Of a stretch of DNA of 64,000 nucleotides, positions 1 through 64,000 are shown piece after piece; the first letter of the stretch is position 1; each line of letters opens with the position of its first letter. Where the stretch lies: the sequence record LC788709.1; one strand, written 5' to 3'. The translations under genes were made by a program, and so were the position numbers. The DNA is from Escherichia coli phage Shin27. Below the pieces are notes generated by a model. The model did no database searches, had not been told where the DNA came from, and saw nothing but the letters and a program-made list of their open reading frames with translations.

Positions 1-189
1 TTTTTTTTTTTTTTTGAGAGGGTGCAAAACGAACCTCTTGCATTTTGCGTTTTCATATTGTACATAAGAACAGCCTAAGAATCAGCGAACTGTTAACATA
101 ACAGAACACGCGTTGCGTTGCTAGGATAATCAATGTTCAGGCTTGTTTCGCAGCAATATTTTTCAGTGACAGATTGCACTCCACTTATA

Positions 190-3100
190 CTACGGTAGTT
201 CTGTAATTGTTGGAGCATTTCCGTTAAGCATTGATTTTACAAGGTTTTTCAGTTCATATAACTCATTGCGTAATACGTTAATTTCCTCCTGTTGATTATC
301 AATCTTTGCTTTTTGCTCTTTGAATGCGTTAACAAGAAGTGCGACAACACCATTATAGTTAATGCCTTTGATTGCCTCGCCTTTTGGGTCTAGCTGACCA
401 TCGTTATTCAAAGAATGAACCGCTTCCGGCAAAACCCTTTCAACATCTTGTGCGATCAATCCAGCCTCAATACTATAAACGCTGTTTTCATCTTCAATTA
501 GATTGTTGCGCTTGTAGTAAGTATAACCAGTTAGATAATCAATTTTGTCGGATGCCGTTTCGATCTCTTTTAGATGTGCTTTTAATCTAATGTCAGACCT
601 GCTAACCCAATTTGATGCGCTACCATTTCCAGCACTATCAAAAATAAATTCAGCGCCCTTAACATAAAGATGTGTTTCAGCGCTGCCAGAAGTCCACGGA
701 ACAACATCCATGCCAGCTATCCAATCTTTCCCCCAATAAACAGATTTAAATATGGCAACCGCAGAATCAAATCCAGTGTGCTCAACAAGCAATCCAGACG
801 CACGACTACGCCAGTCGGCAAATGCACCACCCTCAACTTGACCAGCAATAAGAGCGTTTGGATCACCGCGCCTAACTCCATTTACATACATACCCCTTGC
901 GTAATCATCAGCATAAGATGATATGACCCTGTAAGTGTTTATTCCTGATGGAGTCCATGCAAATATTCTCGCTGAATCAGCAAACGCGCTTATGTGACCA
1001 TCACGATCCCATTTAAGACCTGAATCATGATCCCCAATTGCTATAGAGTAATCACCAAGAGCCGATTGAGCATCAGGACTTAATAACATCAATTGCTTAT
1101 CAGATCTTGCTATCCTGTACCATCCACCCCAAGAGCCATTATTGCAAATGATACCCCATTTATTGCCATTCATTGTGGTTGCAACAATATTTCCATACTC
1201 AACATGGCCGTTTGCATTTTTACGGTGAACATGCAATTCATACATCCACCAACCAGAGGCTTCAGGTGGTTGATATGTAACAAGTTCTCCGCTTGAGTAA
1301 TAACCGCTTTCTGCGTATGTTGACATAAACCCAAGAATGTTTGAAGTATCCGGGATGACAATTGCTTGACCACCAACAGGAGTGTTTAAGTTCTTTCTTG
1401 CTCCAACATCACTTGTTGCACCAGTGCCGCCCTGTTGAATTCCAAGAGGAACAAACTGTTGCGTTGCAGTATTCCAATAACCCCAGCCATCATTACCAAC
1501 CGTTAGGTATTTAATTGTATCTGGCGACTGAATAAATGTTTCACCATCACCCTGATTAAACCTGTTAACCTGAAAATTAATTCTCGCTTGAGCAACGTTT
1601 TCAGCACCAGTACCGCCAGCATCAATAGAAAGCGCAGATGTGCTGTTATTGTCATTACGCGTAACGCGCCATTCCCCATTGTTAGCGATCCGTAATTCAT
1701 AAGTCCATGCAGGATTACGAAAAGAATTATAAGCGCCAGCATATTGATCTTTTACAGAATTAACAGCCTCAACTTTTAGCGCCTCCCTTGCAAGGTCTTT
1801 GTTTGCAAGATCATTAAGGTTCTGATCCTTCTTTAACGACGCTTGCATAACCTGTTCTGCTGATGCAGCCGCTGTCTCCGCTCTATCTGCTGCACTGGTG
1901 GCATTAGTAGCTTTCTCTCCTGCTATTGTAGCGCTACCAGCGGCCTCCAGGGCCTTGTCTGTTGCTGTCGTTGCAGCAGTAGTGGCGGTATTTTTAAATA
2001 CCTCTGCTTCGTCTCTGTAGCCTTTGGTTGTGGTCATCGCTTGCGTAGCTGTATTCGCACTACCTGATGCACTTTGCTGAGCTAGCTTAGCAGCGTCTTC
2101 ACTAGCTTTTGAGTTAATTTCACTAGTCTTTGTATTAGTTTCTGAGTTTTTTGCTGCTAATGCTGATGTGGAGGCTTGTGCAGCGAATGCTTCTGCTTCA
2201 TCCCTGAATCCTTTGGAGTCAGAAGCAGAGGCAGCGGAATCAGCAGCATTAGTCTCACTAGTTTTTGCTGCTGCATATGCTGCTGCATTAGTCTCACTAG
2301 TTTTTGCATTAATCTCACTAGTTTTTGCATTAATCTCACTAGTTTTTGCTGCAGCTGATGATTCTTCACTAGTTTTTGCTGCTGCATATGCTGCTGCATT
2401 AGTCTCACTAGTTTTTGCATTAATCTCACTAGTTTTTGCATTAATCTCACTAGTTTTTGCTGCAGCTGATGATTCTATAGCAGTAGTTTCACTAATTTTT
2501 GCTGCAGCTGATGATTCTGCAGCTTTAGTAGCGGATGCAGCAGATTGAGAAGCAGAAATAGCAGACTGAGAAGCAGAAGCTTCAGAAGCTTCAGCAGAAA
2601 TAGCAGATTCATTCTCAGAATTCTTAGCATTAAGTTCTGAAGTCTTAGCAGCTATCTCGGAGTCTTTTGCAGTAGTAGCGTATTCTCCCGCCTCTGTAGC
2701 AGAACCAGCAGCAGCAATAGCCTGATTGGTAGATTCAGTAGCAGATGTAGCAGCATTTTGCTCAGAAGTAGCAGCAGCAGTCTTAGCAGCCTCAGCGTCC
2801 TTCTTAGCTTGTTCAGCTAATAGACGACTCTGTTCAGCATTTTGTGCAGCAAGTTCAGCAGAATCACGGAATCCTTTGGATTCCTCAGCTGACGTAGCAG
2901 AGGCATCAGCACTATCTTTAGATAAACCAGCTTGTCTCTCCGCTTCAGTAGCAGAAGCAGCAGATTGAGTTGCAGAAGTTTCTGAAGAGTTAGCGTAAAT
3001 TGCAGCTAGGTTCTCCGAGTCCTTAGCATTTGTTTCAGATTCTTTTGCTGCAATTTCAGAATCTTTTGCTGCCGCAGCAGAAGCAGCAGAGGCCTCAATA

Positions 3101-3240
3101 GCCCCTGTTAGTTCACTAGCAGTAATAGAACTAATAGAAGTACCTAAAACTACCGTATACTTAGGATATTTACTAGCAGTAGTTGTAGTGTCATCTATGT
3201 TCAGAATCTGCTGTACAATAATTTTAGTTTTAAGTGCCAT
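190..3240 (-). CDS. ltf: L-shaped side tail fibre protein (T5 pb1/LtfA-like) with C-terminal intramolecular chaperone/autoproteolysis domain
   Basis: 1016-aa ORF. The N-terminus (KYPKYTVVL) and the Ala/Ser/Glu-rich AKTSExN heptad shaft are typical of T5-family side fibres. The C-terminus (SDIRLK...GINYNGVVALLVNAFKEQ plus coiled coil) matches the endosialidase-type chaperone (S74) signature. Confidence 0.9.
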   Translation of the reverse strand: MALKTKIIVQQILNIDDTTTTASKYPKYTVVLGTSISSITASELTGAIEASAASAAAAKDSEIAAKESETNAKDSENLAAIYANSSETSATQSAASATEAERQAGLSKDSADASATSAEESKGFRDSAELAAQNAEQSRLLAEQAKKDAEAAKTAAATSEQNAATSATESTNQAIAAAGSATEAGEYATTAKDSEIAAKTSELNAKNSENESAISAEASEASASQSAISASQSAASATKAAESSAAAKISETTAIESSAAAKTSEINAKTSEINAKTSETNAAAYAAAKTSEESSAAAKTSEINAKTSEINAKTSETNAAAYAAAKTSETNAADSAASASDSKGFRDEAEAFAAQASTSALAAKNSETNTKTSEINSKASEDAAKLAQQSASGSANTATQAMTTTKGYRDEAEVFKNTATTAATTATDKALEAAGSATIAGEKATNATSAADRAETAAASAEQVMQASLKKDQNLNDLANKDLAREALKVEAVNSVKDQYAGAYNSFRNPAWTYELRIANNGEWRVTRNDNNSTSALSIDAGGTGAENVAQARINFQVNRFNQGDGETFIQSPDTIKYLTVGNDGWGYWNTATQQFVPLGIQQGGTGATSDVGARKNLNTPVGGQAIVIPDTSNILGFMSTYAESGYYSSGELVTYQPPEASGWWMYELHVHRKNANGHVEYGNIVATTMNGNKWGIICNNGSWGGWYRIARSDKQLMLLSPDAQSALGDYSIAIGDHDSGLKWDRDGHISAFADSARIFAWTPSGINTYRVISSYADDYARGMYVNGVRRGDPNALIAGQVEGGAFADWRSRASGLLVEHTGFDSAVAIFKSVYWGKDWIAGMDVVPWTSGSAETHLYVKGAEFIFDSAGNGSASNWVSRSDIRLKAHLKEIETASDKIDYLTGYTYYKRNNLIEDENSVYSIEAGLIAQDVERVLPEAVHSLNNDGQLDPKGEAIKGINYNGVVALLVNAFKEQKAKIDNQQEEINVLRNELYELKNLVKSMLNGNAPTITELP
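2256..2477. repeat. perfect 2 x 111-bp in-frame tandem duplication inside the side-fibre gene
   Basis: 2256-2366 and 2367-2477 are identical at 110/111 positions. Each unit contains nested 21-bp CTCACTAGTTTTTGCATTAAT-type units. Confidence 0.9.
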
Positions 3241-3662
3241 TATTGAGTTACTCCATCGCTGATGTATACTTTACCTTCCATAATACGGAAAGAATTGACT
3301 TCAGAGCCAATTACATCACGAGTCATTAGGATATCATAATAACCAGCAAAACGTTGTCTTGGGTTATACTTATCACGTTCTTTAGATGCTTTTTCACCAA
3401 TATTAGTAGTGTCTGCAATGGAAAGACTAATTGCAGCAGCACCTTGGGCAGCATCAATAATATGAGTTTTAAAATCAGCTAGAACCTCGGCGTTCTCATC
3501 TAAACTAGATTTAATAGTTCCTCGGAGTGAATATCCGGTTAAGTTAACAGGAACTTCTGTTGGTGGATATACACTGTCATCAACATCCATAAACTGCATG
3601 ATAAGACCATAAGGTACTTTCTCATCAACAACAATATCAATAACTCGGTTTTCTGTACTCAT
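3240..3662 (-). CDS. tail collar protein (T5 p132-like slot)
   Basis: 140-aa ORF between the side-fibre and central-fibre genes. Its stop abuts the start of the next gene. The name rests on recalled T5 gene order only. Confidence 0.55.
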
Positions 3663-3667
3663 TATAA

Positions 3668-5725
3668 TTACCTTATATGGATATACCCACTATTTAGGTC
3701 TATCTTCATCTTGTAGTATGCTTCAGGGTTCCCTGATAATGCAGCATTTCTATCGTAGATTATATTAACACCTATTTGTGATAAGAAGGCATTTCCTGCC
3801 ACAATCTTATCAGCAGTTACAGTTCCATTAACAATCATGTTGCCATGAAGAACCATTGCAGGGTTAATCCATCCAGCCCCGTTCCATTGACGGGTAAATG
3901 CTGTTTGTGGAGCATTACTGTTAAATTGTGTTAAGACATCGTATTTAACTGGAGGTTTTCCAAAGTTATTTTGGAAGAATGCATTAGCCTGTCCATCATC
4001 CCAACCACCTAATCCAGGAATACCCATGGAGTACATCCCAGGACCACGCTGTCCATCATGTCCTATAGTACCTTCAGTACCACTCCACTGAACCACATCA
4101 GACCAGCTAGTACCTTCGAGAAGTTTGTTAGTAACTGGATCAAGTGTACCCGTAGTAGCATAGATATTTTGTGTCATATCTGTACGATTAGGTGGAGTTT
4201 TTGACCAACCAGGAGGTGGATAATCTTGTTCTAGCGGTTTAGCTGGTAGAGATGTTGCTAACTTATAAACAAATACTGTTTGTTTACCCTGTAATCCAGT
4301 ACCAATATCTACGTCACCATTTGGTGTTCCAATTACTACACCACTAGAAATACGTAGGGTAGTACCATCATAACGTATCCATTGTGTAGCATTACCAATG
4401 TCTAATTTAGCTTTGGCAGAGGTATTATCCATGCCCATCCAAATACCAGAGTTATTATCTCCCCAAGATTTACCTTGAGTGTAAATTGCTGGATTATCTT
4501 TACCAGACAAGTTAGTCATAATAAAGTTTGCAGCATTAATATCTCTAGTGATTACTTTACCATCAACGTTAACAATACGGTTTATAGGGTCGAAAGAAAT
4601 AGGTGCTTTACCTTCTTCATCTAGCAGACCAATGTTAATAGCACCAGTAGCTGCATCAATTAGGAATGTTTGTCTCCAGATTTCCCCATCTTTCATGCTG
4701 CCTTTAATAAAGGCATAGTTAACATCAATACCCGTCTCATTGACAAAGCTGTTGTCTAGAGGAGTATCTTCATTCAGAATAAATGTTACAGGAACTGACT
4801 CTGTTATATCTTGTTTATTTGGTCCCCAGGCAATTGATGATACCTTAAAAGTATGTTCAACTTTCCATGGGAATGATATAATTGTTGCAGCTCTGGCAGC
4901 ACCCACGTTTATCTTTTGAGCTTTAGCCCATCCGGTTTTAGCATATTCCTCGGAGTTTATGTAAGTAACCAAAAACTCACGAACGTTAGCACCAGCACCA
5001 CGTTCCCAATCCCACTCAATTCTAACATCATATCGTTCTTTACCATCTGCAATTCGTGCAGCTTTAAAAACAATATCGATAGGTGCGGTAGGAGGAACAA
5101 AGTTATAAGCTACAGTTAGAATACTAGGGAATTCATAGTATCCAGAAGAATCAACTGTAACACCATCAGGCATAGTTACTTGACCAGATATTCTGATCTT
5201 ATAATCTCCGATAGGAACTCCACCAAATTTAATAGTAGAACCTAAAGCCCCAATGTAATATTTAGTCCATGGACTGTCTTCAGTGGCTGTACTTTTTAAC
5301 TCAATAGTACAGTAGCTTGCTTCACCAGTTGTTTCCACAACAACTATCGGTGAGCCCACCCCAACATCCACGGGTTCTGACTCAGATCTTGCTGCAACAA
5401 TTATTGGCTTCTCTTTTGTTTTAAAGTTAGTTTCATTAGAGAGGTTAATACCAATTTTTGCATTTAAAAGTTCTGAGTCAATAATTGAGTCATAAAAAGC
5501 TCCCTGAACCTGATAGGTAGTTGAGGGAGTTAAGTTATTGATCATAACAAAGAAAGTGTCGATTCCAGTGAAATCTCTTCTATCCACTTCTTCGCCAAGT
5601 TTAAGCCAAAATGATCTACCGATAACATCGTAGTCGGTATAGATAGAATGCTGGATATACGCCATAGTATATCCAGTCATAATACTATTTAAGACCATCT
5701 TGGCTGGTGCATTATTCGAAATCAT
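3668..5725 (-). CDS. central straight fibre protein (pb4-like)
   Basis: 685-aa beta-rich ORF directly downstream of the hub gene. Size and position match T5 pb4. Confidence 0.75.
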
Positions 5726-8575
5726 TTAAATAGATGCCCAATCCACAGATTGCTCGCCATTATCACCTTCTGCTCTTATACGGAAGCGTAACTTCCTATT
5801 AATACCTAGAGCATCCTCGTTATGAAGAGCATAGTCTGCCTTATTGTATATCAGTAGATAATCGTAGACATACTGATCTTCAATTCGTACACTTCTTAAT
5901 AAACGATCTAGGTTATCGTAGATTTCGAGAGTGTAGAAGATTCCATCAATAATATCTTCTTCTGGAATTCTATCCCAGGCCAACTTAACGTCTGGTCCTA
6001 CAAACTCCGATGCATCTCCTGAAGCTGTGTTAGTAACCCTGAAATTACTAACGACGCTTAAGTTTTTAGCAGAGTTAAGTTCTACCGATAGTGTTACAGG
6101 AGAACTTCGTCTACCATTAATATCTACAGCTCTAATCTCAAAGACTGCTAAACCAGCAGGTTCTCCAATAATTTCTTGGATCATTCGTAGATTTGGATTA
6201 GTTTCTAGTTGCTGTACTATATAAGGATCAGCATGCCCAGAGTGAACGATGGAGTAATAAACAACGTTATTAGTTAAGCTAGGAAGCCAAGATAGCTCAC
6301 CATTCTTACCAATAGATCCTACTTGTCCACCAGGTGTTGGTGTATACATAAAGTCTCTAGGAGGCAGTACGTTATTACTAACATCAGGAATATCATTACC
6401 ACTATTATCTACCTGTTCAGAGTTAATAAATACATCTTCTCCATACTCTTGTAGAGTAATATTAATCTTGCCTTCTCTTGAGTTCTCAACCTCATCTACT
6501 AGGAAGTATTTCTTATTCCACCCATAACGGTCATAAGTAAACGCTACTGGATCGTTGGGTTCAATACCAATGAAATGGTAAGGTAGAGAGAAAGATAGAG
6601 TTCGAGAGTAACGAGACTTTTTAAGTTCTCTATCAGCAAAACTACGTGCAGTGTAGTAGTTAGTAATGTTTGCAAAGGATAATTGCAGCTTTTTATCTAA
6701 TCCTTTATCCTGCTCTTTAAATATAGAGTTAAAGAATGTAATGGAGTTAGTTTTCCAGCTTAATGCGGGATCTAGTATAGAGGCTTGTACTGAGTTAAAC
6801 TTATTTCTACCAGTAGTATCTGATAGCTCCAGATCACCATAGGTATCTAAGAAGTCAATCTCTAATGGGGTGTTTGAGAACTTCTCAACAGTTATTCTAT
6901 ACTGTCCAGATAAGTTGTTGATAGCACCGCCATAAGACTCTATTAATCCCTGCACGTTTTTAAATACTGACTCAGAGGTATCGAGAATAGTATTCATTTG
7001 AACTATTTGTCTATTCTCTCCTACAGCATCAGTCCATCCAACGTATCTCCAGTAGGGCTGCCAAGAAACCTGATAGGATTCATCAATGATATCCAGGATA
7101 GCTGCTTCTTGAATAAGTTGCTGGAGAGGGAACTGATCAATAGTGATATTAGCACCGTAGCGGTCAGAGGTTAGGTAGTCCAGAGTTTGCCAGATACCAT
7201 TTAAGCTAGTCTTATCAGCAGTTACTCTACCATCTGAATGATAGATCTTAATCTTCTTACCTTGAACTTCAGCGCTAACTTCTGGAATTTCTGTTCTGTT
7301 TTCATTAATAGTAAAGCGAACAATAGCATAAGCAGTATCTAACAGTTTATAACGAGTGTCCCAGTATTCCGGTCCATTCTCATTCATGTTCTGTAGATAG
7401 AAACCTTTCTCTTTTGCAATGTTAACTAGAACATCAGCAGCAGATTGATCAGCCTTACCATGATAAGTCCAGATACGGATATCGCCATTACCATCATTAT
7501 ACTTATATTCCTGTCCATGAACAGAAGGTTCAGAGCTTGGTTGACCAGAAGCAATACGTTGCATGGTATCGCCAGCTACTTTCTTAGTACCAAAGCAAGT
7601 ACGAGACTTACTATCATTAGGATCAATACAGATCATTGGTACATCACCAAAGTAAAAATCTAGGAACCCATCAATCTCACCCTCACAGAAAGCGTATACT
7701 ACATATACGATATTAGGATTATGCAGTTCAGTATCTGCAAATACTGGGACTCCAGGAATTTTCTGAACTCCATATACTACTGGCAGGAATTTAGCAGCTA
7801 AGTTAAAATCAAGATCTACTTCCTTAGTTACAGTCTCATAGTATTTCTTTAGGCTATAGCTTCTAGAAAGACCAAATAACTTTTTCTTAGATTGTAACTT
7901 ATAACGTTCTTCCTGAACCTGATACTTAGCAAGAATAGAAATACTCTTGTTAGCATGAAAGAATCCGTAGTCCTCTTGATATTCAGGTCGTTTAGCACCA
8001 TTAGATGGAACTAATTGGCCAGCAACAATCTCAAGTCCCCTATGGTCAGCATCATCTGTGAAACGTCCGTTTACTCTATCAAAGTCATAGAATTGGTTTG
8101 AACAGTTCCATGTAATAACAGATGTACTAACTCCAGAAGTACCAATGTTATCCTTAATACCACCACCAGTGATTTTACCACGGAAGTAAAGTAAAGGACC
8201 ATTAGTATCTGGATCTACAGGAAGAATGTTACCTTCTTCATCAATAACCGCTTGATGGATTGAAATAGATCTATCTAGGAAGGATACACCATTTTGGACT
8301 AGTTTTAATACTTCATCCTCAGCAGTACCTGTGATAGTAAAAGAAAGGCTACCAATGGAAAGTTTTCTATTTTGTTTATGTGTTGTTATAGACTTAACTT
8401 TACCGGATGTGTAAAGAATACCATTATAAATTACATCCCTAAAATAGTCTGTAAGATAAATGTACGCAGAACTTGATCCGGTAGAGCTTGGCAATTCAAG
8501 AGTAATAAGGCATGCAGTTTTTATTTTATTATTGGTTCTTAGATACTCTCTTGCACTGTCAAGAATTTTCTTCAT
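5726..8575 (-). CDS. baseplate hub protein (pb3-like)
   Basis: 949-aa ORF between the pb9-like and pb4-like genes, with a 4-nt overlap with the upstream gene. Size and order are as in T5. Confidence 0.8.
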   Translation of the reverse strand: MKKILDSAREYLRTNNKIKTACLITLELPSSTGSSSAYIYLTDYFRDVIYNGILYTSGKVKSITTHKQNRKLSIGSLSFTITGTAEDEVLKLVQNGVSFLDRSISIHQAVIDEEGNILPVDPDTNGPLLYFRGKITGGGIKDNIGTSGVSTSVITWNCSNQFYDFDRVNGRFTDDADHRGLEIVAGQLVPSNGAKRPEYQEDYGFFHANKSISILAKYQVQEERYKLQSKKKLFGLSRSYSLKKYYETVTKEVDLDFNLAAKFLPVVYGVQKIPGVPVFADTELHNPNIVYVVYAFCEGEIDGFLDFYFGDVPMICIDPNDSKSRTCFGTKKVAGDTMQRIASGQPSSEPSVHGQEYKYNDGNGDIRIWTYHGKADQSAADVLVNIAKEKGFYLQNMNENGPEYWDTRYKLLDTAYAIVRFTINENRTEIPEVSAEVQGKKIKIYHSDGRVTADKTSLNGIWQTLDYLTSDRYGANITIDQFPLQQLIQEAAILDIIDESYQVSWQPYWRYVGWTDAVGENRQIVQMNTILDTSESVFKNVQGLIESYGGAINNLSGQYRITVEKFSNTPLEIDFLDTYGDLELSDTTGRNKFNSVQASILDPALSWKTNSITFFNSIFKEQDKGLDKKLQLSFANITNYYTARSFADRELKKSRYSRTLSFSLPYHFIGIEPNDPVAFTYDRYGWNKKYFLVDEVENSREGKINITLQEYGEDVFINSEQVDNSGNDIPDVSNNVLPPRDFMYTPTPGGQVGSIGKNGELSWLPSLTNNVVYYSIVHSGHADPYIVQQLETNPNLRMIQEIIGEPAGLAVFEIRAVDINGRRSSPVTLSVELNSAKNLSVVSNFRVTNTASGDASEFVGPDVKLAWDRIPEEDIIDGIFYTLEIYDNLDRLLRSVRIEDQYVYDYLLIYNKADYALHNEDALGINRKLRFRIRAEGDNGEQSVDWASI

Positions 8576-9186
8576 AGACTTTCCCTCAAGGAAAGTGAAA
8601 TACCAGTATATGTACCATTACTATTTAACGTAGAGCCAAAACTGTCTCCGTTCATTAATTTAGTTCTAAACAGAATACCATTAAATACCGGTTTCTCACT
8701 ACCCGTAGTAGTAATGAATAGATCAGGATAAACACTTATATTCCAAGTATTTCCTGCTGTGTTGATAGAAGTGATTTTGTACACTTTTGGATGGTTGGAC
8801 AATTTAAATAAATCGCCTGGTTTAGGCAGTCCACGAAGTGTACCTTTAGTGTCCATAATAACTATTGAACCTTTTTGTCCGGCAGGAATATTTACAGCAC
8901 TAGTATCACCACGAACTCGGAAAGCCTCATATTGTGGTAATAACACATCAATATAGCTACCTGTTCTTTTATAATCTAGAATGAATGAGTCTAATTTAGC
9001 AAATTCATCTGGGAATAATTCTGGATAAGAGATATTAATACCCCAATATTGAGCAGACACCTTAACCTCCCTAACTTTACCATTAGGTAATTCATCACGA
9101 ATCATAGGGTCATTGTCTACTAAGTTAACGCTTTCAAAACCTAACCCTGATAGCTCTGGGTTCGTGTATGGGTCTGGTAGTCTCAT
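8572..9186 (-). CDS. distal tail protein (pb9-like)
   Basis: 204-aa ORF immediately after the tape-measure gene and a promoter-like site. The position matches T5 pb9. Confidence 0.75.
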   Translation of the reverse strand: MRLPDPYTNPELSGLGFESVNLVDNDPMIRDELPNGKVREVKVSAQYWGINISYPELFPDEFAKLDSFILDYKRTGSYIDVLLPQYEAFRVRGDTSAVNIPAGQKGSIVIMDTKGTLRGLPKPGDLFKLSNHPKVYKITSINTAGNTWNISVYPDLFITTTGSEKPVFNGILFRTKLMNGDSFGSTLNSNGTYTGISLSLRESL

Positions 9187-9212
9187 AGTTAATTTCTCCT
9201 CTTAATAACAAT

Positions 9213-9241
9213 ATTATAATAGGATTGGAAAATTTTATCAA
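9213..9241 (-). promoter_or_regulatory. sigma70-type promoter upstream of the pb9-like gene
   Basis: Coding strand reads TTGATA, 17 nt, TATAAT. It follows the pb2 terminator. Confidence 0.55.
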
Positions 9242-9258
9242 GAAATTTTTATTTTTCC

Positions 9259-9289
9259 ATAAAGAAAAGGAGGACATAAAGTCCTCCTC
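9259..9289 (-). terminator. Rho-independent terminator after the tape-measure gene
   Basis: Coding strand reads GGAGGAC-TTTAT-GTCCTCC followed by TTTTCTTT. Confidence 0.7.
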
Positions 9290-9294
9290 CAGTA

Positions 9295-12200
9295 TTAAGA
9301 ATTACCAAGTGATTTCAGGGTGGTTCCATTCTCATTAAGAGCCTGTTCTACGGCATCCCTGAAAGCAGCACTGTTGCTCGAAGCAAAGTCTCGGAAGCTA
9401 GCCGCATCCATCGTACTGATGTTCAGCACAATAGGTCTACCCGATGTACCCTTTGAAGATCCTTTGAGTTCATCAGTAGGAGTAGCCTTCATCGGAACCA
9501 TAGGAGTGATTACTTCGGTACCATGTTCACCCATCTGGTAACTAACTCCAGGATACATATTACCACCTTCTGCACGGGGTACGAAAGAGTTAGCATTACC
9601 AATCCCTTGATCTCCTCGAATATAAGAAAGCTCACCTGCGTTAGCCGACATAGAAACGTCTACGTTCTTCTGGCGCTCTCCAAGAGTTAAGTAACCAGCT
9701 GTCTCAGCACCAGAGTCCCCAATAGAAGACATACCAGATGCAGAGGATGCTTGAGCAAGAGCCATAGCACCTGCTAAACCAGCCGCAACCATCAGAGGAA
9801 TAGAGAATGGATACGGAACAGCTGTTGCTGCCTGCATCACCGCTACTGCCGTCTGGATAATGATTTGCTTCTTAGCCGCATCTTGCTGGATCTTGAGCTT
9901 TTCAGCCTCTAACTTCTTGATCTTAGCTTTAGATTGCTCAGATTTACCATCACGTTTCTGTTCTGCTGCAATAGCTGCATCAATAGCACTTACCTGTTGA
10001 CCAACACTATACTGAATCATTGAAGATACAGTTTGCATACCAGCCGCTACTAGAGAAGTGGTATCCAGAGATCCTTGTGAAAACTGGATCATAGCATTAG
10101 TTAGGTTACCCATGCTTTGTGCTACAGCAGTTGCTTCGGAGTTCAGTTCAGACAGCTTAGAAATAGCCTGGTCATAGGATGCCATTCTATTCTGCATATC
10201 CATATTTGCTTTATCATCTCCTTCCAGTCCAGTTGTTGGAGTGTAAACACCACCAACAGAAGAAGTGACTTGCTGCTGCATCTGAGCATCACGTTGCATC
10301 TTAAGCTGTGCTAGAGCTGCCGAAGTTTCTTGGATTTTACGCTTATACTCTTCCTGAGCTTGTGCATTTCCTTTTGTAATTTCCAGTAAACTTTGGTACA
10401 GAGCTTGCTGTTCGGTTAGTCTCTGAGATTCCCCCGTAACGTTTCTGCTAGTCTGTGAAATATTAAGAGCTCTTTCACGTCCAGAAGCCATTTCCCTTTG
10501 CTGATCCTGACGGAATTTCCAGATTTCACGTTCAATTTGTGCCTGAGCTCGTCTTGATTGTTCAGCTTCCTTCTGCTTATCAATCTGCTTGGAGTACCAC
10601 ACATACTTCTCTTTCTCGATAGTCAGTTCAAGGTTCAACTGAGCTAAACGATATTGAGTATCTGTCATAGTACGGTTATTCAGGAGAGCAATTTCACGAT
10701 CAACACCAAGAATCTTATCGGTATAGTCCTTAACCTTCTTCTGAGCTTCCATACCCTGGTTAGTGATCTTGATACGTTCTAGCTGAATCTTAGCTATCTC
10801 ACCTTCGATTGCTTTGTTACCCTTGTTAGTTTCTAGGACACGCTTAAGAGCTGCTTCCTGTTCTTCTAACTGTTGGATTTCCAGACGTCTACCAGCTTCC
10901 TGTGCTTTCTCTTTGTCCTTAGTCTGGCTATACACTTCGGCAATCTTCTGCTGAACTTCTAGCTGATTCTTAGTCTCATTACCAGTTAATTTTACATAAC
11001 CAGCAAGAGCTTGTGAAGCAGTCTTCATCTCACTAAGAGTATTATACCCTAAGTTCAGGCTCTTAACATACTCATCAGCATTTTTACCAGTACCCGCGGA
11101 TAGAGACTCAATAGTCTTAATCGTATCTGATAAGGATGCACTAGTTTTAGCCGCAGTATTAGTATTCTGAGCGATGTTCTGGATATCGTTAGCTAAATCA
11201 CTAGCAGTTTTCTTAGCCTGATCATATGCTTTCTGCTGTTCTGTCAGTCCTTTCAGAGTTGCAGAGTTGAAGTCATAAACCGCATCAGGGTCATTTGCAT
11301 CTTTCTGTAGGTTAATTTGCTTCTGGAATTCTGGATTAGCCTTAGCAGCTGCAGCACCAGCAGCTTGGTATGCCGATTTCCATGCATTAAGATTGCCAGT
11401 TGAATCCTCTACTTCCTTATCAAGACGCTCTACCTGGAGAGCTAATGCAGCAGTATCTGCAATAAATTTCTGGTTTTCTTCAGAAGATCCTATGCGAACT
11501 CCTCCTACTTCAAAACCTCCTGCAGCTAACCCTACCGGTGCACCTTGAGCAACTAAACGAATAGCCCCTGCTGTAGATGCATCTGCTTGCTGCATACGCT
11601 TATCTAGATCAGCTTTTAACTTATTACGCTTTTCTAGAGATTCTTTGTACATATCAAGAGCTTTATTATATCCTTCCTCAGAAGCGGAAAGACTTAAAGC
11701 TACAGCACCAACGTTAGTTGGGTCAATCTGACGGTTAGTTTCTTCCTGTGCTCTAGCAGCAGAGGCCGAGATAGATGCTTGAGAAGTATAGAACACTGCG
11801 TTGATAGAATCAATTACTGGCCCTAAATACTTAGCAGCAGCCTGTTGAACCTTTCTCAGTGCAGCATCAGCATTAGCAGCAAACTGTTCCCAGGGGGTTG
11901 CACGAAGTACATCATCAAGATAGCCGAAACGTTTAGTAGATTCAGCGATAACTGCGTTAGCATATGCTTGTTGCTTCTGGAAAGTAGAGAGACTATTAAC
12001 GTTATATGTAATACCTGTGTTAGCAGCATTTAACTGTTTAACGTAGTCTGCGTAAGCATCGTTAAGACGAATAGTAACACCAAGTTCGTCCAGAAGTTCG
12101 ATTTCTTGTTTAGATACACCCTTGATTACACGGTTAAGTGCATCAGTCATATCAACACCAAGAACAGCAGCAGCACGACGAGCTACTAGACCAAATTTAT

Positions 12201-13002
12201 TAAGTTGTTCAGCATCAAATCCATATGCAGAAGCAGAGGATGCCTGTCTCATTGCTTCTTCGAAGGAGATTGCATAACCAGCAGCCTCTTGTAGAGATCT
12301 AGCTAGAGTTTGTACAGGAGTACCTGTTTGAGTACCAACAATAGTACCAAACTTCTCAAGACGGTTTAACTGATCCCCCATCTTAAGTTGTTCGAAGGCA
12401 GATTGTAGAACGAACACGTTAGATGCGATAGCAGCATACATAAGAGGCAAACTACCGCCCACTTTAGCCATAGCTGCGAAATCACGAGTAGCACCACGTG
12501 CTGAACCAGAAGTATTACCAATTGCACGACTAGCACGTCCTGCGGAGGTAGTTGTATCGTTAAAGCCTCTAGCAGTATTGCCTAGTGCTCGGTTAGTATC
12601 ATATAATCTATCTTGAACTTTTTCGGTTGCAGCAGCTACATCGTTACCCATAGCCTTAACAGATTTACCCACATGTGTAAATCCAGACTCTAGCTTCTCA
12701 GATACTTCGATCATAGCAAGGGCAAGATCATCTAGCTTATCACCAATACCTTCAATGGATTTAGTGATACCAGCCATACCTCTACTAGCCTGCATTTTAG
12801 TTAGACTTTTAGCTGCTCTATCCGCCGCCCTCTCAATGGAGTAAAGAGTTTTGGGCATTTTTCCTAACTGCTCATTAGTCAGTTCGGAAGCGGCAGCAGC
12901 ATTTTCTAACGCATCGGAAACGTTCTCAATAGATTTTGCAGTACTGGTTGCCCCTTTCTGCTTTACATCTATAAGTAGTTCTCGTATTAGCTTATCAGTC
13001 AT
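9295..13002 (-). CDS. tape measure protein (pb2-like)
   Basis: 1235-aa ORF, largely Ala/Gln/Glu/Lys-rich helical or coiled-coil. A hydrophobic segment (IIIQTAVAVMQAATAVPYPFSIPLMVAAGLAGAMALA) lies near the C-terminus. Confidence 0.9.
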   Translation of the reverse strand: MTDKLIRELLIDVKQKGATSTAKSIENVSDALENAAAASELTNEQLGKMPKTLYSIERAADRAAKSLTKMQASRGMAGITKSIEGIGDKLDDLALAMIEVSEKLESGFTHVGKSVKAMGNDVAAATEKVQDRLYDTNRALGNTARGFNDTTTSAGRASRAIGNTSGSARGATRDFAAMAKVGGSLPLMYAAIASNVFVLQSAFEQLKMGDQLNRLEKFGTIVGTQTGTPVQTLARSLQEAAGYAISFEEAMRQASSASAYGFDAEQLNKFGLVARRAAAVLGVDMTDALNRVIKGVSKQEIELLDELGVTIRLNDAYADYVKQLNAANTGITYNVNSLSTFQKQQAYANAVIAESTKRFGYLDDVLRATPWEQFAANADAALRKVQQAAAKYLGPVIDSINAVFYTSQASISASAARAQEETNRQIDPTNVGAVALSLSASEEGYNKALDMYKESLEKRNKLKADLDKRMQQADASTAGAIRLVAQGAPVGLAAGGFEVGGVRIGSSEENQKFIADTAALALQVERLDKEVEDSTGNLNAWKSAYQAAGAAAAKANPEFQKQINLQKDANDPDAVYDFNSATLKGLTEQQKAYDQAKKTASDLANDIQNIAQNTNTAAKTSASLSDTIKTIESLSAGTGKNADEYVKSLNLGYNTLSEMKTASQALAGYVKLTGNETKNQLEVQQKIAEVYSQTKDKEKAQEAGRRLEIQQLEEQEAALKRVLETNKGNKAIEGEIAKIQLERIKITNQGMEAQKKVKDYTDKILGVDREIALLNNRTMTDTQYRLAQLNLELTIEKEKYVWYSKQIDKQKEAEQSRRAQAQIEREIWKFRQDQQREMASGRERALNISQTSRNVTGESQRLTEQQALYQSLLEITKGNAQAQEEYKRKIQETSAALAQLKMQRDAQMQQQVTSSVGGVYTPTTGLEGDDKANMDMQNRMASYDQAISKLSELNSEATAVAQSMGNLTNAMIQFSQGSLDTTSLVAAGMQTVSSMIQYSVGQQVSAIDAAIAAEQKRDGKSEQSKAKIKKLEAEKLKIQQDAAKKQIIIQTAVAVMQAATAVPYPFSIPLMVAAGLAGAMALAQASSASGMSSIGDSGAETAGYLTLGERQKNVDVSMSANAGELSYIRGDQGIGNANSFVPRAEGGNMYPGVSYQMGEHGTEVITPMVPMKATPTDELKGSSKGTSGRPIVLNISTMDAASFRDFASSNSAAFRDAVEQALNENGTTLKSLGNS

Positions 13003-13011
13003 TTATTTTTC

Positions 13012-13047
13012 CCAATAAAAAAGGCTCTGGGCAAATCACCCAGAGCC
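13012..13047 (-). terminator. Rho-independent terminator/attenuator just upstream of the tape-measure start
   Basis: GGCTCTGGG-TGATTTG-CCCAGAGCC followed by TTTTTTATT. Confidence 0.7.
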
Positions 13048-13082
13048 AAGCCTCATCGTGGAACGCCCATTGGAGGAAACTT

Positions 13083-13451
13083 TTACTGAGCTCGAGATCT
13101 AGCATGCGGTTTAATGTTCGGAGTACGACCATTAGGTTTACTATGCTTCTCGGCTCTCTTACGAGCTGCATCTACAGCTTTCGAATCAAATATATTGATG
13201 ATGTGTAGAACAAACTCTTTCTCTATAGGATCAGTAATCCCATAGATATCAAATAAAACACCTAGTGCACTTTTGTCTTTTCCTATAAAGATAGGAAAGT
13301 CACCTGGTATGAAACAGTCAATAAGACTGTTATAAATATTCATACTAGTAGATACAATAGGTGGAAAATCTTCGAGTTCAACAGGCATTGCCTTAGGATC
13401 AGGTTCAATACCTAGTGACTCACAAAGCATTAAATATTGTTGTTTTGTCAT
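13083..13451 (-). CDS. tail assembly chaperone, distal ORF (possible frameshift extension)
   Basis: 122-aa ORF just upstream of the tape-measure gene. No SD precedes its ATG, and its frame stays open 34 codons upstream, 8 of them overlapping the end of the preceding ORF. Confidence 0.5.
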   Translation of the reverse strand: MTKQQYLMLCESLGIEPDPKAMPVELEDFPPIVSTSMNIYNSLIDCFIPGDFPIFIGKDKSALGVLFDIYGITDPIEKEFVLHIINIFDSKAVDAARKRAEKHSKPNGRTPNIKPHARSRAQ

Positions 13452-13512
13452 TTTAGATGCTGAGGATTTAATGCATTTATCTGCAAAATCGGCAACAGCA
13501 TCTAGTAACTGC

Positions 13513-13917
13513 TTACGCTTTTGAGCTACGAAAAGTGTCTAAGTGGAACACTGTCTGGTTGATCCAAGAATCAAACGCAGCAGAGTTCTGCATAAGCATG
13601 ATAGCATTATCGCGGCTAAATGGAACTTCAGTAGTAGGATCAGCTTCAGTTTCGATAAGCATCAGCTTCTCAACATCTCCAATCGTCAAGCCAGTCCAGC
13701 CAGCAATTGCAGTATCAACGAAAGCTTCAATAAACTTATCATCATCCTGAACCTGAATCATAGTACCGTTAACCCACTCATCACGCTTAGCGGAAGAGAT
13801 AACACGCTTAGATGCAGCACGAGACATGTAGTTCAGTTGCAGCTTGAAGTTAGGCATACCTGGGTAAGCCAGCTCAATAGTACGAGTTTCAAGGGTAATA
13901 TCTTTTAAATTGATCAT
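13513..13917 (-). CDS. tail assembly chaperone (G-like)
   Basis: 134-aa acidic ORF in the canonical slot between the tube/initiator genes and the tape-measure gene. Confidence 0.55.
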   Translation of the reverse strand: MINLKDITLETRTIELAYPGMPNFKLQLNYMSRAASKRVISSAKRDEWVNGTMIQVQDDDKFIEAFVDTAIAGWTGLTIGDVEKLMLIETEADPTTEVPFSRDNAIMLMQNSAAFDSWINQTVFHLDTFRSSKA

Positions 13918-14813
13918 TTCTTTATTTCTCCAAAGAAGTCGATTCTTACCGGATCAGAGTCTGCAGTAGGGATTACATCCCATTCAACTCTGTATATATC
14001 CGAGAATTGTAGGCGTTTTGTTATACGTGCTGAAGGAAAATCAATCGAAATATGTTCATTTCGGATGGTTAATGGTATGTCAGTTTCGGGTTCAATATTA
14101 TAAAACATATCACCAGCAAATCGCTTGGTGTAGTAAAATGCAATTGTTGCCGAAGCATTCATTTCATTAACATAAGCTCTCTTATTATTATATATTTTGT
14201 TTATGTCAAATACGCTTTTATCTTCTCTCCAAGAACATTGTTGCTGGAATGACATAGAAGCGGATAAAAGAGCTGGTAAAACATTACTGTTGGTAGATAC
14301 TCTAGGAGGACTATATGACATAACTTTACCCTGAACAATAGAACCAGCAGGAGTAAAAGTAGACACCTCAGAGAACTTACCAGATTCAATTCCTACGTTT
14401 AGGATAGGAACGCTTTTATCTAGAGAAAAGTCTACAGTAGATACATAGCAATTCTCAAAGTATACACAGTTATTATCTTTATTAACTATGTATATATTAA
14501 ACATTGTTGGCTCAATATTTGTACTATAAAGTGGTAGTAAGAATGTGTTACCCTCTCGGTCAAAGCCCATCCATTCAAAGAAGTTAGCTTCAGTAAGGGT
14601 ATTACTAAAATTTATAGCCAGTGATATTGAAGATGGAGTTTGTGCATTAATAATAGAGTCAGCATAGTTGGTTCTACGATGGATAGTCCTACGAAGAGTT
14701 TTAAATTCCTCATAGGACGTATTGATATCGTAATTTGACAGGGCATCAAAATGATAAGCCCTGCCATCATACTCAACTATAACTTTTGACTCCCTCATTA
14801 GAGAGTAGTACAT
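13914..14813 (-). CDS. tail tip/tube-initiator protein (T5 p140-like)
   Basis: 299-aa ORF directly downstream of the tail tube gene with a 4-nt overlap. Named from recalled T5 order. Confidence 0.55.
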   Translation of the reverse strand: MYYSLMRESKVIVEYDGRAYHFDALSNYDINTSYEEFKTLRRTIHRRTNYADSIINAQTPSSISLAINFSNTLTEANFFEWMGFDREGNTFLLPLYSTNIEPTMFNIYIVNKDNNCVYFENCYVSTVDFSLDKSVPILNVGIESGKFSEVSTFTPAGSIVQGKVMSYSPPRVSTNSNVLPALLSASMSFQQQCSWREDKSVFDINKIYNNKRAYVNEMNASATIAFYYTKRFAGDMFYNIEPETDIPLTIRNEHISIDFPSARITKRLQFSDIYRVEWDVIPTADSDPVRIDFFGEIKK

Positions 14814-14817
14814 TTAA

Positions 14818-16227
14818 TTAGCCACCAGAAGCAGTAACTGTAATGCTCTTAGTACCTTCTACACCAGAACCATCTTTAGCTACAGCTTTCACAGTAACTG
14901 CACCAGTCTTAGAAGCATCAGCGGTCAGTAAACCAGAAGTTGCATCAATAGTAGCAGCAGTACCAGAGGAAATAGACCAAGTTACTTCCTTATTAGTAGC
15001 TTCAGCAGGTAAAACGTCTACAGTCATCTGAAGAGTTGCGCTATTCTCAACGGAAGTTGTATCGCCCGCAGATTTAACAGTAATACCTGTTACCTTAACC
15101 GGAGCTGCTTTACCACCGTCACCAGTTGCAATCAGATTTGCAATAGTAGTTTTGGTGTACTTATTAGAGAAACCAAGATAACCTTCATCACCAGTATCCA
15201 GATCAGTAGGAATTGCTTTGAACTCTACAGAAGTACCAAGTACATCGTCAGTCTCAATAGTTGGGATGTTAACGTGAGCTTGCTTAGCAACTAGAACAGC
15301 GGCTGGGCGCTCATCATCATATTCACCGCCAAGTACTAGAGCGATTTCGAAACGGTTAACTACCTTCAGGGTCTTAATCAGATCTTTATACAGATCCATA
15401 GAACCTAGAGCTTTATCGCTAAGATAAGCGGTCAGAGAACCAGTTAATTCGAATGCACCAGTAAATGAACCGATTGGGATGTTAACACGGGACATGACGT
15501 TAGGAGTCAGATAGGTGATGTTGTTGTTAATTGTAAAGCTACCACCAGTGATCGGAATGTCATATGCCTTACCAGTATCCATATCCTTAATTTTGAGGAT
15601 AGTCAGTTTGTTCTTGATGTAAGAACCCTGGATAGTCATGTAAGTTTCATCATCAATACCCACAGTATCAGGATCAAAGGGAGCAGCGTCCAGAGGGATC
15701 AGCTGGTTACCATTACCCGACCAAGTTACACGACCGATATCTTCGATATCAACGTTTACTTCAGCCTGGTTGATCTGACAGGAATCGATGTAGCTCCATG
15801 CTTTATCAGTAAGGATGTAAATATGTAGCATTGCCAGCTCGTGGTATGCGTTATCCTTAAAGTTAACCATGAAGTTAGTTTCGTTAGTGTGAGCACCTGT
15901 ATCACCATCTAGGTTGATAGGCTTACCGCTAGAAAGAGCATGCCACAGCATGTAGTCCGGGACGATCTGCTTACTAGTAGTCTTATCTAAGTAAGGCAGG
16001 ATGTAAGTAGAGAAACTCCACTCAGCTGCGTTCAGGGAGTCGTTGAAACGTTTTGAACCACGAGTTGGACGCGGACCAGCTTCGTTAACAGTAATATCGG
16101 TTGAGTTACTGTCCTGACCCCAAGAAATATCATCTTGAACTAGAATCTCTTGCGTGTTGGTCTTATCGTGACCAGTCTTAACCGTAGACACGAAGATTCG
16201 AGTATTACGTAATAGTTGTAAAGACAT
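14818..16227 (-). CDS. major tail tube protein (pb6-like) with C-terminal Ig-like (Big_2) domain
   Basis: 469-aa ORF. The C-terminus (ITVKSAGDTTSVENSATLQMTVDVLPAEATNKEVTWSISSG...VTVKAVAKDGSG) is a bacterial Ig-like repeat. Confidence 0.85.
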   Translation of the reverse strand: MSLQLLRNTRIFVSTVKTGHDKTNTQEILVQDDISWGQDSNSTDITVNEAGPRPTRGSKRFNDSLNAAEWSFSTYILPYLDKTTSKQIVPDYMLWHALSSGKPINLDGDTGAHTNETNFMVNFKDNAYHELAMLHIYILTDKAWSYIDSCQINQAEVNVDIEDIGRVTWSGNGNQLIPLDAAPFDPDTVGIDDETYMTIQGSYIKNKLTILKIKDMDTGKAYDIPITGGSFTINNNITYLTPNVMSRVNIPIGSFTGAFELTGSLTAYLSDKALGSMDLYKDLIKTLKVVNRFEIALVLGGEYDDERPAAVLVAKQAHVNIPTIETDDVLGTSVEFKAIPTDLDTGDEGYLGFSNKYTKTTIANLIATGDGGKAAPVKVTGITVKSAGDTTSVENSATLQMTVDVLPAEATNKEVTWSISSGTAATIDATSGLLTADASKTGAVTVKAVAKDGSGVEGTKSITVTASGG

Positions 16228-16253
16228 TTATTTATATTCTCCTAATCTGTAAC

Positions 16254-16739
16254 TTATCTGCGAAGTGCCCTACGAGGTGGCTGATACCTCACTGTTACAT
16301 TTATTTCCGCTAAACCATATGGGGCCAGTAGACCCTCATCTGTAGCTACTGAGGTGATGCTCATATCAGTTGCCTCACATGGGAAGGTCGATCCATTAGG
16401 TTTACTAACAGTATATTCTAAATTTCCACCTGTGTCAATGACGGTTTTTATGTCAGCTACGAGTTTTTCAAGTTGCTCTTGAATATCTGTTTTCTCTTTA
16501 TCATACACGAGGATTGGAAGTTCTAAAAACACCCACTGTTGGCCTGAAGGAAGATACTGCCCAGTTTCAGTTCCGATATGGACTGCCACATAAGGAAATT
16601 CTCGGATTTCCTCGAATTTATAAGTTTGACGAGAAACGTTTCCATAAAGGTTATTGAAATACTCGTCAGGTTGTGAACCATCCATTTGTGTGGCGATTCG
16701 GTCAACCACTGCTTGTGCAATACTTGTTCTGTGATCCAT
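16254..16739 (-). CDS. tail terminator protein (p142-like)
   Basis: 161-aa ORF upstream of the tube gene. Called from position in T5 order. Confidence 0.55.
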   Translation of the reverse strand: MDHRTSIAQAVVDRIATQMDGSQPDEYFNNLYGNVSRQTYKFEEIREFPYVAVHIGTETGQYLPSGQQWVFLELPILVYDKEKTDIQEQLEKLVADIKTVIDTGGNLEYTVSKPNGSTFPCEATDMSITSVATDEGLLAPYGLAEINVTVRYQPPRRALRR

Positions 16740-16742
16740 TTA

Positions 16743-17510
16743 TTAGGTTCCTTGATTAACCTTGATTTTATATCTAGAGTGAATCAGGTCTCTTGCAGCT
16801 TTTGCGATTGCTTCCCCAATAAGTTTTTGAGGGTTTCGAGCGCCAGGGTAAGGTCGTAGAGAAAGTCTTCGATATGTAGAAACTGCGGGGTTGAACACAG
16901 AGTAAGGACGAACCATATAGTTATACGTCACATTCAGCTCTGGAGCACCTTTACTAGTTTCTGCATCACGTAGCATAACGTCTTTAATCTTTAAGGAGTT
17001 AGCAAAGCGACCAGTTCTGAACTTCAATGGTGCCCCTGCTTTTTTCATATCCTTGATTAAATATTCCTTAGCAACTATCTCAAGAATAGCACGCATGTTA
17101 CTGTTCGATACGAAACGACCGGAAGCACCTGTTACTGCACCAGAATAGCCATCTTCAGTATCTCTAGGATCTCCAAAGTTTACCTGAACTCTACCGGTAG
17201 AACGTTTTTTACCAACAGCAGAACGTTTACCTGCTGTTGCTTGAATTAAATTCTCTAGAGCGCCTAAATCACCAGAAAGATCTAAATTAGAAGAAACAGC
17301 CTTCAGTATAGATGCTGTCCTAACATTTAATAAGTCTTGAGATACTGGTTTTGAGAATTTGAAAGATACCTGTGCAACTGTACCATCTCTTGTAGGATCT
17401 TTCAAACCTGTCTCAACTGTATACACAACAGTATTCTTATTATTCTCAGATCGTCCTGCAGTATCTAGCTGCTCTTTAATAATTTGTCTAGCTAGATCAG
17501 AAAGAGCCAT
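16743..17510 (-). CDS. tail completion protein (p143-like)
   Basis: 255-aa ORF between the head-completion and tail-terminator genes. Confidence 0.5.
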   Translation of the reverse strand: MALSDLARQIIKEQLDTAGRSENNKNTVVYTVETGLKDPTRDGTVAQVSFKFSKPVSQDLLNVRTASILKAVSSNLDLSGDLGALENLIQATAGKRSAVGKKRSTGRVQVNFGDPRDTEDGYSGAVTGASGRFVSNSNMRAILEIVAKEYLIKDMKKAGAPLKFRTGRFANSLKIKDVMLRDAETSKGAPELNVTYNYMVRPYSVFNPAVSTYRRLSLRPYPGARNPQKLIGEAIAKAARDLIHSRYKIKVNQGT

Positions 17511-18022
17511 TATACTCTCCTGTAGACTTCGATGATTGTACGAATATGCTCTGGAATACCAGACTTAGTATTGTTAAACGTAACTGTCTCACCACCAATA
17601 GTCTTGGCTTGACGATAATCTTGCTTATGCCAGTGGTCTACTAACAGACATGCTGCCAGTTTAAGATCTTCAGGCATTGGATTGAAACCACCTTGAGTAT
17701 ACTCTACATCCATATACCCTTCAGGAGGATTAAACTTAAGAAGAATAACACCATCAGGATACAGTTTAAACTGTTCCGGGTCTATTTCATTCTCGTTAAT
17801 AGTCATCTTTGTAATAGATGTGGCTGAAGGAGAACTCAGGAAATATTTCCTACGGCTAGGTTTTGTGGTAATTAATTGATCTACCGCATCTGCATCATCC
17901 ATACCTAGAAGGCTTGTAATCAGCGTATTGGCAGCTTTAATCATCATCTCAACCTGAGTTTCCATATCAGGACGTTTTAAATTCCCATATAGTTTATAAT
18001 CTTCAACAGTGATGATTTGCAT
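17510..18022 (-). CDS. head completion/head-tail adaptor protein (p144-like)
   Basis: 170-aa ORF, the first gene after the terminator that follows the capsid gene. Confidence 0.55.
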   Translation of the reverse strand: MQIITVEDYKLYGNLKRPDMETQVEMMIKAANTLITSLLGMDDADAVDQLITTKPSRRKYFLSSPSATSITKMTINENEIDPEQFKLYPDGVILLKFNPPEGYMDVEYTQGGFNPMPEDLKLAACLLVDHWHKQDYRQAKTIGGETVTFNNTKSGIPEHIRTIIEVYRRV

Positions 18023-18033
18023 TTATTTTTCCC

Positions 18034-18060
18034 AATAAAAAAGGAGAGCCGAAGCTCTCC
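18034..18060 (-). terminator. Rho-independent terminator after the major capsid gene
   Basis: GGAGAGC-TTCG-GCTCTCC (UUCG tetraloop) followed by TTTTTTATT. Confidence 0.8.
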
Positions 18061-18081
18061 TTATCGGCTGAAAAGCCTGTA

Positions 18082-19458
18082 TTAAGATGCAGCGTAAGCA
18101 CCAGATACAACGCCGTTTTCGAAGTAACGTTGCAGGTTAACACGCTGGGTAACGTAGTATGCATCACGCTGTTTGCCAGCTTGGCGCTCACGTTCAACAG
18201 TAACGGCACGCTGACGCGGCATTACGAAGTTATCTTTATAAACAATAACTGCGAATTCAGCGGAAGCAGCTTTAGCTGGGAAGTACTCAGAAACTACAAC
18301 CGGCAGACCGTAAATACGACCAACCTGACCCTGCAGTTTAACAGCATCGTTACCAACCTGGGCAACATCCTGCCATTCTTCATCTTCCAGCAGATCGTAG
18401 TAAGCATCCATAGATACGATCAGTACCAGTTTGCTTAGTTTCAGACCGTGACGGCCCAGTTTACGACGCAGCTTGGAGATAGTCTTAGCAGTTACCAGAA
18501 CAGAACCGTCAGCTTTAGCTTCGGTAACAACCTTAGCACCATCATCAGCAGCCAGTTTCAGCAGACCCTTAGGCTGACCAGTACCATTACCGGACATGAA
18601 AGCTTCTTCGATAGAAACAGCGTGTGCTTCGATCAGACGCTTACGCAGCAGAGGCAGCAGGGAGAAGATTGCATCTTCTTCAGTTTCATCAGTGATGAAG
18701 GATTTAGCAGCCAGCTTGTAAGTTTTGAAGCTGATTTCAGTCAGTTGACCTTTAACTTCGTCACCAACAGTTTCGTCAGTACCGAATTTGGAAGCATCTA
18801 CCCAAGTAGCACGACCAGCTTCTGGTTCAACGAGCATAGTAAGGATTTTGCTGGACATTGGCAGTTCATCGAACAGTGCACCAACTACCAGTTCCTTCTG
18901 CAGGTCACGGATAATACGGGTAGAGAAGATAGTTTCGTATGCTTCGCTAGACATGGAAACGGAAGAAGAACCGTTAACAGCTTTAACGTGAGCCTTACCA
19001 TGTTCAGTTTCGAATACGTCTTTCTCCATCATATAAGACAGAAGAACCAGTTTCTCAACTTCATCTTCGAAAGCATCCTGAGTGCCATAAAGAGCTTTAG
19101 CTACGCTATCACCAACGAAGGAACGACCTTCACGAGCTGCCAACAGAGACTTGATTTCGTCCTGAAGACCAACGATGGTTTCCTGTTGCTTTTCTACAGT
19201 CTGTGCAAACAGTTCTGCGCTCTTCTTAGACTTCTCATCCAGGTTCTTAACCAGATCCAGAGCTTCTTCCAGACGCTTACGGTCTTCACCAACAGCTTTA
19301 GATACTAGGTCGTTCATACGAGCCAGTTCTTTTTCTTCCTGCTCTTCACGCAGACGCTTAGCTTCCGCAGCTTTCTGAGCAGCAGTCAGACCTTCCAGAG
19401 ATTTAGCCAGATCACCCAGACCAAGTTCTTCCTTCAGCTTATTAATATCAATAGTCAT
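18082..19458 (-). CDS. major capsid protein precursor (pb8-like, HK97 fold with N-terminal scaffolding delta domain)
   Basis: 458-aa ORF. The N-terminal ~150 aa are coiled-coil (LKEELGLGDLAKSLEGLTAAQKAAEAKRLREEQEEKE...). It lies directly downstream of the protease gene and is followed by a strong terminator. Confidence 0.92.
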   Translation of the reverse strand: MTIDINKLKEELGLGDLAKSLEGLTAAQKAAEAKRLREEQEEKELARMNDLVSKAVGEDRKRLEEALDLVKNLDEKSKKSAELFAQTVEKQQETIVGLQDEIKSLLAAREGRSFVGDSVAKALYGTQDAFEDEVEKLVLLSYMMEKDVFETEHGKAHVKAVNGSSSVSMSSEAYETIFSTRIIRDLQKELVVGALFDELPMSSKILTMLVEPEAGRATWVDASKFGTDETVGDEVKGQLTEISFKTYKLAAKSFITDETEEDAIFSLLPLLRKRLIEAHAVSIEEAFMSGNGTGQPKGLLKLAADDGAKVVTEAKADGSVLVTAKTISKLRRKLGRHGLKLSKLVLIVSMDAYYDLLEDEEWQDVAQVGNDAVKLQGQVGRIYGLPVVVSEYFPAKAASAEFAVIVYKDNFVMPRQRAVTVERERQAGKQRDAYYVTQRVNLQRYFENGVVSGAYAAS

Positions 19459-19475
19459 TTTTAAATAATTCTCCG

Positions 19476-20108
19476 TTATTCTTTAACGTAGCCTAAAGCT
19501 ATCGCAAGTTTTTCTAGTTCAGAAAGATTACGTTCTTGAGCTGGGACAGCCTTAGAACTTGTTGCAGTAAAAGATTTGCGCCATTCAGTGTAATCGTGGC
19601 CATTCATACTCTTAGCGAGGTTGAACGTTGAGTCCTGATTACAAGGTACAGAAACTACCGAAACTTCGTATAGTTCTAAATCTTTAATAATAAATATGTC
19701 AGTAGCTTCATCCCATTCTGCGTCTAGGCAGCGGAATCCGATACTGAAGGTTTTCAGTACACCGTTTTTAATTAGTGAGAAGATAGCTGGATCAGAACTT
19801 TCATAAATCTCGCATTCAATTTCGAGACCCATTTCAGTAGGGTTAAGATCAATACACTTGCCGATTGGACGACGATGGTCGTGGCCGAAAAGAATAATCG
19901 GGTTTTTCATGTAGTTAGCAAGTGCATTAGACGTTTTCCATGCCGAAGCAGGAATTACGTCACCAGCGCGATCTTTACTAATTGTATTAGCGAATCCACG
20001 GATTTTTACAACACCCTCTTTGGATTCGCTATCAATAGACTTAATGTAAGCGTCTAAATGAACCGGTGCTGATTTTAACTTGTTATAGTCAATAGCAGCA
20101 TTTGTCAT
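19476..20108 (-). CDS. prohead protease (pb11-like)
   Basis: 210-aa ORF immediately upstream of the capsid gene, the conserved HK97-type arrangement. Confidence 0.8.
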   Translation of the reverse strand: MTNAAIDYNKLKSAPVHLDAYIKSIDSESKEGVVKIRGFANTISKDRAGDVIPASAWKTSNALANYMKNPIILFGHDHRRPIGKCIDLNPTEMGLEIECEIYESSDPAIFSLIKNGVLKTFSIGFRCLDAEWDEATDIFIIKDLELYEVSVVSVPCNQDSTFNLAKSMNGHDYTEWRKSFTATSSKAVPAQERNLSELEKLAIALGYVKE

Positions 20109-20111
20109 TTA

Positions 20112-20594
20112 TTAAGCCTCCGGCGCAGGGTTGATAGTTGTTACACACTCATTAGAAGTAATGGAAGTAGATTTACTATCCGTTACAACAACTTTGTAAG
20201 TACCAGCATCTTCTGCAACAGCTGTAGCTTTGTTGAAATTAGGGCCAGTAACACCACTAAGTGGAGAACCGTCTTTAGTCCAAGCATAAGTATATGGTGC
20301 AGTACCACCAGTAACTGTTACGCCCAGATTAATTGCTGCACCAGTATCAACAGCTAGAGTTTTAGCCAAATTCTTCGTGAAAGCTAGAGCCGGAACAACC
20401 GGAGCAGTAACTTCGTATGCTTCTTTGAACTTATTCCAAACCTTGCGGTTGGTATGTGCAGTGGTCATTCCAAACTCTTTACGTAGAGTAGCGTAGTTTG
20501 GAACGAACTTGTGTGCTGCAACCGTAGCAAAGAAGATATGAGATTCTGGCAGCTTTTCACCAAAAATGGCCTTTAGACCATCATAATCAATCAT
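20112..20594 (-). CDS. capsid decoration protein (pb10-like) with Ig-like domain
   Basis: 160-aa ORF. The C-terminus (VTGGTAPYTYAWTKDGSPL...EDAGTYKVVVTD) is an Ig I-set-like signature. Confidence 0.75.
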   Translation of the reverse strand: MIDYDGLKAIFGEKLPESHIFFATVAAHKFVPNYATLRKEFGMTTAHTNRKVWNKFKEAYEVTAPVVPALAFTKNLAKTLAVDTGAAINLGVTVTGGTAPYTYAWTKDGSPLSGVTGPNFNKATAVAEDAGTYKVVVTDSKSTSITSNECVTTINPAPEA

Positions 20595-21808
20595 TCTTTA
20601 TCCCCATCGGCAGTGCCTTGCGGTCTACCACCTTCTTGACCAGATACACCTGTTGCAGAACCAGCAACGTTAGCAGGAATACGAATCTTATTCATCTGCT
20701 CATCATCTAAAGGTTCAAGGTTAAGCTCTTCACGAGCCTCGTTACCAGTCATGATACCGTTATTAACCAAAGAGGTTAAATGTTTAGCCTCAGCTTCTTT
20801 ATCTGGCGTCAGTGCAGCTACTTCCTTAGTATTAGGAGTAACCTTGTAGCCAAAGAAGAAAGTAAGAGAACTAGTCAGCTTGTTCAGCATAGGAATGACA
20901 GTCATGTAATAGAACAATTCGATGTTTGGTCGAATGTTAGCATTATTACCACCATCAAGTAACACTTGCGGAACACCAAAGGCAAGACAGATGGATTTAT
21001 TAAATCCTTCGATATCTTCCTTGAAGTCTAGATCTTTAAAAGAGGATATTTGGGAGTACGGTTTTGCTTTCATACCACCATCTAGAATCAGGACAGTAGA
21101 CTGACCAGTACTAGGATTATAATCGAGTTGTAATTCTTCTTGTTTACGCTCACGCAATTTCTTGTTCAGGATTTCATCCGTCTCAAGAATAAGACCAATC
21201 ACAGTGCCGTTATCGAGGAACTTCTCTTTAAAGTTAAGCATTTTAGAACGCTTCTCAAGAGAGTCAATAACTGTAGCAACACGAGATTGTCCAGAAATTT
21301 GGGAGTTTGTGCCACACACGTAACTGTTATCCTTTATAAAGATAATCTCATCTACGCGATAGTCTATCTGGTTATTAAATATGAATTTTTTGATAAACTT
21401 ATTGGCATCTGCCTCTACTTGCATTAGTGCAGCAGGGACATGGTAAAGTGCTGTGCCATCCCAATAGATGTATGCACAACCCTCAAAAAGTAGGTCAGTG
21501 ACTACAAGTCTACGGAATGTGCTTATATCCATGAATGGATTAGGTCGTACATTTAAGAGAGTGTCTAGAGTCTTTGCCTTGACGCCATTAGCGTACGTGA
21601 CAATATTATATTTATCTCCGACAGTATAAGAACACTCCGCCGCACTATCGATAACCATGTTAGCAGTTCGGTTGAGAATCTCAATCTTACTGTAGGCTTG
21701 TCCAGTGGTAAATGGCTTACGGTTAGTGCGATGACTAACTGGTTCCATGTCTCTTATAATACGTTGACCCGGATTTAGCTTTTCAGTAATCCAGCTTTTT
21801 AAACCCAT
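20591..21808 (-). CDS. portal protein (pb7-like)
   Basis: 405-aa ORF between the terminase side and the protease/decoration genes. Size and position are typical. Confidence 0.85.
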   Translation of the reverse strand: MGLKSWITEKLNPGQRIIRDMEPVSHRTNRKPFTTGQAYSKIEILNRTANMVIDSAAECSYTVGDKYNIVTYANGVKAKTLDTLLNVRPNPFMDISTFRRLVVTDLLFEGCAYIYWDGTALYHVPAALMQVEADANKFIKKFIFNNQIDYRVDEIIFIKDNSYVCGTNSQISGQSRVATVIDSLEKRSKMLNFKEKFLDNGTVIGLILETDEILNKKLRERKQEELQLDYNPSTGQSTVLILDGGMKAKPYSQISSFKDLDFKEDIEGFNKSICLAFGVPQVLLDGGNNANIRPNIELFYYMTVIPMLNKLTSSLTFFFGYKVTPNTKEVAALTPDKEAEAKHLTSLVNNGIMTGNEAREELNLEPLDDEQMNKIRIPANVAGSATGVSGQEGGRPQGTADGDKE

Positions 21809-22332
21809 TATAAGAACCTTGCGAATCCTGATTTAGTTTCAGTCTTGACTTGTGTCTTTTCTTGAGGATTCTGTAGCTTTTCCTTTTGTTTAAGAACCCA
21901 TGCCTTCTGCTTATTAGCGGAAAAAAGAGGAGGTTCTTTAGTGTACACCTTATGTAATAGTTGGTGATGGTGTACACAAAGGGTAACAGTGTCATCTACT
22001 AGCTCATGCCTATATCTTTCATAGAATGCCGTCCTATTTGAGAGGACTGTTTCTTCGTCAGTGAAATCCAATTGGAGTTCTTTAGCAAATTTTTTGACTA
22101 GTAGAGACACTGTATGGTAATGATGAAGCTCTAATTCTTCACCACAACCACAGATTTCGCAGCGATCGGCTTTTTTATATTGACTTTTTATACCATCTCG
22201 CATGAGTGATATAGCATCACGTTTATATTTTACATTTCCTGCCACAGTATTCTCCTCAACTGTATGAATATAGTATACATAATCATGTCGAATTTGTAAA
22301 GGGGATTTTAAAATGCAGGAATGGGATACCAA
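21808..22332 (-). CDS. HNH-like zinc-finger protein between terminase and portal
   Basis: Contains CEICGC...LELHHYH...TLCVHHHQLLH (paired Cys plus His clusters). The likely true start is the GTG at 22245, preceded by a GAGGAG SD. A 9-bp hairpin at 22321-22348 lies inside the longer ORF version. Confidence 0.5.
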   Translation of the reverse strand: MVSHSCILKSPLQIRHDYVYYIHTVEENTVAGNVKYKRDAISLMRDGIKSQYKKADRCEICGCGEELELHHYHTVSLLVKKFAKELQLDFTDEETVLSNRTAFYERYRHELVDDTVTLCVHHHQLLHKVYTKEPPLFSANKQKAWVLKQKEKLQNPQEKTQVKTETKSGFARFL

Positions 22333-22359
22333 CTGAGTAGTATCCCATCCTATACTTAT

Positions 22360-23676
22360 TTATTTCCCACGGGAAATTGAGTAAATTCCATAACGCAGTG
22401 CGTCACAAAGGTGAGAGTTCGCATCATGACGTGGTTTTTCACGTGATAATTTCTCTTCGCCTTCCTGGAAGTCCCACTTGTAGTTCGCTAGGGCGTGGAT
22501 CAATGAGGTACATGAAGCATCTACGATGATCTTACCTTGCTGGAACAGTGCTTGCAGGCATGCCAAACCATCTAGGACAGATTTCTTAGCAGGTGCAGAA
22601 GCGATTTCATGTTCATAGGCTAAGTCCTGACGGAACTGAGCAGCAGCGGAGTCTACAAATATACGATCAACATTATAACGATCTATGCAGTGTTGGATAT
22701 AAGCAGCGTGTTGAGCTGTAGTCTTTTCAGCTTGCTGATACTCTTCCAGTACGTAGTAAATATCTTCATCGTAGTGATACTTAATAGTAAGAACTGCTGT
22801 AGGATCACGATAACCAACGTCGATACCAAGTAATGTTTCGAATGCTTCATCATCTTTAAAGAAGTGACGCATACCCTTGAGGTCTTTAACATGCTCTATA
22901 GCATTGAAAGTATCAAAGATCTGACCTTCGAATACGGAGAAGTCAGCTTCATATTCTTGGCGGAAGTAGTTTTTACTAACAGTACGACGCGCTTCCTCGA
23001 TATCGTTCAGGTCAGCACGTGGGTTATCACGATATGTACCATGAATGGATACCCAGTTAGGTAACGTTTCGTTAAATCCTTTCTCGTAGAACTCTTTGAA
23101 CCAGTTACCACCACGAGGTGTGGAAATAAATAGAGCTTTAGAGTTTGGCTTATCTAGGGTAGGACGTAACTGAATATCGAAAGCTGCACCACCAACGTCG
23201 GAAATCGCTGCTTCGTCAAAAATGATGAAGTCATATGAACGACCAACCGCGGAGTCAGCCTGAGCCGCAGAAGCTAGTTTAAAGAGAGAACCATTCGCCA
23301 GTTCAATCTCTTTATCTTTGGCATTCTCACGTTCAGTCTGTAGTCCATACTTCTTAATAAGACCACGAATCTGAGACCAACCGATATTAGCTAGGGAGTA
23401 GTTAGGTGCAACTACCAGCACCTTCACATTAGGTTCCAGAAGTTTTAGGAACCCAAGTGTATATGCGATGAATGACTTACCTACACGACGTGATACACAT
23501 GCAGTCACGAAGCGGTGTTTTGGGTCTTCCAGCGCATTAATGATTGCAATCTGAGGGGCATTAGGTGTAATCCCCTCTTGAGCTAAAATGCTAGAGACTG
23601 GCAGACGGAAGAATCGTTTGTCAATACCAAAGTCAATAACATCTGTGGTGTTAATATAGTCTCTAGAGACTTTCAT
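22360..23676 (-). CDS. terL: terminase large subunit
   Basis: 438-aa ORF with Walker A-like VSRRVGKS and Walker B-like YDFIIFDEAA, followed by a nuclease-type C-terminal half. Confidence 0.93.
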   Translation of the reverse strand: MKVSRDYINTTDVIDFGIDKRFFRLPVSSILAQEGITPNAPQIAIINALEDPKHRFVTACVSRRVGKSFIAYTLGFLKLLEPNVKVLVVAPNYSLANIGWSQIRGLIKKYGLQTERENAKDKEIELANGSLFKLASAAQADSAVGRSYDFIIFDEAAISDVGGAAFDIQLRPTLDKPNSKALFISTPRGGNWFKEFYEKGFNETLPNWVSIHGTYRDNPRADLNDIEEARRTVSKNYFRQEYEADFSVFEGQIFDTFNAIEHVKDLKGMRHFFKDDEAFETLLGIDVGYRDPTAVLTIKYHYDEDIYYVLEEYQQAEKTTAQHAAYIQHCIDRYNVDRIFVDSAAAQFRQDLAYEHEIASAPAKKSVLDGLACLQALFQQGKIIVDASCTSLIHALANYKWDFQEGEEKLSREKPRHDANSHLCDALRYGIYSISRGK

Positions 23677-24158
23677 TATCTCTTACCTCCTCCTGCTAGA
23701 GCGGTAATAAGATTCATATAGTTTTCGTCACCACTTCCAGCAATAATATTATTCTGAATATTAGTCTGGTTAGCCGGAGTACGGGCTGCTGCCTTCACTT
23801 TCTCCAGTTCTACCATCATTTTCATTTCTTCCATCTTCATCTTGTGCGCCTTCCAGAGAATATCCATGATATCCTGGTCAGAACCCATGCCAGTTTCTTC
23901 AAGTTCTTCCAGCTTACGCTTGATAACTTCGTCAAGAACTCCGAATAAGCGGTCACGATTACGGAAGCCACTTTCCATAAAGATATCGTTGAGATAGTTT
24001 TTAACTTCCCCACGATTCATTATATCACGGAATGCAATCTCGGACATTCCAAGACTACGAGCGGCGGCAGGAACATCACTACCGCACTGTAAATAGGCTT
24101 CAATAACATCCATGCCTTCGGGAGACATGAGATCGGGAACTAATACATCATTTGCCAT
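23676..24158 (-). CDS. terS: terminase small subunit
   Basis: 160-aa ORF whose stop overlaps the terL start. An N-terminal HTH-like segment ([17 protein letters not shown]) is present. Confidence 0.7.
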
Positions 24159-24168
24159 ATATCCTCCT

Positions 24169-25950
24169 TTAGGTTAGGCGTTGAACTGTTACACGTAGTC
24201 TTGGCAAGAAAACAGCTGCCGCTTCTGCAGCGTGAATGATAACACCCAACTCAACGTTGCCATTACCAAGGTTTTTAATAGTATAAATATATCCGTTCCT
24301 ACGGAAAGCAAACTCATCAGGCCTACTAGCCCAAGTCTGTGTATAACTATAGGAAGTTGTACTGTGATAAGGTACTAGATATCCAGGTGGCAGAGTAAGA
24401 ATCTGGTGGAATACACCATCACCAGCTGTATAACTTTGTTGACGTCTACCTTGTACCTGCCAAGCGCTACCGCCGTAAGTACGCACAGGCATTCCAGCAG
24501 TATTAAGATTACCCATAATAACTTCAGTAGTTAATATAACAGTAGAGTGAGCATTTGGTAATCCCAACCAAACTGTGGCCAAAGGTGTGTAGAAGTCACC
24601 AGCACCAGGGTAGGATGGAGTTATATCGTCCCCTACATAAGTACTTGCAACGTTGCCTGGGAATAACCTGAGTGGTACAGTACTAGGACTCCACACAGGT
24701 CCATGTTCATTACCAATGGAGTTGGTATTAGTATCTACATACCATTGTTTACCTACACCAAATTTATATAAGCTAATTTGAGAAGCTGCACCCCCATAGT
24801 TAACAGGAGACCACAACCCGCCATTACTAGAGCCGATAAATTCACATCGTGCAGTATTATCACCAAAAACTCCGGTATACGCAGCGTTATTACCAACATA
24901 CTCCATATCAGGGCGATAGCCTAAGTTTCCGAAAGCATTCTGGTTAATAAATTTATAGCCTGTATTTGGTAGGCTAACACCTTTAATAGTAAAATTAGAC
25001 GGAGATATTAGGATATCTGAACCGGTAAATGGATTACCAGAAACTCCCATACTACCATTAGAATAGCGCAGATTTAGCACATACCAAATAACCTTAGTTG
25101 GCGTAACGTTATACCAGTCCTGTACATATACCTTTCTAGCAGACTGAGCAGCCATATTAGAAGTAGAACCTCTACAAACATATATTTTTTCTGGGTATGC
25201 AGGAGATTGGTAAAGAACGTTTACGTTATCTGGTAGTACGCCTTTTTTACCTGCGAAGCCACGAATATTAGAACTACAAACATAAAACCAATCATGGCCT
25301 CTACCAGCAGAACCAATAGGCGCCTGCCAGTTAGGTTCCCAATAATCTGCGTTACCACCATCTAAAGGAACAGTAGAGACACCAGTTGGAAAACCCATAA
25401 GACTCCAGGCTCTGGCAATGGCTTCACCAGCAGAAACACCACCAGGTCTAAAGATCTGGAAACCAGAGGACTGTAGTAAACTGCCTCCAGAACCTTGCCT
25501 AGCAATAGATTCCTCATGACCAAGACCACCATTATAGATATAAGTACCATGAGCTAAACTATCACCGATCGCAAAAGCAGATGTTACAGATAATTCAGCA
25601 CCAGCACGTGGTGGGTCTTCAAAGAATGATAAGAACTGGCCAACCTGAGATTGAGTACCATTCAGAAATCCACGATGAGTACCGTTTATCTCAATAGCAG
25701 TTAATATAACTCTACCCGGATCATTGGATTTAATATTTATAATATCCCAAGGCATCTGAGTAACAAAGTATCCATTACCTGCATTACCTAGGGCTGCTTC
25801 ATAAGTCCCATCAACTAGGACAAATGGCATATCTGAGTGGAAGATACTATTAGTATTTGGAGAGTAGTGCTGATTTATATCACCACCATTAGCAGCGTTT
25901 AGAGATAATACAGTTTTACCATCACTAAATTTTCCTGCGAAAAAACTCAT
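24169..25950 (-). CDS. oad: receptor-binding tail protein (pb5/Oad-like)
   Basis: 593-aa beta-rich ORF starting MSFFAGK. It is the last late gene and lies divergent from the Llp-like lipoprotein gene, as in T5. Confidence 0.8.
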
Positions 25951-25975
25951 ACAATCTCCTTCTTTAAAAATGTAT

Positions 25976-26004
25976 TTGCTTAGATCCCTCTATTTTGCTA
26001 TAAT
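25976..26004 (+). promoter_or_regulatory. sigma70 promoter of llp
   Basis: TTGCTT, 17 nt, TATAAT, located 30 nt upstream of the llp ATG. Confidence 0.65.
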
Positions 26005-26033
26005 ATATTTATAAATTAAACAGAGGAACGATT

Positions 26034-26300
26034 ATGAAAAAGTTACTAGCCATCGTAGTTGCAGCAGTAGTGTTGACGGGTTGTGTGCCAGCTCCCGAGC
26101 CATTTTGTAAGGCATATGTGAAGTCTTATGGTCATGTTGGTGAAGAACACTACGCTTTAGATATTCGAGAAGCACGTACTGTGGGCTACCGATTCCCTAA
26201 AACTCAGTTACGCACTAAGTTTGGGTGGTGGGATTTGTCACAGTTTGATCTCAAATATGGTGATTGCAAATTTAAACTAGAACAATCTGGTCACTTGTAA
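26034..26300 (+). CDS. llp: Llp-like superinfection-exclusion lipoprotein
   Basis: 88-aa ORF with a signal peptide and lipobox (MKKLLAIVVAAVVLTGC). It has its own consensus sigma70 promoter and is adjacent to the receptor-binding protein gene. Confidence 0.75.
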   Translation: MKKLLAIVVAAVVLTGCVPAPEPFCKAYVKSYGHVGEEHYALDIREARTVGYRFPKTQLRTKFGWWDLSQFDLKYGDCKFKLEQSGHL

Positions 26301-26629
26301 TTAGTATAAAGTAAAAAGATCTCGAAGTAAACAAAAATTTTTATTTCTGGGATGAGGTACAGGTAGCAAACACAATGCAAGATGAAGAAAAGTCCTTTCA
26401 GGAACCTGTTAACTTTGAAATAAATCCCAGGAATAAAAAGCAATACATGATGCAATTGATGAAATCATTCAAGACGTCATAGAAGATACAATAGAAGACG
26501 TGATGGGAACATCCTTCTTACTAGAAGAATCCGGCTTCGACGAAGTAATGGATCTAATCGGGACAGTCGTAATGGTTCGTGCAATTGCTAGGGTATTCCA
26601 AATACCAAGACTATAGGAGAAGCAAAGAG

Positions 26630-26764
26630 ATGTCAGACGACAACAGAAGAAAGAACAGACGCGGGGAAGTGTACGAAAGTTGGATAAATAGTTTCGGATT
26701 CGGGACTGTGTTATTCTTTATCTTTGTACTCTTTTGGTTAGCAGCTATGGCGGGGTGGTTATAA
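26630..26764 (+). CDS. small single-pass membrane protein
   Basis: This internal ATG of the 26579 ORF has an AGGAG SD. The 44-aa product has a basic N-terminus and one TM segment (FGTVLFFIFVLFWLAAMAGW). Confidence 0.45.
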   Translation: MSDDNRRKNRRGEVYESWINSFGFGTVLFFIFVLFWLAAMAGWL

Positions 26765-26868
26765 TGGAAGTAGTAATTATTACTTTACTAGTTGTGGTAA
26801 TTATAGGGCAGTGTATTTTAGATAACCACTTAGCTCGTATTGAACGTAAGCTGCGGGGAGATAAATAA
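26764..26868 (+). CDS. small single-pass membrane peptide (34 aa)
   Basis: MEVVIITLLVVVIIGQCIL... Its start overlaps the upstream stop (TAATG) and its stop overlaps the next start (TAATG). It is below the ORF-track cutoff. Confidence 0.35.
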   Translation: MEVVIITLLVVVIIGQCILDNHLARIERKLRGDK

Positions 26869-27062
26869 TGGATTGGTTAGGACTTATTACACTTGTAGTA
26901 TGGATTGTCTGGATTGTTGGATACATGACGTCACATCGTAATCGTATACAGAAGCTAGAGGATAAAGTCACCCAACTAAACATTAATATGGATAAGTTAC
27001 TGGACTCCCAACGTAATGATCGGGCGCGTATTCACCAACTTGAGAGGGAATTAGATGTTTAG
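26868..27062 (+). CDS. small single-pass membrane protein
   Basis: 64-aa ORF with an N-terminal TM (LGLITLVVWIVWIVGY) and a charged helical tail. It is translationally coupled on both sides. Confidence 0.5.
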   Translation: MDWLGLITLVVWIVWIVGYMTSHRNRIQKLEDKVTQLNINMDKLLDSQRNDRARIHQLERELDV

Positions 27063-27300
27063 CTTTGTAGCTATCTTCATTATCGGAGTGCTTGCGGGGA
27101 TCTTCGGAACACTCGGGGCGATTAACAAGCATCGTGAATACGTTGCGGGAATATCGCGGGAGCTTTCGGAAAGGGAGCGGAGGTTTGCGGAGAAACGTGC
27201 GGAGTTTGAGCGGGAGTGGTCGGATGGATCTCGGGCGTCGCGGAGGAGATTTCGTATGTCAGAATCAGGAGACAAGCCGGTAGACCGGTGTTCCTCCTAA
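27055..27300 (+). CDS. small single-pass membrane protein
   Basis: 81-aa ORF with an N-terminal TM (FVAIFIIGVLAGIFGTLGAI) and an Arg/Glu-rich tail. A strong terminator follows. Confidence 0.5.
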   Translation: MFSFVAIFIIGVLAGIFGTLGAINKHREYVAGISRELSERERRFAEKRAEFEREWSDGSRASRRRFRMSESGDKPVDRCSS

Positions 27301-27413
27301 GTTAGCGCTAATTACCAATTCTCGAAATCTCATAAGATTACACATGAAGGTGTGCCCAGAGGTTACCTAGATGAGAATGAGTCTCATTACCGCCCCGGTA
27401 CTTAGCAAGCTAA

Positions 27414-27457
27414 TAGTCACACTATGTGATGATAACATAGTGTGACTATTTTATTTT
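27414..27457 (+). terminator. Rho-independent terminator ending the small-membrane-protein operon
   Basis: A perfect 13-bp stem, TAGTCACACTATG/CATAGTGTGACTA, is followed by TTTTATTTTT. It lies tail-to-tail with dmp. Confidence 0.8.
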
Positions 27458-27463
27458 TAATTG

Positions 27464-28198
27464 TTAGGCGACTTTTAATTTATCAATGAATTGTTGCGGG
27501 CTGCAACTATATTCTGCGCGTTCTTCCTCGGTCATACCTTCCCAACACATTTTTAAACGGTCGGCTAGGAATTGATAATCATTATCATCATCTAATGATT
27601 CATCAATAAAGGTTTCACCGATCAATGTTACGCCGATTGATAGGATATCATTAACGGCTTGAGCGTCCAGCGTTTTAAATCCAGCACTTGCCGCCGCCGA
27701 TAATACGCCTTTATGATCATCAATCATCGTAAAATCAGCGTTCGGATATAACTGTTTAAACAGTTCAAAGTAATAGCTTTTGTATACAGCGTCTTTACTA
27801 TGATATATTTCGCTAACCTTATCCGCTTCAAAGTATTTGTGTAATGTATCGCGAGAGAATACGCGGATATTGCTATTTCCGCGCCCTCGCAAGCCTTGTT
27901 TACGCAAATAAAAGTAATCGCTTTTAGACATAAGGCGCGCGGTACAAATAATATTTAAAGTATTTGCATCATTCATACATTGGCGCATATATTCAACCAA
28001 TGGCAATAAAGAATCCTGCATAATTAAATCATGTTTACAGGCTTCGCGTGAATACTTATTTAAATTTAAATTCCCGTTATCATCAAAGCAAGGCGCTACA
28101 CGGTGGAAAGAATTAATGATAGTTCCGTCTAAGTCCCAAATCATAACGCGGGAAATATGCGGGAAAGCGCGGGCAATATTCAAGGTTACTTGATTCAT
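27464..28198 (-). CDS. dmp: 5'-deoxyribonucleotidase (T5 Dmp-like, HAD family)
   Basis: 244-aa ORF with the HAD motif I (IWDLDGTIINS). It sits in the pre-early position next to A1. Confidence 0.8.
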   Translation of the reverse strand: MNQVTLNIARAFPHISRVMIWDLDGTIINSFHRVAPCFDDNGNLNLNKYSREACKHDLIMQDSLLPLVEYMRQCMNDANTLNIICTARLMSKSDYFYLRKQGLRGRGNSNIRVFSRDTLHKYFEADKVSEIYHSKDAVYKSYYFELFKQLYPNADFTMIDDHKGVLSAAASAGFKTLDAQAVNDILSIGVTLIGETFIDESLDDDNDYQFLADRLKMCWEGMTEEERAEYSCSPQQFIDKLKVA

Positions 28199-28285
28199 TT
28201 GTTACATTCTCCATTTAAGGGATTTAGGTTAATTCAATCTTGCCAGCTAATTATATTGGATTAGCTGGCAATGTTCAATTAACTA

Positions 28286-28678
28286 TTAATTAGTGAGGCC
28301 ATACGCTAGCGCGTCACCAATAAAGCTAATATCTTCACCATGTACGCTAGAACGAATCCCCGCGCAAGTGTAAACCATCGCGCTAGCTTCTGGATTGCAG
28401 ACCGGACACGGCTTAACAACTGCAAACGCTAGACCGGATTTAAGCGCATCAATAATAATTGTTTGCACTGTCAAAGTATCAGCGTAAACGCCTTTTGCTT
28501 TCGTATGGCTTGCCACTTTGCCGGTATCATAAGCAAAGGTAGTAACCTGCAAAGCGTCGTTATAATTCAGCAAATCAAAATTAACTTGCCCCGCCTCGAC
28601 GTGATAACGTTCACCATTAGAATAAACTAGAACGATGGAAGAAGTAGCACGATCAAAAGGAATGTTTTGGTTTTTCAT
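28286..28678 (-). CDS. hypothetical pre-early protein
   Basis: 130-aa ORF flanked by GC hairpins. No motif was recognised. Confidence 0.55.
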   Translation of the reverse strand: MKNQNIPFDRATSSIVLVYSNGERYHVEAGQVNFDLLNYNDALQVTTFAYDTGKVASHTKAKGVYADTLTVQTIIIDALKSGLAFAVVKPCPVCNPEASAMVYTCAGIRSSVHGEDISFIGDALAYGLTN

Positions 28679-28710
28679 GTTTATGACTCCAGATTATTTA
28701 ATTACGGGAT

Positions 28711-28989
28711 TTATTGAAAAAATACATTTAAAGATAAATCAGTTTTACGAAAATATGTTTCGTCGCCGTCTTTCCTTTCTTGATTAAGGTAATCGCCTGT
28801 CATTACCTGAATATGATCTTTTTCGAAAAAGATCATATTTTCGCCAATATTACTATCCCATACGGCATACATTCCCGCGTACATTCCACGGGTAACTAAA
28901 TAAACGCAACTATCAAAAGACATTTCAGACCATGCAATATCTTCTAAACAATTGCTATCAGGGATAGATATATTAATTTTACTAGCCAT
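28711..28989 (-). CDS. hypothetical pre-early protein
   Basis: 92-aa ORF between A1 and the 130-aa ORF. Confidence 0.5.
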   Translation of the reverse strand: MASKINISIPDSNCLEDIAWSEMSFDSCVYLVTRGMYAGMYAVWDSNIGENMIFFEKDHIQVMTGDYLNQERKDGDETYFRKTDLSLNVFFQ

Positions 28990-29041
28990 TTAATAAACCT
29001 TTTATTAATGGCGGTATATTTCAACCGCCGATTAAATTTAA

Positions 29042-30706
29042 TTATGCAAAGAATTTACCGTTTTTGAAATCAATCAAAGTACGTTGCCCGTTTGCATAGG
29101 TAATTAAATGCGTTTGCGTCCAGCTTGACGCGCCCACGTTGTAGCCCATATCAAGGGAACCAGCAACGCCAGCGGTATAAACGCCGCCGTAAATGCTAGC
29201 CGTGTGAGTGTGACCAGTGTTAAGGCGTCCCAACTTTTTAAACTGCTTAGGATTGCCCCGACTGCCGTTAATGCCATTGTGACCATGTACGCCGCATTCA
29301 ATGCCAGCGATTTTAAAGGACTGGTCAGTAGTCAAAAAAATGGCGTTAAATTCGCATCCTGCAACGTTTCTAAGCGCATAATCTAACACGTTAAAGGTAT
29401 CATCCTTTTCAGCAATAGCGGCGTAAATCGCAGCGTTTAGACGGTGATACAGTTCCGCGTTTGCGGGATCATCTTTAATGTTTGCGTTACGATCATCTAA
29501 CCAGCGGGATAATGCTAAATCATGGTTAGATTCCACAATGATTGTTTGACTAAAATCACGTTCCATAGATTCTAATACGCGTCCAGTATCGATAAGATCA
29601 TCAATAACTTTATCACGTCCGGCGGCGTATTGTTTCGCAAGGAATACACCACTAGCGCGGTTATGATGGTTACGCGATGTAAAATCATGCACGTCATGAA
29701 TAAATTGATATTTCGGTTTAAGAATATCAAGCAAGCTGTTTTCACTAGCCCATGAAGCGACGGCGCAATCATCATCTAATTTTTCGGCGTGAATATCGCC
29801 ATATTGCAAGCCTAGAACATGATCGGACGTTTCAAAACATCCGGTAGGCATAGCGCAAACATTCAAATCATAGAACATTCCGCTTTCATCCATTGTTTCA
29901 ATCTGGCGAGCATAAAATTCGCCGTCGTCGTCGAACTCTACCAGCAAAGCGCCATAATTATGTAAAGCCTCAGCTTTTTGACCTGCTTTCTGCTGAATGT
30001 AGTTTTTAAGCGTAGCCGTTCCGGTTGAATACATACGGCACACTACTTCACCTTTTAACGCTGGCACACTTTCAGCGGTAATTTTAGCGTGACCAATTGC
30101 CAGACCTTCAATATTTAAAGCCGTGGCGGTTTCTGCGAATCCTGAAAGCGGGTAATCTGCCGTTGGTAAAACGTTAATTTCAGCCATGAAAGCAAAGCGG
30201 CGGTTATTTAAAAATACGTTTTTATCACAAACATATTTATCAAATGCGGGATCGTATTTAATACCGTTTGCCCCTTCCCCGTTCTGAAATCCGTTTTTGT
30301 TGTAAATGAATTTGCTAACAAGTAATTCAGCGCCGCAATATTCAGCGAATTTTTCCAGACTTGCTAAAAAGTTTTTATGCGGGAAAGTATTATTTTGAAT
30401 CGACGTTAGAATAAAACGGCGACCGGACTTAACTTCCCATTGCTCAACGGTGCTAGAAACAATTCCCGCCGCCTCTGGGCGATCATCGTTTTTAATCGCC
30501 TTTTCGGCTTTTGCCGCTTTCGGTTTCGCTGGTTTATTTGCTTCCAGCCAGTCACAAATTGCGGTCGAATGTTTCGGCGTACCATAAACAGCTTTTGAAA
30601 TATCGTCGCAAACTTCCAATTTAGTAGCGCGTAAACGCTTACCGTAGAAGTTAAAATCTGCGGCCATTTTCAAAATTTGAGCTTGTTTTTCTGCGGAAAT
30701 ATTCAT
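29042..30706 (-). CDS. A1: pre-early protein A1 (metallophosphoesterase/Mre11-like fold)
   Basis: 554-aa ORF with calcineurin-like motifs in order: GDIHAE, IHDVHD, ESNHD, GVHGHNG, GHTHT. Size and position match T5 A1. Confidence 0.85.
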   Translation of the reverse strand: MNISAEKQAQILKMAADFNFYGKRLRATKLEVCDDISKAVYGTPKHSTAICDWLEANKPAKPKAAKAEKAIKNDDRPEAAGIVSSTVEQWEVKSGRRFILTSIQNNTFPHKNFLASLEKFAEYCGAELLVSKFIYNKNGFQNGEGANGIKYDPAFDKYVCDKNVFLNNRRFAFMAEINVLPTADYPLSGFAETATALNIEGLAIGHAKITAESVPALKGEVVCRMYSTGTATLKNYIQQKAGQKAEALHNYGALLVEFDDDGEFYARQIETMDESGMFYDLNVCAMPTGCFETSDHVLGLQYGDIHAEKLDDDCAVASWASENSLLDILKPKYQFIHDVHDFTSRNHHNRASGVFLAKQYAAGRDKVIDDLIDTGRVLESMERDFSQTIIVESNHDLALSRWLDDRNANIKDDPANAELYHRLNAAIYAAIAEKDDTFNVLDYALRNVAGCEFNAIFLTTDQSFKIAGIECGVHGHNGINGSRGNPKQFKKLGRLNTGHTHTASIYGGVYTAGVAGSLDMGYNVGASSWTQTHLITYANGQRTLIDFKNGKFFA

Positions 30707-30814
30707 AACTAAATCAACTCCTATAAAGGGATAAATATTAATACTGGCAATATTGCCAAATATAACGCCTTGCCTGAAGTGAGGACAATTTAAAAGGCGT
30801 TATAATTTGCAATA

Positions 30815-31060
30815 TTATTCTAGAATTGGCATAAGACTAGAACTAAAACCGCAACTAATAGCCAGCGTTAAAAATATAATCGCTAGATATTTTTGTTTAT
30901 TAGCTTGACGTTTAAACATATCAGCGGCATAAGCTGAATTAATGCCGATAATAGAGATTATATATTTGCCGTAATTAAATATAAATATAGCGGCAACTAT
31001 AAATAAACCTAAAATAAACGCTTCACTAGGGAAGAAAATCATTTTAATAACTCCGGTCAA
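30815..31060 (-). CDS. small membrane protein
   Basis: 81-aa ORF with two or three hydrophobic segments, located between A2 and A1. Confidence 0.45.
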   Translation of the reverse strand: MTGVIKMIFFPSEAFILGLFIVAAIFIFNYGKYIISIIGINSAYAADMFKRQANKQKYLAIIFLTLAISCGFSSSLMPILE

Positions 31061-31100
31061 AGGGAAATTATAGCGGGGAATATTCCCCGCTAATTAGAAT

Positions 31101-31517
31101 TTATTCACCTGCGGCCTGTTTTACTTCCTCCGCTACGCCTAACAATTGCGCTACGGCGTCCAGCGTTTCCAGTTTAGCACTTTCAAGGCTTGCCAGATCG
31201 TCGGCATCTTTTACGATACCTGAATCAATGGCGTGTTTAGCGATGACGCGCACATAGTGAGCTTTACGAATTGAGCTACCGCCGCCAACTTTGCGAGGTT
31301 TATCGCTTTTCTGATAGGCTTTTGCGCTTGTCAGTTTAGAACGTACAGACACCGGACTAGCAGCACCAACGGCGGCGGCAATTTCTTTCAGGCCGTCACT
31401 GTTAGCAAATTCACTTCCGCTTTTAGCGACCATTTCAGAATACATAGAAACAGCTTTTTCGGTGTTTTCTTCGTTCCAAGAGAATTTTGCGGTTTTTTCG
31501 GTTTTAACGTTAGACAT
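31101..31517 (-). CDS. A2: pre-early protein A2-like (probable DNA-binding)
   Basis: 138-aa ORF immediately upstream of A1 in the transcription direction. Assignment rests on recalled T5 order and size only. Confidence 0.6.
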   Translation of the reverse strand: MSNVKTEKTAKFSWNEENTEKAVSMYSEMVAKSGSEFANSDGLKEIAAAVGAASPVSVRSKLTSAKAYQKSDKPRKVGGGSSIRKAHYVRVIAKHAIDSGIVKDADDLASLESAKLETLDAVAQLLGVAEEVKQAAGE

Positions 31518-31805
31518 AATTTAATACTCCATTCAATTATTAATTAAGGGATTATGATTAACTAAATGTTAATCGCTATATATTCTATTAGCTAGAATAT
31601 ATATAACGGAAACATTTTATTTTTATTTCCAGTTTCAAGCGGTTTATTAATTCCCGAATATATTTATATTCTCACCTTACCCGGCTTGCCAGAGAATTAA
31701 TAAGGCAACATTGTATTTATACGCTGTTTATTATTCCGTTCACGCTAGGAATATTTCGAGTTATCTTTATTGCCTAACTAAGCATGATATGTAAGGCGCA
31801 TTAAT

Positions 31806-32057
31806 TTATGCGATAGCTTGCCATTTATCATCTTTCTGAATGATTTTTACAACGTCGCCAGATTTAACACGGACGTTATAAATAGGCTTGCCGTGGTTAC
31901 TGCGTTCCGTTTCCGCATAGACCGCTTCAATCTTATCAAAGGGATCAAGCGCCGCACCTTTAATACGTTCAGCTTTTCCAGTTAATTCATCCGTTTTAGT
32001 AACGAAAGGAATAAAAACGGATTGACCTACTTTCGGTGCGGTGATAACGTTTTGCAT
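31806..32057 (-). CDS. hypothetical pre-early protein
   Basis: 83-aa ORF with GGAG-type SD context (CCGGAGTATTAAAAATG on the coding strand). Confidence 0.5.
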   Translation of the reverse strand: MQNVITAPKVGQSVFIPFVTKTDELTGKAERIKGAALDPFDKIEAVYAETERSNHGKPIYNVRVKSGDVVKIIQKDDKWQAIA

Positions 32058-32191
32058 TTTTAATACTCCGGTTTATTGGGGGATTATTCCACAATAGCGC
32101 CTCGATACTTTGAAACGCTATTAGATTATAATCCGCTAGGAGTTAGCCTAAACATTACCGTTTTTCCAAATTGTTAAAGAGCAGTTACTAC

Positions 32192-32489
32192 GGGGAACAT
32201 CTTAAAACCTATCGGCTAGCGTGTCAATCGTTTTTTAAACTTTTTTCGATTTGATGGGAGTTATATAAATCAATCATTATATTACGCCACACCATTTCCA
32301 GCCCTTGTTGCTTGCCTTTCTTGTATTGCTTGAATCTGTATTTTACAGATCGTTGCGCTACTGTCAACAAATTTTTTGTTCTGCTATCAAGCGACTTGAT
32401 AGGCTTGCCAGTGATCAAAAGCGTTTGTTTCATATCGTCGATTCCTTATAATATCTAAGTTTACCGCCGATAGGCTTTAAGATGTTCCC
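32192..32489. repeat. 24/25-bp inverted repeat pair flanking a 69-aa ORF
   Basis: GGGGAACATCTTAAAACCTATCGGC (32192-32216) versus GCCGATAGGCTTTAAGATGTTCCC (32466-32489), with one mismatch. Confidence 0.8.
32224..32433 (-). CDS. small basic protein flanked by 24-bp inverted repeats
   Basis: 69-aa Lys/Arg-rich ORF (RSVKYRFKQYKKGKQQ). The inverted repeats lie at 32192-32216 and 32466-32489. Confidence 0.4.
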   Translation of the reverse strand: MKQTLLITGKPIKSLDSRTKNLLTVAQRSVKYRFKQYKKGKQQGLEMVWRNIMIDLYNSHQIEKSLKND

Positions 32490-32840
32490 TAATTTTTAAA
32501 GAGCATGGCAGGGTTTTGAAAGGTCAAACAGACTGTCAATCGCTGTTATCCCCGCCGTGTAGTTCGTCATTGCCGCCCTACGTGATAAATAATAGGAGAA
32601 TACCGAGAAGGGCGCAAGCGTATTTTTGTAAAGAAACGTAAAGAAAACCACTACTCGCAAACGTCCAGCGGCGCATTAAATTTAATGAAACGGGCGCGCG
32701 AATAACACCAAAACAACCATTTTAGCAAGTAATTTTTTTCATTTATATTTGCTTTGCCATACTTGACAAAATCTAAAATCCTCGTGGTGAGGTTTTCTCG
32801 GTGTATCCCTTATGATTGCCTATCCTTTCCTTTGAGGCGC

Positions 32841-32867
32841 TTAGAATGCGTTACAGAGCGTTTTAGA
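32841..32867 (+). repeat. 27-bp perfect direct repeat, copy 1
   Basis: TTAGAATGCGTTACAGAGCGTTTTAGA is also present at 37084-37110. Confidence 0.85.
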
Positions 32868-33246
32868 CCCTGTTAATAACTTATACAAAAAGCAAAAATG
32901 AAATTTAATGAGTTATCCACTTGATTTTTCAAAAAAGTATTTTCTGCTGTTATTTTTCATTGACAAATAAGTTTAGACGTGCATTTATTGGTTAGCAGAC
33001 TAATAATCGCTAGGAGGATAATCACGCTGGTGGATTGTAACAGCCGAAACAGTTAGCGGACTATTAATACTTTAAAAACCTATTAGCCAACTAACTATTT
33101 CATAATATATAATATACACATAAATTAATGAGAAATAATAACTATGAGAAACTATCGGGCTAAGTGAGAACCACTATCATTTAGGTTATGCACAAAGCTA
33201 TCCACAGCACAAAATAACTTGACGCAATAGGCGACGTTTTGGCGAC

Positions 33247-33255
33247 TTATCCACA
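33247..33255 (+). promoter_or_regulatory. DnaA box (perfect TTATCCACA)
   Basis: Exact 9-mer. Near-matches are CTATCCACA at 33198-33206 and TTATCCACT at 32913-32921. Confidence 0.6.
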
Positions 33256-33275
33256 GACTTATATACAGGTTATCC

Positions 33276-33295
33276 TACTGTATAAATATACAGGG
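33276..33295. promoter_or_regulatory. LexA (SOS) box-like palindrome
   Basis: TACTGTATAAATATACAGGG has the CTGT-N8-ACAG core and is AT-rich, adjacent to DnaA boxes. Confidence 0.55.
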
Positions 33296-33543
33296 TAGAA
33301 TGGTAGCAGTAACAACCGCAATCAAATTTAAGCGGCCTAGAACGCGCTACACGGCGTTTTCTCACTGCTACCCTTATTATAATAAAGCCTTGTGTACGCT
33401 TACAGAGAGCTAGAAATAGAAAACGCGCGATTATCATAAAAACGGGCAGTAGGCAAGGAATAAAAAACCTTTTCTTTTTTTCTTGCCCCTAGCGAACAAT
33501 TATCTATATCATTCACTCACCGATTAACGAGGGAGACAAAGAA

Positions 33544-34545
33544 ATGTCTACTGTAAGAATTGCAGTACCAGCAAACGCAACTATTATTAAAGGTAGTTTG
33601 CGCAACCTGCTAGATGGTAGTAGTGCGGCAAGTATTCAGCACACCGCCGCAATGGTTGAAAAAATTCACGAGGATATTTTAGATAATAATGATACTCATT
33701 ATTCAGTCGATGATTTCACGCTATTACTAGACCAGACAAGGGCGCTAGTAATTTTCAACCGTGATTATCACATTTTCCGTAATAGTCAGGGAACTGATAT
33801 TGATTTTATCATTGTTGGTTATAGTGAGTCTCATAGTGGTTACATTGCGCGATTATATAACGTGCAAGAAAAAGAGCAGGTAACAGCAACAAAAGTAAAT
33901 AATATCAGATTGGATAGTGTCGGATCGTTATTAAATAGTATCTGGCGTGAATTATCATCCAGTTATAAAGGTGCTGATAGTGACGCAATCGAAACAACTG
34001 GCGTATTGTGCTTTGAACGCGCTAGCGGTAACATGTTGATCCCTAACGATTATTTAGAGTATGGGAATGAATCAAACGTTGCAAACGCTGGATTTACACT
34101 TTTACCGCTTGACAATGTAGCAAAACAGGCTGTAAACTCTCAAACTTCAAGCGCAAATGCGCAAACTACTGAAAATAAAGGAAATATTATGTCTAAAGTA
34201 TCTTCTATCGTTGCCGCTAATAAATCCGCCGTTGTTAACGCTGCTAAACTGGAAGCGGGTAAAATTGCACTGACTCAAATCACAAAAGTAGCGGCGAAAA
34301 AAGCGCCGTTTATGATTAAAGGTTATATCGATACGCCGATCGGTCGCGTAGTGATCGCTAACCTGTTAAGCGTAGCGGTTGACCAGTACGCCCCGACTAA
34401 TGCGAAAGCGAAAGCGGTAGCAGGCGCGGCAATGGAAGCGGCAATGCTGGAAATGGTACAGAGTTTCAATATTGCGGAAATGATCGATGAAATGGTAAAA
34501 GGTATTGACATTTCTACTTTTACCACTAACACCGAAAGTGAGTAG
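33544..34545 (+). CDS. hypothetical pre-early protein (largest gene of plus-strand cassette)
   Basis: 333-aa ORF with a GAGGGAG SD 8 nt upstream. The C-terminal third is an Ala/Lys-rich amphipathic region. A hairpin follows the stop. Confidence 0.65.
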   Translation: MSTVRIAVPANATIIKGSLRNLLDGSSAASIQHTAAMVEKIHEDILDNNDTHYSVDDFTLLLDQTRALVIFNRDYHIFRNSQGTDIDFIIVGYSESHSGYIARLYNVQEKEQVTATKVNNIRLDSVGSLLNSIWRELSSSYKGADSDAIETTGVLCFERASGNMLIPNDYLEYGNESNVANAGFTLLPLDNVAKQAVNSQTSSANAQTTENKGNIMSKVSSIVAANKSAVVNAAKLEAGKIALTQITKVAAKKAPFMIKGYIDTPIGRVVIANLLSVAVDQYAPTNAKAKAVAGAAMEAAMLEMVQSFNIAEMIDEMVKGIDISTFTTNTESE

Positions 34546-34612
34546 TAATAACTAGCGGGGATTATTTCCCCGCGTTACTATTTCCCTGTTAATTGTTAGG
34601 AGACTACTTATT

Positions 34613-34921
34613 ATGCAACTGAATCAAATCATGTTGACGCAATTAGCCGAAAAAATGCCGAATAGCCCCCATGTTAATTATTCGGACGATCAAAGCAATA
34701 TTCCTATATGGGAAAAACAAGGCCGTCCCTTTTTATGGGAACATGTAGAAAGCGCGAATAATTATCATGCTTTCTTTGATCGTGGTTATGGCTGGCTATG
34801 TATTTTTGTAGACGAAACTTTGCTGGATTATGGAATGGATGAAATAGTCCGTGATGACGTAATTTTCTTAAATAAAGGATTTTACAGTGTAGCAAATTCT
34901 CTTTATTTCCCTGCTAATTAA
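34613..34921 (+). CDS. hypothetical protein
   Basis: 102-aa ORF with a TAGGAG SD. Confidence 0.55.
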   Translation: MQLNQIMLTQLAEKMPNSPHVNYSDDQSNIPIWEKQGRPFLWEHVESANNYHAFFDRGYGWLCIFVDETLLDYGMDEIVRDDVIFLNKGFYSVANSLYFPAN

Positions 34922-34934
34922 TAGGAGGCTAGTT

Positions 34935-35429
34935 ATGTCAGAAGAAAAATATGGCTTTTCACTAGAAAGTGTGAATGAAGCTAAACACGATATGATAGTT
35001 TTAGTTGATTGTCATACTGGCTATTGCGGGGAAGGCTGGACGGAGGAACATTTTGTTCCCGCTGGCTGTGATCTGGACGCTTTCGCAAACGAACACGCAT
35101 ATGATAATGCTTCTCGTTTCGGTAGTGATGGGGAAGAAGATGAAGAAACAGGGGAATGGATTGAAAATGATAATGTTTATGCGAGTATTTATCATTATCA
35201 ATTGAGTAAATCCGGTATTTATGTAAATGGCGGCGATCCTATTAATACCGTTATGAAACTAATTATTAAACACGGTGGCGCGGAAATAATTGGTAACAAG
35301 GCGTTATTATATGCAAATCGATTAAAACAGCTTGTTTATATTCCTGATAATTCCCGTTGGGATGAATATGCCGTTTTACAGAAAGAACTAAAACGCTGTT
35401 TCGGTGTGGAAGCATTAGAAATAGTCTAA
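34935..35429 (+). CDS. hypothetical acidic protein
   Basis: 164-aa ORF with a TAGGAGG SD and an acidic tract (GSDGEEDEETGEWIENDN). A terminator follows. Confidence 0.6.
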   Translation: MSEEKYGFSLESVNEAKHDMIVLVDCHTGYCGEGWTEEHFVPAGCDLDAFANEHAYDNASRFGSDGEEDEETGEWIENDNVYASIYHYQLSKSGIYVNGGDPINTVMKLIIKHGGAEIIGNKALLYANRLKQLVYIPDNSRWDEYAVLQKELKRCFGVEALEIV

Positions 35430-35443
35430 TGTAAAGTTTTGTA

Positions 35444-35472
35444 AAGGTCGCCTATTATGGCGACCTTTTTTG
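35444..35472 (+). terminator. Rho-independent terminator
   Basis: AAGGTCGCC-TATTAT-GGCGACCTT followed by TTTTGTT. Confidence 0.75.
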
Positions 35473-35479
35473 TTATAAT
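35471..35479 (+). promoter_or_regulatory. possible extended -10 promoter
   Basis: TGTTATAAT lies immediately after the terminator at 35444-35472. No good -35 is present. Confidence 0.3.
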
Positions 35480-35536
35480 GCCTTTACACCGAAACGGTGG
35501 GTTGAAAATTTTCCCTGATTTCTAGGAGGCGTTAAA

Positions 35537-35764
35537 ATGGTACATTCATCATCTTCTGCAATTTTTAACGGTATGGAATGGGTATCCGTTCCCGCTATTG
35601 TCAGCGTTATGGTTTCTGAGTTCGGCATAGGTAAAACTTATGTTACCATTCAGGGGCTTTACGACAATGACAAGATTGACCAGCAAACCGCCGGATTTTT
35701 GCTGGATGAATTGAAAGCTAACCATTGCACTAAAAAGCAAGCGGCAAAAATTGTTTTAATGTAA
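35537..35764 (+). CDS. hypothetical protein
   Basis: 75-aa ORF with a TAGGAGG SD. Confidence 0.5.
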   Translation: MVHSSSSAIFNGMEWVSVPAIVSVMVSEFGIGKTYVTIQGLYDNDKIDQQTAGFLLDELKANHCTKKQAAKIVLM

Positions 35765-35810
35765 TTAATAAAGGGGGTATATTATCCCCTAATTTCTAGG
35801 AGCTAATAAA

Positions 35811-35960
35811 ATGGTTATTTTTCGATCTATTCTAGCTAGTATCTTGGGCGCTATTTTATCACTGTTTGTAATAGCTTTCGGCGTTAACGTGGTTATTATT
35901 GGAGCAGGTATCGCTGGGTTTTCTTACTTGTTAGGCTGTATGACTGGTAAAGGGGAATAA
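35811..35960 (+). CDS. small double-pass membrane protein (49 aa)
   Basis: MVIFRSILASILGAILSLFVIAFGVNVVIIGAGIAGFSYLLGC... with a TAGGAG SD. It is below the ORF-track cutoff. Confidence 0.4.
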   Translation: MVIFRSILASILGAILSLFVIAFGVNVVIIGAGIAGFSYLLGCMTGKGE

Positions 35961-35962
35961 AA

Positions 35963-36175
35963 ATGTTAAAGAATGTTTCCCTTGCCCGTTCTAAAGGTTT
36001 TAAGCTGGTGGATGTTAACACGTTCGAGCGTCCAGATTGTAAAATCGAATATGTAGCACGCAACAAAAACGCTTTCCGTGTTACTGAAAAGAAATTTGAC
36101 AAGCGCGGAAATTTGGTAGCCGAAACGGTTAAACACTTTGCTACTTTTTACGCTGCGTTTCGTGGGGTATTATGA
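35963..36175 (+). CDS. hypothetical basic protein
   Basis: 70-aa ORF that starts 2 nt after the preceding stop. Confidence 0.5.
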   Translation: MLKNVSLARSKGFKLVDVNTFERPDCKIEYVARNKNAFRVTEKKFDKRGNLVAETVKHFATFYAAFRGVL

Positions 36176-36273
36176 GATCCTTATATATTGCTCTAGCGTT
36201 TGCTACCGTTGGCGTTGTTTGCTCATTCGCTGCATTTGTTCTAAAAATGTACCTGATATTTTCCCAGCTTTAG
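36172..36273 (+). CDS. small membrane peptide (33 aa)
   Basis: MRSLYIALAFATVGVVCSFAAFVL... It has an ATGA start/stop overlap with the upstream ORF. Confidence 0.3.
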   Translation: MRSLYIALAFATVGVVCSFAAFVLKMYLIFSQL

Positions 36274-36284
36274 GAGCTTGACAA

Positions 36285-36632
36285 ATGGTTATTTATGAGG
36301 GTAATCGCTTTGTTACTAATTGCCGTCCGGCATTATTAGCAAACTATTTAAATCAGCTTTCCCCTGTTTATAAAGGCGTGGTTAACATCTATGAAGGCAA
36401 AGCGCACTATAGAATTAATGCCGTTGTCGCTCGCGAGCTTGCCTTTCAGTTTCTTACTTTTAACTCATGCGATATTCAGGTTATGGGTGAGTCTTTGATT
36501 GCAGAAAATGAAGATGAATTTATTAACATTTTCCGCAAAGTATGTACAGAGCGCCTGATTATGAAAGGCGCATATATTCAATCAACCGCTGATAGTATTG
36601 AAACAGCGTTTCGAAAAATTGTAAATGAATAG
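36285..36632 (+). CDS. hypothetical protein
   Basis: 115-aa ORF with a TAGGAG SD. Confidence 0.55.
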   Translation: MVIYEGNRFVTNCRPALLANYLNQLSPVYKGVVNIYEGKAHYRINAVVARELAFQFLTFNSCDIQVMGESLIAENEDEFINIFRKVCTERLIMKGAYIQSTADSIETAFRKIVNE

Positions 36633-36755
36633 CTGGTGGCGTAAAACGCAATCCCATAAATCTAATAATACCGCTGGGAAACATTCCCAGCGTTTACGAT
36701 TTGGGAACGGCTTCACAATGTTAATAATAATCATTCTCATTCTAGGAGCAATGGC

Positions 36756-36995
36756 ATGGCTGTAAGAATTTTACGATATGTAGAACGTAAAGAAACCGAT
36801 ATTATGCAGCATCATTTAACTGATGGGCAATACGCGCAATTTTTAGAAATGCAGAAAAGCGGAGCTAGTACGGCGGCGCTAGGGGCGTGGATCAATTCAG
36901 TTTCAACGTGTACGCATTTTGATTCATACGGGTATACGCCAGCCGAAACCGTCCAGATCTTTGACGACTACGAGAAGGAATACATAGCAGACTAA
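36756..36995 (+). CDS. hypothetical protein (last gene of cassette)
   Basis: 79-aa ORF with a TAGGAG SD. An AATCATTCTCATT operator-like half-site lies at 36729-36741 and a terminator at 37001-37031. Confidence 0.5.
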   Translation: MAVRILRYVERKETDIMQHHLTDGQYAQFLEMQKSGASTAALGAWINSVSTCTHFDSYGYTPAETVQIFDDYEKEYIAD

Positions 36996-37000
36996 TAATA

Positions 37001-37031
37001 GCGGGGCGCAACTATCGGCCCCGCCTTTTCT
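37001..37031 (+). terminator. Rho-independent terminator at the end of the plus-strand cassette
   Basis: GCGGGGC-N10-GCCCCGC followed by CTTTTCT. Confidence 0.65.
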
Positions 37032-37083
37032 GCCTGCAAACAAATTTCCCCTTATTAAAATACCTCCTCCAAAAATAAACGCG

Positions 37084-37110
37084 TTAGAATGCGTTACAGA
37101 GCGTTTTAGA
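37084..37110 (+). repeat. 27-bp perfect direct repeat, copy 2
   Basis: Identical to 32841-32867. It lies 31 nt upstream of the near-consensus LexA box. Confidence 0.85.
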
Positions 37111-37140
37111 GCTATATTAGAGTTATTCACTACGTAGGAA

Positions 37141-37160
37141 TACTGTATATTTATACAGTA
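37141..37160. promoter_or_regulatory. LexA (SOS) box, near-consensus
   Basis: TACTGTATATTTATACAGTA differs at one position from the E. coli consensus TACTGTATATATATACAGTA. Confidence 0.65.
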
Positions 37161-37168
37161 GAATAACC

Positions 37169-37177
37169 TGTGGATAA
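37169..37177 (-). promoter_or_regulatory. DnaA box (perfect, reverse orientation)
   Basis: The plus strand reads TGTGGATAA. An 8/9 box, AGTGGATAA, lies at 37181-37189. Confidence 0.6.
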
Positions 37178-37241
37178 GTCAGTGGATAACGCCTCAAAAT
37201 CGCTAGGATTTTGTCAAGTCAAATCGTGCTGTTAATAAACC

Positions 37242-37250
37242 TGTGGATAA
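37242..37250 (-). promoter_or_regulatory. DnaA box (perfect, reverse orientation)
   Basis: The plus strand reads TGTGGATAA. Confidence 0.6.
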
Positions 37251-37283
37251 CTTAAATAGCAGTGTTTCTCACTTCGCTTTCTA

Positions 37284-37413
37284 AATGCGAATCATTCTCA
37301 TTATGCGACTCATTCGTATTCAATTCTGTAAATGATAATCATTCCCATTCCACTTTCTAAATGCGAGTAGTTCTCATTCGCATTCAACTTCTCAAATGCG
37401 AATCAATCTCATT
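37284..37413. repeat. five copies of a 19-bp imperfect palindrome (AATGCGAAT-N-ATTCTCATT family)
   Basis: Copies lie at 37284-37302, 37303-37320 (degenerate), 37331-37349, 37360-37378 and 37395-37413. A lone half-site lies at 36729-36741. Confidence 0.75.
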
Positions 37414-37432
37414 ATCAGTTGCATTTCGGCAG

Positions 37433-37463
37433 GCAGGGCATTTTCTATTTGCCCTGCGCTTTT
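37433..37463 (+). terminator. terminator-like hairpin inside the repeat region
   Basis: GCAGGGC-N11-GCCCTGC followed by GCTTTT. Confidence 0.4.
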
Positions 37464-38065
37464 GTGCAAATCCGACATCTGCCCCCACGGATTACGTGCC
37501 AGCGTGCATGTGCGAATCCGACAATTTTTGGTAGTGTGCAAATCCGATGGGAAATATTTTTTATATGTGCGAATCCGACAATGAATTTTCCTAAAAACTC
37601 CAGCAATCCGCAACTGCGATGCAATCCAGCTGGATTTACTAGAGTATGCGCAAATCCGACATGAGTTTATTTGTGCAAAACCGACAAGATTTTTGTGACT
37701 TCGATGAGAGGGTGTGTGATTGTGAGGGTTTGGGGAGAAGTGCGAATCCGATGAGATTTTGGGAGGAACTACGGAAGGAGCAGCGGTGATGGTGCTTTAG
37801 CACCGGTTTGCTGCATTTTTGAGGATAATGCGGGATGTTTTGGCTAGAATTGAGATTAGGGGAGATAAAGCGAAATTTTATTAGCAAAATGGGGCAAAAT
37901 CGCTTGACAAGTGAAAATTCCTGTGGCTCTAAAAAACTCAGGCAAATATGGGCCTTCGGCCCGAAATAATGCTGCTATTTTCAGTGTTCCTAAAAACTTT
38001 GGAGACTCCTATCAATGTGCAAATCCGACCATAAATTTCTAGAAACACAGTGTGCAAATCCGATA
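37464..38065 (+). repeat. iteron-like array: nine same-orientation copies of GTGC(A/G)AATCCGA(C/T)N
   Basis: Copies start at 37464, 37510, 37536, 37567, 37648 (variant), 37673 (variant), 37740, 38017 and 38052. Spacing is irregular and no ORF is supported. Confidence 0.85.
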
Positions 38066-38224
38066 GCAATTTCCAGAAATGTGTTTTGGAAAAATGTCTC
38101 CTAGAAATAACCGCCCTCCCTATAACCGCCCTGTATTAAACCGCCTATTGCTGGAGTTTCTAGGAACATGAAAACCGCCTGAGTTGGCGAGAGTTTTCCT
38201 AGAAACTTAGGAGTCTACTAGAAA
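38036..38224. repeat. six TTCTAGAA-type palindromes interleaved with four (T/A)AACCGCC(C)T direct repeats
   Basis: The TAG-centred sites lie at 38036-45, 38071-80 (degenerate), 38098-107, 38157-66, 38195-205 and 38214-24. The AACCGCC repeats lie at 38108, 38123, 38137 and 38171. Confidence 0.75.
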
Positions 38225-38492
38225 GTGTTGTGCTATCCTAGCAGATGAGCGGCAACAGGTGTATCATCTTGAACATTAATTTATCTATTCAACAGTATTA
38301 GTTTTTATATAAGTATAAGATCCCCAGGGGATTGTGAGAGATGCTCCACCCCTGGGATACGAATTGCGTGAGATGGTACAAAACTTCTGAAGATTTCCCT
38401 AGCCCTCCGACAAGCTACGGGGGAAATAGAAGTTTCCCATCCACCATCCGTATCCGGGTGGATCTCTTTATTCTATGTTATTTCATAGAGTT

Positions 38493-38521
38493 ATTATAAC
38501 ATGCAGAAATCATAACGTCAA
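38493..38521 (-). promoter_or_regulatory. sigma70-type promoter reading into ORF-free hairpin-rich DNA
   Basis: Coding strand reads TTGACG, 17 nt, TATAAT, just downstream of the stop of the 296-aa gene. Confidence 0.5.
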
Positions 38522-38528
38522 GTAGAGT

Positions 38529-39419
38529 TTATTCATCGAACATGAGATTTCCTTTCATCCCCATCTCCGCATACTCCATGAGTTCTCCTAGGGATCTCAC
38601 AGGGTAATCTACTTTACTGAAGTTATCATAGATCTTACATGAACTCTCGTACAACTCGTTAGGTATCTGCAATTTGTTATCAGTTAGCTTCTCATAACGT
38701 GTAGAAGATTTTGTACCTTCAAACAGAACTGCAATAACTGCGGCGATTTGTTTGGTAAGATCATCTGCTCCTAGAATTATTCTATTAATAGCAATCGTTA
38801 CTTCATGCTTAGGTTTCACAGGTGGAAGGATAGGCTTGAGATCCTTAGGTAAAGGTTCTGTTCCTAGGAATCCTTCTTTTGTGCGGAACCAATAATTATC
38901 TAGATCAGATATTGTCTTAGACTTATTCCATATAGTGAAGCAAGGTTTATTTCCTTCACGATCTCTGTATTCACGAACTGGAAGATAATGATCAGGGAAT
39001 GAGTTGAGTGCATCATGCATTGGTGAGCCTGTCTTTTTAAATGACAAACCGTACAACTCATTATAATTCATAACTTCATCTTCATAAACATGGAAATCTT
39101 TATATGCTGGAAGATTAAACCATTCCTGAAGTGAATGAACTGCAAAACGTTGTGCCCAAGCATGCATCACAAGAACTCTGTACTCTTTTACTTCATCTTT
39201 TGGAGAAGTACCTCTAACTGTTCTAGCTGACCGAATACAGAACATCTCAACAACACGTCTCTCGTTTAAAGAAAGCTCAGAGTAACAACGTTCATGGCAA
39301 CCTTCTAGCATTTCTAGAAGTTCACGTAGTTTCTCTACATCGACCGGTGGAAAAGGTCTCTCTTCCACCGCGAATTTACCAACTACACCTTTCGGCTTTC
39401 TATTACTATAAAATCCCAT
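38529..39419 (-). CDS. hypothetical early protein
   Basis: 296-aa ORF, the last gene of the leftward early transcription unit. Confidence 0.6.
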   Translation of the reverse strand: MGFYSNRKPKGVVGKFAVEERPFPPVDVEKLRELLEMLEGCHERCYSELSLNERRVVEMFCIRSARTVRGTSPKDEVKEYRVLVMHAWAQRFAVHSLQEWFNLPAYKDFHVYEDEVMNYNELYGLSFKKTGSPMHDALNSFPDHYLPVREYRDREGNKPCFTIWNKSKTISDLDNYWFRTKEGFLGTEPLPKDLKPILPPVKPKHEVTIAINRIILGADDLTKQIAAVIAVLFEGTKSSTRYEKLTDNKLQIPNELYESSCKIYDNFSKVDYPVRSLGELMEYAEMGMKGNLMFDE

Positions 39420-40030
39420 TAACGACCTCTAGCCTTATCTGCATCAATAGCTTCGAATACTTTCGTTAACATTTCTTCAAGCTCACCTTCTTTGCTAGGA
39501 TTGCTCAAACGAATAGTATATGAGTTCCTAGAAACTCCTGAGTCTTCTTGTGCTCCGCGATCTTTTGCAAAGCCCATCATTGCAACGCCAGCTTTATTCC
39601 ACTCGTCTACGCTAGATGCTTCCCCAAATTTATATGATTGCGTATTGCTTACCACGCCACCACAAGGAACATTGTGCATATCCGGCATTAATCTTTTATC
39701 GGAATTATTCAGCATTGCGATTGGTCCCGACTGCCACGGATCTCGAATAGTCACTGGAGTACTCGGGCGGTTCACTTCAGTCTTCACGAGTTTGTATCCA
39801 GCATCGATTAGTGCATTAATCAGATTATCAGCCGGGATACGAGCCGTGCCAAAGATAGCACGAGCATTCATAAGCTTAGCCTGAAATTCCTTGCAACCTT
39901 GAAGATCAGTGTGCAAAAACGACAGTTGCATAGATTTAAACTGTACTGTAGCAGTCAGATCTTTAAAGCTGTAATCCCATGTGTCGAGTTCATGATCTGC
40001 AACTACTTTAATGGTTTGTTGTGTAAACAT
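39419..40030 (-). CDS. hypothetical early protein
   Basis: 203-aa ORF with start and stop overlapping the neighbouring genes. Confidence 0.6.
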   Translation of the reverse strand: MFTQQTIKVVADHELDTWDYSFKDLTATVQFKSMQLSFLHTDLQGCKEFQAKLMNARAIFGTARIPADNLINALIDAGYKLVKTEVNRPSTPVTIRDPWQSGPIAMLNNSDKRLMPDMHNVPCGGVVSNTQSYKFGEASSVDEWNKAGVAMMGFAKDRGAQEDSGVSRNSYTIRLSNPSKEGELEEMLTKVFEAIDADKARGR

Positions 40031-40215
40031 TATTTATTCTCCAGTTTATCTAACAGCTTACGAGCTGCGATATTGTGTTGTTTAATTTCTCTGTTAAGAA
40101 TCTCGTTCTCACAGTTTAACTCTAGATTCTTAGTATTAAGACGACTGCAAATCAGTATCAAGCCTAGAATAGTTAAGAGTGAACCGCCCAGTAATATAAG
40201 AAGTAATGTTTCCAT
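40030..40215 (-). CDS. small membrane protein
   Basis: 61-aa ORF with an N-terminal TM and a coiled-coil tail. Confidence 0.45.
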   Translation of the reverse strand: METLLLILLGGSLLTILGLILICSRLNTKNLELNCENEILNREIKQHNIAARKLLDKLENK

Positions 40216-40448
40216 TATTTGATTCCCATGTAACGTTTAAGATAAACAATGAAGTCTTCCGGTGCATGCTCTAGGCTACCTTGAGCCACGAATAACTTCA
40301 GAGCTTCACGTTGTAGTTTAAGAGTCGCCACCTCGCCACGTAACTTTGTTAGATCCTCTGCTAATTCTCTGGCTCTACGCATAATAACGAAAGATACAAG
40401 TATTACTATGAATAACATAACTACTAAGACGCTTGCTACAATTTCCAT
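40215..40448 (-). CDS. small membrane protein
   Basis: 77-aa ORF with an N-terminal TM (VASVLVVMLFIVILVSFVIM). Confidence 0.45.
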   Translation of the reverse strand: MEIVASVLVVMLFIVILVSFVIMRRARELAEDLTKLRGEVATLKLQREALKLFVAQGSLEHAPEDFIVYLKRYMGIK

Positions 40449-40735
40449 TAGTTACCCCAAATTAACATCCAACTCTTATCAAAGTTAGATACTCTATTAA
40501 TTAATTCGCCCATAGAAATGTTATTGTTGTCTATGGCTTCTTGTACAAACTCTTTACCGAAATCATCTACTAGGTATTCTGTACCATTTATAATAATCTT
40601 GTAGAGAGCTGGGACTAAAGGATGTTGATGATTAAGAGGACTCTCGTTAACAATTATCTCATTCTTTCCCCACGTCGTCTTGAACAGTTTGTGAGAGAGT
40701 AGAGCTAAGGGGTTTGACCAGACTACGTACTCCAT
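40448..40735 (-). CDS. hypothetical protein
   Basis: 95-aa ORF. It overlaps the upstream 180-aa ORF by 77 nt, so the start is uncertain. Confidence 0.4.
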   Translation of the reverse strand: MEYVVWSNPLALLSHKLFKTTWGKNEIIVNESPLNHQHPLVPALYKIIINGTEYLVDDFGKEFVQEAIDNNNISMGELINRVSNFDKSWMLIWGN

Positions 40736-41201
40736 CTTTCTTTAACTCCTGTTTTAACTTTTGATCTTTATTATACCAAATTATGTGCTCACCGTCAACT
40801 ACAAATTTGTGGAAAGGTGCTGGTACGGTGTACACTCCATATTCTGTTAAGCGTGTCACAACTTTATGTGCACATAATCGGCAACCATGTCCTTCTAAGT
40901 GAGACCGTGCAGTTTGCAAGAAGTAACCATCATGATCTGGACAATAGATCTCAACTTGCTGTTGCATAGTTCTATACTTAACTCTCTCGTATCCAAAGAA
41001 CTTACCATGTGCTTCTACAGCTCTCCTGATAAAGATTAGATTAAGTGCATCTTGCTGGAAGTCTGGATGAAGTTGTTTGAGTTTAATTCTATTAATAGAT
41101 CCATCTGATTTAGTGAATCTATTTATGGGAAACTGTAATGCTTCCTCATAAAGTAATTCGTTTATTTTATCTCTCATAGTATACACGAAAGGCCAGAACA
41201 A
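40659..41201 (-). CDS. hypothetical protein with zinc-ribbon-like motif
   Basis: 180-aa ORF. The segment VEIYCPDHDGYFLQTARSHLEGHGCRLC resembles the Cys/His motif of some phage homing-endonuclease-like proteins. This is a weak call. Confidence 0.5.
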   Translation of the reverse strand: MFWPFVYTMRDKINELLYEEALQFPINRFTKSDGSINRIKLKQLHPDFQQDALNLIFIRRAVEAHGKFFGYERVKYRTMQQQVEIYCPDHDGYFLQTARSHLEGHGCRLCAHKVVTRLTEYGVYTVPAPFHKFVVDGEHIIWYNKDQKLKQELKKDGVRSLVKPLSSTLSQTVQDDVGKE

Positions 41202-41222
41202 TTAAGTCCTGGCCTCTAGAAA

Positions 41223-41645
41223 TTAGGTAGCGTCAATGCTCACTAAATCCGTTATAAATTCACCTGATTCCATAGGGATAGAGATCGCAGGGTCACATTC
41301 ACAGGAGGTTATCCATTCGTCCCATTTACTATCAAGTAAAGAGATAAAGCTATCAGGACTTCCTCTTTCTTTATACCTAGCTAAATATTCTTCTTTTAGC
41401 TCTCGTTCTGGATAAAGCAAAATAAAATCTATTCCAGCAGCATGAAGAGCATCTCGTACTTCTTTATGGCTAGAAACTAAGATCAGTTTACCTTCTTCTA
41501 TAGCTTGTGAAATGTGCTCAATATAGTTTGCTGGAAAGTTATCCTTCGGGAACTTAGAAGAATCCGAATCTAGTACACGTGGAAAACACTTAGTGAAGTA
41601 AGTCTTACCGCACCCTGGAAAAGCAGATATAACATTAAATTGCAT
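41223..41645 (-). CDS. P-loop NTPase/kinase-like protein
   Basis: 140-aa ORF with an N-terminal Walker A (SAFPGCGKTYF). Confidence 0.6.
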   Translation of the reverse strand: MQFNVISAFPGCGKTYFTKCFPRVLDSDSSKFPKDNFPANYIEHISQAIEEGKLILVSSHKEVRDALHAAGIDFILLYPERELKEEYLARYKERGSPDSFISLLDSKWDEWITSCECDPAISIPMESGEFITDLVSIDAT

Positions 41646-41655
41646 AATTATTTCC

Positions 41656-42039
41656 TTAATGAAGTTGCTTGCCGTTTAAGGCCATATCAGCGGTTTCCAG
41701 AAGAGATTCAGTAATCTCACGAGAAACTAGATATTCATCAATTGAGTGGCGGCGTTTGCAGGCATAAGCATTAACAATCAGATCTAGAGCACCAAGAACA
41801 TCATGAATAGTTACTTCTTCATCCTTGTCTAACTCTTCTTTGGTAATCTCAATTAACTGGCCAACTGCCATTAAAAGCCCAAGAATATCTGCTGTTTCGC
41901 CTGCCACCAGCGGATTAGCACATCCTACTGTAAGATCGAAAGCATGATTGACAATTGACTGCCCATCAACGCTTCCTTCCTCAATCTGCTTCTCCAACTG
42001 CTTCATCTGCTCTAGCACTGGATTTTTCTTTTGTGTCAT
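41656..42039 (-). CDS. hypothetical protein
   Basis: Start chosen at the internal Met (MTQKKNPVLEQ) with an AGGAAA SD. The track ORF extends to 42105. Confidence 0.45.
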   Translation of the reverse strand: MTQKKNPVLEQMKQLEKQIEEGSVDGQSIVNHAFDLTVGCANPLVAGETADILGLLMAVGQLIEITKEELDKDEEVTIHDVLGALDLIVNAYACKRRHSIDEYLVSREITESLLETADMALNGKQLH

Positions 42040-42448
42040 GGTAAAGATTTCCTGTATCAGTTGGAAGGAATGCCGATTGTGCCTTCGGCGGATGTTGTTT
42101 AGCAATCCAGTTGAGGATCAGTACACGGCTAGGAACGATATCGGTATTATACCAGAAATCATGAACCCAATGTCGTGCATTTTCAAACTTACCGAACTTA
42201 TACGCTTTCTTGAACAGCTCAAAACCAAAACAGTCAGGTGCAAAATCTACATCACGATAAGGAATTACCTTAGATCCGGTGAGATCTTGAATCGCTGCGT
42301 TAATCTCTGTATGCGAGAACTTCGTTTCATGGAAAGTATTAAAGAAGCGGTAATTAAAACGTCCGTTCGTTTCGACAAACAACTGGATGAATAAATCATT
42401 AAATTGGCCATCAAACCAGTAATTCTGTAATCTTTGCAGTGCTGTCAT
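41981..42448 (-). CDS. hypothetical protein
   Basis: 155-aa ORF. Its 3' end overlaps the next ORF by 59-125 nt. Confidence 0.5.
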   Translation of the reverse strand: MTALQRLQNYWFDGQFNDLFIQLFVETNGRFNYRFFNTFHETKFSHTEINAAIQDLTGSKVIPYRDVDFAPDCFGFELFKKAYKFGKFENARHWVHDFWYNTDIVPSRVLILNWIAKQHPPKAQSAFLPTDTGNLYHDTKEKSSARADEAVGEAD

Positions 42449-42645
42449 TTACGAACCCCATTTATTGCTGCGATAACGCCTTCATACATGAAAGGAAGAA
42501 CTTGTGAAATGTGGAAATCTTGGACTGTCCAACCAGCTTCTTGATACATAATGTTAATGATTGCACAACTTAACATAAAAGCTGGTAGAATTATAAAGTA
42601 ATCCCACGTTGCTTTCTGCAAGTTAGGGTTATAAAAATTAATCAT
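42445..42645 (-). CDS. small membrane protein
   Basis: 66-aa ORF with a hydrophobic core (WDYFIILPAFMLSCAIINIM). Confidence 0.45.
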   Translation of the reverse strand: MINFYNPNLQKATWDYFIILPAFMLSCAIINIMYQEAGWTVQDFHISQVLPFMYEGVIAAINGVRK

Positions 42646-42749
42646 CTGTTTTTAAGTCTCCGTATTACTTTGGCCTGCTCAACGATTATGAAAGCGGCAA
42701 CCACTAAACCGAAGATTAGGATTGCCGTAACAGTTGTTAAATCAATCAA
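42642..42749 (-). CDS. possible small membrane peptide (35 aa, TTG start)
   Basis: It fills an otherwise empty gap. The TTG overlaps the upstream TGA and the stop overlaps the next ATG (ATGA). The core is hydrophobic (AILIFGLVVAAFIIV). Confidence 0.3.
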   Translation of the reverse strand: MIDLTTVTAILIFGLVVAAFIIVEQAKVIRRLKNR

Positions 42750-43078
42750 GGCAGACGCCAAATATAATGGGCTGTCCAAAGTGTTTCTGGTTCATCGTCA
42801 TGATGCATCACTAGGGACTCTGGAGAATAACTATTAGCCAGTTCTTTACGAACCATCTCACGTTCTTCGCCAGTTTCAATATTTTTAACAATCACTTTCA
42901 TATTAAGAGGAGTTAGCTCAGAAAGTGGTCGCCATAAGTCTTCCAGATCTGTTTTAGTTTTATTCTGGATGGATTGCAAGACTTCTAGTGTCTGAGGATC
43001 TACATTAATAAACCCACGTTCAGTAACAAAACCTAGAAACTCGTCCAGCAGGGTTAATTCACTAAAATTAAGCTTCAT
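42746..43078 (-). CDS. hypothetical protein
   Basis: 110-aa ORF. Confidence 0.55.
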   Translation of the reverse strand: MKLNFSELTLLDEFLGFVTERGFINVDPQTLEVLQSIQNKTKTDLEDLWRPLSELTPLNMKVIVKNIETGEEREMVRKELANSYSPESLVMHHDDEPETLWTAHYIWRLP

Positions 43079-43313
43079 CTTTCAGAATATCCTCGATCAT
43101 GTCAGAAGATTGCTGTAGTTCGTCTACAATGCGTTTAACGTCAGTTTTTGTCACTTTACAGGCCAACATCGTGAACAGCATTGCAACGATGATGATAGGA
43201 ACTGGCAGAACAAACAGTGCTACTTTAGCAACGTTCTTCGGGGTCCAGGTATGATACTTAGTAACCAGAACACCAACAATAACCAGATAAAAAGCTAAGA
43301 TAATTAACATCAT
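43068..43313 (-). CDS. small membrane protein
   Basis: 81-aa ORF with two TM segments. Confidence 0.5.
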   Translation of the reverse strand: MMLIILAFYLVIVGVLVTKYHTWTPKNVAKVALFVLPVPIIIVAMLFTMLACKVTKTDVKRIVDELQQSSDMIEDILKDEA

Positions 43314-43591
43314 TTCTTAATCTCCGTGATTACCTGAGCGCGCAGGACTTTAATAGGAAGTTTAGTGTTACCAACAAGAGTTTCAATATTCGTTAGCTTT
43401 TCTTTAAGAAGATCTGAGCGTCTTTGTGCTAATTCGATATCTTCTTCCTGTTCAACGAGACGTTTAACTAGCCCATCATTGGTGAGGCGCATCCTATCCA
43501 TATTTTTATTAGCATTAATAATGCCAATGATTCCACCAATTGCTGCTAAAGTCGTGAGAACCAGTAATCCAATTAAAATTTCTGTTATCAT
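43310..43591 (-). CDS. membrane-anchored coiled-coil protein
   Basis: 93-aa ORF with an N-terminal TM and a helical tail. Confidence 0.5.
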   Translation of the reverse strand: MITEILIGLLVLTTLAAIGGIIGIINANKNMDRMRLTNDGLVKRLVEQEEDIELAQRRSDLLKEKLTNIETLVGNTKLPIKVLRAQVITEIKK

Positions 43592-43995
43592 TTAAATACT
43601 CCATTAGCACACCACATGGATGGTGGGACTTCTTCTACATTTCCATAAAATTTGATCTTAAATAAGACACTACCTTTATTTTGGCAGAAAATCTTTCCTT
43701 CCTCTACCATAATTTTTGCTTGATTTGTGTCACCAGATCTTAAAACATCTATTACTGTAACCCCTGTAAATCTGGAGAATTGTTCATCAGCATATTCACC
43801 TTGTTGACGGTGTCTCTGCTCCATTTCCATGGCTGCTTTCTTTGCCTCTTCCCATTTATCCTTATGCTGGGTTGGGGCTTCCTTAACTTCTACTTTATCA
43901 CGCTGGTTAAGCATGAAATCGGTAACACCGAGTGTGATAGCTAGAGAGACTAGGGCATTCAGCCCTAGTACAAGTAAGAATTTTCCATTAGTCAT
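43588..43995 (-). CDS. membrane-anchored protein
   Basis: 135-aa ORF with an N-terminal TM or signal anchor (FLLVLGLNALVSLAITLGV). Confidence 0.5.
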   Translation of the reverse strand: MTNGKFLLVLGLNALVSLAITLGVTDFMLNQRDKVEVKEAPTQHKDKWEEAKKAAMEMEQRHRQQGEYADEQFSRFTGVTVIDVLRSGDTNQAKIMVEEGKIFCQNKGSVLFKIKFYGNVEEVPPSMWCANGVFK

Positions 43996-44264
43996 TATTT
44001 CTTACCTTTCAGTTGCTTAACTTCACGCTCAAAAGATGCTGCACGACGTTCGGCAGTTGCCTGATGCTCTTTCGCAAAACGTGCTTCTTGTTTCGCAAGG
44101 TTGAATGCCATAGCATTCTTGTTCAGAGAATCATACATCTTTTTCATTGCCGGAATAGACATCTTCATGAGCTGACCTTCAAACCCTTGCATGTCCAACA
44201 GGATAGCCAATACGTTTGCCATTTCAGTTTTAGTCATGTTTTCCATTTGAACTTCCTCTCTCAT
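43995..44264 (-). CDS. hypothetical protein
   Basis: 89-aa ORF, the first gene behind the early promoter at 44279-44307. Confidence 0.55.
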   Translation of the reverse strand: MREEVQMENMTKTEMANVLAILLDMQGFEGQLMKMSIPAMKKMYDSLNKNAMAFNLAKQEARFAKEHQATAERRAASFEREVKQLKGKK

Positions 44265-44278
44265 TAATTTATAAATAT

Positions 44279-44307
44279 ATTATATAAGATTTCTGGACAT
44301 TTAGCAA
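44279..44307 (-). promoter_or_regulatory. T5 early-type sigma70 promoter
   Basis: TTGCTA, 17 nt, TATAAT, then an AT-rich leader ...AATTAATGAGAGAGG SD. Confidence 0.7.
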
Positions 44308-44312
44308 GTAAA

Positions 44313-44843
44313 TTATTTATTTAATTCTTCTAATGCTGGAAGCAACCCGCGAAAGACTTCCTTAACTGCTAGCTCTCCGTGAAGCTCTTCCCTTAGTATA
44401 TTAGCTGCTTCAACAGCTAAATTTAGATCTTGGTATCTAAAGTAGCCACCATGTACTGGAGTACTTTCAGAATTTCTGGCTTGGACTCTCCATTGCTGGA
44501 GATCTTTCTTCCAGCTAACCCCTAGATATCCAGAATTAGATTGTGCGACTTTATTACGATTATTTTCCTGAGATGTGGCATCCTTTAGATTACACCATCT
44601 GTTATCTTTTCTTATATTATTTAAGTGATGAACTAAACCTGGGATATAACCCTCCATATACAGGAAAGCTAATCTATGGGCTGCATATCTTTTTCTGTTT
44701 ATCCCGATAAATATATAACCATCTTTATCGGGACTGCCAGCGATAGCTCCAGCTTTAGCTCTACCCTTACTGACTTTCCTTATAAAGTCTCCTGTATCGG
44801 GATTATATTCAAATAGTTCTTTTAGTAGTTCTTGTGTTATCAT
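44313..44843 (-). CDS. HNH homing endonuclease with AP2-type DNA-binding domain
   Basis: 176-aa ORF with an HNH region (HRLAFLYMEGYIPGLVHHLNNIRKDNRWCNL) and an AP2-like region (YLGVSWKKDLQQWRVQARN). Confidence 0.75.
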   Translation of the reverse strand: MITQELLKELFEYNPDTGDFIRKVSKGRAKAGAIAGSPDKDGYIFIGINRKRYAAHRLAFLYMEGYIPGLVHHLNNIRKDNRWCNLKDATSQENNRNKVAQSNSGYLGVSWKKDLQQWRVQARNSESTPVHGGYFRYQDLNLAVEAANILREELHGELAVKEVFRGLLPALEELNK

Positions 44844-45275
44844 TTACCAATCGTTAACGAAACCTGAGAACTCAGAAGCAAAGACTAACTCAAATTTCTC
44901 AGCAATTTCAGGATGATCTTTACAGATCAGTTCAATGCACTTCTCAGGTTCCATACCATCTTCTTCAGGATCACCGTAATACTTGTCCCAAAGATCATCA
45001 GGAATAACTTGCTCAGCTAGATCTTGGAAGTTCACTAACTGATAGCGTGGAGTATCCTCATTAATAAAGATCTCATGCAATTCCTCAGATACTTCTCCCT
45101 TATAATCGGAAATTAGCAGAGCATTGCAAGCAAAACATTCCCACATCATCAAACGCTCAGAAATCGGGTTCGATTTGTCTTGAACATAGGACTGAAAGAC
45201 TGCCTTAAAAGTAGCTTTAACTTGCTCAAACTTATCTGCTGTTGCGATTAAAAGTGCTTTATCAATCTTTTGCAT
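44844..45275 (-). CDS. hypothetical acidic protein
   Basis: 143-aa Asp/Glu-rich ORF, the first gene behind the promoter at 45306-45334. Confidence 0.55.
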   Translation of the reverse strand: MQKIDKALLIATADKFEQVKATFKAVFQSYVQDKSNPISERLMMWECFACNALLISDYKGEVSEELHEIFINEDTPRYQLVNFQDLAEQVIPDDLWDKYYGDPEEDGMEPEKCIELICKDHPEIAEKFELVFASEFSGFVNDW

Positions 45276-45305
45276 TTTGATTCCTTCTCATCAATTTATA
45301 AAGTA

Positions 45306-45334
45306 ATTATACAGAAAACTAAGCATTTTAGCAA
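45306..45334 (-). promoter_or_regulatory. T5 early-type sigma70 promoter
   Basis: TTGCTA, 17 nt, TATAAT, then leader ...AAATTGATGAGAAGGAA. Confidence 0.7.
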
Positions 45335-45436
45335 ATGAAGTTTTAAAATAAAAGGCCTAAGCCTAGGCCCGTAAAGAAAGAGATAAGAACTACTATCCCT
45401 ATTGCTATAAATATCTCACGAGCCATGCCATCAAAA

Positions 45437-46027
45437 TCAAACATTGATATCTCCCCTCAATACCGCTGCCACATCTTCATCGATTTGGAGTATTTCACCA
45501 GTAGTGCAGTTAACCACTTTATCATAGCTTGTGAACTTGCCAGACACAATATCCTCTAGAGGAATAGGAGTCTTGCTCATCTCAAAAGAGACGTTGATAT
45601 AACGTGGGTCACGCACAGAATTGGTGTGCACATGTCCGTGAATGTTTAGCTTACCACGAAGTTCTGCTTCGTGCAATGGACAATGTGACAGCCAAAACTT
45701 CTTGCCACCACCTGTTTGCTTACCTAGAGCCTGAATATCATCATAAACGTCTACAAGATCTTTAATACGCAGACCCTGACGTTCAGCATCGTGGTTGCCC
45801 ATGATTAATTGGTTAGGCACATTGTAGATAACCGACTTCAATTTAGCCAACCCTTCACGCCCCACGGCAATATCTCCTAGCAATACAAGTTTTGTACGCT
45901 TGCCAATGTGCTTGGACAAAGTATCTAGGATATATTCATCGTGCTCTTTCCTGTTCTTAAACCACGGACGGAAGCGAAGAGTTCCAGGATGGTCTAGGTG
46001 CAAATCCGACCAGAATTTAACTTTCAT
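45437..46027 (-). CDS. metallophosphoesterase
   Basis: 196-aa ORF with motifs SDLHLDH, LLGDI, GNHD and HGHVH. Confidence 0.75.
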   Translation of the reverse strand: MKVKFWSDLHLDHPGTLRFRPWFKNRKEHDEYILDTLSKHIGKRTKLVLLGDIAVGREGLAKLKSVIYNVPNQLIMGNHDAERQGLRIKDLVDVYDDIQALGKQTGGGKKFWLSHCPLHEAELRGKLNIHGHVHTNSVRDPRYINVSFEMSKTPIPLEDIVSGKFTSYDKVVNCTTGEILQIDEDVAAVLRGDINV

Positions 46028-46233
46028 TACTTATTCCTTACACAAGTTGAGGTAATAGTATAACTATCGTAGAATATACCTTTTGTGAGTCCAATTTGGA
46101 TGCTGGAATTATCCAGCTTACCTCCAGCTACGTCACACAAGTGTCTAGTATCTTCTGCGGTGAATCTCATACTATTATCATAAGGATCACATCCAGCTAG
46201 TATTAGTACTGATACTAGTAGTAATCTCTTCAT
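46027..46233 (-). CDS. lipoprotein
   Basis: 68-aa ORF with a signal peptide and lipobox (MKRLLLVSVLILAGC). Confidence 0.6.
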   Translation of the reverse strand: MKRLLLVSVLILAGCDPYDNSMRFTAEDTRHLCDVAGGKLDNSSIQIGLTKGIFYDSYTITSTCVRNK

Positions 46234-46601
46234 TACAGAACTTCCTCCGCATATTTATTCCAACCCTGACAATAACTACTAATACCACGAAGTTTGAATA
46301 TTTCATCATAAACCTCATGGTGCTCTTTTGCTTCTTGATATCCTTTGTCAAGTTCTTCTTGTCGTGCTTGCTCAAAATCAACACGATTCTCTAGCATTTT
46401 CCAGACTTTTTCATACTCTGGCCAGTCATGCTCTACCACAACGGTTTTGAGATCCTCTTTTCCACGTTGTGCTCGACTATACCACAGTTTGGATAAGATA
46501 TGTTCCAAAGTGGTAAAGTTGCTTTGAGTGATATGCCCTAATTCTAGGGCTTTCTCAATATCAGACAACTTTATAACTACATAACGTTCTTCACGTTCCA
46601 T
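46233..46601 (-). CDS. hypothetical protein
   Basis: 122-aa ORF, coupled to its neighbours. Confidence 0.55.
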   Translation of the reverse strand: MEREERYVVIKLSDIEKALELGHITQSNFTTLEHILSKLWYSRAQRGKEDLKTVVVEHDWPEYEKVWKMLENRVDFEQARQEELDKGYQEAKEHHEVYDEIFKLRGISSYCQGWNKYAEEVL

Positions 46602-47464
46602 TATAGAATCCTCTGTACACCACAGCTATCATTTTTATCTGTGGTAAATGTCAAGATCTTACCAGCTTCATCATTAACTTGCGCAACCGTCAACTGCCCG
46701 TTGAAAACACCGCCAGTATCGAGATAAACACGGTTCTTGTACAGAATTGGGTAAGGAACACCAGTGTGGCCATGGAATACGAAATCTACACTTTCAACTT
46801 CTGGCACTTCCACAGTCAGTTCATCTTTAAATCCTGCATAACGCTGGAAATAGGGGTGCTCTGCACCTTGCTTAGACAGATGAAAACCAATTTCCTGAAT
46901 TACATCACGATCCCATAGATATGGCTCAATGTAATAACTAGGATGATCATTAGGATCATTTTCACTTGCAGCGATATGATCAATAATATCATCCCAATTA
47001 GGTGTATGTACATCGAATCCCGCATCTTTATACTGGAATGGTATTCCACCATGAACAACACCATATTTCTTGCCACGATGGAGTACAGTCATGAATACTG
47101 GCATTTTAACTGCCATATCTTCTGCGATACCTTTAATTGTATCGGTATCTAGATCATTCATTGCCCACATTCCACCATTATACATCCAGTTGGCGTAGTC
47201 ACCAGCAATCATAAACTGATCATGGTTGCCACGAACGCTGCGGAAGCGTGGGTTATATAAGAATTTGGCTAGAACCTGTAAGTTCTGCGGGCCACGGTCA
47301 ATTAAGTCGCCAACACAGACAACATAGTCACGCTTCTCTTTATATCCTGCTAGTTTAAGAGCATCTTCCAGCATATCATTACAGCCGTGAATATCTCCTA
47401 CGAAGAACAGGTTAACATCGTCTGGTACTACTAACATTTCATGCAGGTTAAATTCTTTTTTCAT
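46601..47464 (-). CDS. Ser/Thr protein phosphatase (lambda PP/ApaH-like)
   Basis: 287-aa ORF with motifs GDIHGC, GDLIDRGP, RGNHD and HGHTG. Confidence 0.85.
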   Translation of the reverse strand: MKKEFNLHEMLVVPDDVNLFFVGDIHGCNDMLEDALKLAGYKEKRDYVVCVGDLIDRGPQNLQVLAKFLYNPRFRSVRGNHDQFMIAGDYANWMYNGGMWAMNDLDTDTIKGIAEDMAVKMPVFMTVLHRGKKYGVVHGGIPFQYKDAGFDVHTPNWDDIIDHIAASENDPNDHPSYYIEPYLWDRDVIQEIGFHLSKQGAEHPYFQRYAGFKDELTVEVPEVESVDFVFHGHTGVPYPILYKNRVYLDTGGVFNGQLTVAQVNDEAGKILTFTTDKNDSCGVQRIL

Positions 47465-47495
47465 TATCTGGTTCCTTTCTCAAGTTTATAGGTAT

Positions 47496-47524
47496 ATTAT
47501 ATCAAAATTTTAAGCGTTTAGCAA
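47496..47524 (-). promoter_or_regulatory. T5 early-type sigma70 promoter
   Basis: TTGCTA, 17 nt, TATAAT, directly after the terminator at 47527-47559. Confidence 0.7.
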
Positions 47525-47526
47525 AT

Positions 47527-47559
47527 AAAGAAAAACCCAGATCAGCTAAGATCTGGGTT
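47527..47559 (-). terminator. Rho-independent terminator
   Basis: AACCCAGATC-TTAGCT-GATCTGGGTT followed by TTTCTTTATTT. Confidence 0.75.
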
Positions 47560-47566
47560 GGATTTA

Positions 47567-47857
47567 TTAATCTTCTGGATTATCTTCCAGGAAGTTTTTG
47601 ATTGCATCGTGCATAGTTTCCTTACGAAGCTGACGACCAATCAGAATGTGGTTGGCTTCCACACGACCATTCGGTAGACGATCTGCTAGAACTACTACAG
47701 GAACTTGTCTAACACCGAACTTCTGCATAAGTTCTGTATTATCAGTCTCTTTATGAACTTCTAGACTGTAGCCCTGTACTACTTTATCGAATACAGGCTC
47801 GAAAAGTTTACATGGGTTGCAAGTGGAACCTTTTAATAGATATATTAATTTACTCAT
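47567..47857 (-). CDS. thioredoxin/glutaredoxin-like protein
   Basis: 96-aa ORF with a CxxC motif (STCNPCKLF) in a thioredoxin-fold-length protein. Confidence 0.6.
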   Translation of the reverse strand: MSKLIYLLKGSTCNPCKLFEPVFDKVVQGYSLEVHKETDNTELMQKFGVRQVPVVVLADRLPNGRVEANHILIGRQLRKETMHDAIKNFLEDNPED

Positions 47858-48260
47858 GTTTATTAATGGCCTCCAAAAAGCCTTTCATTACCTTGACAGT
47901 TGCAGTGCTAAGATCTAAGGTAGCACCTAAGCACTCGGATACAGCAGCTTGATAAGGGGCTTTTAGCCTGCCTTCCGGTACTTGTACTTTCTTATAGGTT
48001 TTCTTCTTGACTTTATCCAGCATCGTTTCAAGAACATTGAGAGGCAACTTCTGACCTTCAATATTCACGCCAAGCTCTTCCATTAGCATGGTATTTAAGT
48101 CAATACGAGTAAGTTTCTTGCCCTTGCTAGACATACGAATTCCCGCCTTTTTCTCAAGTTTTGCACGCTCTGGTGAATCGAGGTCACGTAATGCGATGTT
48201 CAATTCATACGGAGCCATATTGTAATGGTTAGCCATCTGAGTATAGTAACGATCTGACAT
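47850..48260 (-). CDS. hypothetical protein
   Basis: 136-aa ORF, the first gene behind the promoter at 48294-48322. Confidence 0.55.
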   Translation of the reverse strand: MSDRYYTQMANHYNMAPYELNIALRDLDSPERAKLEKKAGIRMSSKGKKLTRIDLNTMLMEELGVNIEGQKLPLNVLETMLDKVKKKTYKKVQVPEGRLKAPYQAAVSECLGATLDLSTATVKVMKGFLEAINKHE

Positions 48261-48293
48261 TTGTGAAACTCCTCTGATTCAATTTATATAAAT

Positions 48294-48322
48294 ATTATAT
48301 AAAAATTTCAGCGGAAAGTCAA
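48294..48322 (-). promoter_or_regulatory. T5 early-type sigma70 promoter
   Basis: TTGACT, 17 nt, TATAAT, then leader ...AAATTGAATCAGAGGAG. Confidence 0.65.
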
Positions 48323-48335
48323 CTACTTTTTTATA

Positions 48336-48752
48336 TTAGTGTGCTTGATGTGGGAATCTCTTCCTAACTAAGTACATAGTTATTGGATATATTGAATACA
48401 TAAGTATAGGGGAGAAAAGGGTGAAATAAGCCGTGACTCCCCCAGCTAACATTAGTGGTATCAATGCTAGAGTAAGGGCCATAAGAATCATACCGAATGA
48501 GACAGCCAGGGCTACTGTGATGCAGTTCTCTAACTCCATCCAAAGCCAACAATATTTCGTATTCCTCTGGCAGTTGCATTTGCAAACGCCGAATGTGCCC
48601 ATAATTATATACTCTAGCCCATGAACGACTTTCTTTAATGTATCATTTTGGGTAACTAGTGCGACAACAGTGAGAATTATCATTAAGATGAAAATTACTA
48701 GGCTTATTTTCCATATTCCTAGTAATATCATGGTGAATAGTTCTGCAAACAT
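48336..48752 (-). CDS. polytopic membrane protein
   Basis: 138-aa ORF with at least four hydrophobic segments. Confidence 0.5.
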   Translation of the reverse strand: MFAELFTMILLGIWKISLVIFILMIILTVVALVTQNDTLKKVVHGLEYIIMGTFGVCKCNCQRNTKYCWLWMELENCITVALAVSFGMILMALTLALIPLMLAGGVTAYFTLFSPILMYSIYPITMYLVRKRFPHQAH

Positions 48753-48827
48753 GGCTTTCTCCTATCATTAAGTTTTTAAAGCCCCCTTTGCTTTAAAAGG
48801 CGGGAATTACCCCGCCTTGATTTATTA

Positions 48828-49241
48828 TCAGACTAATTCTACGTGACCACCGTCGTAAGTACCACGATCGATCTCATCATGATAATCACCAGAACTATTC
48901 CAGTCGGCACCAAAACGAAGTTTGACACCAAGTTCCTTACCGGCTTGTTCAAAAGCCTTCTTAACAGCCCAAAATGCTTCCAGATCTTTCCAATCAATCT
49001 TTCCATTAATATATGGTGCAAAATCGATAGCGTCTCCAGTTACATGCTTACTCTTGCTAGGGTCTTTCAAAAATGAAGTACCATTAGCAATGTTTTGGGC
49101 ACTTTGTGCTACTGTACGAATACCCTGTACGATTGTGAAATCATATGGAGATAATTCTAAAGCCCTACGAGCTACCTTTTGTAGCTCGGGCTTAACAGTT
49201 GCTAATTGTTTTTCGCTATTTTTACCAAATTTAAAACTCAT
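48828..49241 (-). CDS. lys: endolysin, L-alanyl-D-glutamate peptidase (M15/VanY-like)
   Basis: 137-aa ORF with zinc-ligand motifs SKHVTGDAIDF and YDGGHVE. It overlaps the holin gene by 4 nt. Confidence 0.85.
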   Translation of the reverse strand: MSFKFGKNSEKQLATVKPELQKVARRALELSPYDFTIVQGIRTVAQSAQNIANGTSFLKDPSKSKHVTGDAIDFAPYINGKIDWKDLEAFWAVKKAFEQAGKELGVKLRFGADWNSSGDYHDEIDRGTYDGGHVELV

Positions 49242-49894
49242 ATAGATCTACCTAATGATCTCCGTTGTGGGGAACAGAGCTTTGCTAAGTACTCATTAAA
49301 TTGTTCCGAATCAGCTGTATCTACGGGTTTATCCTTCCATGCAATACCTATGTATCCAGCATAGATATTATTTAGGTTGAAATATGGACAAGTGTAGACG
49401 TAATTAAAAGTAATGTTCTTAAATGCTGGTATATTTGACCCAGTATATTTATTTACTTTTACACTTAAATCCGCAGCGTAGTTAAAGCCTTCCAGGTGAC
49501 GTCTATAAAGTTCAGACGTCTTATTTACTGCTTTATCGGCCAAGTCAGCCCTATCCAATTGCGCATTGCTTTCCCATGCAATAATGTTTGAATAATCATT
49601 TATAGCATCTGGTTTATACTTTACTACAAAAACGGCATCCGCACCAGTCTGGGAGAAAAGAACCATACTCTTTTCTCGTGCTACATTAGGAAAGTTATCT
49701 ATCCTTTGGGTTTGAACATCCTGTAAAACCGAAGACGTGGAGAAAGTCTTTAAAAATGACATCACCTCGCTAGTGTTACTTACAAACAAGAAAATAATGA
49801 CAGCAACTAAGATAGTTAGCAGACGTTTTAGTAGTGAAGCTGGATCTTTCGCTTCTTGTAGCAGTATCGTTAATAGTTGTATAAACTTTTCCAC
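49238..49894 (-). CDS. hol: holin (T5-type)
   Basis: 218-aa ORF with an N-terminal TM (LLTILVAVIIFLFV), directly upstream of and overlapping the endolysin gene. Confidence 0.6.
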   Translation of the reverse strand: MEKFIQLLTILLQEAKDPASLLKRLLTILVAVIIFLFVSNTSEVMSFLKTFSTSSVLQDVQTQRIDNFPNVAREKSMVLFSQTGADAVFVVKYKPDAINDYSNIIAWESNAQLDRADLADKAVNKTSELYRRHLEGFNYAADLSVKVNKYTGSNIPAFKNITFNYVYTCPYFNLNNIYAGYIGIAWKDKPVDTADSEQFNEYLAKLCSPQRRSLGRSI

Positions 49895-49918
49895 TTGTAA
49901 CCTCCTCTAACCACTACC

Positions 49919-49947
49919 ATTATACTAATTCTAGAGTAAAATTACAA
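49919..49947 (-). promoter_or_regulatory. possible sigma70 promoter of the holin-endolysin pair
   Basis: TTGTAA, 17 nt, TATAAT. An AGAGGAGG SD follows. Confidence 0.4.
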
Positions 49948-50009
49948 TGTGTTTTTTAAGATCACTTCTGGAGCACAATTTTTTGTCGTTGTCAAGAAGA
50001 ATTTTAGGC

Positions 50010-50041
50010 AAAAGAAAAGCCAGAGTCGTTAAACTCTGGCT
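50010..50041 (-). terminator. Rho-independent terminator after the ClpP-like gene
   Basis: AGCCAGAG-N8-CTCTGGCT followed by TTTCTTTT. Confidence 0.7.
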
Positions 50042-50050
50042 TAAAACTAC

Positions 50051-50650
50051 TTACACTTCTCCATGTTCTTCTGGATGCGGGGCTTGAGCTTTACTACACT
50101 GCTCTTTACGATAATTCGCCAAAATTTCAATACGCTTATTGATTTCTTTGCTGTTGAGATAGATATTCTTATTCTCTTTTACCATATCCTCGATTTCGTC
50201 GACAGAGAAGAACGGAAAGTAAATATCTAGCATCATATCTTCTACAAACTGGTTGTAGGATTCATAGGCTTTCTTGATTTCTTGACCTTTCTCGCAGAAT
50301 CCGCCAGAGAACGTATGTCCCATAAGCGTAGCATGTGGATGTACAACCCAACCGTGGCAAGACAGGAAGATTGTGCAGTAAGCAGAAGCACTAGGACCGA
50401 GCAGGTGTCCAATAACAGTTCCACGACAGTTAGCGATTAGGTTAGATAGTTGTGCAGCAGTATCAACGTAACCACCCGGCCCATTAATCATCAGATTAAT
50501 TTCATCATCTTCACCAGCCTGCATCAGTATCATGGATAGGTCACGATACTCATCCGGTGAGCCTAATTCTTCATCAAAGAAAAAGGTATATTCGTTAGAT
50601 TGGCGAACAGTGTGAAACAGGTTAGTCTTTTCTTCTTTCTTATTAGTCAT
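50051..50650 (-). CDS. ClpP-like serine protease
   Basis: 199-aa ORF with ClpP/S14-like blocks (INGPGGYV, GPSASAYCTIF, MGHTFSGG). Confidence 0.65.
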   Translation of the reverse strand: MTNKKEEKTNLFHTVRQSNEYTFFFDEELGSPDEYRDLSMILMQAGEDDEINLMINGPGGYVDTAAQLSNLIANCRGTVIGHLLGPSASAYCTIFLSCHGWVVHPHATLMGHTFSGGFCEKGQEIKKAYESYNQFVEDMMLDIYFPFFSVDEIEDMVKENKNIYLNSKEINKRIEILANYRKEQCSKAQAPHPEEHGEV

Positions 50651-50662
50651 AGTGATCCTTAA

Positions 50663-51415
50663 TTATCCAACTAGTGGTTCTAGTTCTAAGTCACAGAAGT
50701 GGTACACATCGGTACGAAGTGCATCAAGTCCGTTGAAGGTATTCTCAAATTTATGAGAAATGTATTTTTCAGGAATACCGCTTTCAGACGGATGATCTGT
50801 CTCGATGCGATACTTATTAGTAATACCAGATTCAACCTTAATAAGCATGGAATCCATATCTAGAGTATTGGTTTCCATGATTAGCTCTCCCTCATTGGGG
50901 AAACGCACATCGGTAACGATTGCGACGTCTGGGTCGTCTTTATCGATGGATTGCTCCAGAATTATGAGCCAAATGCGTTCATGCACCAGCTGCCTTCCTA
51001 ACTCAGTACCTACAAGCTGTAGCATTTTTCTTGGGGAGATAAATACGCTATACAGCGCATCATCAGCTTGCCCAATTAACTGCTGAGGATCAAGGTATTT
51101 TCCTTCAAAAATCGGCCAAACGTACGAGAAGTCCTCAAACTTATCGATACCATACTTAAACCATACGTCTCTAGCTCGCTCCAATTGAGATTGTGTGACC
51201 GTAAACCATTGGTCAATCTCTTTTCCCCTGCGCTCTCCCAGAAACTCTGGAGTTACCCCGAGGATTACGGATGCAAGTTCGTAAACGGGTTTAGCAAAAC
51301 TGTAACGACGGGATAAACACGTTGGGAACGTGTCATTACACCAGTCAATCATTAATTCTGCAACGGTATCTTTTCCCGCACCAGCCTCACCATGTAAACC
51401 GACTAATACTGACAT
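50663..51415 (-). CDS. dnk: deoxynucleoside monophosphate kinase
   Basis: 250-aa ORF with an N-terminal P-loop (GLHGEAGAGKDT). Size and context are as in T5. Confidence 0.75.
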   Translation of the reverse strand: MSVLVGLHGEAGAGKDTVAELMIDWCNDTFPTCLSRRYSFAKPVYELASVILGVTPEFLGERRGKEIDQWFTVTQSQLERARDVWFKYGIDKFEDFSYVWPIFEGKYLDPQQLIGQADDALYSVFISPRKMLQLVGTELGRQLVHERIWLIILEQSIDKDDPDVAIVTDVRFPNEGELIMETNTLDMDSMLIKVESGITNKYRIETDHPSESGIPEKYISHKFENTFNGLDALRTDVYHFCDLELEPLVG

Positions 51416-51768
51416 TAATCTTTCCTATTTGTAATGGGTGGATAGTAAACTAAGCAACGTTTTTCTTGTAAATCTTGACGATAGAAGCAAACCATACCAG
51501 TCAGTCGTGAAATGTAAGAGTAAACTGCTTCCTCGCATTTTGCTTTTGCATTCCAATCTTTGTAAGGTACAACAACTACTACGCCATCTTCGCCATTCGT
51601 AGCTAATTTCTTTTCGAATTTGAAATCAAAGCTACACGGCTGAAGTCCTTTAGGCCAGTCAACATGGGCTTGCTTTAACTCATGTGAAGGCTCTGGTTTT
51701 ATTTCTTCTGCACAGCCTGTGATTGTGATTGCGGCTGCGAGCAGTACTCCAAGTTTCCAGTTAAGCAT
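51415..51768 (-). CDS. outer-membrane spanin lipoprotein (Rz1-like)
   Basis: 117-aa ORF with a lipobox (LLAAAITITGC). Its start is embedded in the 3' end of the i-spanin-like ORF. Confidence 0.55.
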   Translation of the reverse strand: MLNWKLGVLLAAAITITGCAEEIKPEPSHELKQAHVDWPKGLQPCSFDFKFEKKLATNGEDGVVVVVPYKDWNAKAKCEEAVYSYISRLTGMVCFYRQDLQEKRCLVYYPPITNRKD

Positions 51769-52148
51769 GCTAATCTTTCCTCGAACTCCTTACTCTGCTT
51801 TTTAGCAATTAATGTAACCAATCCAGGCTTTGCAGCTATAATGTCTTGACGACTAAGTGCTTTATCAAGCTGACTAATTTTCTTGTCTAGATCTGCTTGG
51901 GAAACATTATTCATTGTGAAATACTGATTCATACGAGTTTCACGAAGTTCACTTTCAGCTTTCACATTATTAAGGGAAGTCTCTAGGGACGTAATCTTTT
52001 TAGTAGCTACTGCAAGATCACCTGCTAGAGTCTCAACCTTATTTACTAAGTGATAAGCACCGAATCCGATACCTATCGCAAGACCAGCTCCCAGGATATA
52101 CCACTTACCTTGCCATATTCCTGAAAGAAGTTTTTGTATCAAATCCAT
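51699..52148 (-). CDS. inner-membrane spanin (Rz-like)
   Basis: 149-aa ORF with an N-terminal TM (WYILGAGLAIGIGFGAY) and a coiled-coil periplasmic part. It overlaps the lipoprotein ORF by 70 nt. Confidence 0.55.
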   Translation of the reverse strand: MDLIQKLLSGIWQGKWYILGAGLAIGIGFGAYHLVNKVETLAGDLAVATKKITSLETSLNNVKAESELRETRMNQYFTMNNVSQADLDKKISQLDKALSRQDIIAAKPGLVTLIAKKQSKEFEERLACLTGNLEYCSQPQSQSQAVQKK

Positions 52149-52803
52149 GTGCTGCTAACCTGTCTTTATCTGATACGGTAATCATATCAGGCTCACCAGT
52201 TCCTAGTACACCGAAGATATACTGTTCGAGAACTTGGTGTAAACGGTATAAGTTACTTTCAATTTCCTGCCACGGAATACCTGACTGGTGGAAACGAATG
52301 TTTGTCTGAATTACGAAGTTACGAACATCATCGTTATCGTTCTTCTTAATACCTTTCACATATGCAATTGGTACGCGCAGTTCAGATAAGATACGTTCTG
52401 CTTTAGGTTTTGCTTCAACCAACATATCTCGCATGGTTTCACGAACATCACCACGATTCTTGTCTAGTAAGTAAGAACGGGCATGTAATCCCATTTCTTC
52501 CATTTTATCAAATACAGCATCGATGTTGAACGTTTTGAAACTGAATGCCGGATGCCAGCAGGACAGCTCATGTAACCAGTAAACTTCACCTGCAATAAAC
52601 AGCGGATTTACTGAGTATTCGAAATCACCACGGAAGGATAAGGAACCTTCACGAAACACCTGACGATTATGAACAATATTCTTTTCTACATCGTCGGTTA
52701 CTTTTACTCGCAGCTCTTCAGTTTTACGCTCCCAGACACGATCTGGATCAAATAAACTATTCTGCAAATCGTATACATCATTGAACTTTGAAATGATTCT
52801 CAT
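52105..52803 (-). CDS. hypothetical protein
   Basis: 232-aa ORF, the first gene behind the promoter at 52835-52863. Confidence 0.6.
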   Translation of the reverse strand: MRIISKFNDVYDLQNSLFDPDRVWERKTEELRVKVTDDVEKNIVHNRQVFREGSLSFRGDFEYSVNPLFIAGEVYWLHELSCWHPAFSFKTFNIDAVFDKMEEMGLHARSYLLDKNRGDVRETMRDMLVEAKPKAERILSELRVPIAYVKGIKKNDNDDVRNFVIQTNIRFHQSGIPWQEIESNLYRLHQVLEQYIFGVLGTGEPDMITVSDKDRLAAHGFDTKTSFRNMAR

Positions 52804-52834
52804 AAATTATCCTTTTGCCTCAATCTATAAACAT

Positions 52835-52863
52835 ATTATACAATACTTGTGGCATCTGAGCAA
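52835..52863 (-). promoter_or_regulatory. T5 early-type sigma70 promoter
   Basis: TTGCTC, 17 nt, TATAAT. Confidence 0.6.
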
Positions 52864-52876
52864 CTGAAATTTTATT

Positions 52877-52913
52877 ACAAAAATAGCCCAGTCGCAAAAT
52901 TGCAGGCTGGGCT
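52877..52913 (-). terminator. Rho-independent terminator
   Basis: AGCCCAG-N15-CTGGGCT followed by ATTTTTGT. Confidence 0.6.
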
Positions 52914-52948
52914 TTGTCATTATTATTCTTGCTAGGAGGTGATTATCA

Positions 52949-53296
52949 TCACTCTTGTTTACTTAATTCTCTAGCACGACGTAGCGATCCAGCGGTTCTC
53001 CATAGTTTAATGTCGTCAACAACTTCTTTGTAGGGAGCAATAGTAAGACCTAGCGGCCCCGCTACCAACAGTCCAAAGAAACCAATTACACGCATGTAAA
53101 GCAAGCATTCTTTGGGAGTCATTGACTGGACAGCCTGTCTTTCCTCAGCACTGTCGAACTCGTGTTCTCGATCGTCTAAACGTAGGTACTTAATAAACCA
53201 TTCAGCAGAATATTCATCCAGATGACGAATAACTGCAATAGCATAGCCTAAACCAATAATAAACCATGCTGCTACAATGAATAAAATAAAGCTCAT
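52949..53296 (-). CDS. membrane protein
   Basis: Start chosen at the Met of MSFILFIVAAWFIIGLGYAIAV, which has a GGAG SD. The track ORF extends to 53338. Confidence 0.5.
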   Translation of the reverse strand: MSFILFIVAAWFIIGLGYAIAVIRHLDEYSAEWFIKYLRLDDREHEFDSAEERQAVQSMTPKECLLYMRVIGFFGLLVAGPLGLTIAPYKEVVDDIKLWRTAGSLRRARELSKQE

Positions 53297-53413
53297 GATA
53301 TCTCCAGTTAAAGTTGAGGTCAGCGACCAACTCACCACTTACCGCACTAAAGGGGCACGACTCCCTTATCCGTAACAGTTGCAGGTGACGCAACTCGGTC
53401 CTACGCGAGTTCT

Positions 53414-53698
53414 TTACTTGCTCTGCATTTCAGCGCGAAACTTTTTCATCTTACGAGTTTTACGGAAGAAGAAGTAAGTAGCTACTGGCCCGAACAAGGT
53501 GTCCATGATAAGCATACCTGACATAATGAATTTGAACATCTTTTCATTGTCAAATTCTGCTAATTCTGGTGGACGATATTTGTTTATAACATAAAGAATA
53601 ACATCTTTATTTTTAGAGATATACAGATCATCAATCAGGCTGTAAATCGCGACAACTGCACCAATAACAAACCACAAAGCAAATGGAGAGATAATCAT
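53414..53698 (-). CDS. membrane protein
   Basis: 94-aa ORF with two TM segments. Confidence 0.5.
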   Translation of the reverse strand: MIISPFALWFVIGAVVAIYSLIDDLYISKNKDVILYVINKYRPPELAEFDNEKMFKFIMSGMLIMDTLFGPVATYFFFRKTRKMKKFRAEMQSK

Positions 53699-53988
53699 TT
53701 AAGATCCTTTTCATCAATTAGAATAGTAACAAACAATGGTACACAACCTGGGCACAAATCTTTACCAAACTTTTCCATCACATCCCAAAGTGGTAAAGTA
53801 ATCACACCATTCTTAACTCTAGGATCTGTATACTCAGCTATTCGTTTATTTGCAAAATCAGTAGCTAAATCTGAGTTATGCTCGTAGCTATAATCAGTCC
53901 AGAATTTAACATGATCCTTTCTAAGATATTCTAGTACAGCATCAGTTGCTGGAATCTGTACTAGACTGTTGAGATTTAGCTCTTTCAC
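53695..53988 (-). CDS. hypothetical protein
   Basis: 97-aa ORF. Confidence 0.5.
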   Translation of the reverse strand: MKELNLNSLVQIPATDAVLEYLRKDHVKFWTDYSYEHNSDLATDFANKRIAEYTDPRVKNGVITLPLWDVMEKFGKDLCPGCVPLFVTILIDEKDLK

Positions 53989-54361
53989 GTTCTTCTCTCC
54001 GACGTTTGCGTTCTTTCATCATGTAAGCTGCTACAACTTCATGATAGTAGTCATTAATGTTATCTTCTGGCAAGAAATGTTTAATTGTTTCTAGCTGACA
54101 GATAACACGGTAAAGATGTTTATTTGGTAGACATAGTTTCATGCCCATAACAAATCCAGAGAAGCCTGGAACACTGAACATGGGTTGGGCTTCTACGTTG
54201 CCCTCTGGATTGATACTAAGTTCAATCGAGATGCCCATTTTCATGCTATAAAGCTGACAGCCTTCACCATTGCCAAATCTTGACCAAACAGTGAAGTCCT
54301 CATCTATCTGATCTTGGATTTCTTCGACTGCATGTTTAATTCTAGGGTCTAAATTACTCAT
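53942..54361 (-). CDS. hypothetical protein
   Basis: Start chosen at the Met of MSNLDPRIKHAVEE, whose ATG overlaps the upstream stop (GATGAGTAA). The track ORF extends to 54439. Confidence 0.5.
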   Translation of the reverse strand: MSNLDPRIKHAVEEIQDQIDEDFTVWSRFGNGEGCQLYSMKMGISIELSINPEGNVEAQPMFSVPGFSGFVMGMKLCLPNKHLYRVICQLETIKHFLPEDNINDYYHEVVAAYMMKERKRRREERERAKSQQSSTDSSN

Positions 54362-54653
54362 CTTCACCTTCAAAGTCGCAGTCATAACGGCAAGTAAAAG
54401 AATCAGAACTATTAGTACGTTGAGTAGTGATTTCACCACGTTTACTAACAGTAACAGCCGGAGTAGAGAAGTTTTTATTAGTATATATTTCTACTTTGCC
54501 ATTACGTTCTTTTACATCACGTACTTTACCATATTCGGTGGTAATGCCATTCTGCTGAACTTTAACATTACCATTTTTCATAGAAACTTTGGTAGATGCC
54601 AGAGAACCGAAACTAACTGCTGAAATTACTAGAGCAATAATAAACTTATTCAT
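54354..54653 (-). CDS. secreted/periplasmic protein
   Basis: 99-aa ORF with a signal peptide (MNKFIIALVISAVSFGSLAS). Confidence 0.55.
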   Translation of the reverse strand: MNKFIIALVISAVSFGSLASTKVSMKNGNVKVQQNGITTEYGKVRDVKERNGKVEIYTNKNFSTPAVTVSKRGEITTQRTNSSDSFTCRYDCDFEGEDE

Positions 54654-54925
54654 TATTCTTCTCCTTCACAATCGGAACAGTAGGAACCTTCTTCAGAACG
54701 ATCATGCTCTGGACACCACCAATTACAGTTACCACACTGGAAGACTTCAGCACTACTACAAGTTTCCATTAGAAGATCTTCAATTTCAGTATCTTCCATA
54801 TGTACGCCTTTCTCGGCTAACATTTCCTGAAATACTATAGCAGACTCGAATAAACTATTGCAACTGCCTTGCATATAGGAAACGATGAATATTCTAGCCA
54901 TTTCATTAATTTCTGCTTCTTTCAT
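54653..54925 (-). CDS. Cys-rich zinc-ribbon protein
   Basis: 90-aa ORF with CGNCNWWCPEH and CSDC. It is the first gene behind the promoter at 54956-54984. Confidence 0.55.
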   Translation of the reverse strand: MKEAEINEMARIFIVSYMQGSCNSLFESAIVFQEMLAEKGVHMEDTEIEDLLMETCSSAEVFQCGNCNWWCPEHDRSEEGSYCSDCEGEE

Positions 54926-54955
54926 TTCAAAGCCCTCTCATCAATTTATATAAAT

Positions 54956-54984
54956 ATTATATCAAAAGGAGAGGGTTTTAGCAA
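54956..54984 (-). promoter_or_regulatory. T5 early-type sigma70 promoter
   Basis: TTGCTA, 17 nt, TATAAT, then leader ATTTATATAAATTGATGAGAGGG. Confidence 0.7.
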
Positions 54985-55001
54985 ATGAATTATTTACGAA
55001 A

Positions 55002-55397
55002 TTAGTCGTAGCACCACCATAACCCACGCTTACGCAGATCATGATCGCGATTATAGTCGTAATTTTCTGGATCTTTCATCACACGATGAAGTTCGCGACG
55101 GTTTCCCTGACGAACCATTTTGTTAGAATGCCACTTAACATTCCTACTAACAGAATCCCACCAGTGCCCATCTTTCTTCTCGTTACGGATGATATTTTCC
55201 TGAATCTCCTTCTCAATTTCATCCCAAGTTTTAGCCCATGCTTCATTGGATCGAACTTGATAATACTTCCACTGCTTACCCTCCCTATCCGTGTAGGTAT
55301 ACGGAATACGGATATTAGTGCTATGAAAATTATAAGTAGAACGATGTGCATCACGCCAGTGACGATCACCAGATTGTTTACGATATGTACGGCTCAT
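55002..55397 (-). CDS. hypothetical basic protein
   Basis: 131-aa Arg/Lys/Trp-rich ORF. Confidence 0.5.
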   Translation of the reverse strand: MSRTYRKQSGDRHWRDAHRSTYNFHSTNIRIPYTYTDREGKQWKYYQVRSNEAWAKTWDEIEKEIQENIIRNEKKDGHWWDSVSRNVKWHSNKMVRQGNRRELHRVMKDPENYDYNRDHDLRKRGLWWCYD

Positions 55398-55455
55398 ATT
55401 ACCTCCATTAAGTCTTTTAAATTAACTTAATGTGGGCGAACTTCAAAATATAACA

Positions 55456-55641
55456 TCAGTAATCTCCGTTGTTGTTGTATACTACCCCACTGCTCGGGAG
55501 TTCTTCTACTATCACATCCTCGAATTCTATAGAACTTCTATGGTTTCTAGTCAGTTCGATTGCTTCTTCTGCAGTTTCTGCAACGACAATAGCTGTACCA
55601 CCTAACCACAGGCCGCTATAGTTCACTTTAAAAATTTTCAT
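55456..55641 (-). CDS. hypothetical protein
   Basis: 61-aa ORF. Confidence 0.4.
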   Translation of the reverse strand: MKIFKVNYSGLWLGGTAIVVAETAEEAIELTRNHRSSIEFEDVIVEELPSSGVVYNNNGDY

Positions 55642-55654
55642 TTCGAAAATCCTA

Positions 55655-55697
55655 CATACAAGAAAACCCCAGACTACCTATTCAATAGCTGGGGTTT
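55655..55697 (-). terminator. Rho-independent terminator
   Basis: AACCCCAG-N16-CTGGGGTT followed by TTCTTGT. Confidence 0.6.
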
Positions 55698-55705
55698 ATT
55701 ATTAA

Positions 55706-56005
55706 TTAGATAATTTCGACAATATCCTGAGTTACAAAACCGTCGAATTCATCAGAGATACCACCTGTAAAGGTGATGCCCATAATCATTGCATCCATCT
55801 TTTTAATCTCCGAGATTTTCATGCCTGCTTTACTATTCTTATAGTATTTGCGAGGATTCCCACACATCCAACAAGAACAGATGCAAGGAGTGGTAGTGAT
55901 AATGCCTAACCGCTTAGGACTTTCTTCATGTGGGAAGACTGTCCAATACTTTTTGCGATTGTTTTTCACACGTTGCCGGTGATGGCGTCTTAATGCTCGA
56001 TCCAC
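55706..56005 (-). CDS. hypothetical basic Cys-rich protein
   Basis: 99-aa ORF with RRHHRQRVKNNRKKY and CICSCWMCGNPRKY. A terminator follows. Confidence 0.5.
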   Translation of the reverse strand: MDRALRRHHRQRVKNNRKKYWTVFPHEESPKRLGIITTTPCICSCWMCGNPRKYYKNSKAGMKISEIKKMDAMIMGITFTGGISDEFDGFVTQDIVEII

Positions 56006-56086
56006 ACATTTCTCCTAAAACTTGGGAGATAAATGGAGTTTGCTCGACTACCTTGCGTAGCTGGGAGAAATCGTATCCAAACCCCA

Positions 56087-56455
56087 TTATATCGCCTGAG
56101 TAAATGTACGACTAATAACGTCGTTCTGTTGTTCACGCGTCAATGCGTTAAATCGAACAGCATAGCCAGAGACACGGATGGTCAACTGAGGATATTTTTC
56201 AGGATGTTTCTGTGCATCCAAAAGCTGATCACGGCTTAACACATTGACATTTAGGTGCTGACCACCCTCGACTTGAGGAACCACTTCCACATCTACAATG
56301 CGAAAGGCCTCAGGGTCAAAGTGAGGTGTGATACCTTCTAGATCTTCGACTAGAACTTTCTGTTTAAGTTCACCATCTTTAGAATATAGTTGAATGATCT
56401 GATTGTTATGAACAATGTTAATTACGCCAGACTTAAGACTTTGATATGCTTTCAT
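56087..56455 (-). CDS. grcA: autonomous glycyl-radical cofactor (GrcA/YfiD-like)
   Basis: 122-aa ORF. The C-terminal ~70 aa are near-identical in pattern to E. coli GrcA as recalled: [12 protein letters not shown]...[32 protein letters not shown]. Confidence 0.85.
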
Positions 56456-56820
56456 TAGATCTCCCTGATGTTAGAATTTGGCTCAGCTTTTTGTTAACCC
56501 AGAAGCAAGATAAAAACTGGAAGGCAGGCTTGCTTATTAAGTGAATACCCGATAATCGCTCGTAGTCCGGCTTGTGGATTGATAGTCCCATTCAGTTTAA
56601 TAAGCACAGGAGCTTTGATTTTAACGTTGCGATCTTCCAGGTCTGTTGCAACTACGTGATTGCTCACGCTAAGACAATGGCTATCTAAAGTCTTAGCTTC
56701 TACATTTATACTCCTGGATAGCATGGAGTTGCAGTCTACTTCCTGCTGTCACGCCCGGCCATTTATAGAATGTGGACTCTCTTCTCAGCAGGATCTGGTA
56801 CAATGACCTGATCCTCTGTT

Positions 56821-56896
56821 TGGTAGTTAGTAGTGGATTTGAACCACTGTAGTCGCTCCGTATGAAGGAGGTGCATAACCACTCTGCCAACTAACT
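56821..56896 (-). tRNA. tRNA, anticodon CAU (Met or Ile2 type)
   Basis: Acceptor AGTTAGT/ACTAACT, T-arm AGTGG-TTCAAAT-CCACT, anticodon loop TTCATAC, A73, CCA encoded. Confidence 0.7.
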
Positions 56897-56902
56897 ATAA
56901 TT

Positions 56903-56978
56903 TGGTACTCCGACTTGGGATCGAACCAAGATTTGACGATTATCGGTCGCCTGTTCTAACCGTTTGAACTATCGGAGC
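56903..56978 (-). tRNA. tRNA-Ile (GAU) with C at position 33
   Basis: Acceptor GCTCCGA/TCGGAGT, anticodon arm GGCGA-CCGATAA-TCGTC, T-arm CTTGG-TTCGATC-CCAAG, CCA encoded. Confidence 0.7.
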
Positions 56979-56979
56979 A

Positions 56980-57273
56980 TTACATCATTTCGTCTAAGTA
57001 AGAAGTATACTGGTATTTAGCTTCTCCAGTTTTATCTACTTCGACTTCTGTTCTAGGTACTTTTCGTACCAGACCGTGAATCATCTTGTACTGAATAGAC
57101 TTAGATGGTTCGTGATCTTTTGGAAATACTTGTTTAACCGTTACTACTTTGAAGCCTTCACGAGGTGTTAGCACAACAACTTGATCACCTTCTTTTATTT
57201 TCCAAGACTCAGGAAATTCGTAAGTGTAGCGTTGACCACCCGTTTGGAACACGACAGAAAGATAACGTTTCAT
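56980..57273 (-). CDS. hypothetical protein
   Basis: 97-aa ORF, the first gene behind the promoter at 57304-57332. tRNAs lie downstream. Confidence 0.55.
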   Translation of the reverse strand: MKRYLSVVFQTGGQRYTYEFPESWKIKEGDQVVVLTPREGFKVVTVKQVFPKDHEPSKSIQYKMIHGLVRKVPRTEVEVDKTGEAKYQYTSYLDEMM

Positions 57274-57303
57274 TTGGTTTCCCTCTCATTAATTTATGTA
57301 AAT

Positions 57304-57332
57304 ATTATAACAAGAAATAAGAGAGAAGGCAA
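57304..57332 (-). promoter_or_regulatory. T5 early-type sigma70 promoter
   Basis: TTGCCT, 17 nt, TATAAT, then leader ...AAATTAATGAGAGGGAA. Confidence 0.6.
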
Positions 57333-57347
57333 ATGAATTTTTAAATT

Positions 57348-57422
57348 TGGTGCTCCCACCAGGAATCGAACCCGGTTCAGATGCTTACAAGGCAACTGCA
57401 TCGCCAGCAATGCTTTAGGAGC
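57348..57422 (-). tRNA. tRNA-Thr (UGU)
   Basis: Acceptor GCTCCTA/TGGGAGC, loop CTTGTAA, T-arm CCGGG-TTCGATT-CCTGG, CCA encoded. Confidence 0.8.
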
Positions 57423-57589
57423 AATAAACCCGTTATTTCAACGGAATTTCTTTTTCAAATACAGGAGACTTATCAGACATTACTGTCATAGCCAACTGCT
57501 GTAGAAATTCGAATGAGAGTTTTAAACGTTCTTCACCCAACTCAACCTCAACACACTTCATTTGCTTATCAACCTTTAGCTTTAGATTA

Positions 57590-57811
57590 TCAGCCCTCTT
57601 CGGGTTCTCTTTGCTCAGCTATTGCTAGCCAGTCTGGTAAAAGAAACTTAGTACGAAATTCTTCATATGTTTCTTCTGGATGAAAGCTATAGCCTTGCTT
57701 TTCATCATTTAATAAAACCGAACCGTCTTCCTGTTCATAAGCTCGGTATGTTTCACCAATAATTAAAACTCGTCTATTGGGGTTTTTATTACGAAACTCA
57801 AAAACGTCCAT
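57590..57811 (-). CDS. hypothetical protein
   Basis: 73-aa ORF between tRNA genes. Confidence 0.5.
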   Translation of the reverse strand: MDVFEFRNKNPNRRVLIIGETYRAYEQEDGSVLLNDEKQGYSFHPEETYEEFRTKFLLPDWLAIAEQREPEEG

Positions 57812-57826
57812 AACGTTTCCTTAAGT

Positions 57827-57901
57827 TGGTGCGGGATACGAGAGTCGAACTCGTGTCTACTGGTTGGAAGCCAGTTATTCTAGCCACTGAACTAATCACG
57901 C
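57827..57901 (-). tRNA. tRNA-Gly (UCC)
   Basis: Acceptor GCGTGAT/ATCCCGC (one mismatch), arm ACTGG-CTTCCAA-CCAGT, T-arm ACGAG-TTCGACT-CTCGT, CCA encoded. Confidence 0.8.
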
Positions 57902-57907
57902 ATAAAT

Positions 57908-57983
57908 TGGCTGGAGAAGGAGGAATCGAACCTACCATTAACGGAGTCAAAGGCCGTTGTGCTAACCGTTACACTACTCTCCA
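57908..57983 (-). tRNA. tRNA-Gln (UUG)
   Basis: Acceptor TGGAGAG/TTCTCCA with U1-A72, G73, loop CTTTGAC, T-loop TTCGATT, CCA encoded. Confidence 0.8.
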
Positions 57984-57989
57984 AGTATT

Positions 57990-58065
57990 TGGCTGGGATG
58001 CCACGGATCGAACGTGGAACCTTCGGAGTCAGAGGCCGACGATCTGCCAATTGATCTACATCCCA
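57990..58065 (-). tRNA. tRNA-Gln (CUG)
   Basis: Acceptor TGGGATG/CATCCCA with U1-A72, G73, loop CTCTGAC, T-arm CCACG-TTCGATC-CGTGG, CCA encoded. Confidence 0.8.
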
Positions 58066-58072
58066 ATAATTT

Positions 58073-58273
58073 TTATTCTACAGGAACCGTGGCAATTGGA
58101 TCTGGTTCTTCTAGACGTTTACCATTATGGTCAACACGAATAATACCACAACCTTCACAGATTACAACAGCACCATAGCCTTCTTTAACTTCGGCTTCTG
58201 TAATCAGACCAGAAAGATCACCAGTATCTTTGCCCCACATATCGATAGAGCATTCTTTGCAGAAATCAGCCAT
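58073..58273 (-). CDS. zinc-ribbon protein
   Basis: 66-aa ORF with CKEC...CEGC, located between tRNA genes. Confidence 0.5.
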   Translation of the reverse strand: MADFCKECSIDMWGKDTGDLSGLITEAEVKEGYGAVVICEGCGIIRVDHNGKRLEEPDPIATVPVE

Positions 58274-58297
58274 ATTTTAGTTCCTGTATAAGTTAAT

Positions 58298-58372
58298 TGG
58301 TGCATCCTCAGGGAATCGAACCCCGATCGTAAAGTTCGTAGCTTTACATTCTTTCCGTTGAAATAAGGACGC
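58298..58372 (-). tRNA. tRNA-Arg (ACG)
   Basis: Acceptor GCGTCCT/AGGATGC, arm TAAAG-CTACGAA-CTTTA, T-arm CGGGG-TTCGATT-CCCTG, CCA encoded. Confidence 0.8.
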
Positions 58373-58377
58373 ATATT

Positions 58378-58454
58378 TGGGGTGGCTAGTGGAATTCGAA
58401 TCCACATAGGCCTGATTCACAATCAGGATCATTAACCAATTATGATATAGCCAC
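58378..58454 (-). tRNA. tRNA-His (GUG)
   Basis: Acceptor GTGGCTA/TAGCCAC, C73, arm CCTGA-TTGTGAA-TCAGG, T-arm GTGGA-TTCGAAT-TCCAC, CCA encoded. Confidence 0.8.
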
Positions 58455-58699
58455 AATTGAATACTATTAGGGGATGATCAGTCCTCCATTTGGCCGTCTA
58501 AGGTACCAAAGTTAGTCATTCTGCGCACAGGTTTTTCTCCTGATTCTTTATTGCGAATGCTCTCTAATAATACTCAATTGTGGCGGCTCTCCGAAACTCT
58601 TCTACTCTAGCCTTAGCAGCTTACTCCCGAACGCATGTCGGGAAAGTCTTACTAAGAACATCAAATAGCACCGTTACACTTTGAGCCATTAATGTATCA

Positions 58700-58830
58700 A
58701 GAAGCAGAAGGACTTGAACCTTCACGAGATAGACCATTTATCTCAGCCTCGTTTTCGGGTATCTTATGAGGAGTGGATGTTCCCCTTACGCCCTTTAGGA
58801 AGCCCCGTCTACCGATTCCGGCATACTTCA
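58700..58830 (-). ncRNA. oversized (~131 nt) tRNA-like element
   Basis: Canonical T-arm GAAGG-TTCAAGT-CCTTC is followed by TGCTTCT, which pairs 6/7 with TGAAGTA at the far end. A D-like CCG-GAATCGGTAGA-CGG is present. No CCA and no ORF. It lies 5 nt from tRNA-Ser. Confidence 0.3.
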
Positions 58831-58835
58831 AGATT

Positions 58836-58925
58836 TGGCAGAAGATAATGGAGTCGAACCATCACCGTATCACTACAGCGGGCCGGTTTTCAAGACCGGT
58901 TACGTACCACTACGTCCTATCTTCT
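58836..58925 (-). tRNA. tRNA-Ser (UGA), long variable arm
   Basis: 90 nt. Acceptor AGAAGAT/ATCTTCT, G73, arm CCGGT-CTTGAAA-ACCGG, T-arm GATGG-TTCGACT-CCATT, CCA encoded. Confidence 0.8.
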
Positions 58926-59152
58926 AGTATTTGTTCTACTTCTTTTCGAAGATCTTCTGGATTATCATGATAGGTTGTTTGCCATACATAAATAACTCCA
59001 GTATCACATGCTTTATCAAATATTTCTCGCTCAGGAAGTTTCATGCCCATTGCGTACTTGATATGAAACTCTAAAGCTTGCTTACTAGGGAATGTATGAC
59101 GCAAGAAAAACTTATCATTAACTAAATCCAACATCATAATCTTGACTTTCAT
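58910..59152 (-). CDS. hypothetical protein
   Basis: 80-aa ORF. Its last 16 nt overlap the 5' end of tRNA-Ser(UGA). Confidence 0.5.
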   Translation of the reverse strand: MKVKIMMLDLVNDKFFLRHTFPSKQALEFHIKYAMGMKLPEREIFDKACDTGVIYVWQTTYHDNPEDLRKEVEQILEDRT

Positions 59153-59173
59153 TTATATTCCCTATTAGTTGTT

Positions 59174-59266
59174 TGGCGGAAGAAGAGAGATTCGAACTCT
59201 CAAGCCTGCTTTAACAAGTCAGCCACTTTCCAAGCGGTTTTCGTCACCTAATCGATTTGCTCTTCC
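59174..59266 (-). tRNA. tRNA-Ser (GGA), long variable arm
   Basis: 93 nt. Acceptor GGAAGAG/TTCTTCC, G73, loop TTGGAAA, T-arm GAGAG-TTCGAAT-CTCTC, CCA encoded. The D-region register is uncertain. Confidence 0.6.
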
Positions 59267-59424
59267 GTAGATCTCAGGATTAAATCATAAACTTCATTAG
59301 CAGATACTGGAAGTATGAGATTATACATCTTTTGGTCATACCTCTGACCATACTCTATAAACACATACTCTTTAGTTAATGTATTAACAGCTAACCAGAT
59401 ATCAGTTATAGGAGTTTTCATCAT
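59248..59424 (-). CDS. possible small protein (58 aa)
   Basis: MMKTPITDIWLAVNTLTKEY... It is below the track cutoff. Its last 19 nt overlap the 5' end of tRNA-Ser(GGA). Confidence 0.3.
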   Translation of the reverse strand: MMKTPITDIWLAVNTLTKEYVFIEYGQRYDQKMYNLILPVSANEVYDLILRSTEEQID

Positions 59425-59440
59425 GAGTTAATCCAATGTT

Positions 59441-59521
59441 TGGTAGGGATGGAGGGACTCGAACCCACACCCGAAGACTAGAACCTAAATCTAGCGCGTC
59501 TGCCAATTTCGCCACATCCCC
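59441..59521 (-). tRNA. tRNA-Leu (UAG)
   Basis: 81 nt. Acceptor GGGGATG/CATCCCT, D region GCG-AAATTGGCAGA-CGC, arm CTAGA-TTTAGGT-TCTAG, T-loop TTCGAGT, CCA encoded. Confidence 0.75.
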
Positions 59522-59528
59522 ATTTTAT

Positions 59529-59747
59529 TTAGTTAGAAATAAATAGTAACCCTGCAACAATGGAACCTATGCCACTGAATACCATTATCAGCATAGCTTC
59601 TAAGCTGATAAAGCGGACGTTATATGGAGCGCCCCAAGAATAATCAGTAAAGAAAGTTTTCTTTTCTTTAGCTAAATCTTTAATAGTTCTAAAATAGATA
59701 GCTAGTGCTAAAGCTACAAGAACTACAGAGGCTGCTAAGAATACCAT
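59529..59747 (-). CDS. small membrane protein
   Basis: 72-aa ORF with two TM segments. Confidence 0.5.
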   Translation of the reverse strand: MVFLAASVVLVALALAIYFRTIKDLAKEKKTFFTDYSWGAPYNVRFISLEAMLIMVFSGIGSIVAGLLFISN

Positions 59748-59766
59748 ATTATTTCCTTAATTTGTT

Positions 59767-59842
59767 TGGTGGAGTCACTCAGAATTGAACTGAGTTCCAC
59801 TGCTTGCAAGGCAGTAAGTTTAACCAAATAACCTATGACCCC
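59767..59842 (-). tRNA. tRNA-Ala (UGC)
   Basis: Acceptor GGGGTCA/TGACTCC with G3-U70, A73, arm ACTGC-CTTGCAA-GCAGT, T-arm CTCAG-TTCAATT-CTGAG, CCA encoded. Confidence 0.8.
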
Positions 59843-59847
59843 GAATT

Positions 59848-59926
59848 TGGTGGAGAATAAGAGATTCGAACTCTTCTGATATCCTCGGTGCAAGCGAGGT
59901 GTCCACTCCAAGCAGACCCATTCCCC
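59848..59926 (-). tRNA. atypical tRNA, anticodon read as UGC (Ala-like)
   Basis: 79 nt. Acceptor GGGGAAT/ATTCTCC with G3-U70, arm CCTCG-CTTGCAC-CGAGG, T-arm AAGAG-TTCGAAT-CTCTT, CCA encoded. It has G at position 8, an enlarged D loop and a longer variable region. Confidence 0.5.
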
Positions 59927-59936
59927 AAAATCTTTA

Positions 59937-60152
59937 AGTTTACTAAGGCTATTAGCTCGGTGTGCGTATTACCCTCAGACATTAGCCAGTAGAGGATAAC
60001 CGCTCTTCACAAACCCGATACACTATTCAGTTGCCGCTGAATCTAGTGGACTAATCTAGAACTTATTGCAAAGTATCCCCCGCCATTAAGGGTCTACTTG
60101 CAATTGTGCTTTTTGGCAGCCAGTCCTAGGTCGAGCTAATACCTTAGTGAAC
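59937..60152 (-). ncRNA. structured leader/stable-RNA candidate downstream of an early promoter
   Basis: A 22-bp closing helix with one bulge forms between 59937-59959 and 60130-60152 and encloses ~170 nt containing at least three hairpins. No ORF. It lies between the promoter at 60189-60217 and two tRNAs. Confidence 0.3.
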
Positions 60153-60188
60153 TTTGATGAGGATTTCTCCTCATCAATTTATATAAAT

Positions 60189-60217
60189 ATTATAACAAGA
60201 AATTAAGCATCAAGCAA
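60189..60217 (-). promoter_or_regulatory. T5 early-type sigma70 promoter driving a non-coding leader plus tRNAs
   Basis: TTGCTT, 17 nt, TATAAT. The downstream leader starts with a perfect 9-bp hairpin, TGATGAGGA-GAAA-TCCTCATCA. Confidence 0.6.
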
Positions 60218-60569
60218 GTACATTTTTAGCGATTTCTTGTATTTCCTTAACGTCACTAACGAAAAGGTAATCAGAGCTTCCAGAGTGCATACTCTGCATA
60301 ACCACACCATCCTCTGGTGCATCTTCTTTCAAAGTAATACCTAACCAGAACTCGGCAAAACTAGGTGTTACCTCACCTTGACTTGCCTTGAATACATCGG
60401 CTTCTGTGATCTCCTGACCAGTAGAGAGTCCCATGTACGGTACGTTCAGATCAATATCTTTGTAAAACTCAGCTAGATCTTGTTCGAAGTCCCAACCTTT
60501 AGAGATAGCGAACTCCATTGTTACATGACCGAAATAGCCTTGAACCTTGCTTGATAATTGCATTTGCAA
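60210..60569 (-). CDS. hypothetical acidic protein
   Basis: 119-aa ORF between tRNA-Val and the promoter at 60189-60217. Confidence 0.55.
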   Translation of the reverse strand: MQMQLSSKVQGYFGHVTMEFAISKGWDFEQDLAEFYKDIDLNVPYMGLSTGQEITEADVFKASQGEVTPSFAEFWLGITLKEDAPEDGVVMQSMHSGSSDYLFVSDVKEIQEIAKNVLA

Positions 60570-60588
60570 TTCCTTATTTTGAGTTAAT

Positions 60589-60662
60589 TGGTACTCGGTG
60601 ATAGAATCGAACTATCGCAACCGCCGTGTAAAGACGGGGTTCTCCCATTAAACTAACCGAGC
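60589..60662 (-). tRNA. tRNA-Val (UAC)
   Basis: Acceptor GCTCGGT/ACCGAGT, arm CCGTC-TTTACAC-GGCGG, T-arm GATAG-TTCGATT-CTATC, CCA encoded. Confidence 0.8.
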
Positions 60663-60666
60663 AATT

Positions 60667-60744
60667 TGGTGGATTGCCTGGGATTCGAACCCAGAACTGA
60701 CGGATTAAAGGTCCGCTACTCTTATCCGGTTGAGCTAGCAATCC
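60667..60744 (-). tRNA. tRNA-Lys (UUU) with C at position 33
   Basis: Perfect acceptor GGATTGC/GCAATCC, arm GCGGA-CCTTTAA-TCCGT, T-arm CTGGG-TTCGAAT-CCCAG, CCA encoded. Confidence 0.75.
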
Positions 60745-61208
60745 AATTTTTCTACTAATAATTTAAAAGCATCTAGTACAGGTACTTCAAACCATTCCCC
60801 GGATACTCTGTAGTCTTTGAGAAGATTATGTAACTCTTTCTCCGTACGTCTTTTATCTGACGAAAATCTGAAATGGTGTAGCTTGTAGTCTCTATTAGGT
60901 GAATAGGTTTGATAACTTGCTAACCTCTCATTTACATCTATAGTCATACCTATTTTATACATGCCTGGCCATGCGGGATTACCGATTACATATACAAAAC
61001 CTTCCGTTATAGGTATTTTATGTTCTCTTTTGTATTTTAAGAGATTTAAAGCTGCCATTCGATAACAGAATTTAAATTCTGAAGTTTTTAACTTACCCTC
61101 TTTACCAGAAATTTCATTATATTTGCTCATATAAGCTCTTATAAGCTTATCATCTATAATAAAATTATCAGGAAGGTTTAAGGCAGCTAAAACTTTATTA
61201 ATTAGCAT
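60735..61208 (-). CDS. T5orf172/GIY-YIG-superfamily domain protein (homing-endonuclease-like)
   Basis: 157-aa ORF. GFVYVIGNP...YKIGMT..VNERLASYQT...EKELHNLL...GEWFEV matches the T5orf172 (MUG113-like) pattern. Confidence 0.7.
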   Translation of the reverse strand: MLINKVLAALNLPDNFIIDDKLIRAYMSKYNEISGKEGKLKTSEFKFCYRMAALNLLKYKREHKIPITEGFVYVIGNPAWPGMYKIGMTIDVNERLASYQTYSPNRDYKLHHFRFSSDKRRTEKELHNLLKDYRVSGEWFEVPVLDAFKLLVEKLDC

Positions 61209-61362
61209 AAACTTCCTTAATAGAGTAGACTTTCAAGTAAGGATGATTAATACCAAATTCCGCCATTACTTCATTTTCATCTTTACCATAATGGGCTAGT
61301 GGATACTTCTTACGATCTTTACTAGAACGTAAATCACTTACTTTTAAACGAAATAATTTCAT
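61198..61362 (-). CDS. possible small protein (54 aa)
   Basis: MKLFRLKVSDLRSSKDRKKY... Its 3' end overlaps the ATG of the T5orf172 gene. It is below the track cutoff. Confidence 0.3.
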   Translation of the reverse strand: MKLFRLKVSDLRSSKDRKKYPLAHYGKDENEVMAEFGINHPYLKVYSIKEVYAN

Positions 61363-61383
61363 TTCGAAATCCTTCTATTAAAT

Positions 61384-61461
61384 TGGAAGCGGGTGCAGGA
61401 ATCGAACCTACCTCTTTCTAGCTTATGAGACTAGCGATCTCTACCAGAGATCTAACCCGCA
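61384..61461 (-). tRNA. tRNA-Met type (CAU) with 1-72 mismatch
   Basis: Acceptor TGCGGGT/ACCCGCT, arm CTAGT-CTCATAA-GCTAG, T-arm GTAGG-TTCGATT-CCTGC. The 3' end reads TCCA. Confidence 0.65.
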
Positions 61462-61467
61462 ATTGTT

Positions 61468-61545
61468 TGGTCTCCGTGGGAGGATTTGAACCCCCGACCC
61501 TATCGCCCCAAACGAAACGCTCTGGCCAAACTGAGCTACACGGAG
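61468..61545 (-). tRNA. tRNA-Pro (UGG)
   Basis: Acceptor CTCCGTG/CACGGAG with C1-G72, loop TTTGGGG (G37), T-arm GGGGG-TTCAAAT-CCTCC, CCA encoded. Confidence 0.8.
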
Positions 61546-61577
61546 AATATTCTTTGTTAACTCACTTTATAAAATAT

Positions 61578-61606
61578 ATTATACAGAGAATTAAGCTAAA
61601 TAGCAA
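61578..61606 (-). promoter_or_regulatory. T5 early-type sigma70 promoter directly upstream of tRNA-Pro/tRNA-Met
   Basis: TTGCTA, 17 nt, TATAAT. The tRNA-Pro 5' end lies ~26 nt downstream of the predicted start. Confidence 0.65.
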
Positions 61607-61623
61607 CTACATTTTTTAATAAA

Positions 61624-61745
61624 TTTACTTATTGCGTAGGCCACCTGGAGGGTTCAAGCCCCACGGCTGACAAAGAAGTTTGCGAGACTTCTCTTAAACG
61701 CCAGAATAGACCCGCCGATCTATCGGAACCTACTCAATAAGTAAA
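61624..61745. ncRNA. structured ORF-free element closed by a 17-bp helix
   Basis: TTTACTTATTGCGTAGG (61624-61640) pairs 16/17 with CCTACTCAATAAGTAAA (61729-61745). Inside are a 6-bp stem with a 7-nt loop (AGAAGT-TTGCGAG-ACTTCT) and a GGTTCAAGCC T-loop-like motif. Confidence 0.3.
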
Positions 61746-61860
61746 CTTTCGTTTACCTACACCTACCTGGTCGGGAGGATTTTCAGCGACTAGAACCGGC
61801 CGGAAACTCATCGCCTTGTTTATCTAGGAGTCCGTTCTCTAGGAAGCAGAAACCTAAATT

Positions 61861-61934
61861 TGGTGCGGTCGGAGGGAATCGAACCCTCAACTTCTGGTTG
61901 GCAACCAAAAATTATACCTTTTAACTACGAACGC
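61861..61934 (-). tRNA. tRNA-Gly (GCC)
   Basis: Acceptor GCGTTCG/CGACCGC (one mismatch), arm TTTGG-TTGCCAA-CCAGA, T-arm GAGGG-TTCGATT-CCCTC, CCA encoded. Confidence 0.75.
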
Positions 61935-61943
61935 ATAATAAGT

Positions 61944-62065
61944 CAATCTAGGCAGGACTTGAACCTGCTATCACTTGTGCGGATTTACGAGAACCATTCT
62001 TTCACTCGAATCGAACGAGCTTCTACCCTCGGCAAGCTGGTGTCCCCTCTCCACCACGCTAGAAT
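61944..62065 (-). ncRNA. oversized (~122 nt) tRNA-like element
   Basis: Canonical T-arm GCAGG-TTCAAGT-CCTGC is followed by CTAGATT, which pairs 6/7 with ATTCTAG at the far end. Internal hairpins are TGGTG-N9-CACCA and CTCG-TTCGATT-CGAG. No CCA and no credible ORF. Confidence 0.3.
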
Positions 62066-62147
62066 GATAATTAGTGCCTGCTCCTTTGAATCAAGAAGTC
62101 CACCCCGGACTTTGGGTCTTTGCAGTACATCACGCTGCTCTGATGTT

Positions 62148-62224
62148 TGGTACACCCACTAGGACTTGAACCTAGAACCTACCGCTTAAGAGGCGGTAGC
62201 TCTAACCAATTGAGCTATGGATGT
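62148..62224 (-). tRNA. tRNA-Lys (CUU)
   Basis: Acceptor ACATCCA/TGGGTGT, arm ACCGC-CTCTTAA-GCGGT, T-arm CTAGG-TTCAAGT-CCTAG, CCA encoded. Confidence 0.8.
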
Positions 62225-62230
62225 ATAATT

Positions 62231-62305
62231 TGGCGGTACTAAGGGTAATCGAAACCCTACCTCTCCCGTGACAGGGGAGTATCCTAACCGTTAGACTATA
62301 GTACC
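62231..62305 (-). tRNA. tRNA-Asp (GUC)
   Basis: Perfect acceptor GGTACTA/TAGTACC, G73, arm CTCCC-CTGTCAC-GGGAG, T-arm AGGGT-TTCGATT-ACCCT, CCA encoded. Confidence 0.85.
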
Positions 62306-62877
62306 TTTAACTTTTTAAGTTCTTTAGGATTGCCTCCTAAAGAAGTGTATCTTTTACGCAACCCATTATCTGAATAACTTAACTTTCTCCCTGCACCTGA
62401 CCAGCCTAGCTCTCTTACTGTAACCTCGATTATTTCTTTAGTTATAGAGATATCTTTTGGTTTATGTGAAGAGCACTCCTGACATTTTTCAGCTTTTAAA
62501 GAAATAGCTTTACCACAATCCTTACAACAATTATCATGGTTTAGTTTACTAAATCCTTTATCTTTTAAAGTCTTTTCTAGATGCTGCTCTTTTGTGAGCA
62601 CTTGTAAGTTATTAAGACCCCAATAAGTAATGTCTGTGTTAATATGGTCAACTTCTAGTTCAGAGTCTAGACTTGGTAATTTCTTAAATGCACATGCTAA
62701 AATCCTATGTACACCGGTATTTCTCTGTTGACCATTTTTATGGAGACGTATAGATAAGTATCCGTAATTACTGGTTATTTGGGTTAGTATTTTGTTTGAT
62801 TTGATACTAAATACTAACCCATCCAAACTTACTAAGTACTCCTCAAACCCTGGAATGGGTAAGGATATTCCGTGCAT
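62296..62877 (-). CDS. HNH homing endonuclease
   Basis: 193-aa ORF with an HNH region (HRILACAF...EVDHINTDITYWGLNNLQVLTKEQHLEKT) and a Cys4 region (CCKDCGK...CQEC). Confidence 0.75.
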   Translation of the reverse strand: MHGISLPIPGFEEYLVSLDGLVFSIKSNKILTQITSNYGYLSIRLHKNGQQRNTGVHRILACAFKKLPSLDSELEVDHINTDITYWGLNNLQVLTKEQHLEKTLKDKGFSKLNHDNCCKDCGKAISLKAEKCQECSSHKPKDISITKEIIEVTVRELGWSGAGRKLSYSDNGLRKRYTSLGGNPKELKKLKVL

Positions 62878-62880
62878 AAT

Positions 62881-63066
62881 TTACTCAGTTTTGAGTTTTT
62901 CGATAGCTTCCTCAACCTCTTTTAGAGCTTCACGACGCTCTACTTGACCTTGAAGTTCTTCAAGAAGTTCAGCTTTCAGAGCCTTAATAATATTACCACG
63001 AACCTTAATATTATTAATCAGATTATCACGATCAGCTTCTAGTCGAGCAATTGCACGAGTTGTCAT
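62881..63066 (-). CDS. small coiled-coil protein
   Basis: 61-aa ORF, all helical with heptad character. Confidence 0.45.
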   Translation of the reverse strand: MTTRAIARLEADRDNLINNIKVRGNIIKALKAELLEELQGQVERREALKEVEEAIEKLKTE

Positions 63067-63169
63067 ATCTATTTCCTCAGTTGTTAATGAAAAATGGTAT
63101 CTGTGACTGAATTCGATATCAGCAATGATAGCTGGTTGGCTACCGGTTTACTTAACTCTACACAGAATA

Positions 63170-63252
63170 TGGCGGGCCGTGTAGGATTCGAACCTACGTT
63201 GTCTTTCGACATGGATTAACAGTCCACCGCCAAACCGCTTGGCTAACGACCC
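63170..63252 (-). tRNA. tRNA with Asn anticodon (GUU) and a 13-nt hairpin variable arm
   Basis: 83 nt. Acceptor GGGTCGT/ACGGCCC, D-stem GCCA/TGGC, arm GTGGA-CTGTTAA-TCCAT, variable GTC-GAAA-GAC-AAC, T-arm GTAGG-TTCGAAT-CCTAC, CCA encoded. Confidence 0.7.
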
Positions 63253-63259
63253 TAAAATT

Positions 63260-63335
63260 TGGACGACCGCATGAGATTCGAACTCACATAAGGAGGTTTT
63301 GCAGGCCTCCGCCTAAGCCATTCAGCCAACGGTCG
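63260..63335 (-). tRNA. tRNA-Cys (GCA)
   Basis: Acceptor CGACCGT/GCGGTCG, U73, loop CTGCAAA, T-arm GTGAG-TTCGAAT-CTCAT, CCA encoded. Confidence 0.8.
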
Positions 63336-63513
63336 ATTTATCTTGCTTTTCGAGATTAGTAAACTCTAGATCTTTAGAATGTCCTATAGATCTAGCATAA
63401 TAGCCATCTCCAGCATCGTAGCCTGATTTACCGCACTCACACATCTTAAACTCTCTATAATGAGTGAAAATATGTTCAGAACCACAACACTTAAATTTAA
63501 CTAACATTTTCAT
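63322..63513 (-). CDS. zinc-ribbon protein
   Basis: 63-aa ORF with CCGSEH...CECG. Its last 14 nt overlap the 5' end of tRNA-Cys. Confidence 0.5.
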   Translation of the reverse strand: MKMLVKFKCCGSEHIFTHYREFKMCECGKSGYDAGDGYYARSIGHSKDLEFTNLEKQDKSTVG

Positions 63514-63752
63514 TTAACACGCTCCGGTAAATCTTCGAGTTTATATTGAGTAGCCACATTAGCAGCATCTAGTAACAAACCCATATGTTTAAGAATCCTA
63601 GTGATAGCCTCGCCTTCTGCTTCTTCTACAAAAGTGCGTAGTTGAATGAAGTCAATACCCCCATCCATACCAGAGAAAATGTTTAGTAAGCGAAGCATTA
63701 CCAGCTTACGTTCTTTCAATTCTTGTTCTGTCATGTTGCTTCTCCAGTTCAA
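63510..63752 (-). CDS. hypothetical protein
   Basis: 80-aa ORF, the first gene behind the promoter at 63764-63792. Confidence 0.5.
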   Translation of the reverse strand: MNWRSNMTEQELKERKLVMLRLLNIFSGMDGGIDFIQLRTFVEEAEGEAITRILKHMGLLLDAANVATQYKLEDLPERVK

Positions 63753-63763
63753 TTTATGTAATA

Positions 63764-63792
63764 ATTATACAGAACTTTAAGCGGTTAAGCAA
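63764..63792 (-). promoter_or_regulatory. T5 early-type sigma70 promoter
   Basis: TTGCTT, 17 nt, TATAAT. It overlaps the stop of the truncated upstream CDS. Confidence 0.6.
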
Positions 63793-64000
63793 CTACATTT
63801 TTTAAGAATTTGATGCCTTTCTTTTTCTTCTTATATTTCCACGTTAACGGGTTCTGTCGATTATGAACGCTTGAGATCTTTGTCTCGTCAAAGTTCTTCA
63901 AAACCATGTAATCACAGGCCAACTGTTCTAGTGGGATGTGATCTCCATCAAAAGCATAAACATAAGGCTGTTGACTAGCACGATAATGATAGACTTTGTT
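63785..64000 (-). CDS. 3' end of a CDS truncated by the window edge
   Basis: An open frame runs from the window end to the TAA at 63785-63787 (...SSVHNRQNPLTWKYKKKKKGIKFLKNVVA*). It is not in the track because no start lies in the window. Confidence 0.45.
   Translation of the reverse strand, partial: NKVYHYRASQQPYVYAFDGDHIPLEQLACDYMVLKNFDETKISSVHNRQNPLTWKYKKKKKGIKFLKNVVA

What the first reader, a model, noticed from the sequence alone, without database searches (positions are those of the whole stretch)
56821..63335. 22-gene tRNA array interleaved with mini-ORFs and endonuclease genes may act as a replacement-parts set
Seen: 22 minus-strand tRNAs cover Met/Ile2(CAU) x2, Ile, Thr, Gly x2, Gln x2, Arg, His, Ser x2, Leu, Ala x2, Val, Lys x2, Pro, Asp, Asn and Cys. 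They come in groups of 1-3 separated by 60-190-aa ORFs, each group with its own strong promoter nearby. Both isoacceptors are present for Gln and Lys, so simple codon-usage tuning seems an incomplete explanation. Established, as far as I recall from recent work on T5: a phage tRNA-Lys can neutralise the PARIS defence, and phage tRNAs are proposed to replace host tRNAs cut by anticodon nucleases. Inference: the array is a counter-defence resource, and the small ORFs between tRNAs may be further anti-defence factors.
Basis: partly seen in the sequence, partly recalled or inferred. Interest (0 to 1): 0.6.

Follow-up and report, generated by a model that had tools for sequence, protein, structure and literature searches.

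The report
T5-like phage tRNA gene array

Summary
The tRNA array is real. The 22nd, Ser(GGA) at 59174-59266, is a degenerate tRNA-like gene.

The segment is 100% identical to E. coli phage Wa28 (Epseptimavirus) and syntenic with the phage T5 tRNA-rich region. The array runs past the window end, giving 28 tRNAs in Wa28.

Corrections to the observation:
- There are four strong promoters, not one per group. They are homologues of T5 P11, P13b, P13a and P14b.
- Four spacers hold six conserved tRNA-like stable-RNA genes, not ORFs.

The counter-defence reading is already shown experimentally for orthologous T5/SP15 tRNAs: Lys(UUU), Thr(UGU) and Asn(GUU) against PARIS, Thr(UGU) against P2-Old, Lys against PrrC, and Tyr against retron-Eco7. 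It is also shown for ORFs just beyond this window.

My tests here:
- Codon usage explains only the U34/NNA subset.
- The window's Lys(UUU) carries two of T5's three AriB-resistance substitutions, plus an unusual C33.
- Anticodon stems are not more diverged from the host than other stems.
- Each of the two homing-endonuclease genes is strictly linked to its own divergent tRNA allele.

Verdict: already known, low interest.

The parts
56821..56896 (-). tRNA-Met(CAU), elongator type
   Evidence: ARAGORN; Rfam 51.5 bits; 100% identical to T5 tRNAM
56903..56978 (-). tRNA-Ile(GAU) with C33 in place of the universal U33
   Evidence: the C33 allele is in 6 of 22 T5-like loci
56980..57273 (-). ORF of 97 aa, T5.058 homologue, function unknown
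   Evidence: phrog_4760; 84% identical to T5.058
57304..57332 (-). strong sigma-70 promoter (TTGCCT-17-TATAAT, extended TG), homologue of T5 P11
57348..57422 (-). tRNA-Thr(UGU). [quoted passage not shown]
   Evidence: determinants from PMC12409363 and PMC12445682
57433..57561 (-). ORF of 42 aa, T5.059 homologue
57590..57811 (-). ORF of 73 aa, acidic, T5.060 homologue
57827..57901 (-). tRNA-Gly(UCC)
57908..57983 (-). tRNA-Gln(UUG)
   Evidence: 100% identical to the SP15 allele, 62% to T5
57990..58065 (-). tRNA-Gln(CUG)
58073..58273 (-). ORF of 66 aa, acidic, with four Cys (CxxC...CxxC), T5.062 homologue
   Evidence: its distant homologues are not next to tRNAs
58298..58372 (-). tRNA-Arg(ACG); absent at this position in T5
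58378..58454 (-). tRNA-His(GUG)
   Evidence: 100% identical to T5
58456..58576 (-). homologue of T5 stable RNA 'RNAIII'
   Evidence: T5 annotation; blastn map; alignment A1
58581..58687 (-). homologue of T5 stable RNA 'RNAI'; ends in GCCGCCA like a tRNA 3' end
   Evidence: 5 pairs with compensatory changes
58688..58832 (-). homologue of T5 tRNA-like stable RNA 'RNA1'. It has acceptor, D and T arms plus an expanded central arm.
   Evidence: 8 pairs with compensatory changes
58836..58925 (-). tRNA-Ser(UGA); anticodon stem-loop identical to host serT
58910..59152 (-). ORF of 80 aa, unknown, no T5 homologue in the region
   Evidence: phrog_32148
59174..59266 (-). degenerate tRNA-Ser(GGA)-like gene
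59248..59424 (-). ORF of 58 aa, unknown; its stop overlaps the Ser(GGA)-like gene
59441..59521 (-). tRNA-Leu(UAG); the most host-like tRNA, 80% identical to leuW
59529..59747 (-). ORF of 72 aa, hydrophobic (GRAVY 1.06), probably a membrane protein
59767..59842 (-). tRNA-Ala(UGC), copy 1
   Evidence: only 67% identical to copy 2
59848..59926 (-). tRNA-Ala(UGC), copy 2
   Evidence: 92% identical to the SP15 allele
59942..60142 (-). homologue of T5 stable RNA 'RNA2H' (approximate ends)
60189..60217 (-). strong promoter (TTGCTT-17-TATAAT), homologue of T5 P13b
60210..60563 (-). ORF of 117 aa, very acidic (pI 4.2), found only in T5-like phages
60589..60662 (-). tRNA-Val(UAC)
60667..60744 (-). tRNA-Lys(UUU), in the position of the T5 anti-PARIS tRNA. 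It has C33, C16 and C41, but keeps U39.
   Evidence: PMC12409363
60735..61208 (-). free-standing homing-endonuclease-like gene (T5orf172/MUG113, GIY-YIG-like). It overlaps the first 10 nt of tRNA-Lys(UUU).
   Evidence: 47% identical to T5.069; sporadic distribution and allele linkage
61198..61362 (-). ORF of 54 aa, T5.065 homologue
61384..61461 (-). initiator-type tRNA-fMet(CAU), with a 1:72 mismatch
   Evidence: 100% identical to T5 tRNAfM
61468..61545 (-). tRNA-Pro(UGG)
61578..61606 (-). strong promoter (TTGCTA-17-TATAAT), homologue of T5 P13a
61633..61735 (-). homologue of T5 stable RNA 'RNAIV'; cloverleaf-shaped consensus fold
61861..61934 (-). tRNA-Gly(GCC); absent in T5
61941..62066 (-). 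homologue of T5 tRNA-like stable RNA 'RNA2'
62148..62224 (-). tRNA-Lys(CUU); no counterpart in E. coli K-12
   Evidence: (69.6 bits)
62231..62305 (-). tRNA-Asp(GUC); this allele is linked to the HNH gene
62296..62877 (-). free-standing HNH homing endonuclease gene (NUMOD4 + HNH_3). It overlaps the first 10 nt of tRNA-Asp.
   Evidence: 43% identical to T5 F-TflII; present at this site in 2 of 23 loci
62881..63066 (-). ORF of 61 aa, DUF7337, T5.068 homologue
63170..63252 (-). tRNA-Asn(GUU) with a long variable arm; positions 36-41 are as in the host
63260..63335 (-). tRNA-Cys(GCA)
63322..63513 (-). ORF of 63 aa, DUF7695, four Cys
63510..63734 (-). ORF of 74 aa, unknown; first gene after the promoter
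63764..63792 (-). strong promoter (TTGCTT-17-TATAAT), homologue of T5 P14b

Best explanation
The segment is about three-quarters of the tRNA-rich region, also called the 'anti-defence island', of a T5-like phage (Demerecviridae, Epseptimavirus).

Contents, all on the minus strand:
- 21 canonical tRNA genes and one degenerate tRNA-Ser(GGA)-like gene;
- six tRNA-like stable-RNA genes;
- twelve small ORFs and two free-standing homing-endonuclease genes.

Expression. Four strong early sigma-70 promoters sit in this segment. Inferred: they drive long mixed precursors, from which host processing enzymes release the tRNAs. All the tRNA genes encode their CCA end.

Function. The phage-made tRNAs keep phage translation running in two ways.
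- Shown here: the U34 tRNAs match the A-ending codons that this 40% G+C phage uses more than its host does.
- Shown experimentally for the T5/SP15 orthologues, inferred for this phage: they replace host tRNAs destroyed by defence nucleases. PARIS AriB cuts Lys(UUU), Thr(UGU) and Asn(GUU). P2 Old cuts Thr(UGU). PrrC cuts Lys(UUU). Retron-Eco7 PtuAB cuts Tyr, whose phage gene lies just beyond the window.

Endonuclease genes. They are selfish homing elements inserted immediately upstream of a tRNA gene. Each travels with its own divergent tRNA allele. Inferred: that allele is immune to its own enzyme, and the elements move tRNA cassettes between co-infecting T5-like phages.
For: Identity and synteny:
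- 100% identity over 7.1 kb to phage Wa28, and 645 related phage records.
- Same gene order as the curated T5 record, including promoters and stable RNAs, and as SP15.
- The same order holds in 25 T5-like IMG/VR loci.

Promoters: exactly four strict sites on the minus strand, against 0.34 expected.

Dispensability: viable T5 deletions 29191-32442 and 30661-38625 correspond to window positions of about 57830-61400 and from about 58850 onward. Both deletions make T5 PARIS-sensitive (PMC11464382; map).

Position: the window's Lys(UUU), Val, fMet and Pro are syntenic with the T5 fragment that rescues infection from PARIS.

Nuclease determinants (site definitions; window bases):
- Thr(UGU) has the same anticodon stem-loop as the T5 tRNA used for rescue. 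It has G39 and no CNG motifs.
- Lys(UUU) has C41 and C16, two of T5's three AriB-resistance substitutions.
- None of about five Lys(UUU) alleles in T5-like phages keeps the host U39-C40-A41.

Codon usage:
- CTA, TTA, ACA, GTA, GGA, CAA, CCA and GCA are 1.5-4.6 times enriched and are matched by phage tRNAs.
- GGC, CAG, AGC, ATC, TGC, GAC, CAC and AAC are depleted, yet phage tRNAs for them exist. Overall p=0.21.

Redundancy: there are two Ala(UGC) genes only 67% identical to each other.

Homing endonucleases: domains; sporadic presence always abutting a tRNA gene; perfect linkage to a tRNA allele, 4/4 against 0/19 and 2/2 against 0/21.
Against: - No experiment exists on this phage or on its specific alleles.
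- The window's Lys(UUU) keeps U39. In E. coli tRNA-Lys, the U39A change is the one that abolishes AriB cleavage.
- Asn(GUU) positions 36-41 and the whole Ser(UGA) anticodon stem-loop are identical to the host.
- Anticodon stems are no more diverged from the host (52.5% identity) than acceptor stems (55.7%) or T stems (51%), p about 0.75. Differences at nuclease sites may therefore be ordinary old divergence rather than selected escape.
- The HEG-allele linkage gives a non-defence reason for allele replacement.
- In the SP15 screen only fragments F6-F8 rescued infection from retrons, and they correspond to DNA beyond this window.
- Polycistronic transcription and processing are inferred from the layout and from T5/T4 knowledge. 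They are not shown here.
Confidence: 0.75

Rival explanations
1. Codon-usage compensation only. The array exists solely to supply tRNAs for codons that the A/T-rich phage uses more than its host, with no role against defence systems.
For: - The phage ORFs in the window are enriched 1.5-4.6 times in CTA, TTA, ACA, GTA, GGA, CAA, CCA and GCA. Each has a Watson-Crick-matching phage tRNA.
- AAG is enriched 1.3 times, and the host has no Lys(CUU).
Against: - Overall there is no significant association (Mann-Whitney p=0.21).
- Phage tRNAs exist for codons depleted in the phage: GGC 0.51, CAG 0.65, AGC 0.42, ATC 0.66, GAC 0.74 (RSCU ratios, phage over host).
- There are two divergent Ala(UGC) genes with the same anticodon.
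- Orthologous T5 tRNAs demonstrably rescue infection from PARIS, Eco7 and PrrC.
Confidence: 0.08
2. General maintenance of the tRNA pool. T5-like phages destroy host DNA and shut off host transcription, so the phage carries a near-complete tRNA set simply to replace tRNAs lost by normal turnover during infection, independently of dedicated defence nucleases.
For: - The full array covers all 20 amino acids (29 anticodons in Wa28), which looks like a complete replacement set rather than a targeted one.
- Divergence from the host is uniform over the molecule.
- In Azam et al., tRNA-Tyr works by abundance from a strong promoter, and host tRNA-Tyr under that promoter also rescues.
Against: - T5 deletion mutants lacking 11-17 tRNAs grow normally on defence-free E. 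coli, so general supply is not limiting in the laboratory.
- Resistance of T5 Lys(UUU) to AriB depends on its sequence.
Confidence: 0.1
3. Selfish accretion. The array's composition and allele diversity are mainly by-products of homing endonucleases that target tRNA genes and drag flanking tRNA alleles along. The tRNAs themselves would be nearly neutral passengers, some of them decaying.
For: - There is perfect linkage between each endonuclease gene and a divergent tRNA allele.
- Endonuclease genes always abut a tRNA gene and are sporadically distributed.
- T4 SegB recognises the T-arm motif and drives inheritance of its tRNA region (PMC2330249).
- Signs of decay: the degenerate Ser(GGA) gene, T5 Gln2 annotated as a pseudogene, and sporadic U33C changes in the Arg and Leu alleles.
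Against: - Only two of the 22 tRNA genes in the window abut an endonuclease gene.
- Gene order is conserved across 25 loci, and many tRNAs are 96-100% identical between T5 and this phage. That indicates purifying selection.
- Functional rescue by the orthologues is published.
Confidence: 0.05

Closest known systems
Phage T5 tRNA gene region (GenBank AY543070, positions about 28.0-37.3 kb; Ksenzenko/Shlyapnikov laboratory annotation)
   Same: - Same strand and the same order: Met-Ile-Thr-Gly-Gln-Gln-His-[RNAIII/RNAI/RNA1]-Ser-Ser-Leu-Ala-[RNA2H]-Val-Lys-fMet-Pro-[RNAIV/RNA2]-Asp-Asn-Cys.
- Homologous promoters P11, P13b, P13a and P14b.
- Homologous small ORFs T5.058, .059, .060, .062, .065 and .068.
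- Met, His and fMet are 100% identical; Thr and Val are 96% identical.
   Different: - The window adds Arg(ACG), a second Ala(UGC), Gly(GCC) and Lys(CUU).
- Ten tRNAs are replaced by alleles only 58-73% identical, including Lys(UUU), Asn, Asp, both Gln, Ile, Leu and Pro.
- Endonuclease genes sit at different sites: before Asp and Lys, instead of before Gln, Ser and Ile2.
- Four small ORFs have no T5 counterpart.
SP15/T5 'tRNA-rich region' or 'anti-defence island' (Azam et al., PMC11555353 and bioRxiv 10.1101/2023.03.15.532788)
   Same: - It is the same genomic region in a sister genus.
- The window's Thr and Asn are 100% identical, and its Gln tRNAs 99-100% identical, to SP15's.
   Different: - The experimentally active parts (tRNA-Tyr, ORF72/73, Rad/ORF75) map beyond the window end.
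- Wa28 has a 98-aa ORF, pnuC and nadR where SP15 has Rad.
- The SP15 Lys(UUU) that defeats PrrC170 is a different allele, 76% identical.
Phage T4 tRNA cluster with SegB and the stable RNAs 'species 1 and 2'
   Same: - tRNA genes are co-transcribed with small stable RNAs of unknown function.
- A free-standing GIY-YIG homing endonuclease gene is embedded in the cluster and drives inheritance of the surrounding tRNA genes (PMC2330249).
- That endonuclease can also amplify anti-defence tRNA-Tyr (PMC13096335).
   Different: - T4 has 8 tRNAs rather than about 28.
- T4 is an unrelated phage family, with no sequence homology tested or expected.
- The endonucleases here are of HNH/NUMOD4 and T5orf172 type.
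Nuclease-insensitive tRNA sets of mycobacteriophage cluster C1 (van den Berg et al., PMC10264068)
   Same: A large phage tRNA array, proposed to resist host anticodon nucleases through changes in the anticodon loop.
   Different: - Here most anticodon loops equal the host's. The differences are mainly in stems and are spread over the whole molecule.
- Here Ser(UGA) and Ser(GGA) are present, whereas the mycobacteriophages avoid them.

Membership tests
T5-like tRNA-rich region (Markadamsvirinae) | Lies in a Markadamsvirinae genome, with all genes co-oriented in the early region | tested here: met
   100% identical to Wa28 (Epseptimavirus); hundreds of T5-like records match
T5-like tRNA-rich region (Markadamsvirinae) | Conserved order of tRNA genes shared with T5 and SP15 | tested here: met
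   the same order in T5, SP15 and 25 IMG/VR loci, with presence/absence variation
T5-like tRNA-rich region (Markadamsvirinae) | Interspersed stable RNA genes (RNA1, RNAI, RNAIII, RNA2H, RNAIV, RNA2) | tested here: met
   blastn at 76-93% identity to the annotated T5 features; conserved folds with compensatory pairs
T5-like tRNA-rich region (Markadamsvirinae) | A few strong early promoters (P11, P13b, P13a, P14b) | tested here: met
   four strict promoters at homologous positions
T5-like tRNA-rich region (Markadamsvirinae) | Dispensable in laboratory hosts; its loss sensitises the phage to PARIS and retron-Eco7 | not testable with these tools
   Shown for T5 and SP15 only
AriB (PARIS)-resistant phage tRNA set | tRNA-Lys(UUU) carrying U39A, A41C and U16C relative to the host U36AAUC|A41 site | tested here: inconclusive
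   The window allele has C41 and C16 but keeps U39; it also has C33 (site definition)
AriB (PARIS)-resistant phage tRNA set | tRNA-Thr(UGU) altered at 39-41 | tested here: met
   G39; the anticodon stem-loop is identical to the T5 tRNA used in rescue experiments
AriB (PARIS)-resistant phage tRNA set | tRNA-Asn(GUU) altered at 39-41 | tested here: not met
   The window has U39-C40-C41, as in host asnT; T5 has G39-U40-U41
Nuclease-escape tRNAs (van den Berg model) | Divergence from the host is concentrated in the anticodon stem-loop | tested here: not met
   Anticodon stem 52.5% identity, acceptor stem 55.7%, T stem 51%; Wilcoxon p about 0.75
Codon-compensation tRNA set | Phage tRNAs match codons enriched in the phage relative to the host | tested here: inconclusive
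   True for the U34/NNA subset and false for most G34/C34 tRNAs; overall p=0.21
Free-standing homing endonuclease genes | Intact nuclease domain | tested here: met
   NUMOD4 + HNH_3 in one gene; T5orf172/MUG113 with GIY...YIG-like, Arg and Glu motifs in the other
Free-standing homing endonuclease genes | Sporadic presence or absence at one site among close relatives, with co-converted flanks | tested here: met
   HNH is before Asp in 2 of 23 loci and T5orf172 before Lys in 4 of 23. Each is perfectly linked to a divergent tRNA allele.
Free-standing homing endonuclease genes | Site-specific cleavage of the endonuclease-less allele, and preferential inheritance in mixed infection | not testable with these tools
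   Known for T5 F-TflI/II/IV (Akulenko 2004, cited in PMC2330249) and for T4 SegB
Canonical tRNA (Rfam RF00005 / ARAGORN) | Cloverleaf scoring above threshold | tested here: met
   21 genes pass. Ser(GGA) at 59174-59266 fails the default thresholds.

The most novel reading that the evidence does not exclude
Two parts of the array are not explained by published work.

(1) Six tRNA-shaped stable RNAs are conserved between T5 and this phage at 76-93% identity. For RNA2 and RNAIV (89-93%) that is higher than for most of the tRNAs. One of them ends in GCCGCCA. They could be decoys or competitive inhibitors of tRNA-targeting immune nucleases or sensors, rather than processing by-products.

(2) The endonuclease-linked Lys(UUU) allele, and an Ile(GAU) allele, carry C33 instead of the universal U33. 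In Lys, this base lies next to the bond that PrrC cuts. C33 could be a nuclease-escape change that is spread as a mobile endonuclease-plus-tRNA cassette.
Probability: 0.12. Interest if true: 0.6.

Novelty: already known. Interest (0 to 1): 0.2.

Why it matters
tRNA-cleaving immunity (PARIS, PrrC, retron-Eco7/Septu, P2 Old, Schlafen, Cas12a3) and phage-encoded replacement tRNAs are an active field, and T5-like phages are its model system. This window adds no new principle, but it does give concrete, testable allele-level predictions for an Epseptimavirus:
- A Lys(UUU) allele with only part of the T5 resistance signature, plus C33.
- A host-like Asn(GUU).
- No Rad annotated at the syntenic site.

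It also suggests that homing endonucleases, not only defence nucleases, shape which tRNA alleles a phage carries. That matters for predicting the host range of therapeutic T5-like phages.

Tried and rejected
- The generic promoter/terminator scan gave promoter counts at chance. I replaced it with a strict scan.
- A permissive Rfam search of 54000-64000 found no family for the four non-coding spacers. Only chance-level plastid hits on the antisense strand of tRNAs appeared. The stable RNAs are known only from the T5 GenBank annotation.
- The anticodon-stem-focused divergence test was negative. I therefore do not use 'differs from host at the cleavage site' as evidence of selection.
- I tried to infer the PARIS phenotype of the window's Lys allele from the BASEL phages named in PMC12409363. 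IrmaTschudi carries the window allele with one mismatch (C33 kept), but it is Bas28, not Bas33. Bas34 (SelmaRatti) carries yet another Lys allele and only 10 tRNAs. No inference was possible.
- A homology search for the acidic 117-aa ORF returned only unnamed proteins, nearly all from T5-like phages or Salmonella assemblies.
- The 66-aa Zn-ribbon ORF has distant homologues that mostly lack neighbouring tRNAs. A tRNA-specific role is therefore not supported.
- I looked for a Rad homologue after the last tRNA of Wa28 and found none annotated there.
- tRNAs as integration sites was rejected. This is a virulent phage and the segment has no integrase.

Full report
**1. Observation**

ARAGORN with default settings finds 21 tRNA genes in the whole 64-kb window. 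All are on the minus strand, between 56821 and 63335.

Rfam's tRNA model matches 20 of them at 38-70 bits, against a gathering score of 29. Ser(UGA) is a tRNA-clan hit.

The 22nd gene, Ser(GGA), appears only at ARAGORN's relaxed threshold. Its Rfam score is 23.8 bits, E=0.43. Alignment with relatives shows that the element really spans 59174-59266. It has a perfect 7-bp acceptor stem and a T arm, but a weak D arm and a mismatched anticodon stem. The T5 orthologue is annotated as unable to act as a suppressor. I therefore count 21 sound tRNAs and one degenerate tRNA-like gene. All of them encode their CCA end.

**2. What the segment is**

The 7.1 kb around the array is 100% identical to E. coli phage Wa28 (Demerecviridae, Markadamsvirinae, Epseptimavirus), and 645 phage records match it.

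- In Wa28 the array continues just past the window end with Phe, Trp, Glu, Tyr, Leu, Met and Ser. That makes 28 annotated tRNAs, plus an Arg further on.
- The curated T5 record (AY543070) shows the same order of tRNAs on the same strand. It also annotates promoters P11, P13b, P13a and P14b, and the 'stable RNAs with unknown functions' RNAIII, RNAI, RNA1, RNA2H, RNAIV and RNA2.
- SP15 has the same order, as do 25 T5-like IMG/VR loci. tRNAs such as Arg(ACG), Lys(CUU), Gly(GCC), Gly(UCC), Val and the Ser genes are present in some loci and absent in others.

**3. Promoters**

The generic scan is at chance, with 19 sites against 18.3 expected. A strict scan (TTGnnn, 17 nt, TATAAT) gives exactly four sites on the minus strand, at 63792, 61606, 60217 and 57332. 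Shuffles give 0.34, and the plus strand has none. Each site follows an A-rich stretch.

By blastn the four sites are the homologues of T5 P14b, P13a, P13b and P11. Thirteen tRNA groups therefore share four promoters. The layout implies long mixed transcripts that are processed into tRNAs; this step is inferred.

**4. Spacers**

Four spacers contain no credible ORF. blastn maps them onto the T5 stable RNAs:

| Window | T5 feature | Identity |
|---|---|---|
| 58836-58455 | RNA1 + RNAI + RNAIII | 78% |
| 60239-59839 | P13b + RNA2H + tRNA-Ala | 76% |
| 61749-61562 | RNAIV + P13a | 93% |
| 62069-61942 | RNA2 | 89% |

Consensus folds over 15-25 T5-like sequences are tRNA-shaped.
- RNA1 has acceptor, D and T arms, a variable arm and an expanded central arm. 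Eight of its pairs show compensatory changes.
- RNAI ends in GCCGCCA and has five compensatory pairs.
- RNA2 has an acceptor-like stem and a GGTTCGAGTCC T arm.
- RNAIV is a four-way junction.

Rfam has no family for any of them. They are known from T5, but their function is not.

**5. ORFs and endonucleases**

- 62296-62877 encodes a NUMOD4 + HNH_3 protein. It is 43% identical to T5 F-TflII.
- 60735-61208 encodes a T5orf172/MUG113 (GIY-YIG-like) protein. It is 47% identical to T5.069.
- Each of these two ORFs overlaps the first 10 nt of a tRNA gene, Asp and Lys(UUU) respectively.
- Eight in-window ORFs (counting the two endonuclease genes) have T5 homologues in the region, and six do not.
- None has a known function. 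Several are small and acidic.
- The 117-aa acidic protein has unnamed relatives only, nearly all from T5-like phages or Salmonella assemblies.

Across 23 T5-like loci the endonuclease genes are sporadic, and they always lie within about 30 nt upstream of a tRNA gene. They are also perfectly linked to a tRNA allele.
- The window-type Lys(UUU) allele (at least 99% identity) occurs only with the T5orf172 gene: 4 of 4 loci. Nineteen loci with other alleles (73-78% identity) lack that gene.
- The window-type Asp allele (100%) occurs only with the HNH gene: 2 of 2 loci. Twenty-one loci with the other allele (65-68%) lack it.

This is the signature of free-standing homing endonucleases that co-convert their flanks. 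It has been shown for T4 SegB, which recognises the T-arm motif of tRNA genes (PMC2330249). It has also been reported for T5 F-TflI/II/IV (Akulenko 2004, cited there).

**6. Function: published evidence on the orthologues**

- T5 mutants with viable deletions 29191-32442 or 30661-38625 become PARIS-sensitive. T5 tRNA-Lys(UUU) restores infection and is not cut by AriB (PMC11464382). By the map these deletions correspond to the window from about 57830 onward.
- AriB cuts host Lys(UUU), Thr(UGU) and Asn(GUU) between positions 40 and 41, within U36AAUC|A41. T5 Lys carries U39A, A41C and U16C. The three T5 tRNAs together are necessary and sufficient for rescue (PMC12409363).
- Retron-Eco7 PtuAB depletes tRNA-Tyr, and the T5/SP15 tRNA-Tyr rescues infection. 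SP15 tRNA-Lys rescues from PrrC170 (PMC11555353).
- In the preprint version the region is called an anti-defence island. ORF75 (Rad, 189 aa, Toprim) and ORF72/73 in it block retrons.
- P2 Old cuts thrU at paired CNG motifs in the anticodon stem, and phage Thr(UGU) rescues cells (PMC12445682).
- A homing endonuclease in the T4/T6 tRNA cluster amplifies tRNA-Tyr to beat Septu (PMC13096335).

**7. Function: tests on this window**

I fetched the E. coli K-12 isoacceptors and compared them with the window tRNAs.

- Overall identity to the host is 54-80%.
- Thr(UGU) has G39 and no CNG motif. Its anticodon stem-loop is identical to T5's.
- Lys(UUU) has C41 and C16 but keeps U39. It also has C33 in place of the universal U33.
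- Asn(GUU) has the host sequence at positions 36-41, and Ser(UGA) has the host anticodon stem-loop.
- Among T5-like loci there are about five Lys(UUU) alleles, and none has the host U39-C40-A41. Bas34 carries a further allele.
- Anticodon stems are no more diverged from the host than acceptor or T stems: 52.5%, 55.7% and 51%. These differences are therefore not by themselves evidence of selection for escape.

Codon usage was compared between 88 window ORFs and 48 E. coli ORFs. A-ending codons are enriched in the phage and are matched by U34 tRNAs. However, tRNAs also exist for codons that the phage uses less than the host does (GGC, CAG, AGC, ATC, GAC and others). Overall the association is not significant, p=0.21.

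The two Ala(UGC) genes are only 67% identical to each other. Lys(CUU), however, fits codon tuning well: AAG is enriched and the host has no such tRNA.

**8. What lies outside the window**

tRNA-Tyr and the homologues of SP15 ORF71-73 lie beyond position 64000. Wa28 has a 98-aa ORF, pnuC and nadR where T5 and SP15 have Rad.

**9. Mechanism and rivals**

The best-supported reading is a dual-purpose tRNA supply unit. It tunes translation to A/T-rich codons, and it replaces host tRNAs destroyed by defence nucleases. Selfish homing endonucleases move tRNA cassettes within it.

The rivals are codon compensation alone, general tRNA-pool maintenance after host shut-off, and selfish accretion. Each explains part of the data. 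Each is contradicted, as a sole explanation, by the published rescue experiments or by the strong conservation of order and sequence.

**10. Novelty**

This is an already known kind of region, in an already deposited and annotated genome. Three points remain open:
- the function of the six tRNA-like RNAs;
- the meaning of C33 in the Lys(UUU) and Ile(GAU) alleles. The same Lys context with U33 occurs in eight unrelated large-phage contigs, while with C33 it occurs only in T5-like contigs;
- the roles of the in-window small ORFs.

Noticed in passing
58456-58832, about 59942-60142, 61633-61735 and 61941-62066 (minus strand): Six tRNA-shaped stable-RNA genes are homologous to T5 RNAIII, RNAI, RNA1, RNA2H, RNAIV and RNA2. 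They are conserved across T5-like phages, with compensatory base pairs. None is in Rfam, and their function is unknown.
   Followed up: partly
60735-61208 with tRNA-Lys 60667-60744; 62296-62877 with tRNA-Asp 62231-62305: Each homing-endonuclease gene overlaps the 5' end of a tRNA gene. Each is perfectly linked to a divergent allele of that tRNA across 23 T5-like loci (4/4 against 0/19, and 2/2 against 0/21). They behave as mobile endonuclease-plus-tRNA cassettes.
   Followed up: yes
tRNA-Lys(UUU) 60667-60744 and tRNA-Ile(GAU) 56903-56978: Both have C33 instead of the nearly universal U33. Single Arg(ACG) and Leu(UAG) alleles in other T5-like loci also have C33. The same Lys anticodon-arm context occurs with U33 in eight unrelated large-phage contigs, and with C33 only in T5-like contigs.
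   Followed up: partly
63170-63252: tRNA-Asn(GUU) is 83 nt long, with a stem-loop of about 13 nt in the variable region. That is unusual for an Asn tRNA. It is identical to the SP15 allele.
   Followed up: no
L020:76-152 (IMGVR_UViG_2974654585): One T5-like phage carries a tRNA with a CUA (amber-reading) anticodon. It differs from the common T5-like tRNA-Trp(CCA) by a single base, so it is a natural suppressor-type variant.
   Followed up: partly
56087-56455 (minus strand): A 122-aa ORF just downstream of the array ends in an RVSGY glycyl-radical motif. Its homologues are T5.056 and the protein annotated 'formate acetyltransferase' in IrmaTschudi, and the SelmaRatti homologue has a Pfam Gly_radical hit. 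It is a GrcA-like spare part for pyruvate formate-lyase.
   Followed up: no
window 1-2500: The best matches are Salmonella phages at 98-99% identity (a tail-fibre region), and Wa28 is not among the top hits. The window genome is therefore a mosaic relative of Wa28, not Wa28 itself.
   Followed up: partly
L057 (Wa28 65400-70500), beyond the window: T5 and SP15 encode Rad/T5.076 (Toprim, anti-retron) after the last tRNA-Ser. At that place Wa28 and IrmaTschudi have a 98-aa ORF followed by a nicotinamide riboside/mononucleotide transporter gene (pnuC); Wa28 also has nadR.
   Followed up: partly
60154-60177: A perfect 10-bp hairpin lies about 12 nt downstream of the -10 hexamer of the promoter at 60217, at the start of the RNA2H-like region. 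It may be a 5' stabilising or processing element.
   Followed up: no
59441-59521: tRNA-Leu(UAG) is far more host-like than the other tRNAs. It is 80% identical to E. coli leuW, with the same anticodon loop, which suggests a more recent capture from a host.
   Followed up: no
L044-L055: Distant homologues (44-65% identical) of the 66-aa Zn-ribbon ORF (58073-58273) mostly occur in metagenomic viral contigs with no tRNA genes within 5 kb (10 of 12 loci). This ORF is therefore not intrinsically tied to tRNA arrays.
   Followed up: partly

What the first reader, a model, noticed from the sequence alone, without database searches (positions are those of the whole stretch)
58700..58830. Oversized (120-130 nt) tRNA-like elements with canonical T-arm and acceptor pairing but no normal body
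Seen: at 58700-58830 the minus strand ends with GAAGG-TTCAAGT-CCTTC plus TGCTTCT, and TGAAGTA at the other end pairs 6/7 with it. A D-like CCG-GAATCGGTAGA-CGG resembling type-II tRNAs is present. A second element at 61944-62065 ends with GCAGG-TTCAAGT-CCTGC plus CTAGATT pairing 6/7 with ATTCTAG. Both lack an encoded CCA, unlike all 22 regular tRNAs. They sit at normal tRNA spacing (5-10 nt) from neighbours, have no credible ORF, and are about 45-50 nt too long. Inference: these could be tRNA genes carrying an insertion or intron-like segment, tRNA-derived stable RNAs (comparable to the unexplained small RNAs of T-even tRNA clusters), or decoys for tRNA-binding enzymes.
Basis: seen in the sequence. 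Interest (0 to 1): 0.65.

Follow-up and report, generated by a model that had tools for sequence, protein, structure and literature searches.

The report
Known T5 tRNA-shaped RNAs, RNA1/RNA2
The two oversized tRNA-like elements are real and are the "RNA1" and "RNA2" genes already annotated, with unknown function, in phages T5 and BF23: RNAs with a tRNA outer shell in which a conserved folded module replaces the anticodon loop.

Summary
The window is a T5-like phage (100% identical to Salmonella phage falkor over 601 bp). The element at 58699-58830 (-) is the ortholog of T5/BF23 misc_RNA "rna1". The element at 61944-62065 (-) is the ortholog of "rna2". GenBank notes both as "tRNA-like RNA with unknown functions", so the finding is a rediscovery.

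New here: both folds are supported by covariation.
- RNA1: 95.7% of cells paired against 87.9% in shuffles.
- RNA2: 94-96% paired against 67-82% in shuffles.
- With partners slid by 1-3 columns, only 25-51% pair.

RNA1 has a class II, tRNA-Leu-like shell: Leu-type D arm, long variable arm and T arm. RNA2 has a class I-like shell. In both, the 5-bp "anticodon stem" closes a conserved 48-55 nt module instead of a 7-nt loop. In RNA2 that module contains a second T-arm-like hairpin.

Neither RNA encodes CCA, whereas all 22 tRNAs in the cluster do. Neither reaches the Rfam tRNA threshold.

The RNA2 family also occurs in Acinetobacter T4-like phages and in bacterial-looking tRNA arrays. No Rfam family matches it.

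Best reading: stable tRNA mimics that cannot decode, excised like tRNAs, with the inserted module as the working part. The partner is unknown.

The parts
58699..58830 (-). RNA1, 132 nt: a tRNA-shaped RNA, ortholog of T5/BF23 rna1. The T5 annotation projected onto the window spans 58688-58832.
   Evidence: 82% identical to T5 rna1. Model R2 scores it at 153 bits.
58824..58830 (-). RNA1 acceptor 5' strand, UGAAGUA. It pairs with 58700-58706 (UGCUUCU). U1 and U72 are mismatched in 18 of 20 relatives.
   Evidence: helix 1: four pairs show changes on both sides. For example GAAGUA/UGCUUC in the window, GGAAUA/UGUUCC in T5 and GAUGCCG/CGGGGUU in Klebsiella phages.
58805..58821 (-). RNA1 D arm, CCG-GAAUCGGUAGA-CGG. 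It is of the tRNA-Leu (class II) type, with A14, G18, G19 and A21 present.
   Evidence: Nearly invariant in A2. The best non-family hits of model R2 are tRNA-Leu genes at 39-48 bits.
58746..58803 (-). RNA1 extended "anticodon arm". P3 is GCUUC/GAGGC, P3b is GGG/CCC and P3c is GGGGA/UCCUC. The arm is capped by the near-invariant 8-nt loop ACAUCCAC at 58773-58780 (one copy, T5 locus L018, reads ACAUCCGC).
   Evidence: helices 3-5: 100%, 92.5% and 95% of cells paired, and 6 pairs show changes on both sides. RNAalifold gives the same helices.
58725..58745 (-). RNA1 long variable-arm hairpin, UGAGAUA-AAUGGUC-UAUCUCG. Its loop resembles a D loop.
   Evidence: helix 6: 100% paired. A-U changes to U-A in phages mar004NP2 and HdH2.
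58707..58723 (-). RNA1 T arm, GAAGG-UUCAAGU-CCUUC.
61944..62065 (-). RNA2, 122 nt: a tRNA-shaped RNA, ortholog of BF23/T5 rna2.
   Evidence: 91% identical to BF23 rna2. Model R1 scores it at 135 bits.
62038..62065 (-). RNA2 acceptor 5' strand, AUUCUAG, which pairs with 61945-61951. It is followed by CG and a D-like hairpin, UGGUG-GAGAGGGGA-CACCA.
   Evidence: helices 1 and 2: 90-100% of cells paired. In the model-fitted alignment every pair shows changes on both sides.
61973..62037 (-). RNA2 "anticodon stem" P3, GCUUG (62033-62037) with CAAGU (61973-61977), and the 55-nt module it encloses. P5 is GGGU (62025-62028) with AUCC (61981-61984). P6 is GA (62022-62023) with UC (61989-61990).
   Evidence: P3: all 5 pairs covary and 97% of cells pair. 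RNAalifold finds P3 and P5. P6: alignment columns 71/110 read AU 12, UA 5, CG 2, GC 1, canonical in 20 of 21 sequences. G70-C111 holds in 20 of 21.
62004..62020 (-). RNA2 internal T-arm-like hairpin P4, GCUCG-UUCGAUU-CGAGU. It is followed by the conserved 13-nt purine-rich bulge GAAAGAAUGGUUC at 61991-62003.
   Evidence: helix 5: 97-99% paired, and 4 of 5 pairs show changes on both sides (for example CG 12 against GC 10). The bulge holds invariant A68, A69, G71, G72 and C75.
61952..61968 (-). RNA2 T arm, GCAGG-UUCAAGU-CCUGC. It is preceded by the 4-nt variable loop GAUA at 61969-61972.

Best explanation
Both elements are genes for stable RNAs that mimic tRNA but cannot decode. They are the RNA1 and RNA2 of T5-like phages.

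Shown:
- Each has a conserved tRNA outer shell: a 7-bp acceptor stem, a D arm, and a T arm with a UUCRAGU-type loop.
- RNA1's shell is class II and closest to tRNA-Leu. RNA2's shell is class I-like with a 4-nt variable loop.
- The 5-bp helix at the anticodon-stem position does not close a 7-nt anticodon loop. It closes a conserved, covarying module.
- In RNA1 the module is two further helices capped by a near-invariant ACAUCCAC loop, next to an oversized variable-arm hairpin with an AAUGGUC loop.
- In RNA2 the module is helices P5 and P6, a second T-arm-like hairpin, and a 13-nt bulge containing invariant AA.GG.

Inferred:
- The shell lets the host tRNA-maturation machinery cut the RNA out of the polycistronic tRNA-cluster transcript. 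RNase P would make the 5' end. Endonuclease and exonuclease trimming would make the 3' end. The shell also makes the RNA stable, as an engineered tRNA scaffold does.
- The RNAs are probably not aminoacylated. They encode no CCA, and the discriminator base is not conserved.
- The inserted module is the working part.
- In RNA2 the T-loop together with the GG-containing bulge probably folds into an elbow-like knob at the tip of a lengthened anticodon arm.
- The most likely role is to bind, titrate or divert a conserved component that handles tRNA or the ribosome, either a host factor or a tRNA-directed defence or toxin. The RNA2 module travels alone between unrelated phages and into bacterial tRNA arrays, which points to a partner that is widely conserved.

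The partner and the phenotype are not known.
For: Identity:
- GenBank annotates rna1 and rna2 in T5 and BF23 as "tRNA-like RNA with unknown functions".
- The order of neighbouring genes is kept. RNAI follows RNA1 at 58687-58581, and tRNA-Gly(GCC) and RNAIV follow RNA2.

Structure:
- RNA1 covariation: 95.7% of cells paired against 87.9% in shuffles (0 of 500 shuffles as high). 12 pairs show changes on both sides. Slid controls give 39-51%.
- RNA2 covariation: 94-96% paired against 67-82% in shuffles. 20-25 pairs show changes on both sides. Slid controls give 25-45%.
- RNAalifold finds the main helices independently.

tRNA shell:
- Rfam's tRNA model aligns the acceptor, D and T arms of RNA1 around a 62-nt insertion.
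- Apart from RNA1 copies themselves, model R2 scores tRNA-Leu genes highest, at 39-48 bits.
- Ordinary tRNAs match model R1 end to end at 20-30 bits.

No decoding or charging signals:
- Neither has a 7-nt loop.
- Neither encodes CCA, against 22 of 22 tRNAs that do.

Functional constraint on the inserts:
- The loops are invariant or nearly so (one T5 copy reads ACAUCCGC) and the stems covary.
- The RNA2 core is about 84% identical between Demerecviridae and Acinetobacter Straboviridae.
- RNA2 also occurs in metagenomic tRNA arrays.
- No protein gene is shared between those loci.

Prevalence: RNA1 is in 492 phage records and RNA2 in 424. Both are conserved as discrete units while their flanks vary.
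Against: - No expression, end-mapping or binding data were available. The GenBank notes call RNAI, RNAIII and RNAIV "stable RNA" but call RNA1 and RNA2 only "tRNA-like", so their stability may never have been shown.
- Single-sequence folding energies are no better than shuffles (z = -0.86 and +0.24).
- The T5 tRNA region is a deletion hotspot that the phage can lose in the laboratory (PMC12483538), so any function is accessory.
- The Acinetobacter phage copies of RNA2 lack a convincing acceptor stem and D arm. The tRNA shell is therefore not obligatory for the module.
- The decoy or binding role is pure inference.
Confidence: 0.6

Rival explanations
1. They are true tRNA genes interrupted by a small intron. 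Splicing would yield a decoding tRNA.
For: The extra sequence sits exactly in the anticodon-loop position. ARAGORN in intron mode calls RNA1 a tRNA-Phe(AAA) with a 41-nt intron.
Against: - The loop left after notional excision is not conserved. It reads CUAAAAC in the window but is non-canonical in T5-type and L011-type copies. For RNA2 it would be CCGAGCA, which lacks U33 and a purine at position 37.
- The inserts are far too small for group I introns.
- The junction between P3 and P5 is a 4-nt/3-nt internal loop, not a bulge-helix-bulge; from background knowledge, not tested here, bacteria also lack the enzyme that cuts that motif.
- The inserts are more conserved than the acceptor stems.
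- CCA is absent, unlike in every real tRNA of the cluster.
- From background knowledge rather than a check here, T5's tRNA set is not known to lack an isoacceptor that these RNAs would supply.
Confidence: 0.05
2. They are only processing punctuation: tRNA-like cleavage signals for RNase P that separate neighbouring RNAs, with no function of their own after cleavage.
For: They lie 5-9 nt from tRNAs inside dense polycistronic clusters. The tRNA shell is conserved.
Against: A cleavage signal needs only the acceptor stem and T arm. Here the inserted modules have invariant loops, covarying helices and conservation across phage families. The Acinetobacter copies keep the module while losing the acceptor and D shell.
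Confidence: 0.1
3. RNA2 is a miniature tmRNA or a tmRNA mimic. It would have a tRNA-like domain, a short P2 helix and a pseudoknot-1-like element, and would act in or against ribosome rescue (for example as an SmpB decoy).
For: - E. coli ssrA reads GCAUGCCGAGGGGCGG..CCUCGUAAAAAGCCGCAAAA. RNA2 reads GCUUGCCGAGGGUAG..UCUCGUAAAUCCGCACAA in the same architectural position.
- The local alignment is beaten by only 5 of 1000 shuffles for the window copy.
- ARAGORN at lowered stringency makes a permuted-tmRNA call over the region.
Against: - Rfam's tmRNA model gives no hit, even at E<=10 on a 141-nt search.
- ARAGORN at default settings finds no tmRNA.
- There is no G3-U70 pair and no CCA.
- No reading frame is conserved, because insertions and deletions between family members are not multiples of 3.
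- The similarity is not significant for the Klebsiella, phage 133 or L005 copies.
- The CGAG/CUCG pairing is lost in divergent members, which read CAUG, CGCA or CACA.
Confidence: 0.05
4. They are decaying pseudo-tRNAs, or they are maintained for a DNA-level reason such as homing-endonuclease sites or recombination repeats, with no RNA function.
For: The tRNA region is rich in HNH and GIY-YIG endonuclease genes and is prone to deletion (PMC12483538).
Against: Compensatory changes in every helix show selection on RNA pairing. The elements are present in more than 400 phage records as intact units. RNA2 is conserved across phage families and in bacterial arrays.
Confidence: 0.03
5. They encode small proteins.
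For: ORFs of 44 aa (TTG start, 58697-58831) and 56 aa (GTG start, 61985-62155) cross the elements. Some GenBank records annotate "hypothetical protein" over them.
Against: - The ORFs have non-ATG starts.
- One of them begins inside tRNA-Lys.
- Insertions and deletions between relatives are not multiples of three.
- The substitution pattern is compensatory pairing rather than third-codon-position change.
- The Ksenzenko-laboratory records annotate the elements as RNA.
Confidence: 0.01

Closest known systems
T5 and BF23 "RNA1" and "RNA2" (misc_RNA rna1 and rna2 in AY692264, AY543070/NC_005859 and NC_042564; note "tRNA-like RNA with unknown functions")
   Same: These are the same genes. They are 82% (RNA1) and 91% (RNA2) identical, have the same neighbours and orientation, and score 135-153 bits against the family covariance models.
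   Different: Nothing essential differs. The window copies differ by compensated substitutions in the acceptor stem, P3 and P3c. The GenBank coordinates for RNA1 include 2 nt upstream and 11 nt downstream of the fold. RNAIII of T5 has no BLAST homolog in the window: 58455-58579, where RNAIII lies in T5, folds as one long hairpin.
T4 species 1 and 2 RNAs (rnaC, rnaD)
   Same: They are small RNAs of unknown role encoded at the end of a phage tRNA cluster (PMC3014915). rnaC is 139 nt and has a T arm, paired ends, a long hairpin before the T arm and no encoded CCA.
   Different: There is no detectable homology. Model R1 gives rnaC 15.5 bits, E=0.26, and model R2 finds nothing. The Acinetobacter T4-like phages carry an RNA2-type element rather than one resembling T4 rnaC.
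Canonical tRNA (Rfam RF00005), especially class II tRNA-Leu
   Same: The acceptor stem, D arm (RNA1: GCCGGAAUCGGUAGACGG), T arm, U8/A14/G18G19/A58-type core and long variable arm are shared. Apart from RNA1 copies themselves, the RNA1 model scores tRNA-Leu genes highest.
   Different: The elements have no anticodon loop and no encoded CCA. They score below the Rfam gathering threshold (22.6 and 12.5 bits against 29) and are not called by ARAGORN at default settings. RNA2 has C8 and a 5-bp D stem.
tmRNA (RF00023)
   Same: Both have a tRNA-like acceptor and T-arm domain whose anticodon side is replaced by other structure. There is a short collinear sequence resemblance to pseudoknot 1.
   Different: There is no Ala identity pair, no CCA, no tag reading frame and no model hit. 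The resemblance is not conserved across the family.
Engineered tRNA scaffolds and natural tRNA-linked RNAs (gammaherpesvirus 68 tRNA-miRNA RNAs, mascRNA, Bacillus cereus pseudo-tRNA "tRNA-Other", bacterial YrlA). Named from general knowledge.
   Same: The principle is the same: a tRNA-like fold used for processing and stability while carrying or replacing the decoding end with another function.
   Different: None is homologous. Rfam Y RNA, YrlA and mascRNA models give no hit. In YrlA the RNA's two ends form the Ro-binding stem, whereas here they form the acceptor stem.

Membership tests
T5/BF23 RNA1 and RNA2 | Sequence homology to the annotated rna1 and rna2 features | tested here: met
   BLAST gives 81-82% identity over 144 nt for RNA1 and 91% over 125 nt for RNA2. 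The covariance models score 153 and 135 bits.
T5/BF23 RNA1 and RNA2 | Same place in the tRNA cluster: RNA1 followed by RNAI and then tRNA-His; RNA2 followed by tRNA-Gly(GCC) and then RNAIV | tested here: met
   The RNAI homolog lies at 58687-58581 and the RNAIV homolog at 61733-61633. tRNA positions come. RNAIII is not conserved.
T5/BF23 RNA1 and RNA2 | Expressed as a discrete RNA during infection | not testable with these tools
   Only GenBank notes are available. No paper in the library describes these RNAs.
Canonical tRNA (RF00005) | 7-bp acceptor stem and a T arm with a UUCRANY loop | tested here: met
.
Canonical tRNA (RF00005) | 5-bp anticodon stem closing a 7-nt loop with U33 | tested here: not met
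   The stem is present (P3), but it encloses 48 nt in RNA1 and 55 nt in RNA2.
Canonical tRNA (RF00005) | Score at or above the Rfam gathering threshold, or detection by ARAGORN | tested here: not met
   The scores are 22.6 and 12.5 bits against a threshold of 29. Neither is in ARAGORN's default output.
Canonical tRNA (RF00005) | Encoded 3' CCA, the rule for tRNAs in this phage's cluster | tested here: not met
   22 of 22 tRNAs encode CCA and neither element does. Only one Klebsiella phage copy of RNA2 has UCCA.
Intron-containing tRNA | A conserved canonical anticodon loop after removal of the insert | tested here: not met
   The ARAGORN intron call exists for the window copy of RNA1 only. The residual loops differ between relatives and lack U33 and a purine at position 37.
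Intron-containing tRNA | A recognisable intron class: a group I core, or a bulge-helix-bulge motif | tested here: not met
   The inserts are 41-55 nt. No Rfam intron family hits them. The junction between P3 and P5 is a 4-nt/3-nt internal loop, not a bulge-helix-bulge.
tmRNA (RF00023) | Hit by the family model, or an ARAGORN tmRNA call | tested here: not met
   There is no hit at E<=10 and no default ARAGORN call. The positive control, E. coli ssrA, scores 295.8 bits.
tmRNA (RF00023) | G3-U70 alanine identity pair, a CCA end, and a conserved tag reading frame ending in a stop codon | tested here: not met
   The acceptor stem is AUUCUAG/CUAGAUU, with no G3-U70 and no CCA. Insertions and deletions between relatives break any reading frame.
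tmRNA (RF00023) | Pseudoknot 1 just after the P2 helix | tested here: inconclusive
   The sequence resemblance is beaten by 5 of 1000 shuffles for the window copy and is not significant for three other members. The S1-type pairing is not conserved.
T4 rnaC and rnaD | Homology to the T4 species 1 and 2 RNAs | tested here: not met
   Model R1 gives 15.5 bits, E=0.26, on rnaC. Model R2 gives nothing.
Y RNA / YrlA | Family model hit, and a Ro-binding stem formed by the RNA's two ends | tested here: not met
   There is no Rfam hit. The ends form a tRNA acceptor stem.

The most novel reading that the evidence does not exclude
RNA2 may represent an undescribed, widespread family of RNAs that travel with tRNA gene arrays. 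The family is found in Demerecviridae, in Acinetobacter T4-like phages, in other large uncultivated phages, and in what look like bacterial tRNA arrays.

Its defining part would be a module placed where the anticodon should be: a T-loop hairpin plus a GG-containing purine bulge. That module could form a second tRNA "elbow" or a T-loop docking platform. If so, it would act by engaging elbow-recognising machinery (RNase P, the ribosomal L1 stalk, tRNA-modifying enzymes or tRNA-targeting toxins) or another tRNA.

RNA1 and other insert-bearing tRNA shells seen here (L005 8968-9094 and about 9105-9229; L106 7077-7210) would be further examples of a general phage strategy: natural tRNA scaffolds.
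Probability: 0.3. Interest if true: 0.7.

Novelty: already known. Interest (0 to 1): 0.4.

Why it matters
The elements themselves are not new. They are annotated in T5 and BF23. Their function has stayed unknown for decades, as has that of T4 rnaC and rnaD, and current annotation pipelines miss them: most of the more than 400 T5-like records show nothing there, or a spurious "hypothetical protein".

This work adds three things that make the question testable:
- Secondary structures backed by covariation, showing a tRNA shell with the anticodon loop replaced by a structured module.
- Evidence that RNA1's shell derives from tRNA-Leu.
- Evidence that the RNA2 module moves between unrelated phage families and also occurs in bacterial-looking tRNA arrays, without any accompanying protein gene in the loci examined and without an Rfam family.

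Phage tRNA clusters are now seen as counter-measures to tRNA-targeting defences. A conserved tRNA mimic that cannot decode and sits inside those clusters is an obvious candidate for a decoy or regulator.

Tried and rejected
1. tmRNA pseudoknot-1 mimicry. This was an attractive lead. I set it aside because there is no model hit, the similarity is not significant in other family members, and the pairing is not conserved.
2. A tag peptide or small ORF through the RNA2 T-hairpin (ARAGORN's low-stringency call "ARSIRVKEWFS*"). Rejected because insertions and deletions between relatives break the frame.
3. An archaeal-type bulge-helix-bulge or group I intron. Rejected on size and junction geometry.
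4. The long-range helix GUG.GUGGA/UCCGCAC from the single-sequence minimum-energy fold of RNA2. Rejected because T5-type copies break it, while the D-like hairpin covaries.
5. An alternative RNA2 helix AGAA/UUCU in the register G70-C109. Replaced by the register G70-C111 with N71-N110, which covaries.
6. Host origin. Neither RNA has a BLAST match in 5,426 complete E. coli genomes.
7. A scan of bacterial genomes with AATGGTTCNCGTAARTCC gave 46 hits, none with RNA2 context.
8. Targets for the RNA1 loop. Its complement GTGGATGT occurs 4 times elsewhere in the window against 1.24 expected. That is too short and too weak to interpret. The complement of the variable-arm loop is not enriched.
9. A co-transferred protein partner. 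No ORF is shared between the Acinetobacter or UViG loci and the window. The RF-1-domain gene next to the ZZ1 element is not consistently adjacent in other phages and is absent from the window.
10. Own promoter or terminator. The consensus scan found nothing specific upstream of either RNA.
11. Literature. No paper in the library describes a function for T5 RNA1 or RNA2.
Full report
**What the window is.** A 601-bp stretch around the first element is 100% identical to Salmonella phage falkor and E. coli phage Wa28, and it matches 551 T5-like phage records. The minus strand from 56.8 to 63.3 kb holds a tRNA cluster. ARAGORN and Rfam find 21 tRNAs there. A 22nd tRNA, Ser-GGA-like at 59266-59178, scores below threshold.

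**Checking the observation.**
- Element 1 reads UGAAGUA-UG-CCG-GAAUCGGUAGA-CGG...GAAGG-UUCAAGU-CCUUC-UGCUUCU.
- Element 2 reads AUUCUAG...GCAGG-UUCAAGU-CCUGC-CUAGAUU.
- Neither is followed by CCA, while all 22 tRNAs are.
- RNA1 starts 5 nt after tRNA-Ser. RNA2 ends 9 nt before tRNA-Gly(GCC).
- Only short ORFs with non-ATG starts cross the elements.

**Identity.** BLAST against phage records finds element 1 in 492 records and element 2 in 424. Almost all matches cover the full length. Most records annotate nothing there, or a hypothetical protein. The neighbouring genes are in the same order: an RNAI homolog follows RNA1 (58687-58581, 91% identical), and tRNA-Gly(GCC) and an RNAIV homolog (61733-61633, 94% identical) follow RNA2. 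The finding is therefore a rediscovery of known genes of unknown function. A review says the same of T4's RNAC and RNAD: "their biological roles are unknown" (PMC3014915). No paper in the library gives a function for the T5 RNAs.

**Structure of RNA1.** I aligned twenty distinct copies from Tequintavirus, Epseptimavirus and Klebsiella Sugarlandvirus phages and tested an explicit structure.
- 95.7% of cells pair, against 87.9% in column shuffles (0 of 500 shuffles as high).
- 12 pairs show changes on both sides, against 6.8 expected.
- Sliding the partners by 1-3 columns gives 39-51% pairing.

RNAalifold recovers the same helices except for the register of the D stem. The parts are:
- an acceptor stem, with U1 and U72 mismatched in 18 of 20 copies;
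- an invariant tRNA-Leu-type D arm;
- a 5-bp helix P3 at the anticodon-stem position (GCUUC/GAGGC in the window, ACUGC/GCGGU in T5);
- two further helices, P3b and P3c, with P3c capped by a near-invariant ACAUCCAC loop (one T5 copy reads ACAUCCGC);
- a 7-bp variable-arm hairpin with an AAUGGUC loop;
- a T arm.

Rfam's tRNA model aligns acceptor, D and T arms end to end around a 62-nt insertion. The score is 22.6 bits, below the 29-bit threshold. A covariance model of RNA1 (R2) scores family members at 135-160 bits. Its next-best hits are tRNA-Leu genes at 39-48 bits, ahead of tRNA-Ser and the rest. So RNA1 is a tRNA-Leu-derived shell whose anticodon loop has been replaced. I found it only in Markadamsvirinae and Sugarlandvirus phages.

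**Structure of RNA2.** An alignment of twenty copies with an explicit structure gives the following:
- 94.7% of cells paired, against 81.7% in shuffles;
- 20 pairs with changes on both sides, against 9.4 expected;
- slid controls of 28-45%.

RNAalifold independently finds the acceptor stem, D stem, P3, P5 and T arm. After adding more distant members and fitting them to the model, pairing is 94-96% against 67-77%, and the covariation score is 0.53-0.69 against 0.18-0.20. Model-fitted alignments lean towards the model. The slid controls (25-45%) and the unfitted result agree with them.

The fold has these parts:
- a 7-bp acceptor stem;
- a D-like hairpin of 5 bp with a GGGG-containing loop;
- P3, which is GCUUG/CAAGU in the window and GCCAU/GUGGU, GCCUC/GAGGU, CCCAU/AUGGG, ACUCC/GGAGU or CCGCA/UGCGG in others;
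- a 4-nt variable loop;
- a T arm.

P3 encloses a 55-nt module containing:
- P5, GGGY/RUCC;
- a two-pair helix P6, found by scanning all column pairs: G70-C111 holds in 20 of 21 sequences, and N71-N110 reads AU 12, UA 5, CG 2, GC 1;
- an internal hairpin P4 whose loop, UUCGAUU, is a canonical T loop and whose stem covaries (CG 12 against GC 10 at one pair);
- a 13-nt bulge, GAAAGAAUGGUUC, with invariant AA.GG.

The T loop together with a GG-bearing strand is what builds the tRNA elbow. I therefore infer an elbow-like knob at the tip of a lengthened anticodon arm. This is inference, not a result.

**Distribution of RNA2.**
- The core (T hairpin, bulge and CGUAAAUCC) is about 84% identical in Acinetobacter T4-like phages 133, Acj9, ZZ1 and AB1I1M-1. 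It always lies in their tRNA clusters.
- It is also in Serratia, Pectobacterium and Klebsiella members of the Demerecviridae and in a 164-kb uncultivated phage genome.
- A metagenome scan with a 25-nt degenerate pattern returned 14 loci. All scored 67-147 bits with the model.
- One of those loci lies in a 1.46-Mb contig, inside an array of 47 tRNAs within 8.3 kb.
- Another pair lies in 60%-GC DNA, after tRNA-Val and tRNA-Ala and next to a methyl-accepting chemotaxis gene (Pfam E=2e-38). One of that pair is on a 247-kb contig.
- These contexts look bacterial, so the family is probably not confined to phages.
- The Acinetobacter copies keep P3, the module and the T arm, but have no convincing acceptor stem or D arm.
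- No protein gene is shared between these loci and the window.
- Neither RNA has any match in 5,426 E. coli genomes.
- No Rfam family matches RNA2, even at E<=10.

**How it most likely works.** What is shown: these are RNA genes under selection for a tRNA-like shell plus a structured module, and they lack an anticodon loop and an encoded CCA. What is inferred:
- The shell recruits RNase P and the 3'-trimming enzymes, so the RNA is cut out of the cluster transcript and is stable, as with engineered tRNA scaffolds.
- The RNA does not decode and is probably not charged. The discriminator base varies: U or A in RNA1; G, A or U in RNA2.
- The module is the functional end. It probably binds a widely conserved partner that handles tRNA or belongs to the ribosome, or a tRNA-directed toxin.

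The T5 tRNA region is dispensable in the laboratory and is a deletion hotspot (PMC12483538). That fits an accessory role that depends on the host or on host defences. I give about 0.6 to the tRNA-mimic and scaffold picture as a whole, and much less to any particular partner.

**Rival explanations.**
- Spliced intron-containing tRNA: unlikely. No canonical loop is conserved, there is no known splicing route, and the inserts are themselves conserved.
- A bare processing signal: does not explain the module.
- tmRNA mimicry: a real but weak resemblance to pseudoknot 1. It is not conserved and no model supports it.
- Pseudogene or DNA-level element: contradicted by compensatory changes in every helix.
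- Protein-coding: contradicted by frame-breaking insertions and deletions.

**Verdict.** The object is already known as T5/BF23 RNA1 and RNA2. What remains interesting is the unsolved function, the structures now defined, and the unexpectedly wide spread of the RNA2 module.

Noticed in passing
window 58581-58687 (-): This is the homolog of T5 "RNAI" (91% identical), annotated as a stable RNA of unknown function, directly after RNA1. Its ends pair (GGCUC...GAGCC), and it ends in an encoded GCCA like a tRNA acceptor end. It has no canonical T loop.
   Followed up: partly
window 58455-58579 (-): T5 has RNAIII here, but the window has no BLAST homolog of it. Instead there is a 125-nt sequence whose ends form a long, almost perfect hairpin (AAUUGAGUAUUAUUAG...CUAAUAGUAUUCAAUU, -29.4 kcal/mol), lying directly before tRNA-His.
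   Followed up: partly
window 61633-61733 (-): This is the homolog of BF23 "RNAIV" (94% identical), another stable RNA of unknown function. It lies between tRNA-Gly(GCC) and the promoter-like site at 61606-61578.
   Followed up: no
window 59178-59266 (-): A 22nd tRNA that ARAGORN missed. It reads GGAAGAG...GAGAGUUCGAAUCUCUC-UUCUUCC-GCCA, is class II, and has an apparent GGA (Ser) anticodon and a degenerate D arm. Rfam matches it only as tRNA-Sec at 23.8 bits.
   Followed up: partly
L005 (IMGVR_UViG_3300035181_002522) 3709-3828, 8968-9094 and about 9105-9229: This 10-kb locus of a 164-kb uncultivated phage has no ARAGORN tRNA. It has three oversized tRNA-shaped elements. One belongs to the RNA2 family. 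Two others carry different inserts with related motifs (CGCUCGUAAAUCG; GAAAAUGGUUAUCGUCAUUUGG). One of them has an encoded CCA.
   Followed up: partly
L106 7077-7210: This is another tRNA-Leu-like shell (D arm GGCGAAAGUGGUAGACGC, T arm GCAGGUUCGACUCCUGC, P3 AGCGA/UCGCU). It encloses an unrelated insert of about 62 nt that starts CGAGGGCGG. It lies in a metagenomic tRNA cluster that also holds an RNA2-family member and a CUA-anticodon (suppressor-like) tRNA.
   Followed up: no
L105 (Ga0308158_10000004, a 1.46-Mb contig) 1-8283: An array of 47 tRNA genes in 8.3 kb, with an RNA2-family element at 6023-6138 directly after tRNA-Gly(GCC). L111 and L118 carry the element in 60%-GC DNA next to a chemotaxis receptor gene. 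RNA2-type RNAs therefore seem to occur in bacterial tRNA arrays.
   Followed up: partly
L101 (Acinetobacter phage ZZ1) 1327-1557: A 76-aa protein with a release-factor RF-1 domain (Pfam PF00472, E=3e-10) is encoded right after the RNA2-like element. The catalytic GGQ motif appears to be replaced (VGKHSNWVN). Homologs lie 2.7-5 kb away in Acj9 and phage 133. There is none in the window.
   Followed up: partly
window 58725-58745 and 61991-62003 (-): RNA1's variable-arm loop (AAAUGGUCU) and RNA2's bulge (GAAUGGUUCU; AAAUGGUCU in Klebsiella phage copies) share an AAUGGU(U)CU motif that resembles a tRNA D loop. It could be a common recognition element.
   Followed up: no
window 1242, 5364, 36008, 50335: The 8-mer complementary to RNA1's invariant loop (GTGGATGT) occurs 4 times outside RNA1, against 1.24 expected from shuffles. 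I did not check strand or gene context.
   Followed up: no
window 58707-58723 (-): The RNA1 T arm followed by its U-rich acceptor strand (UGCUUCUUGA) matches the intrinsic-terminator pattern of the consensus scan. This may be a coincidence of tRNA-like sequence.
   Followed up: no
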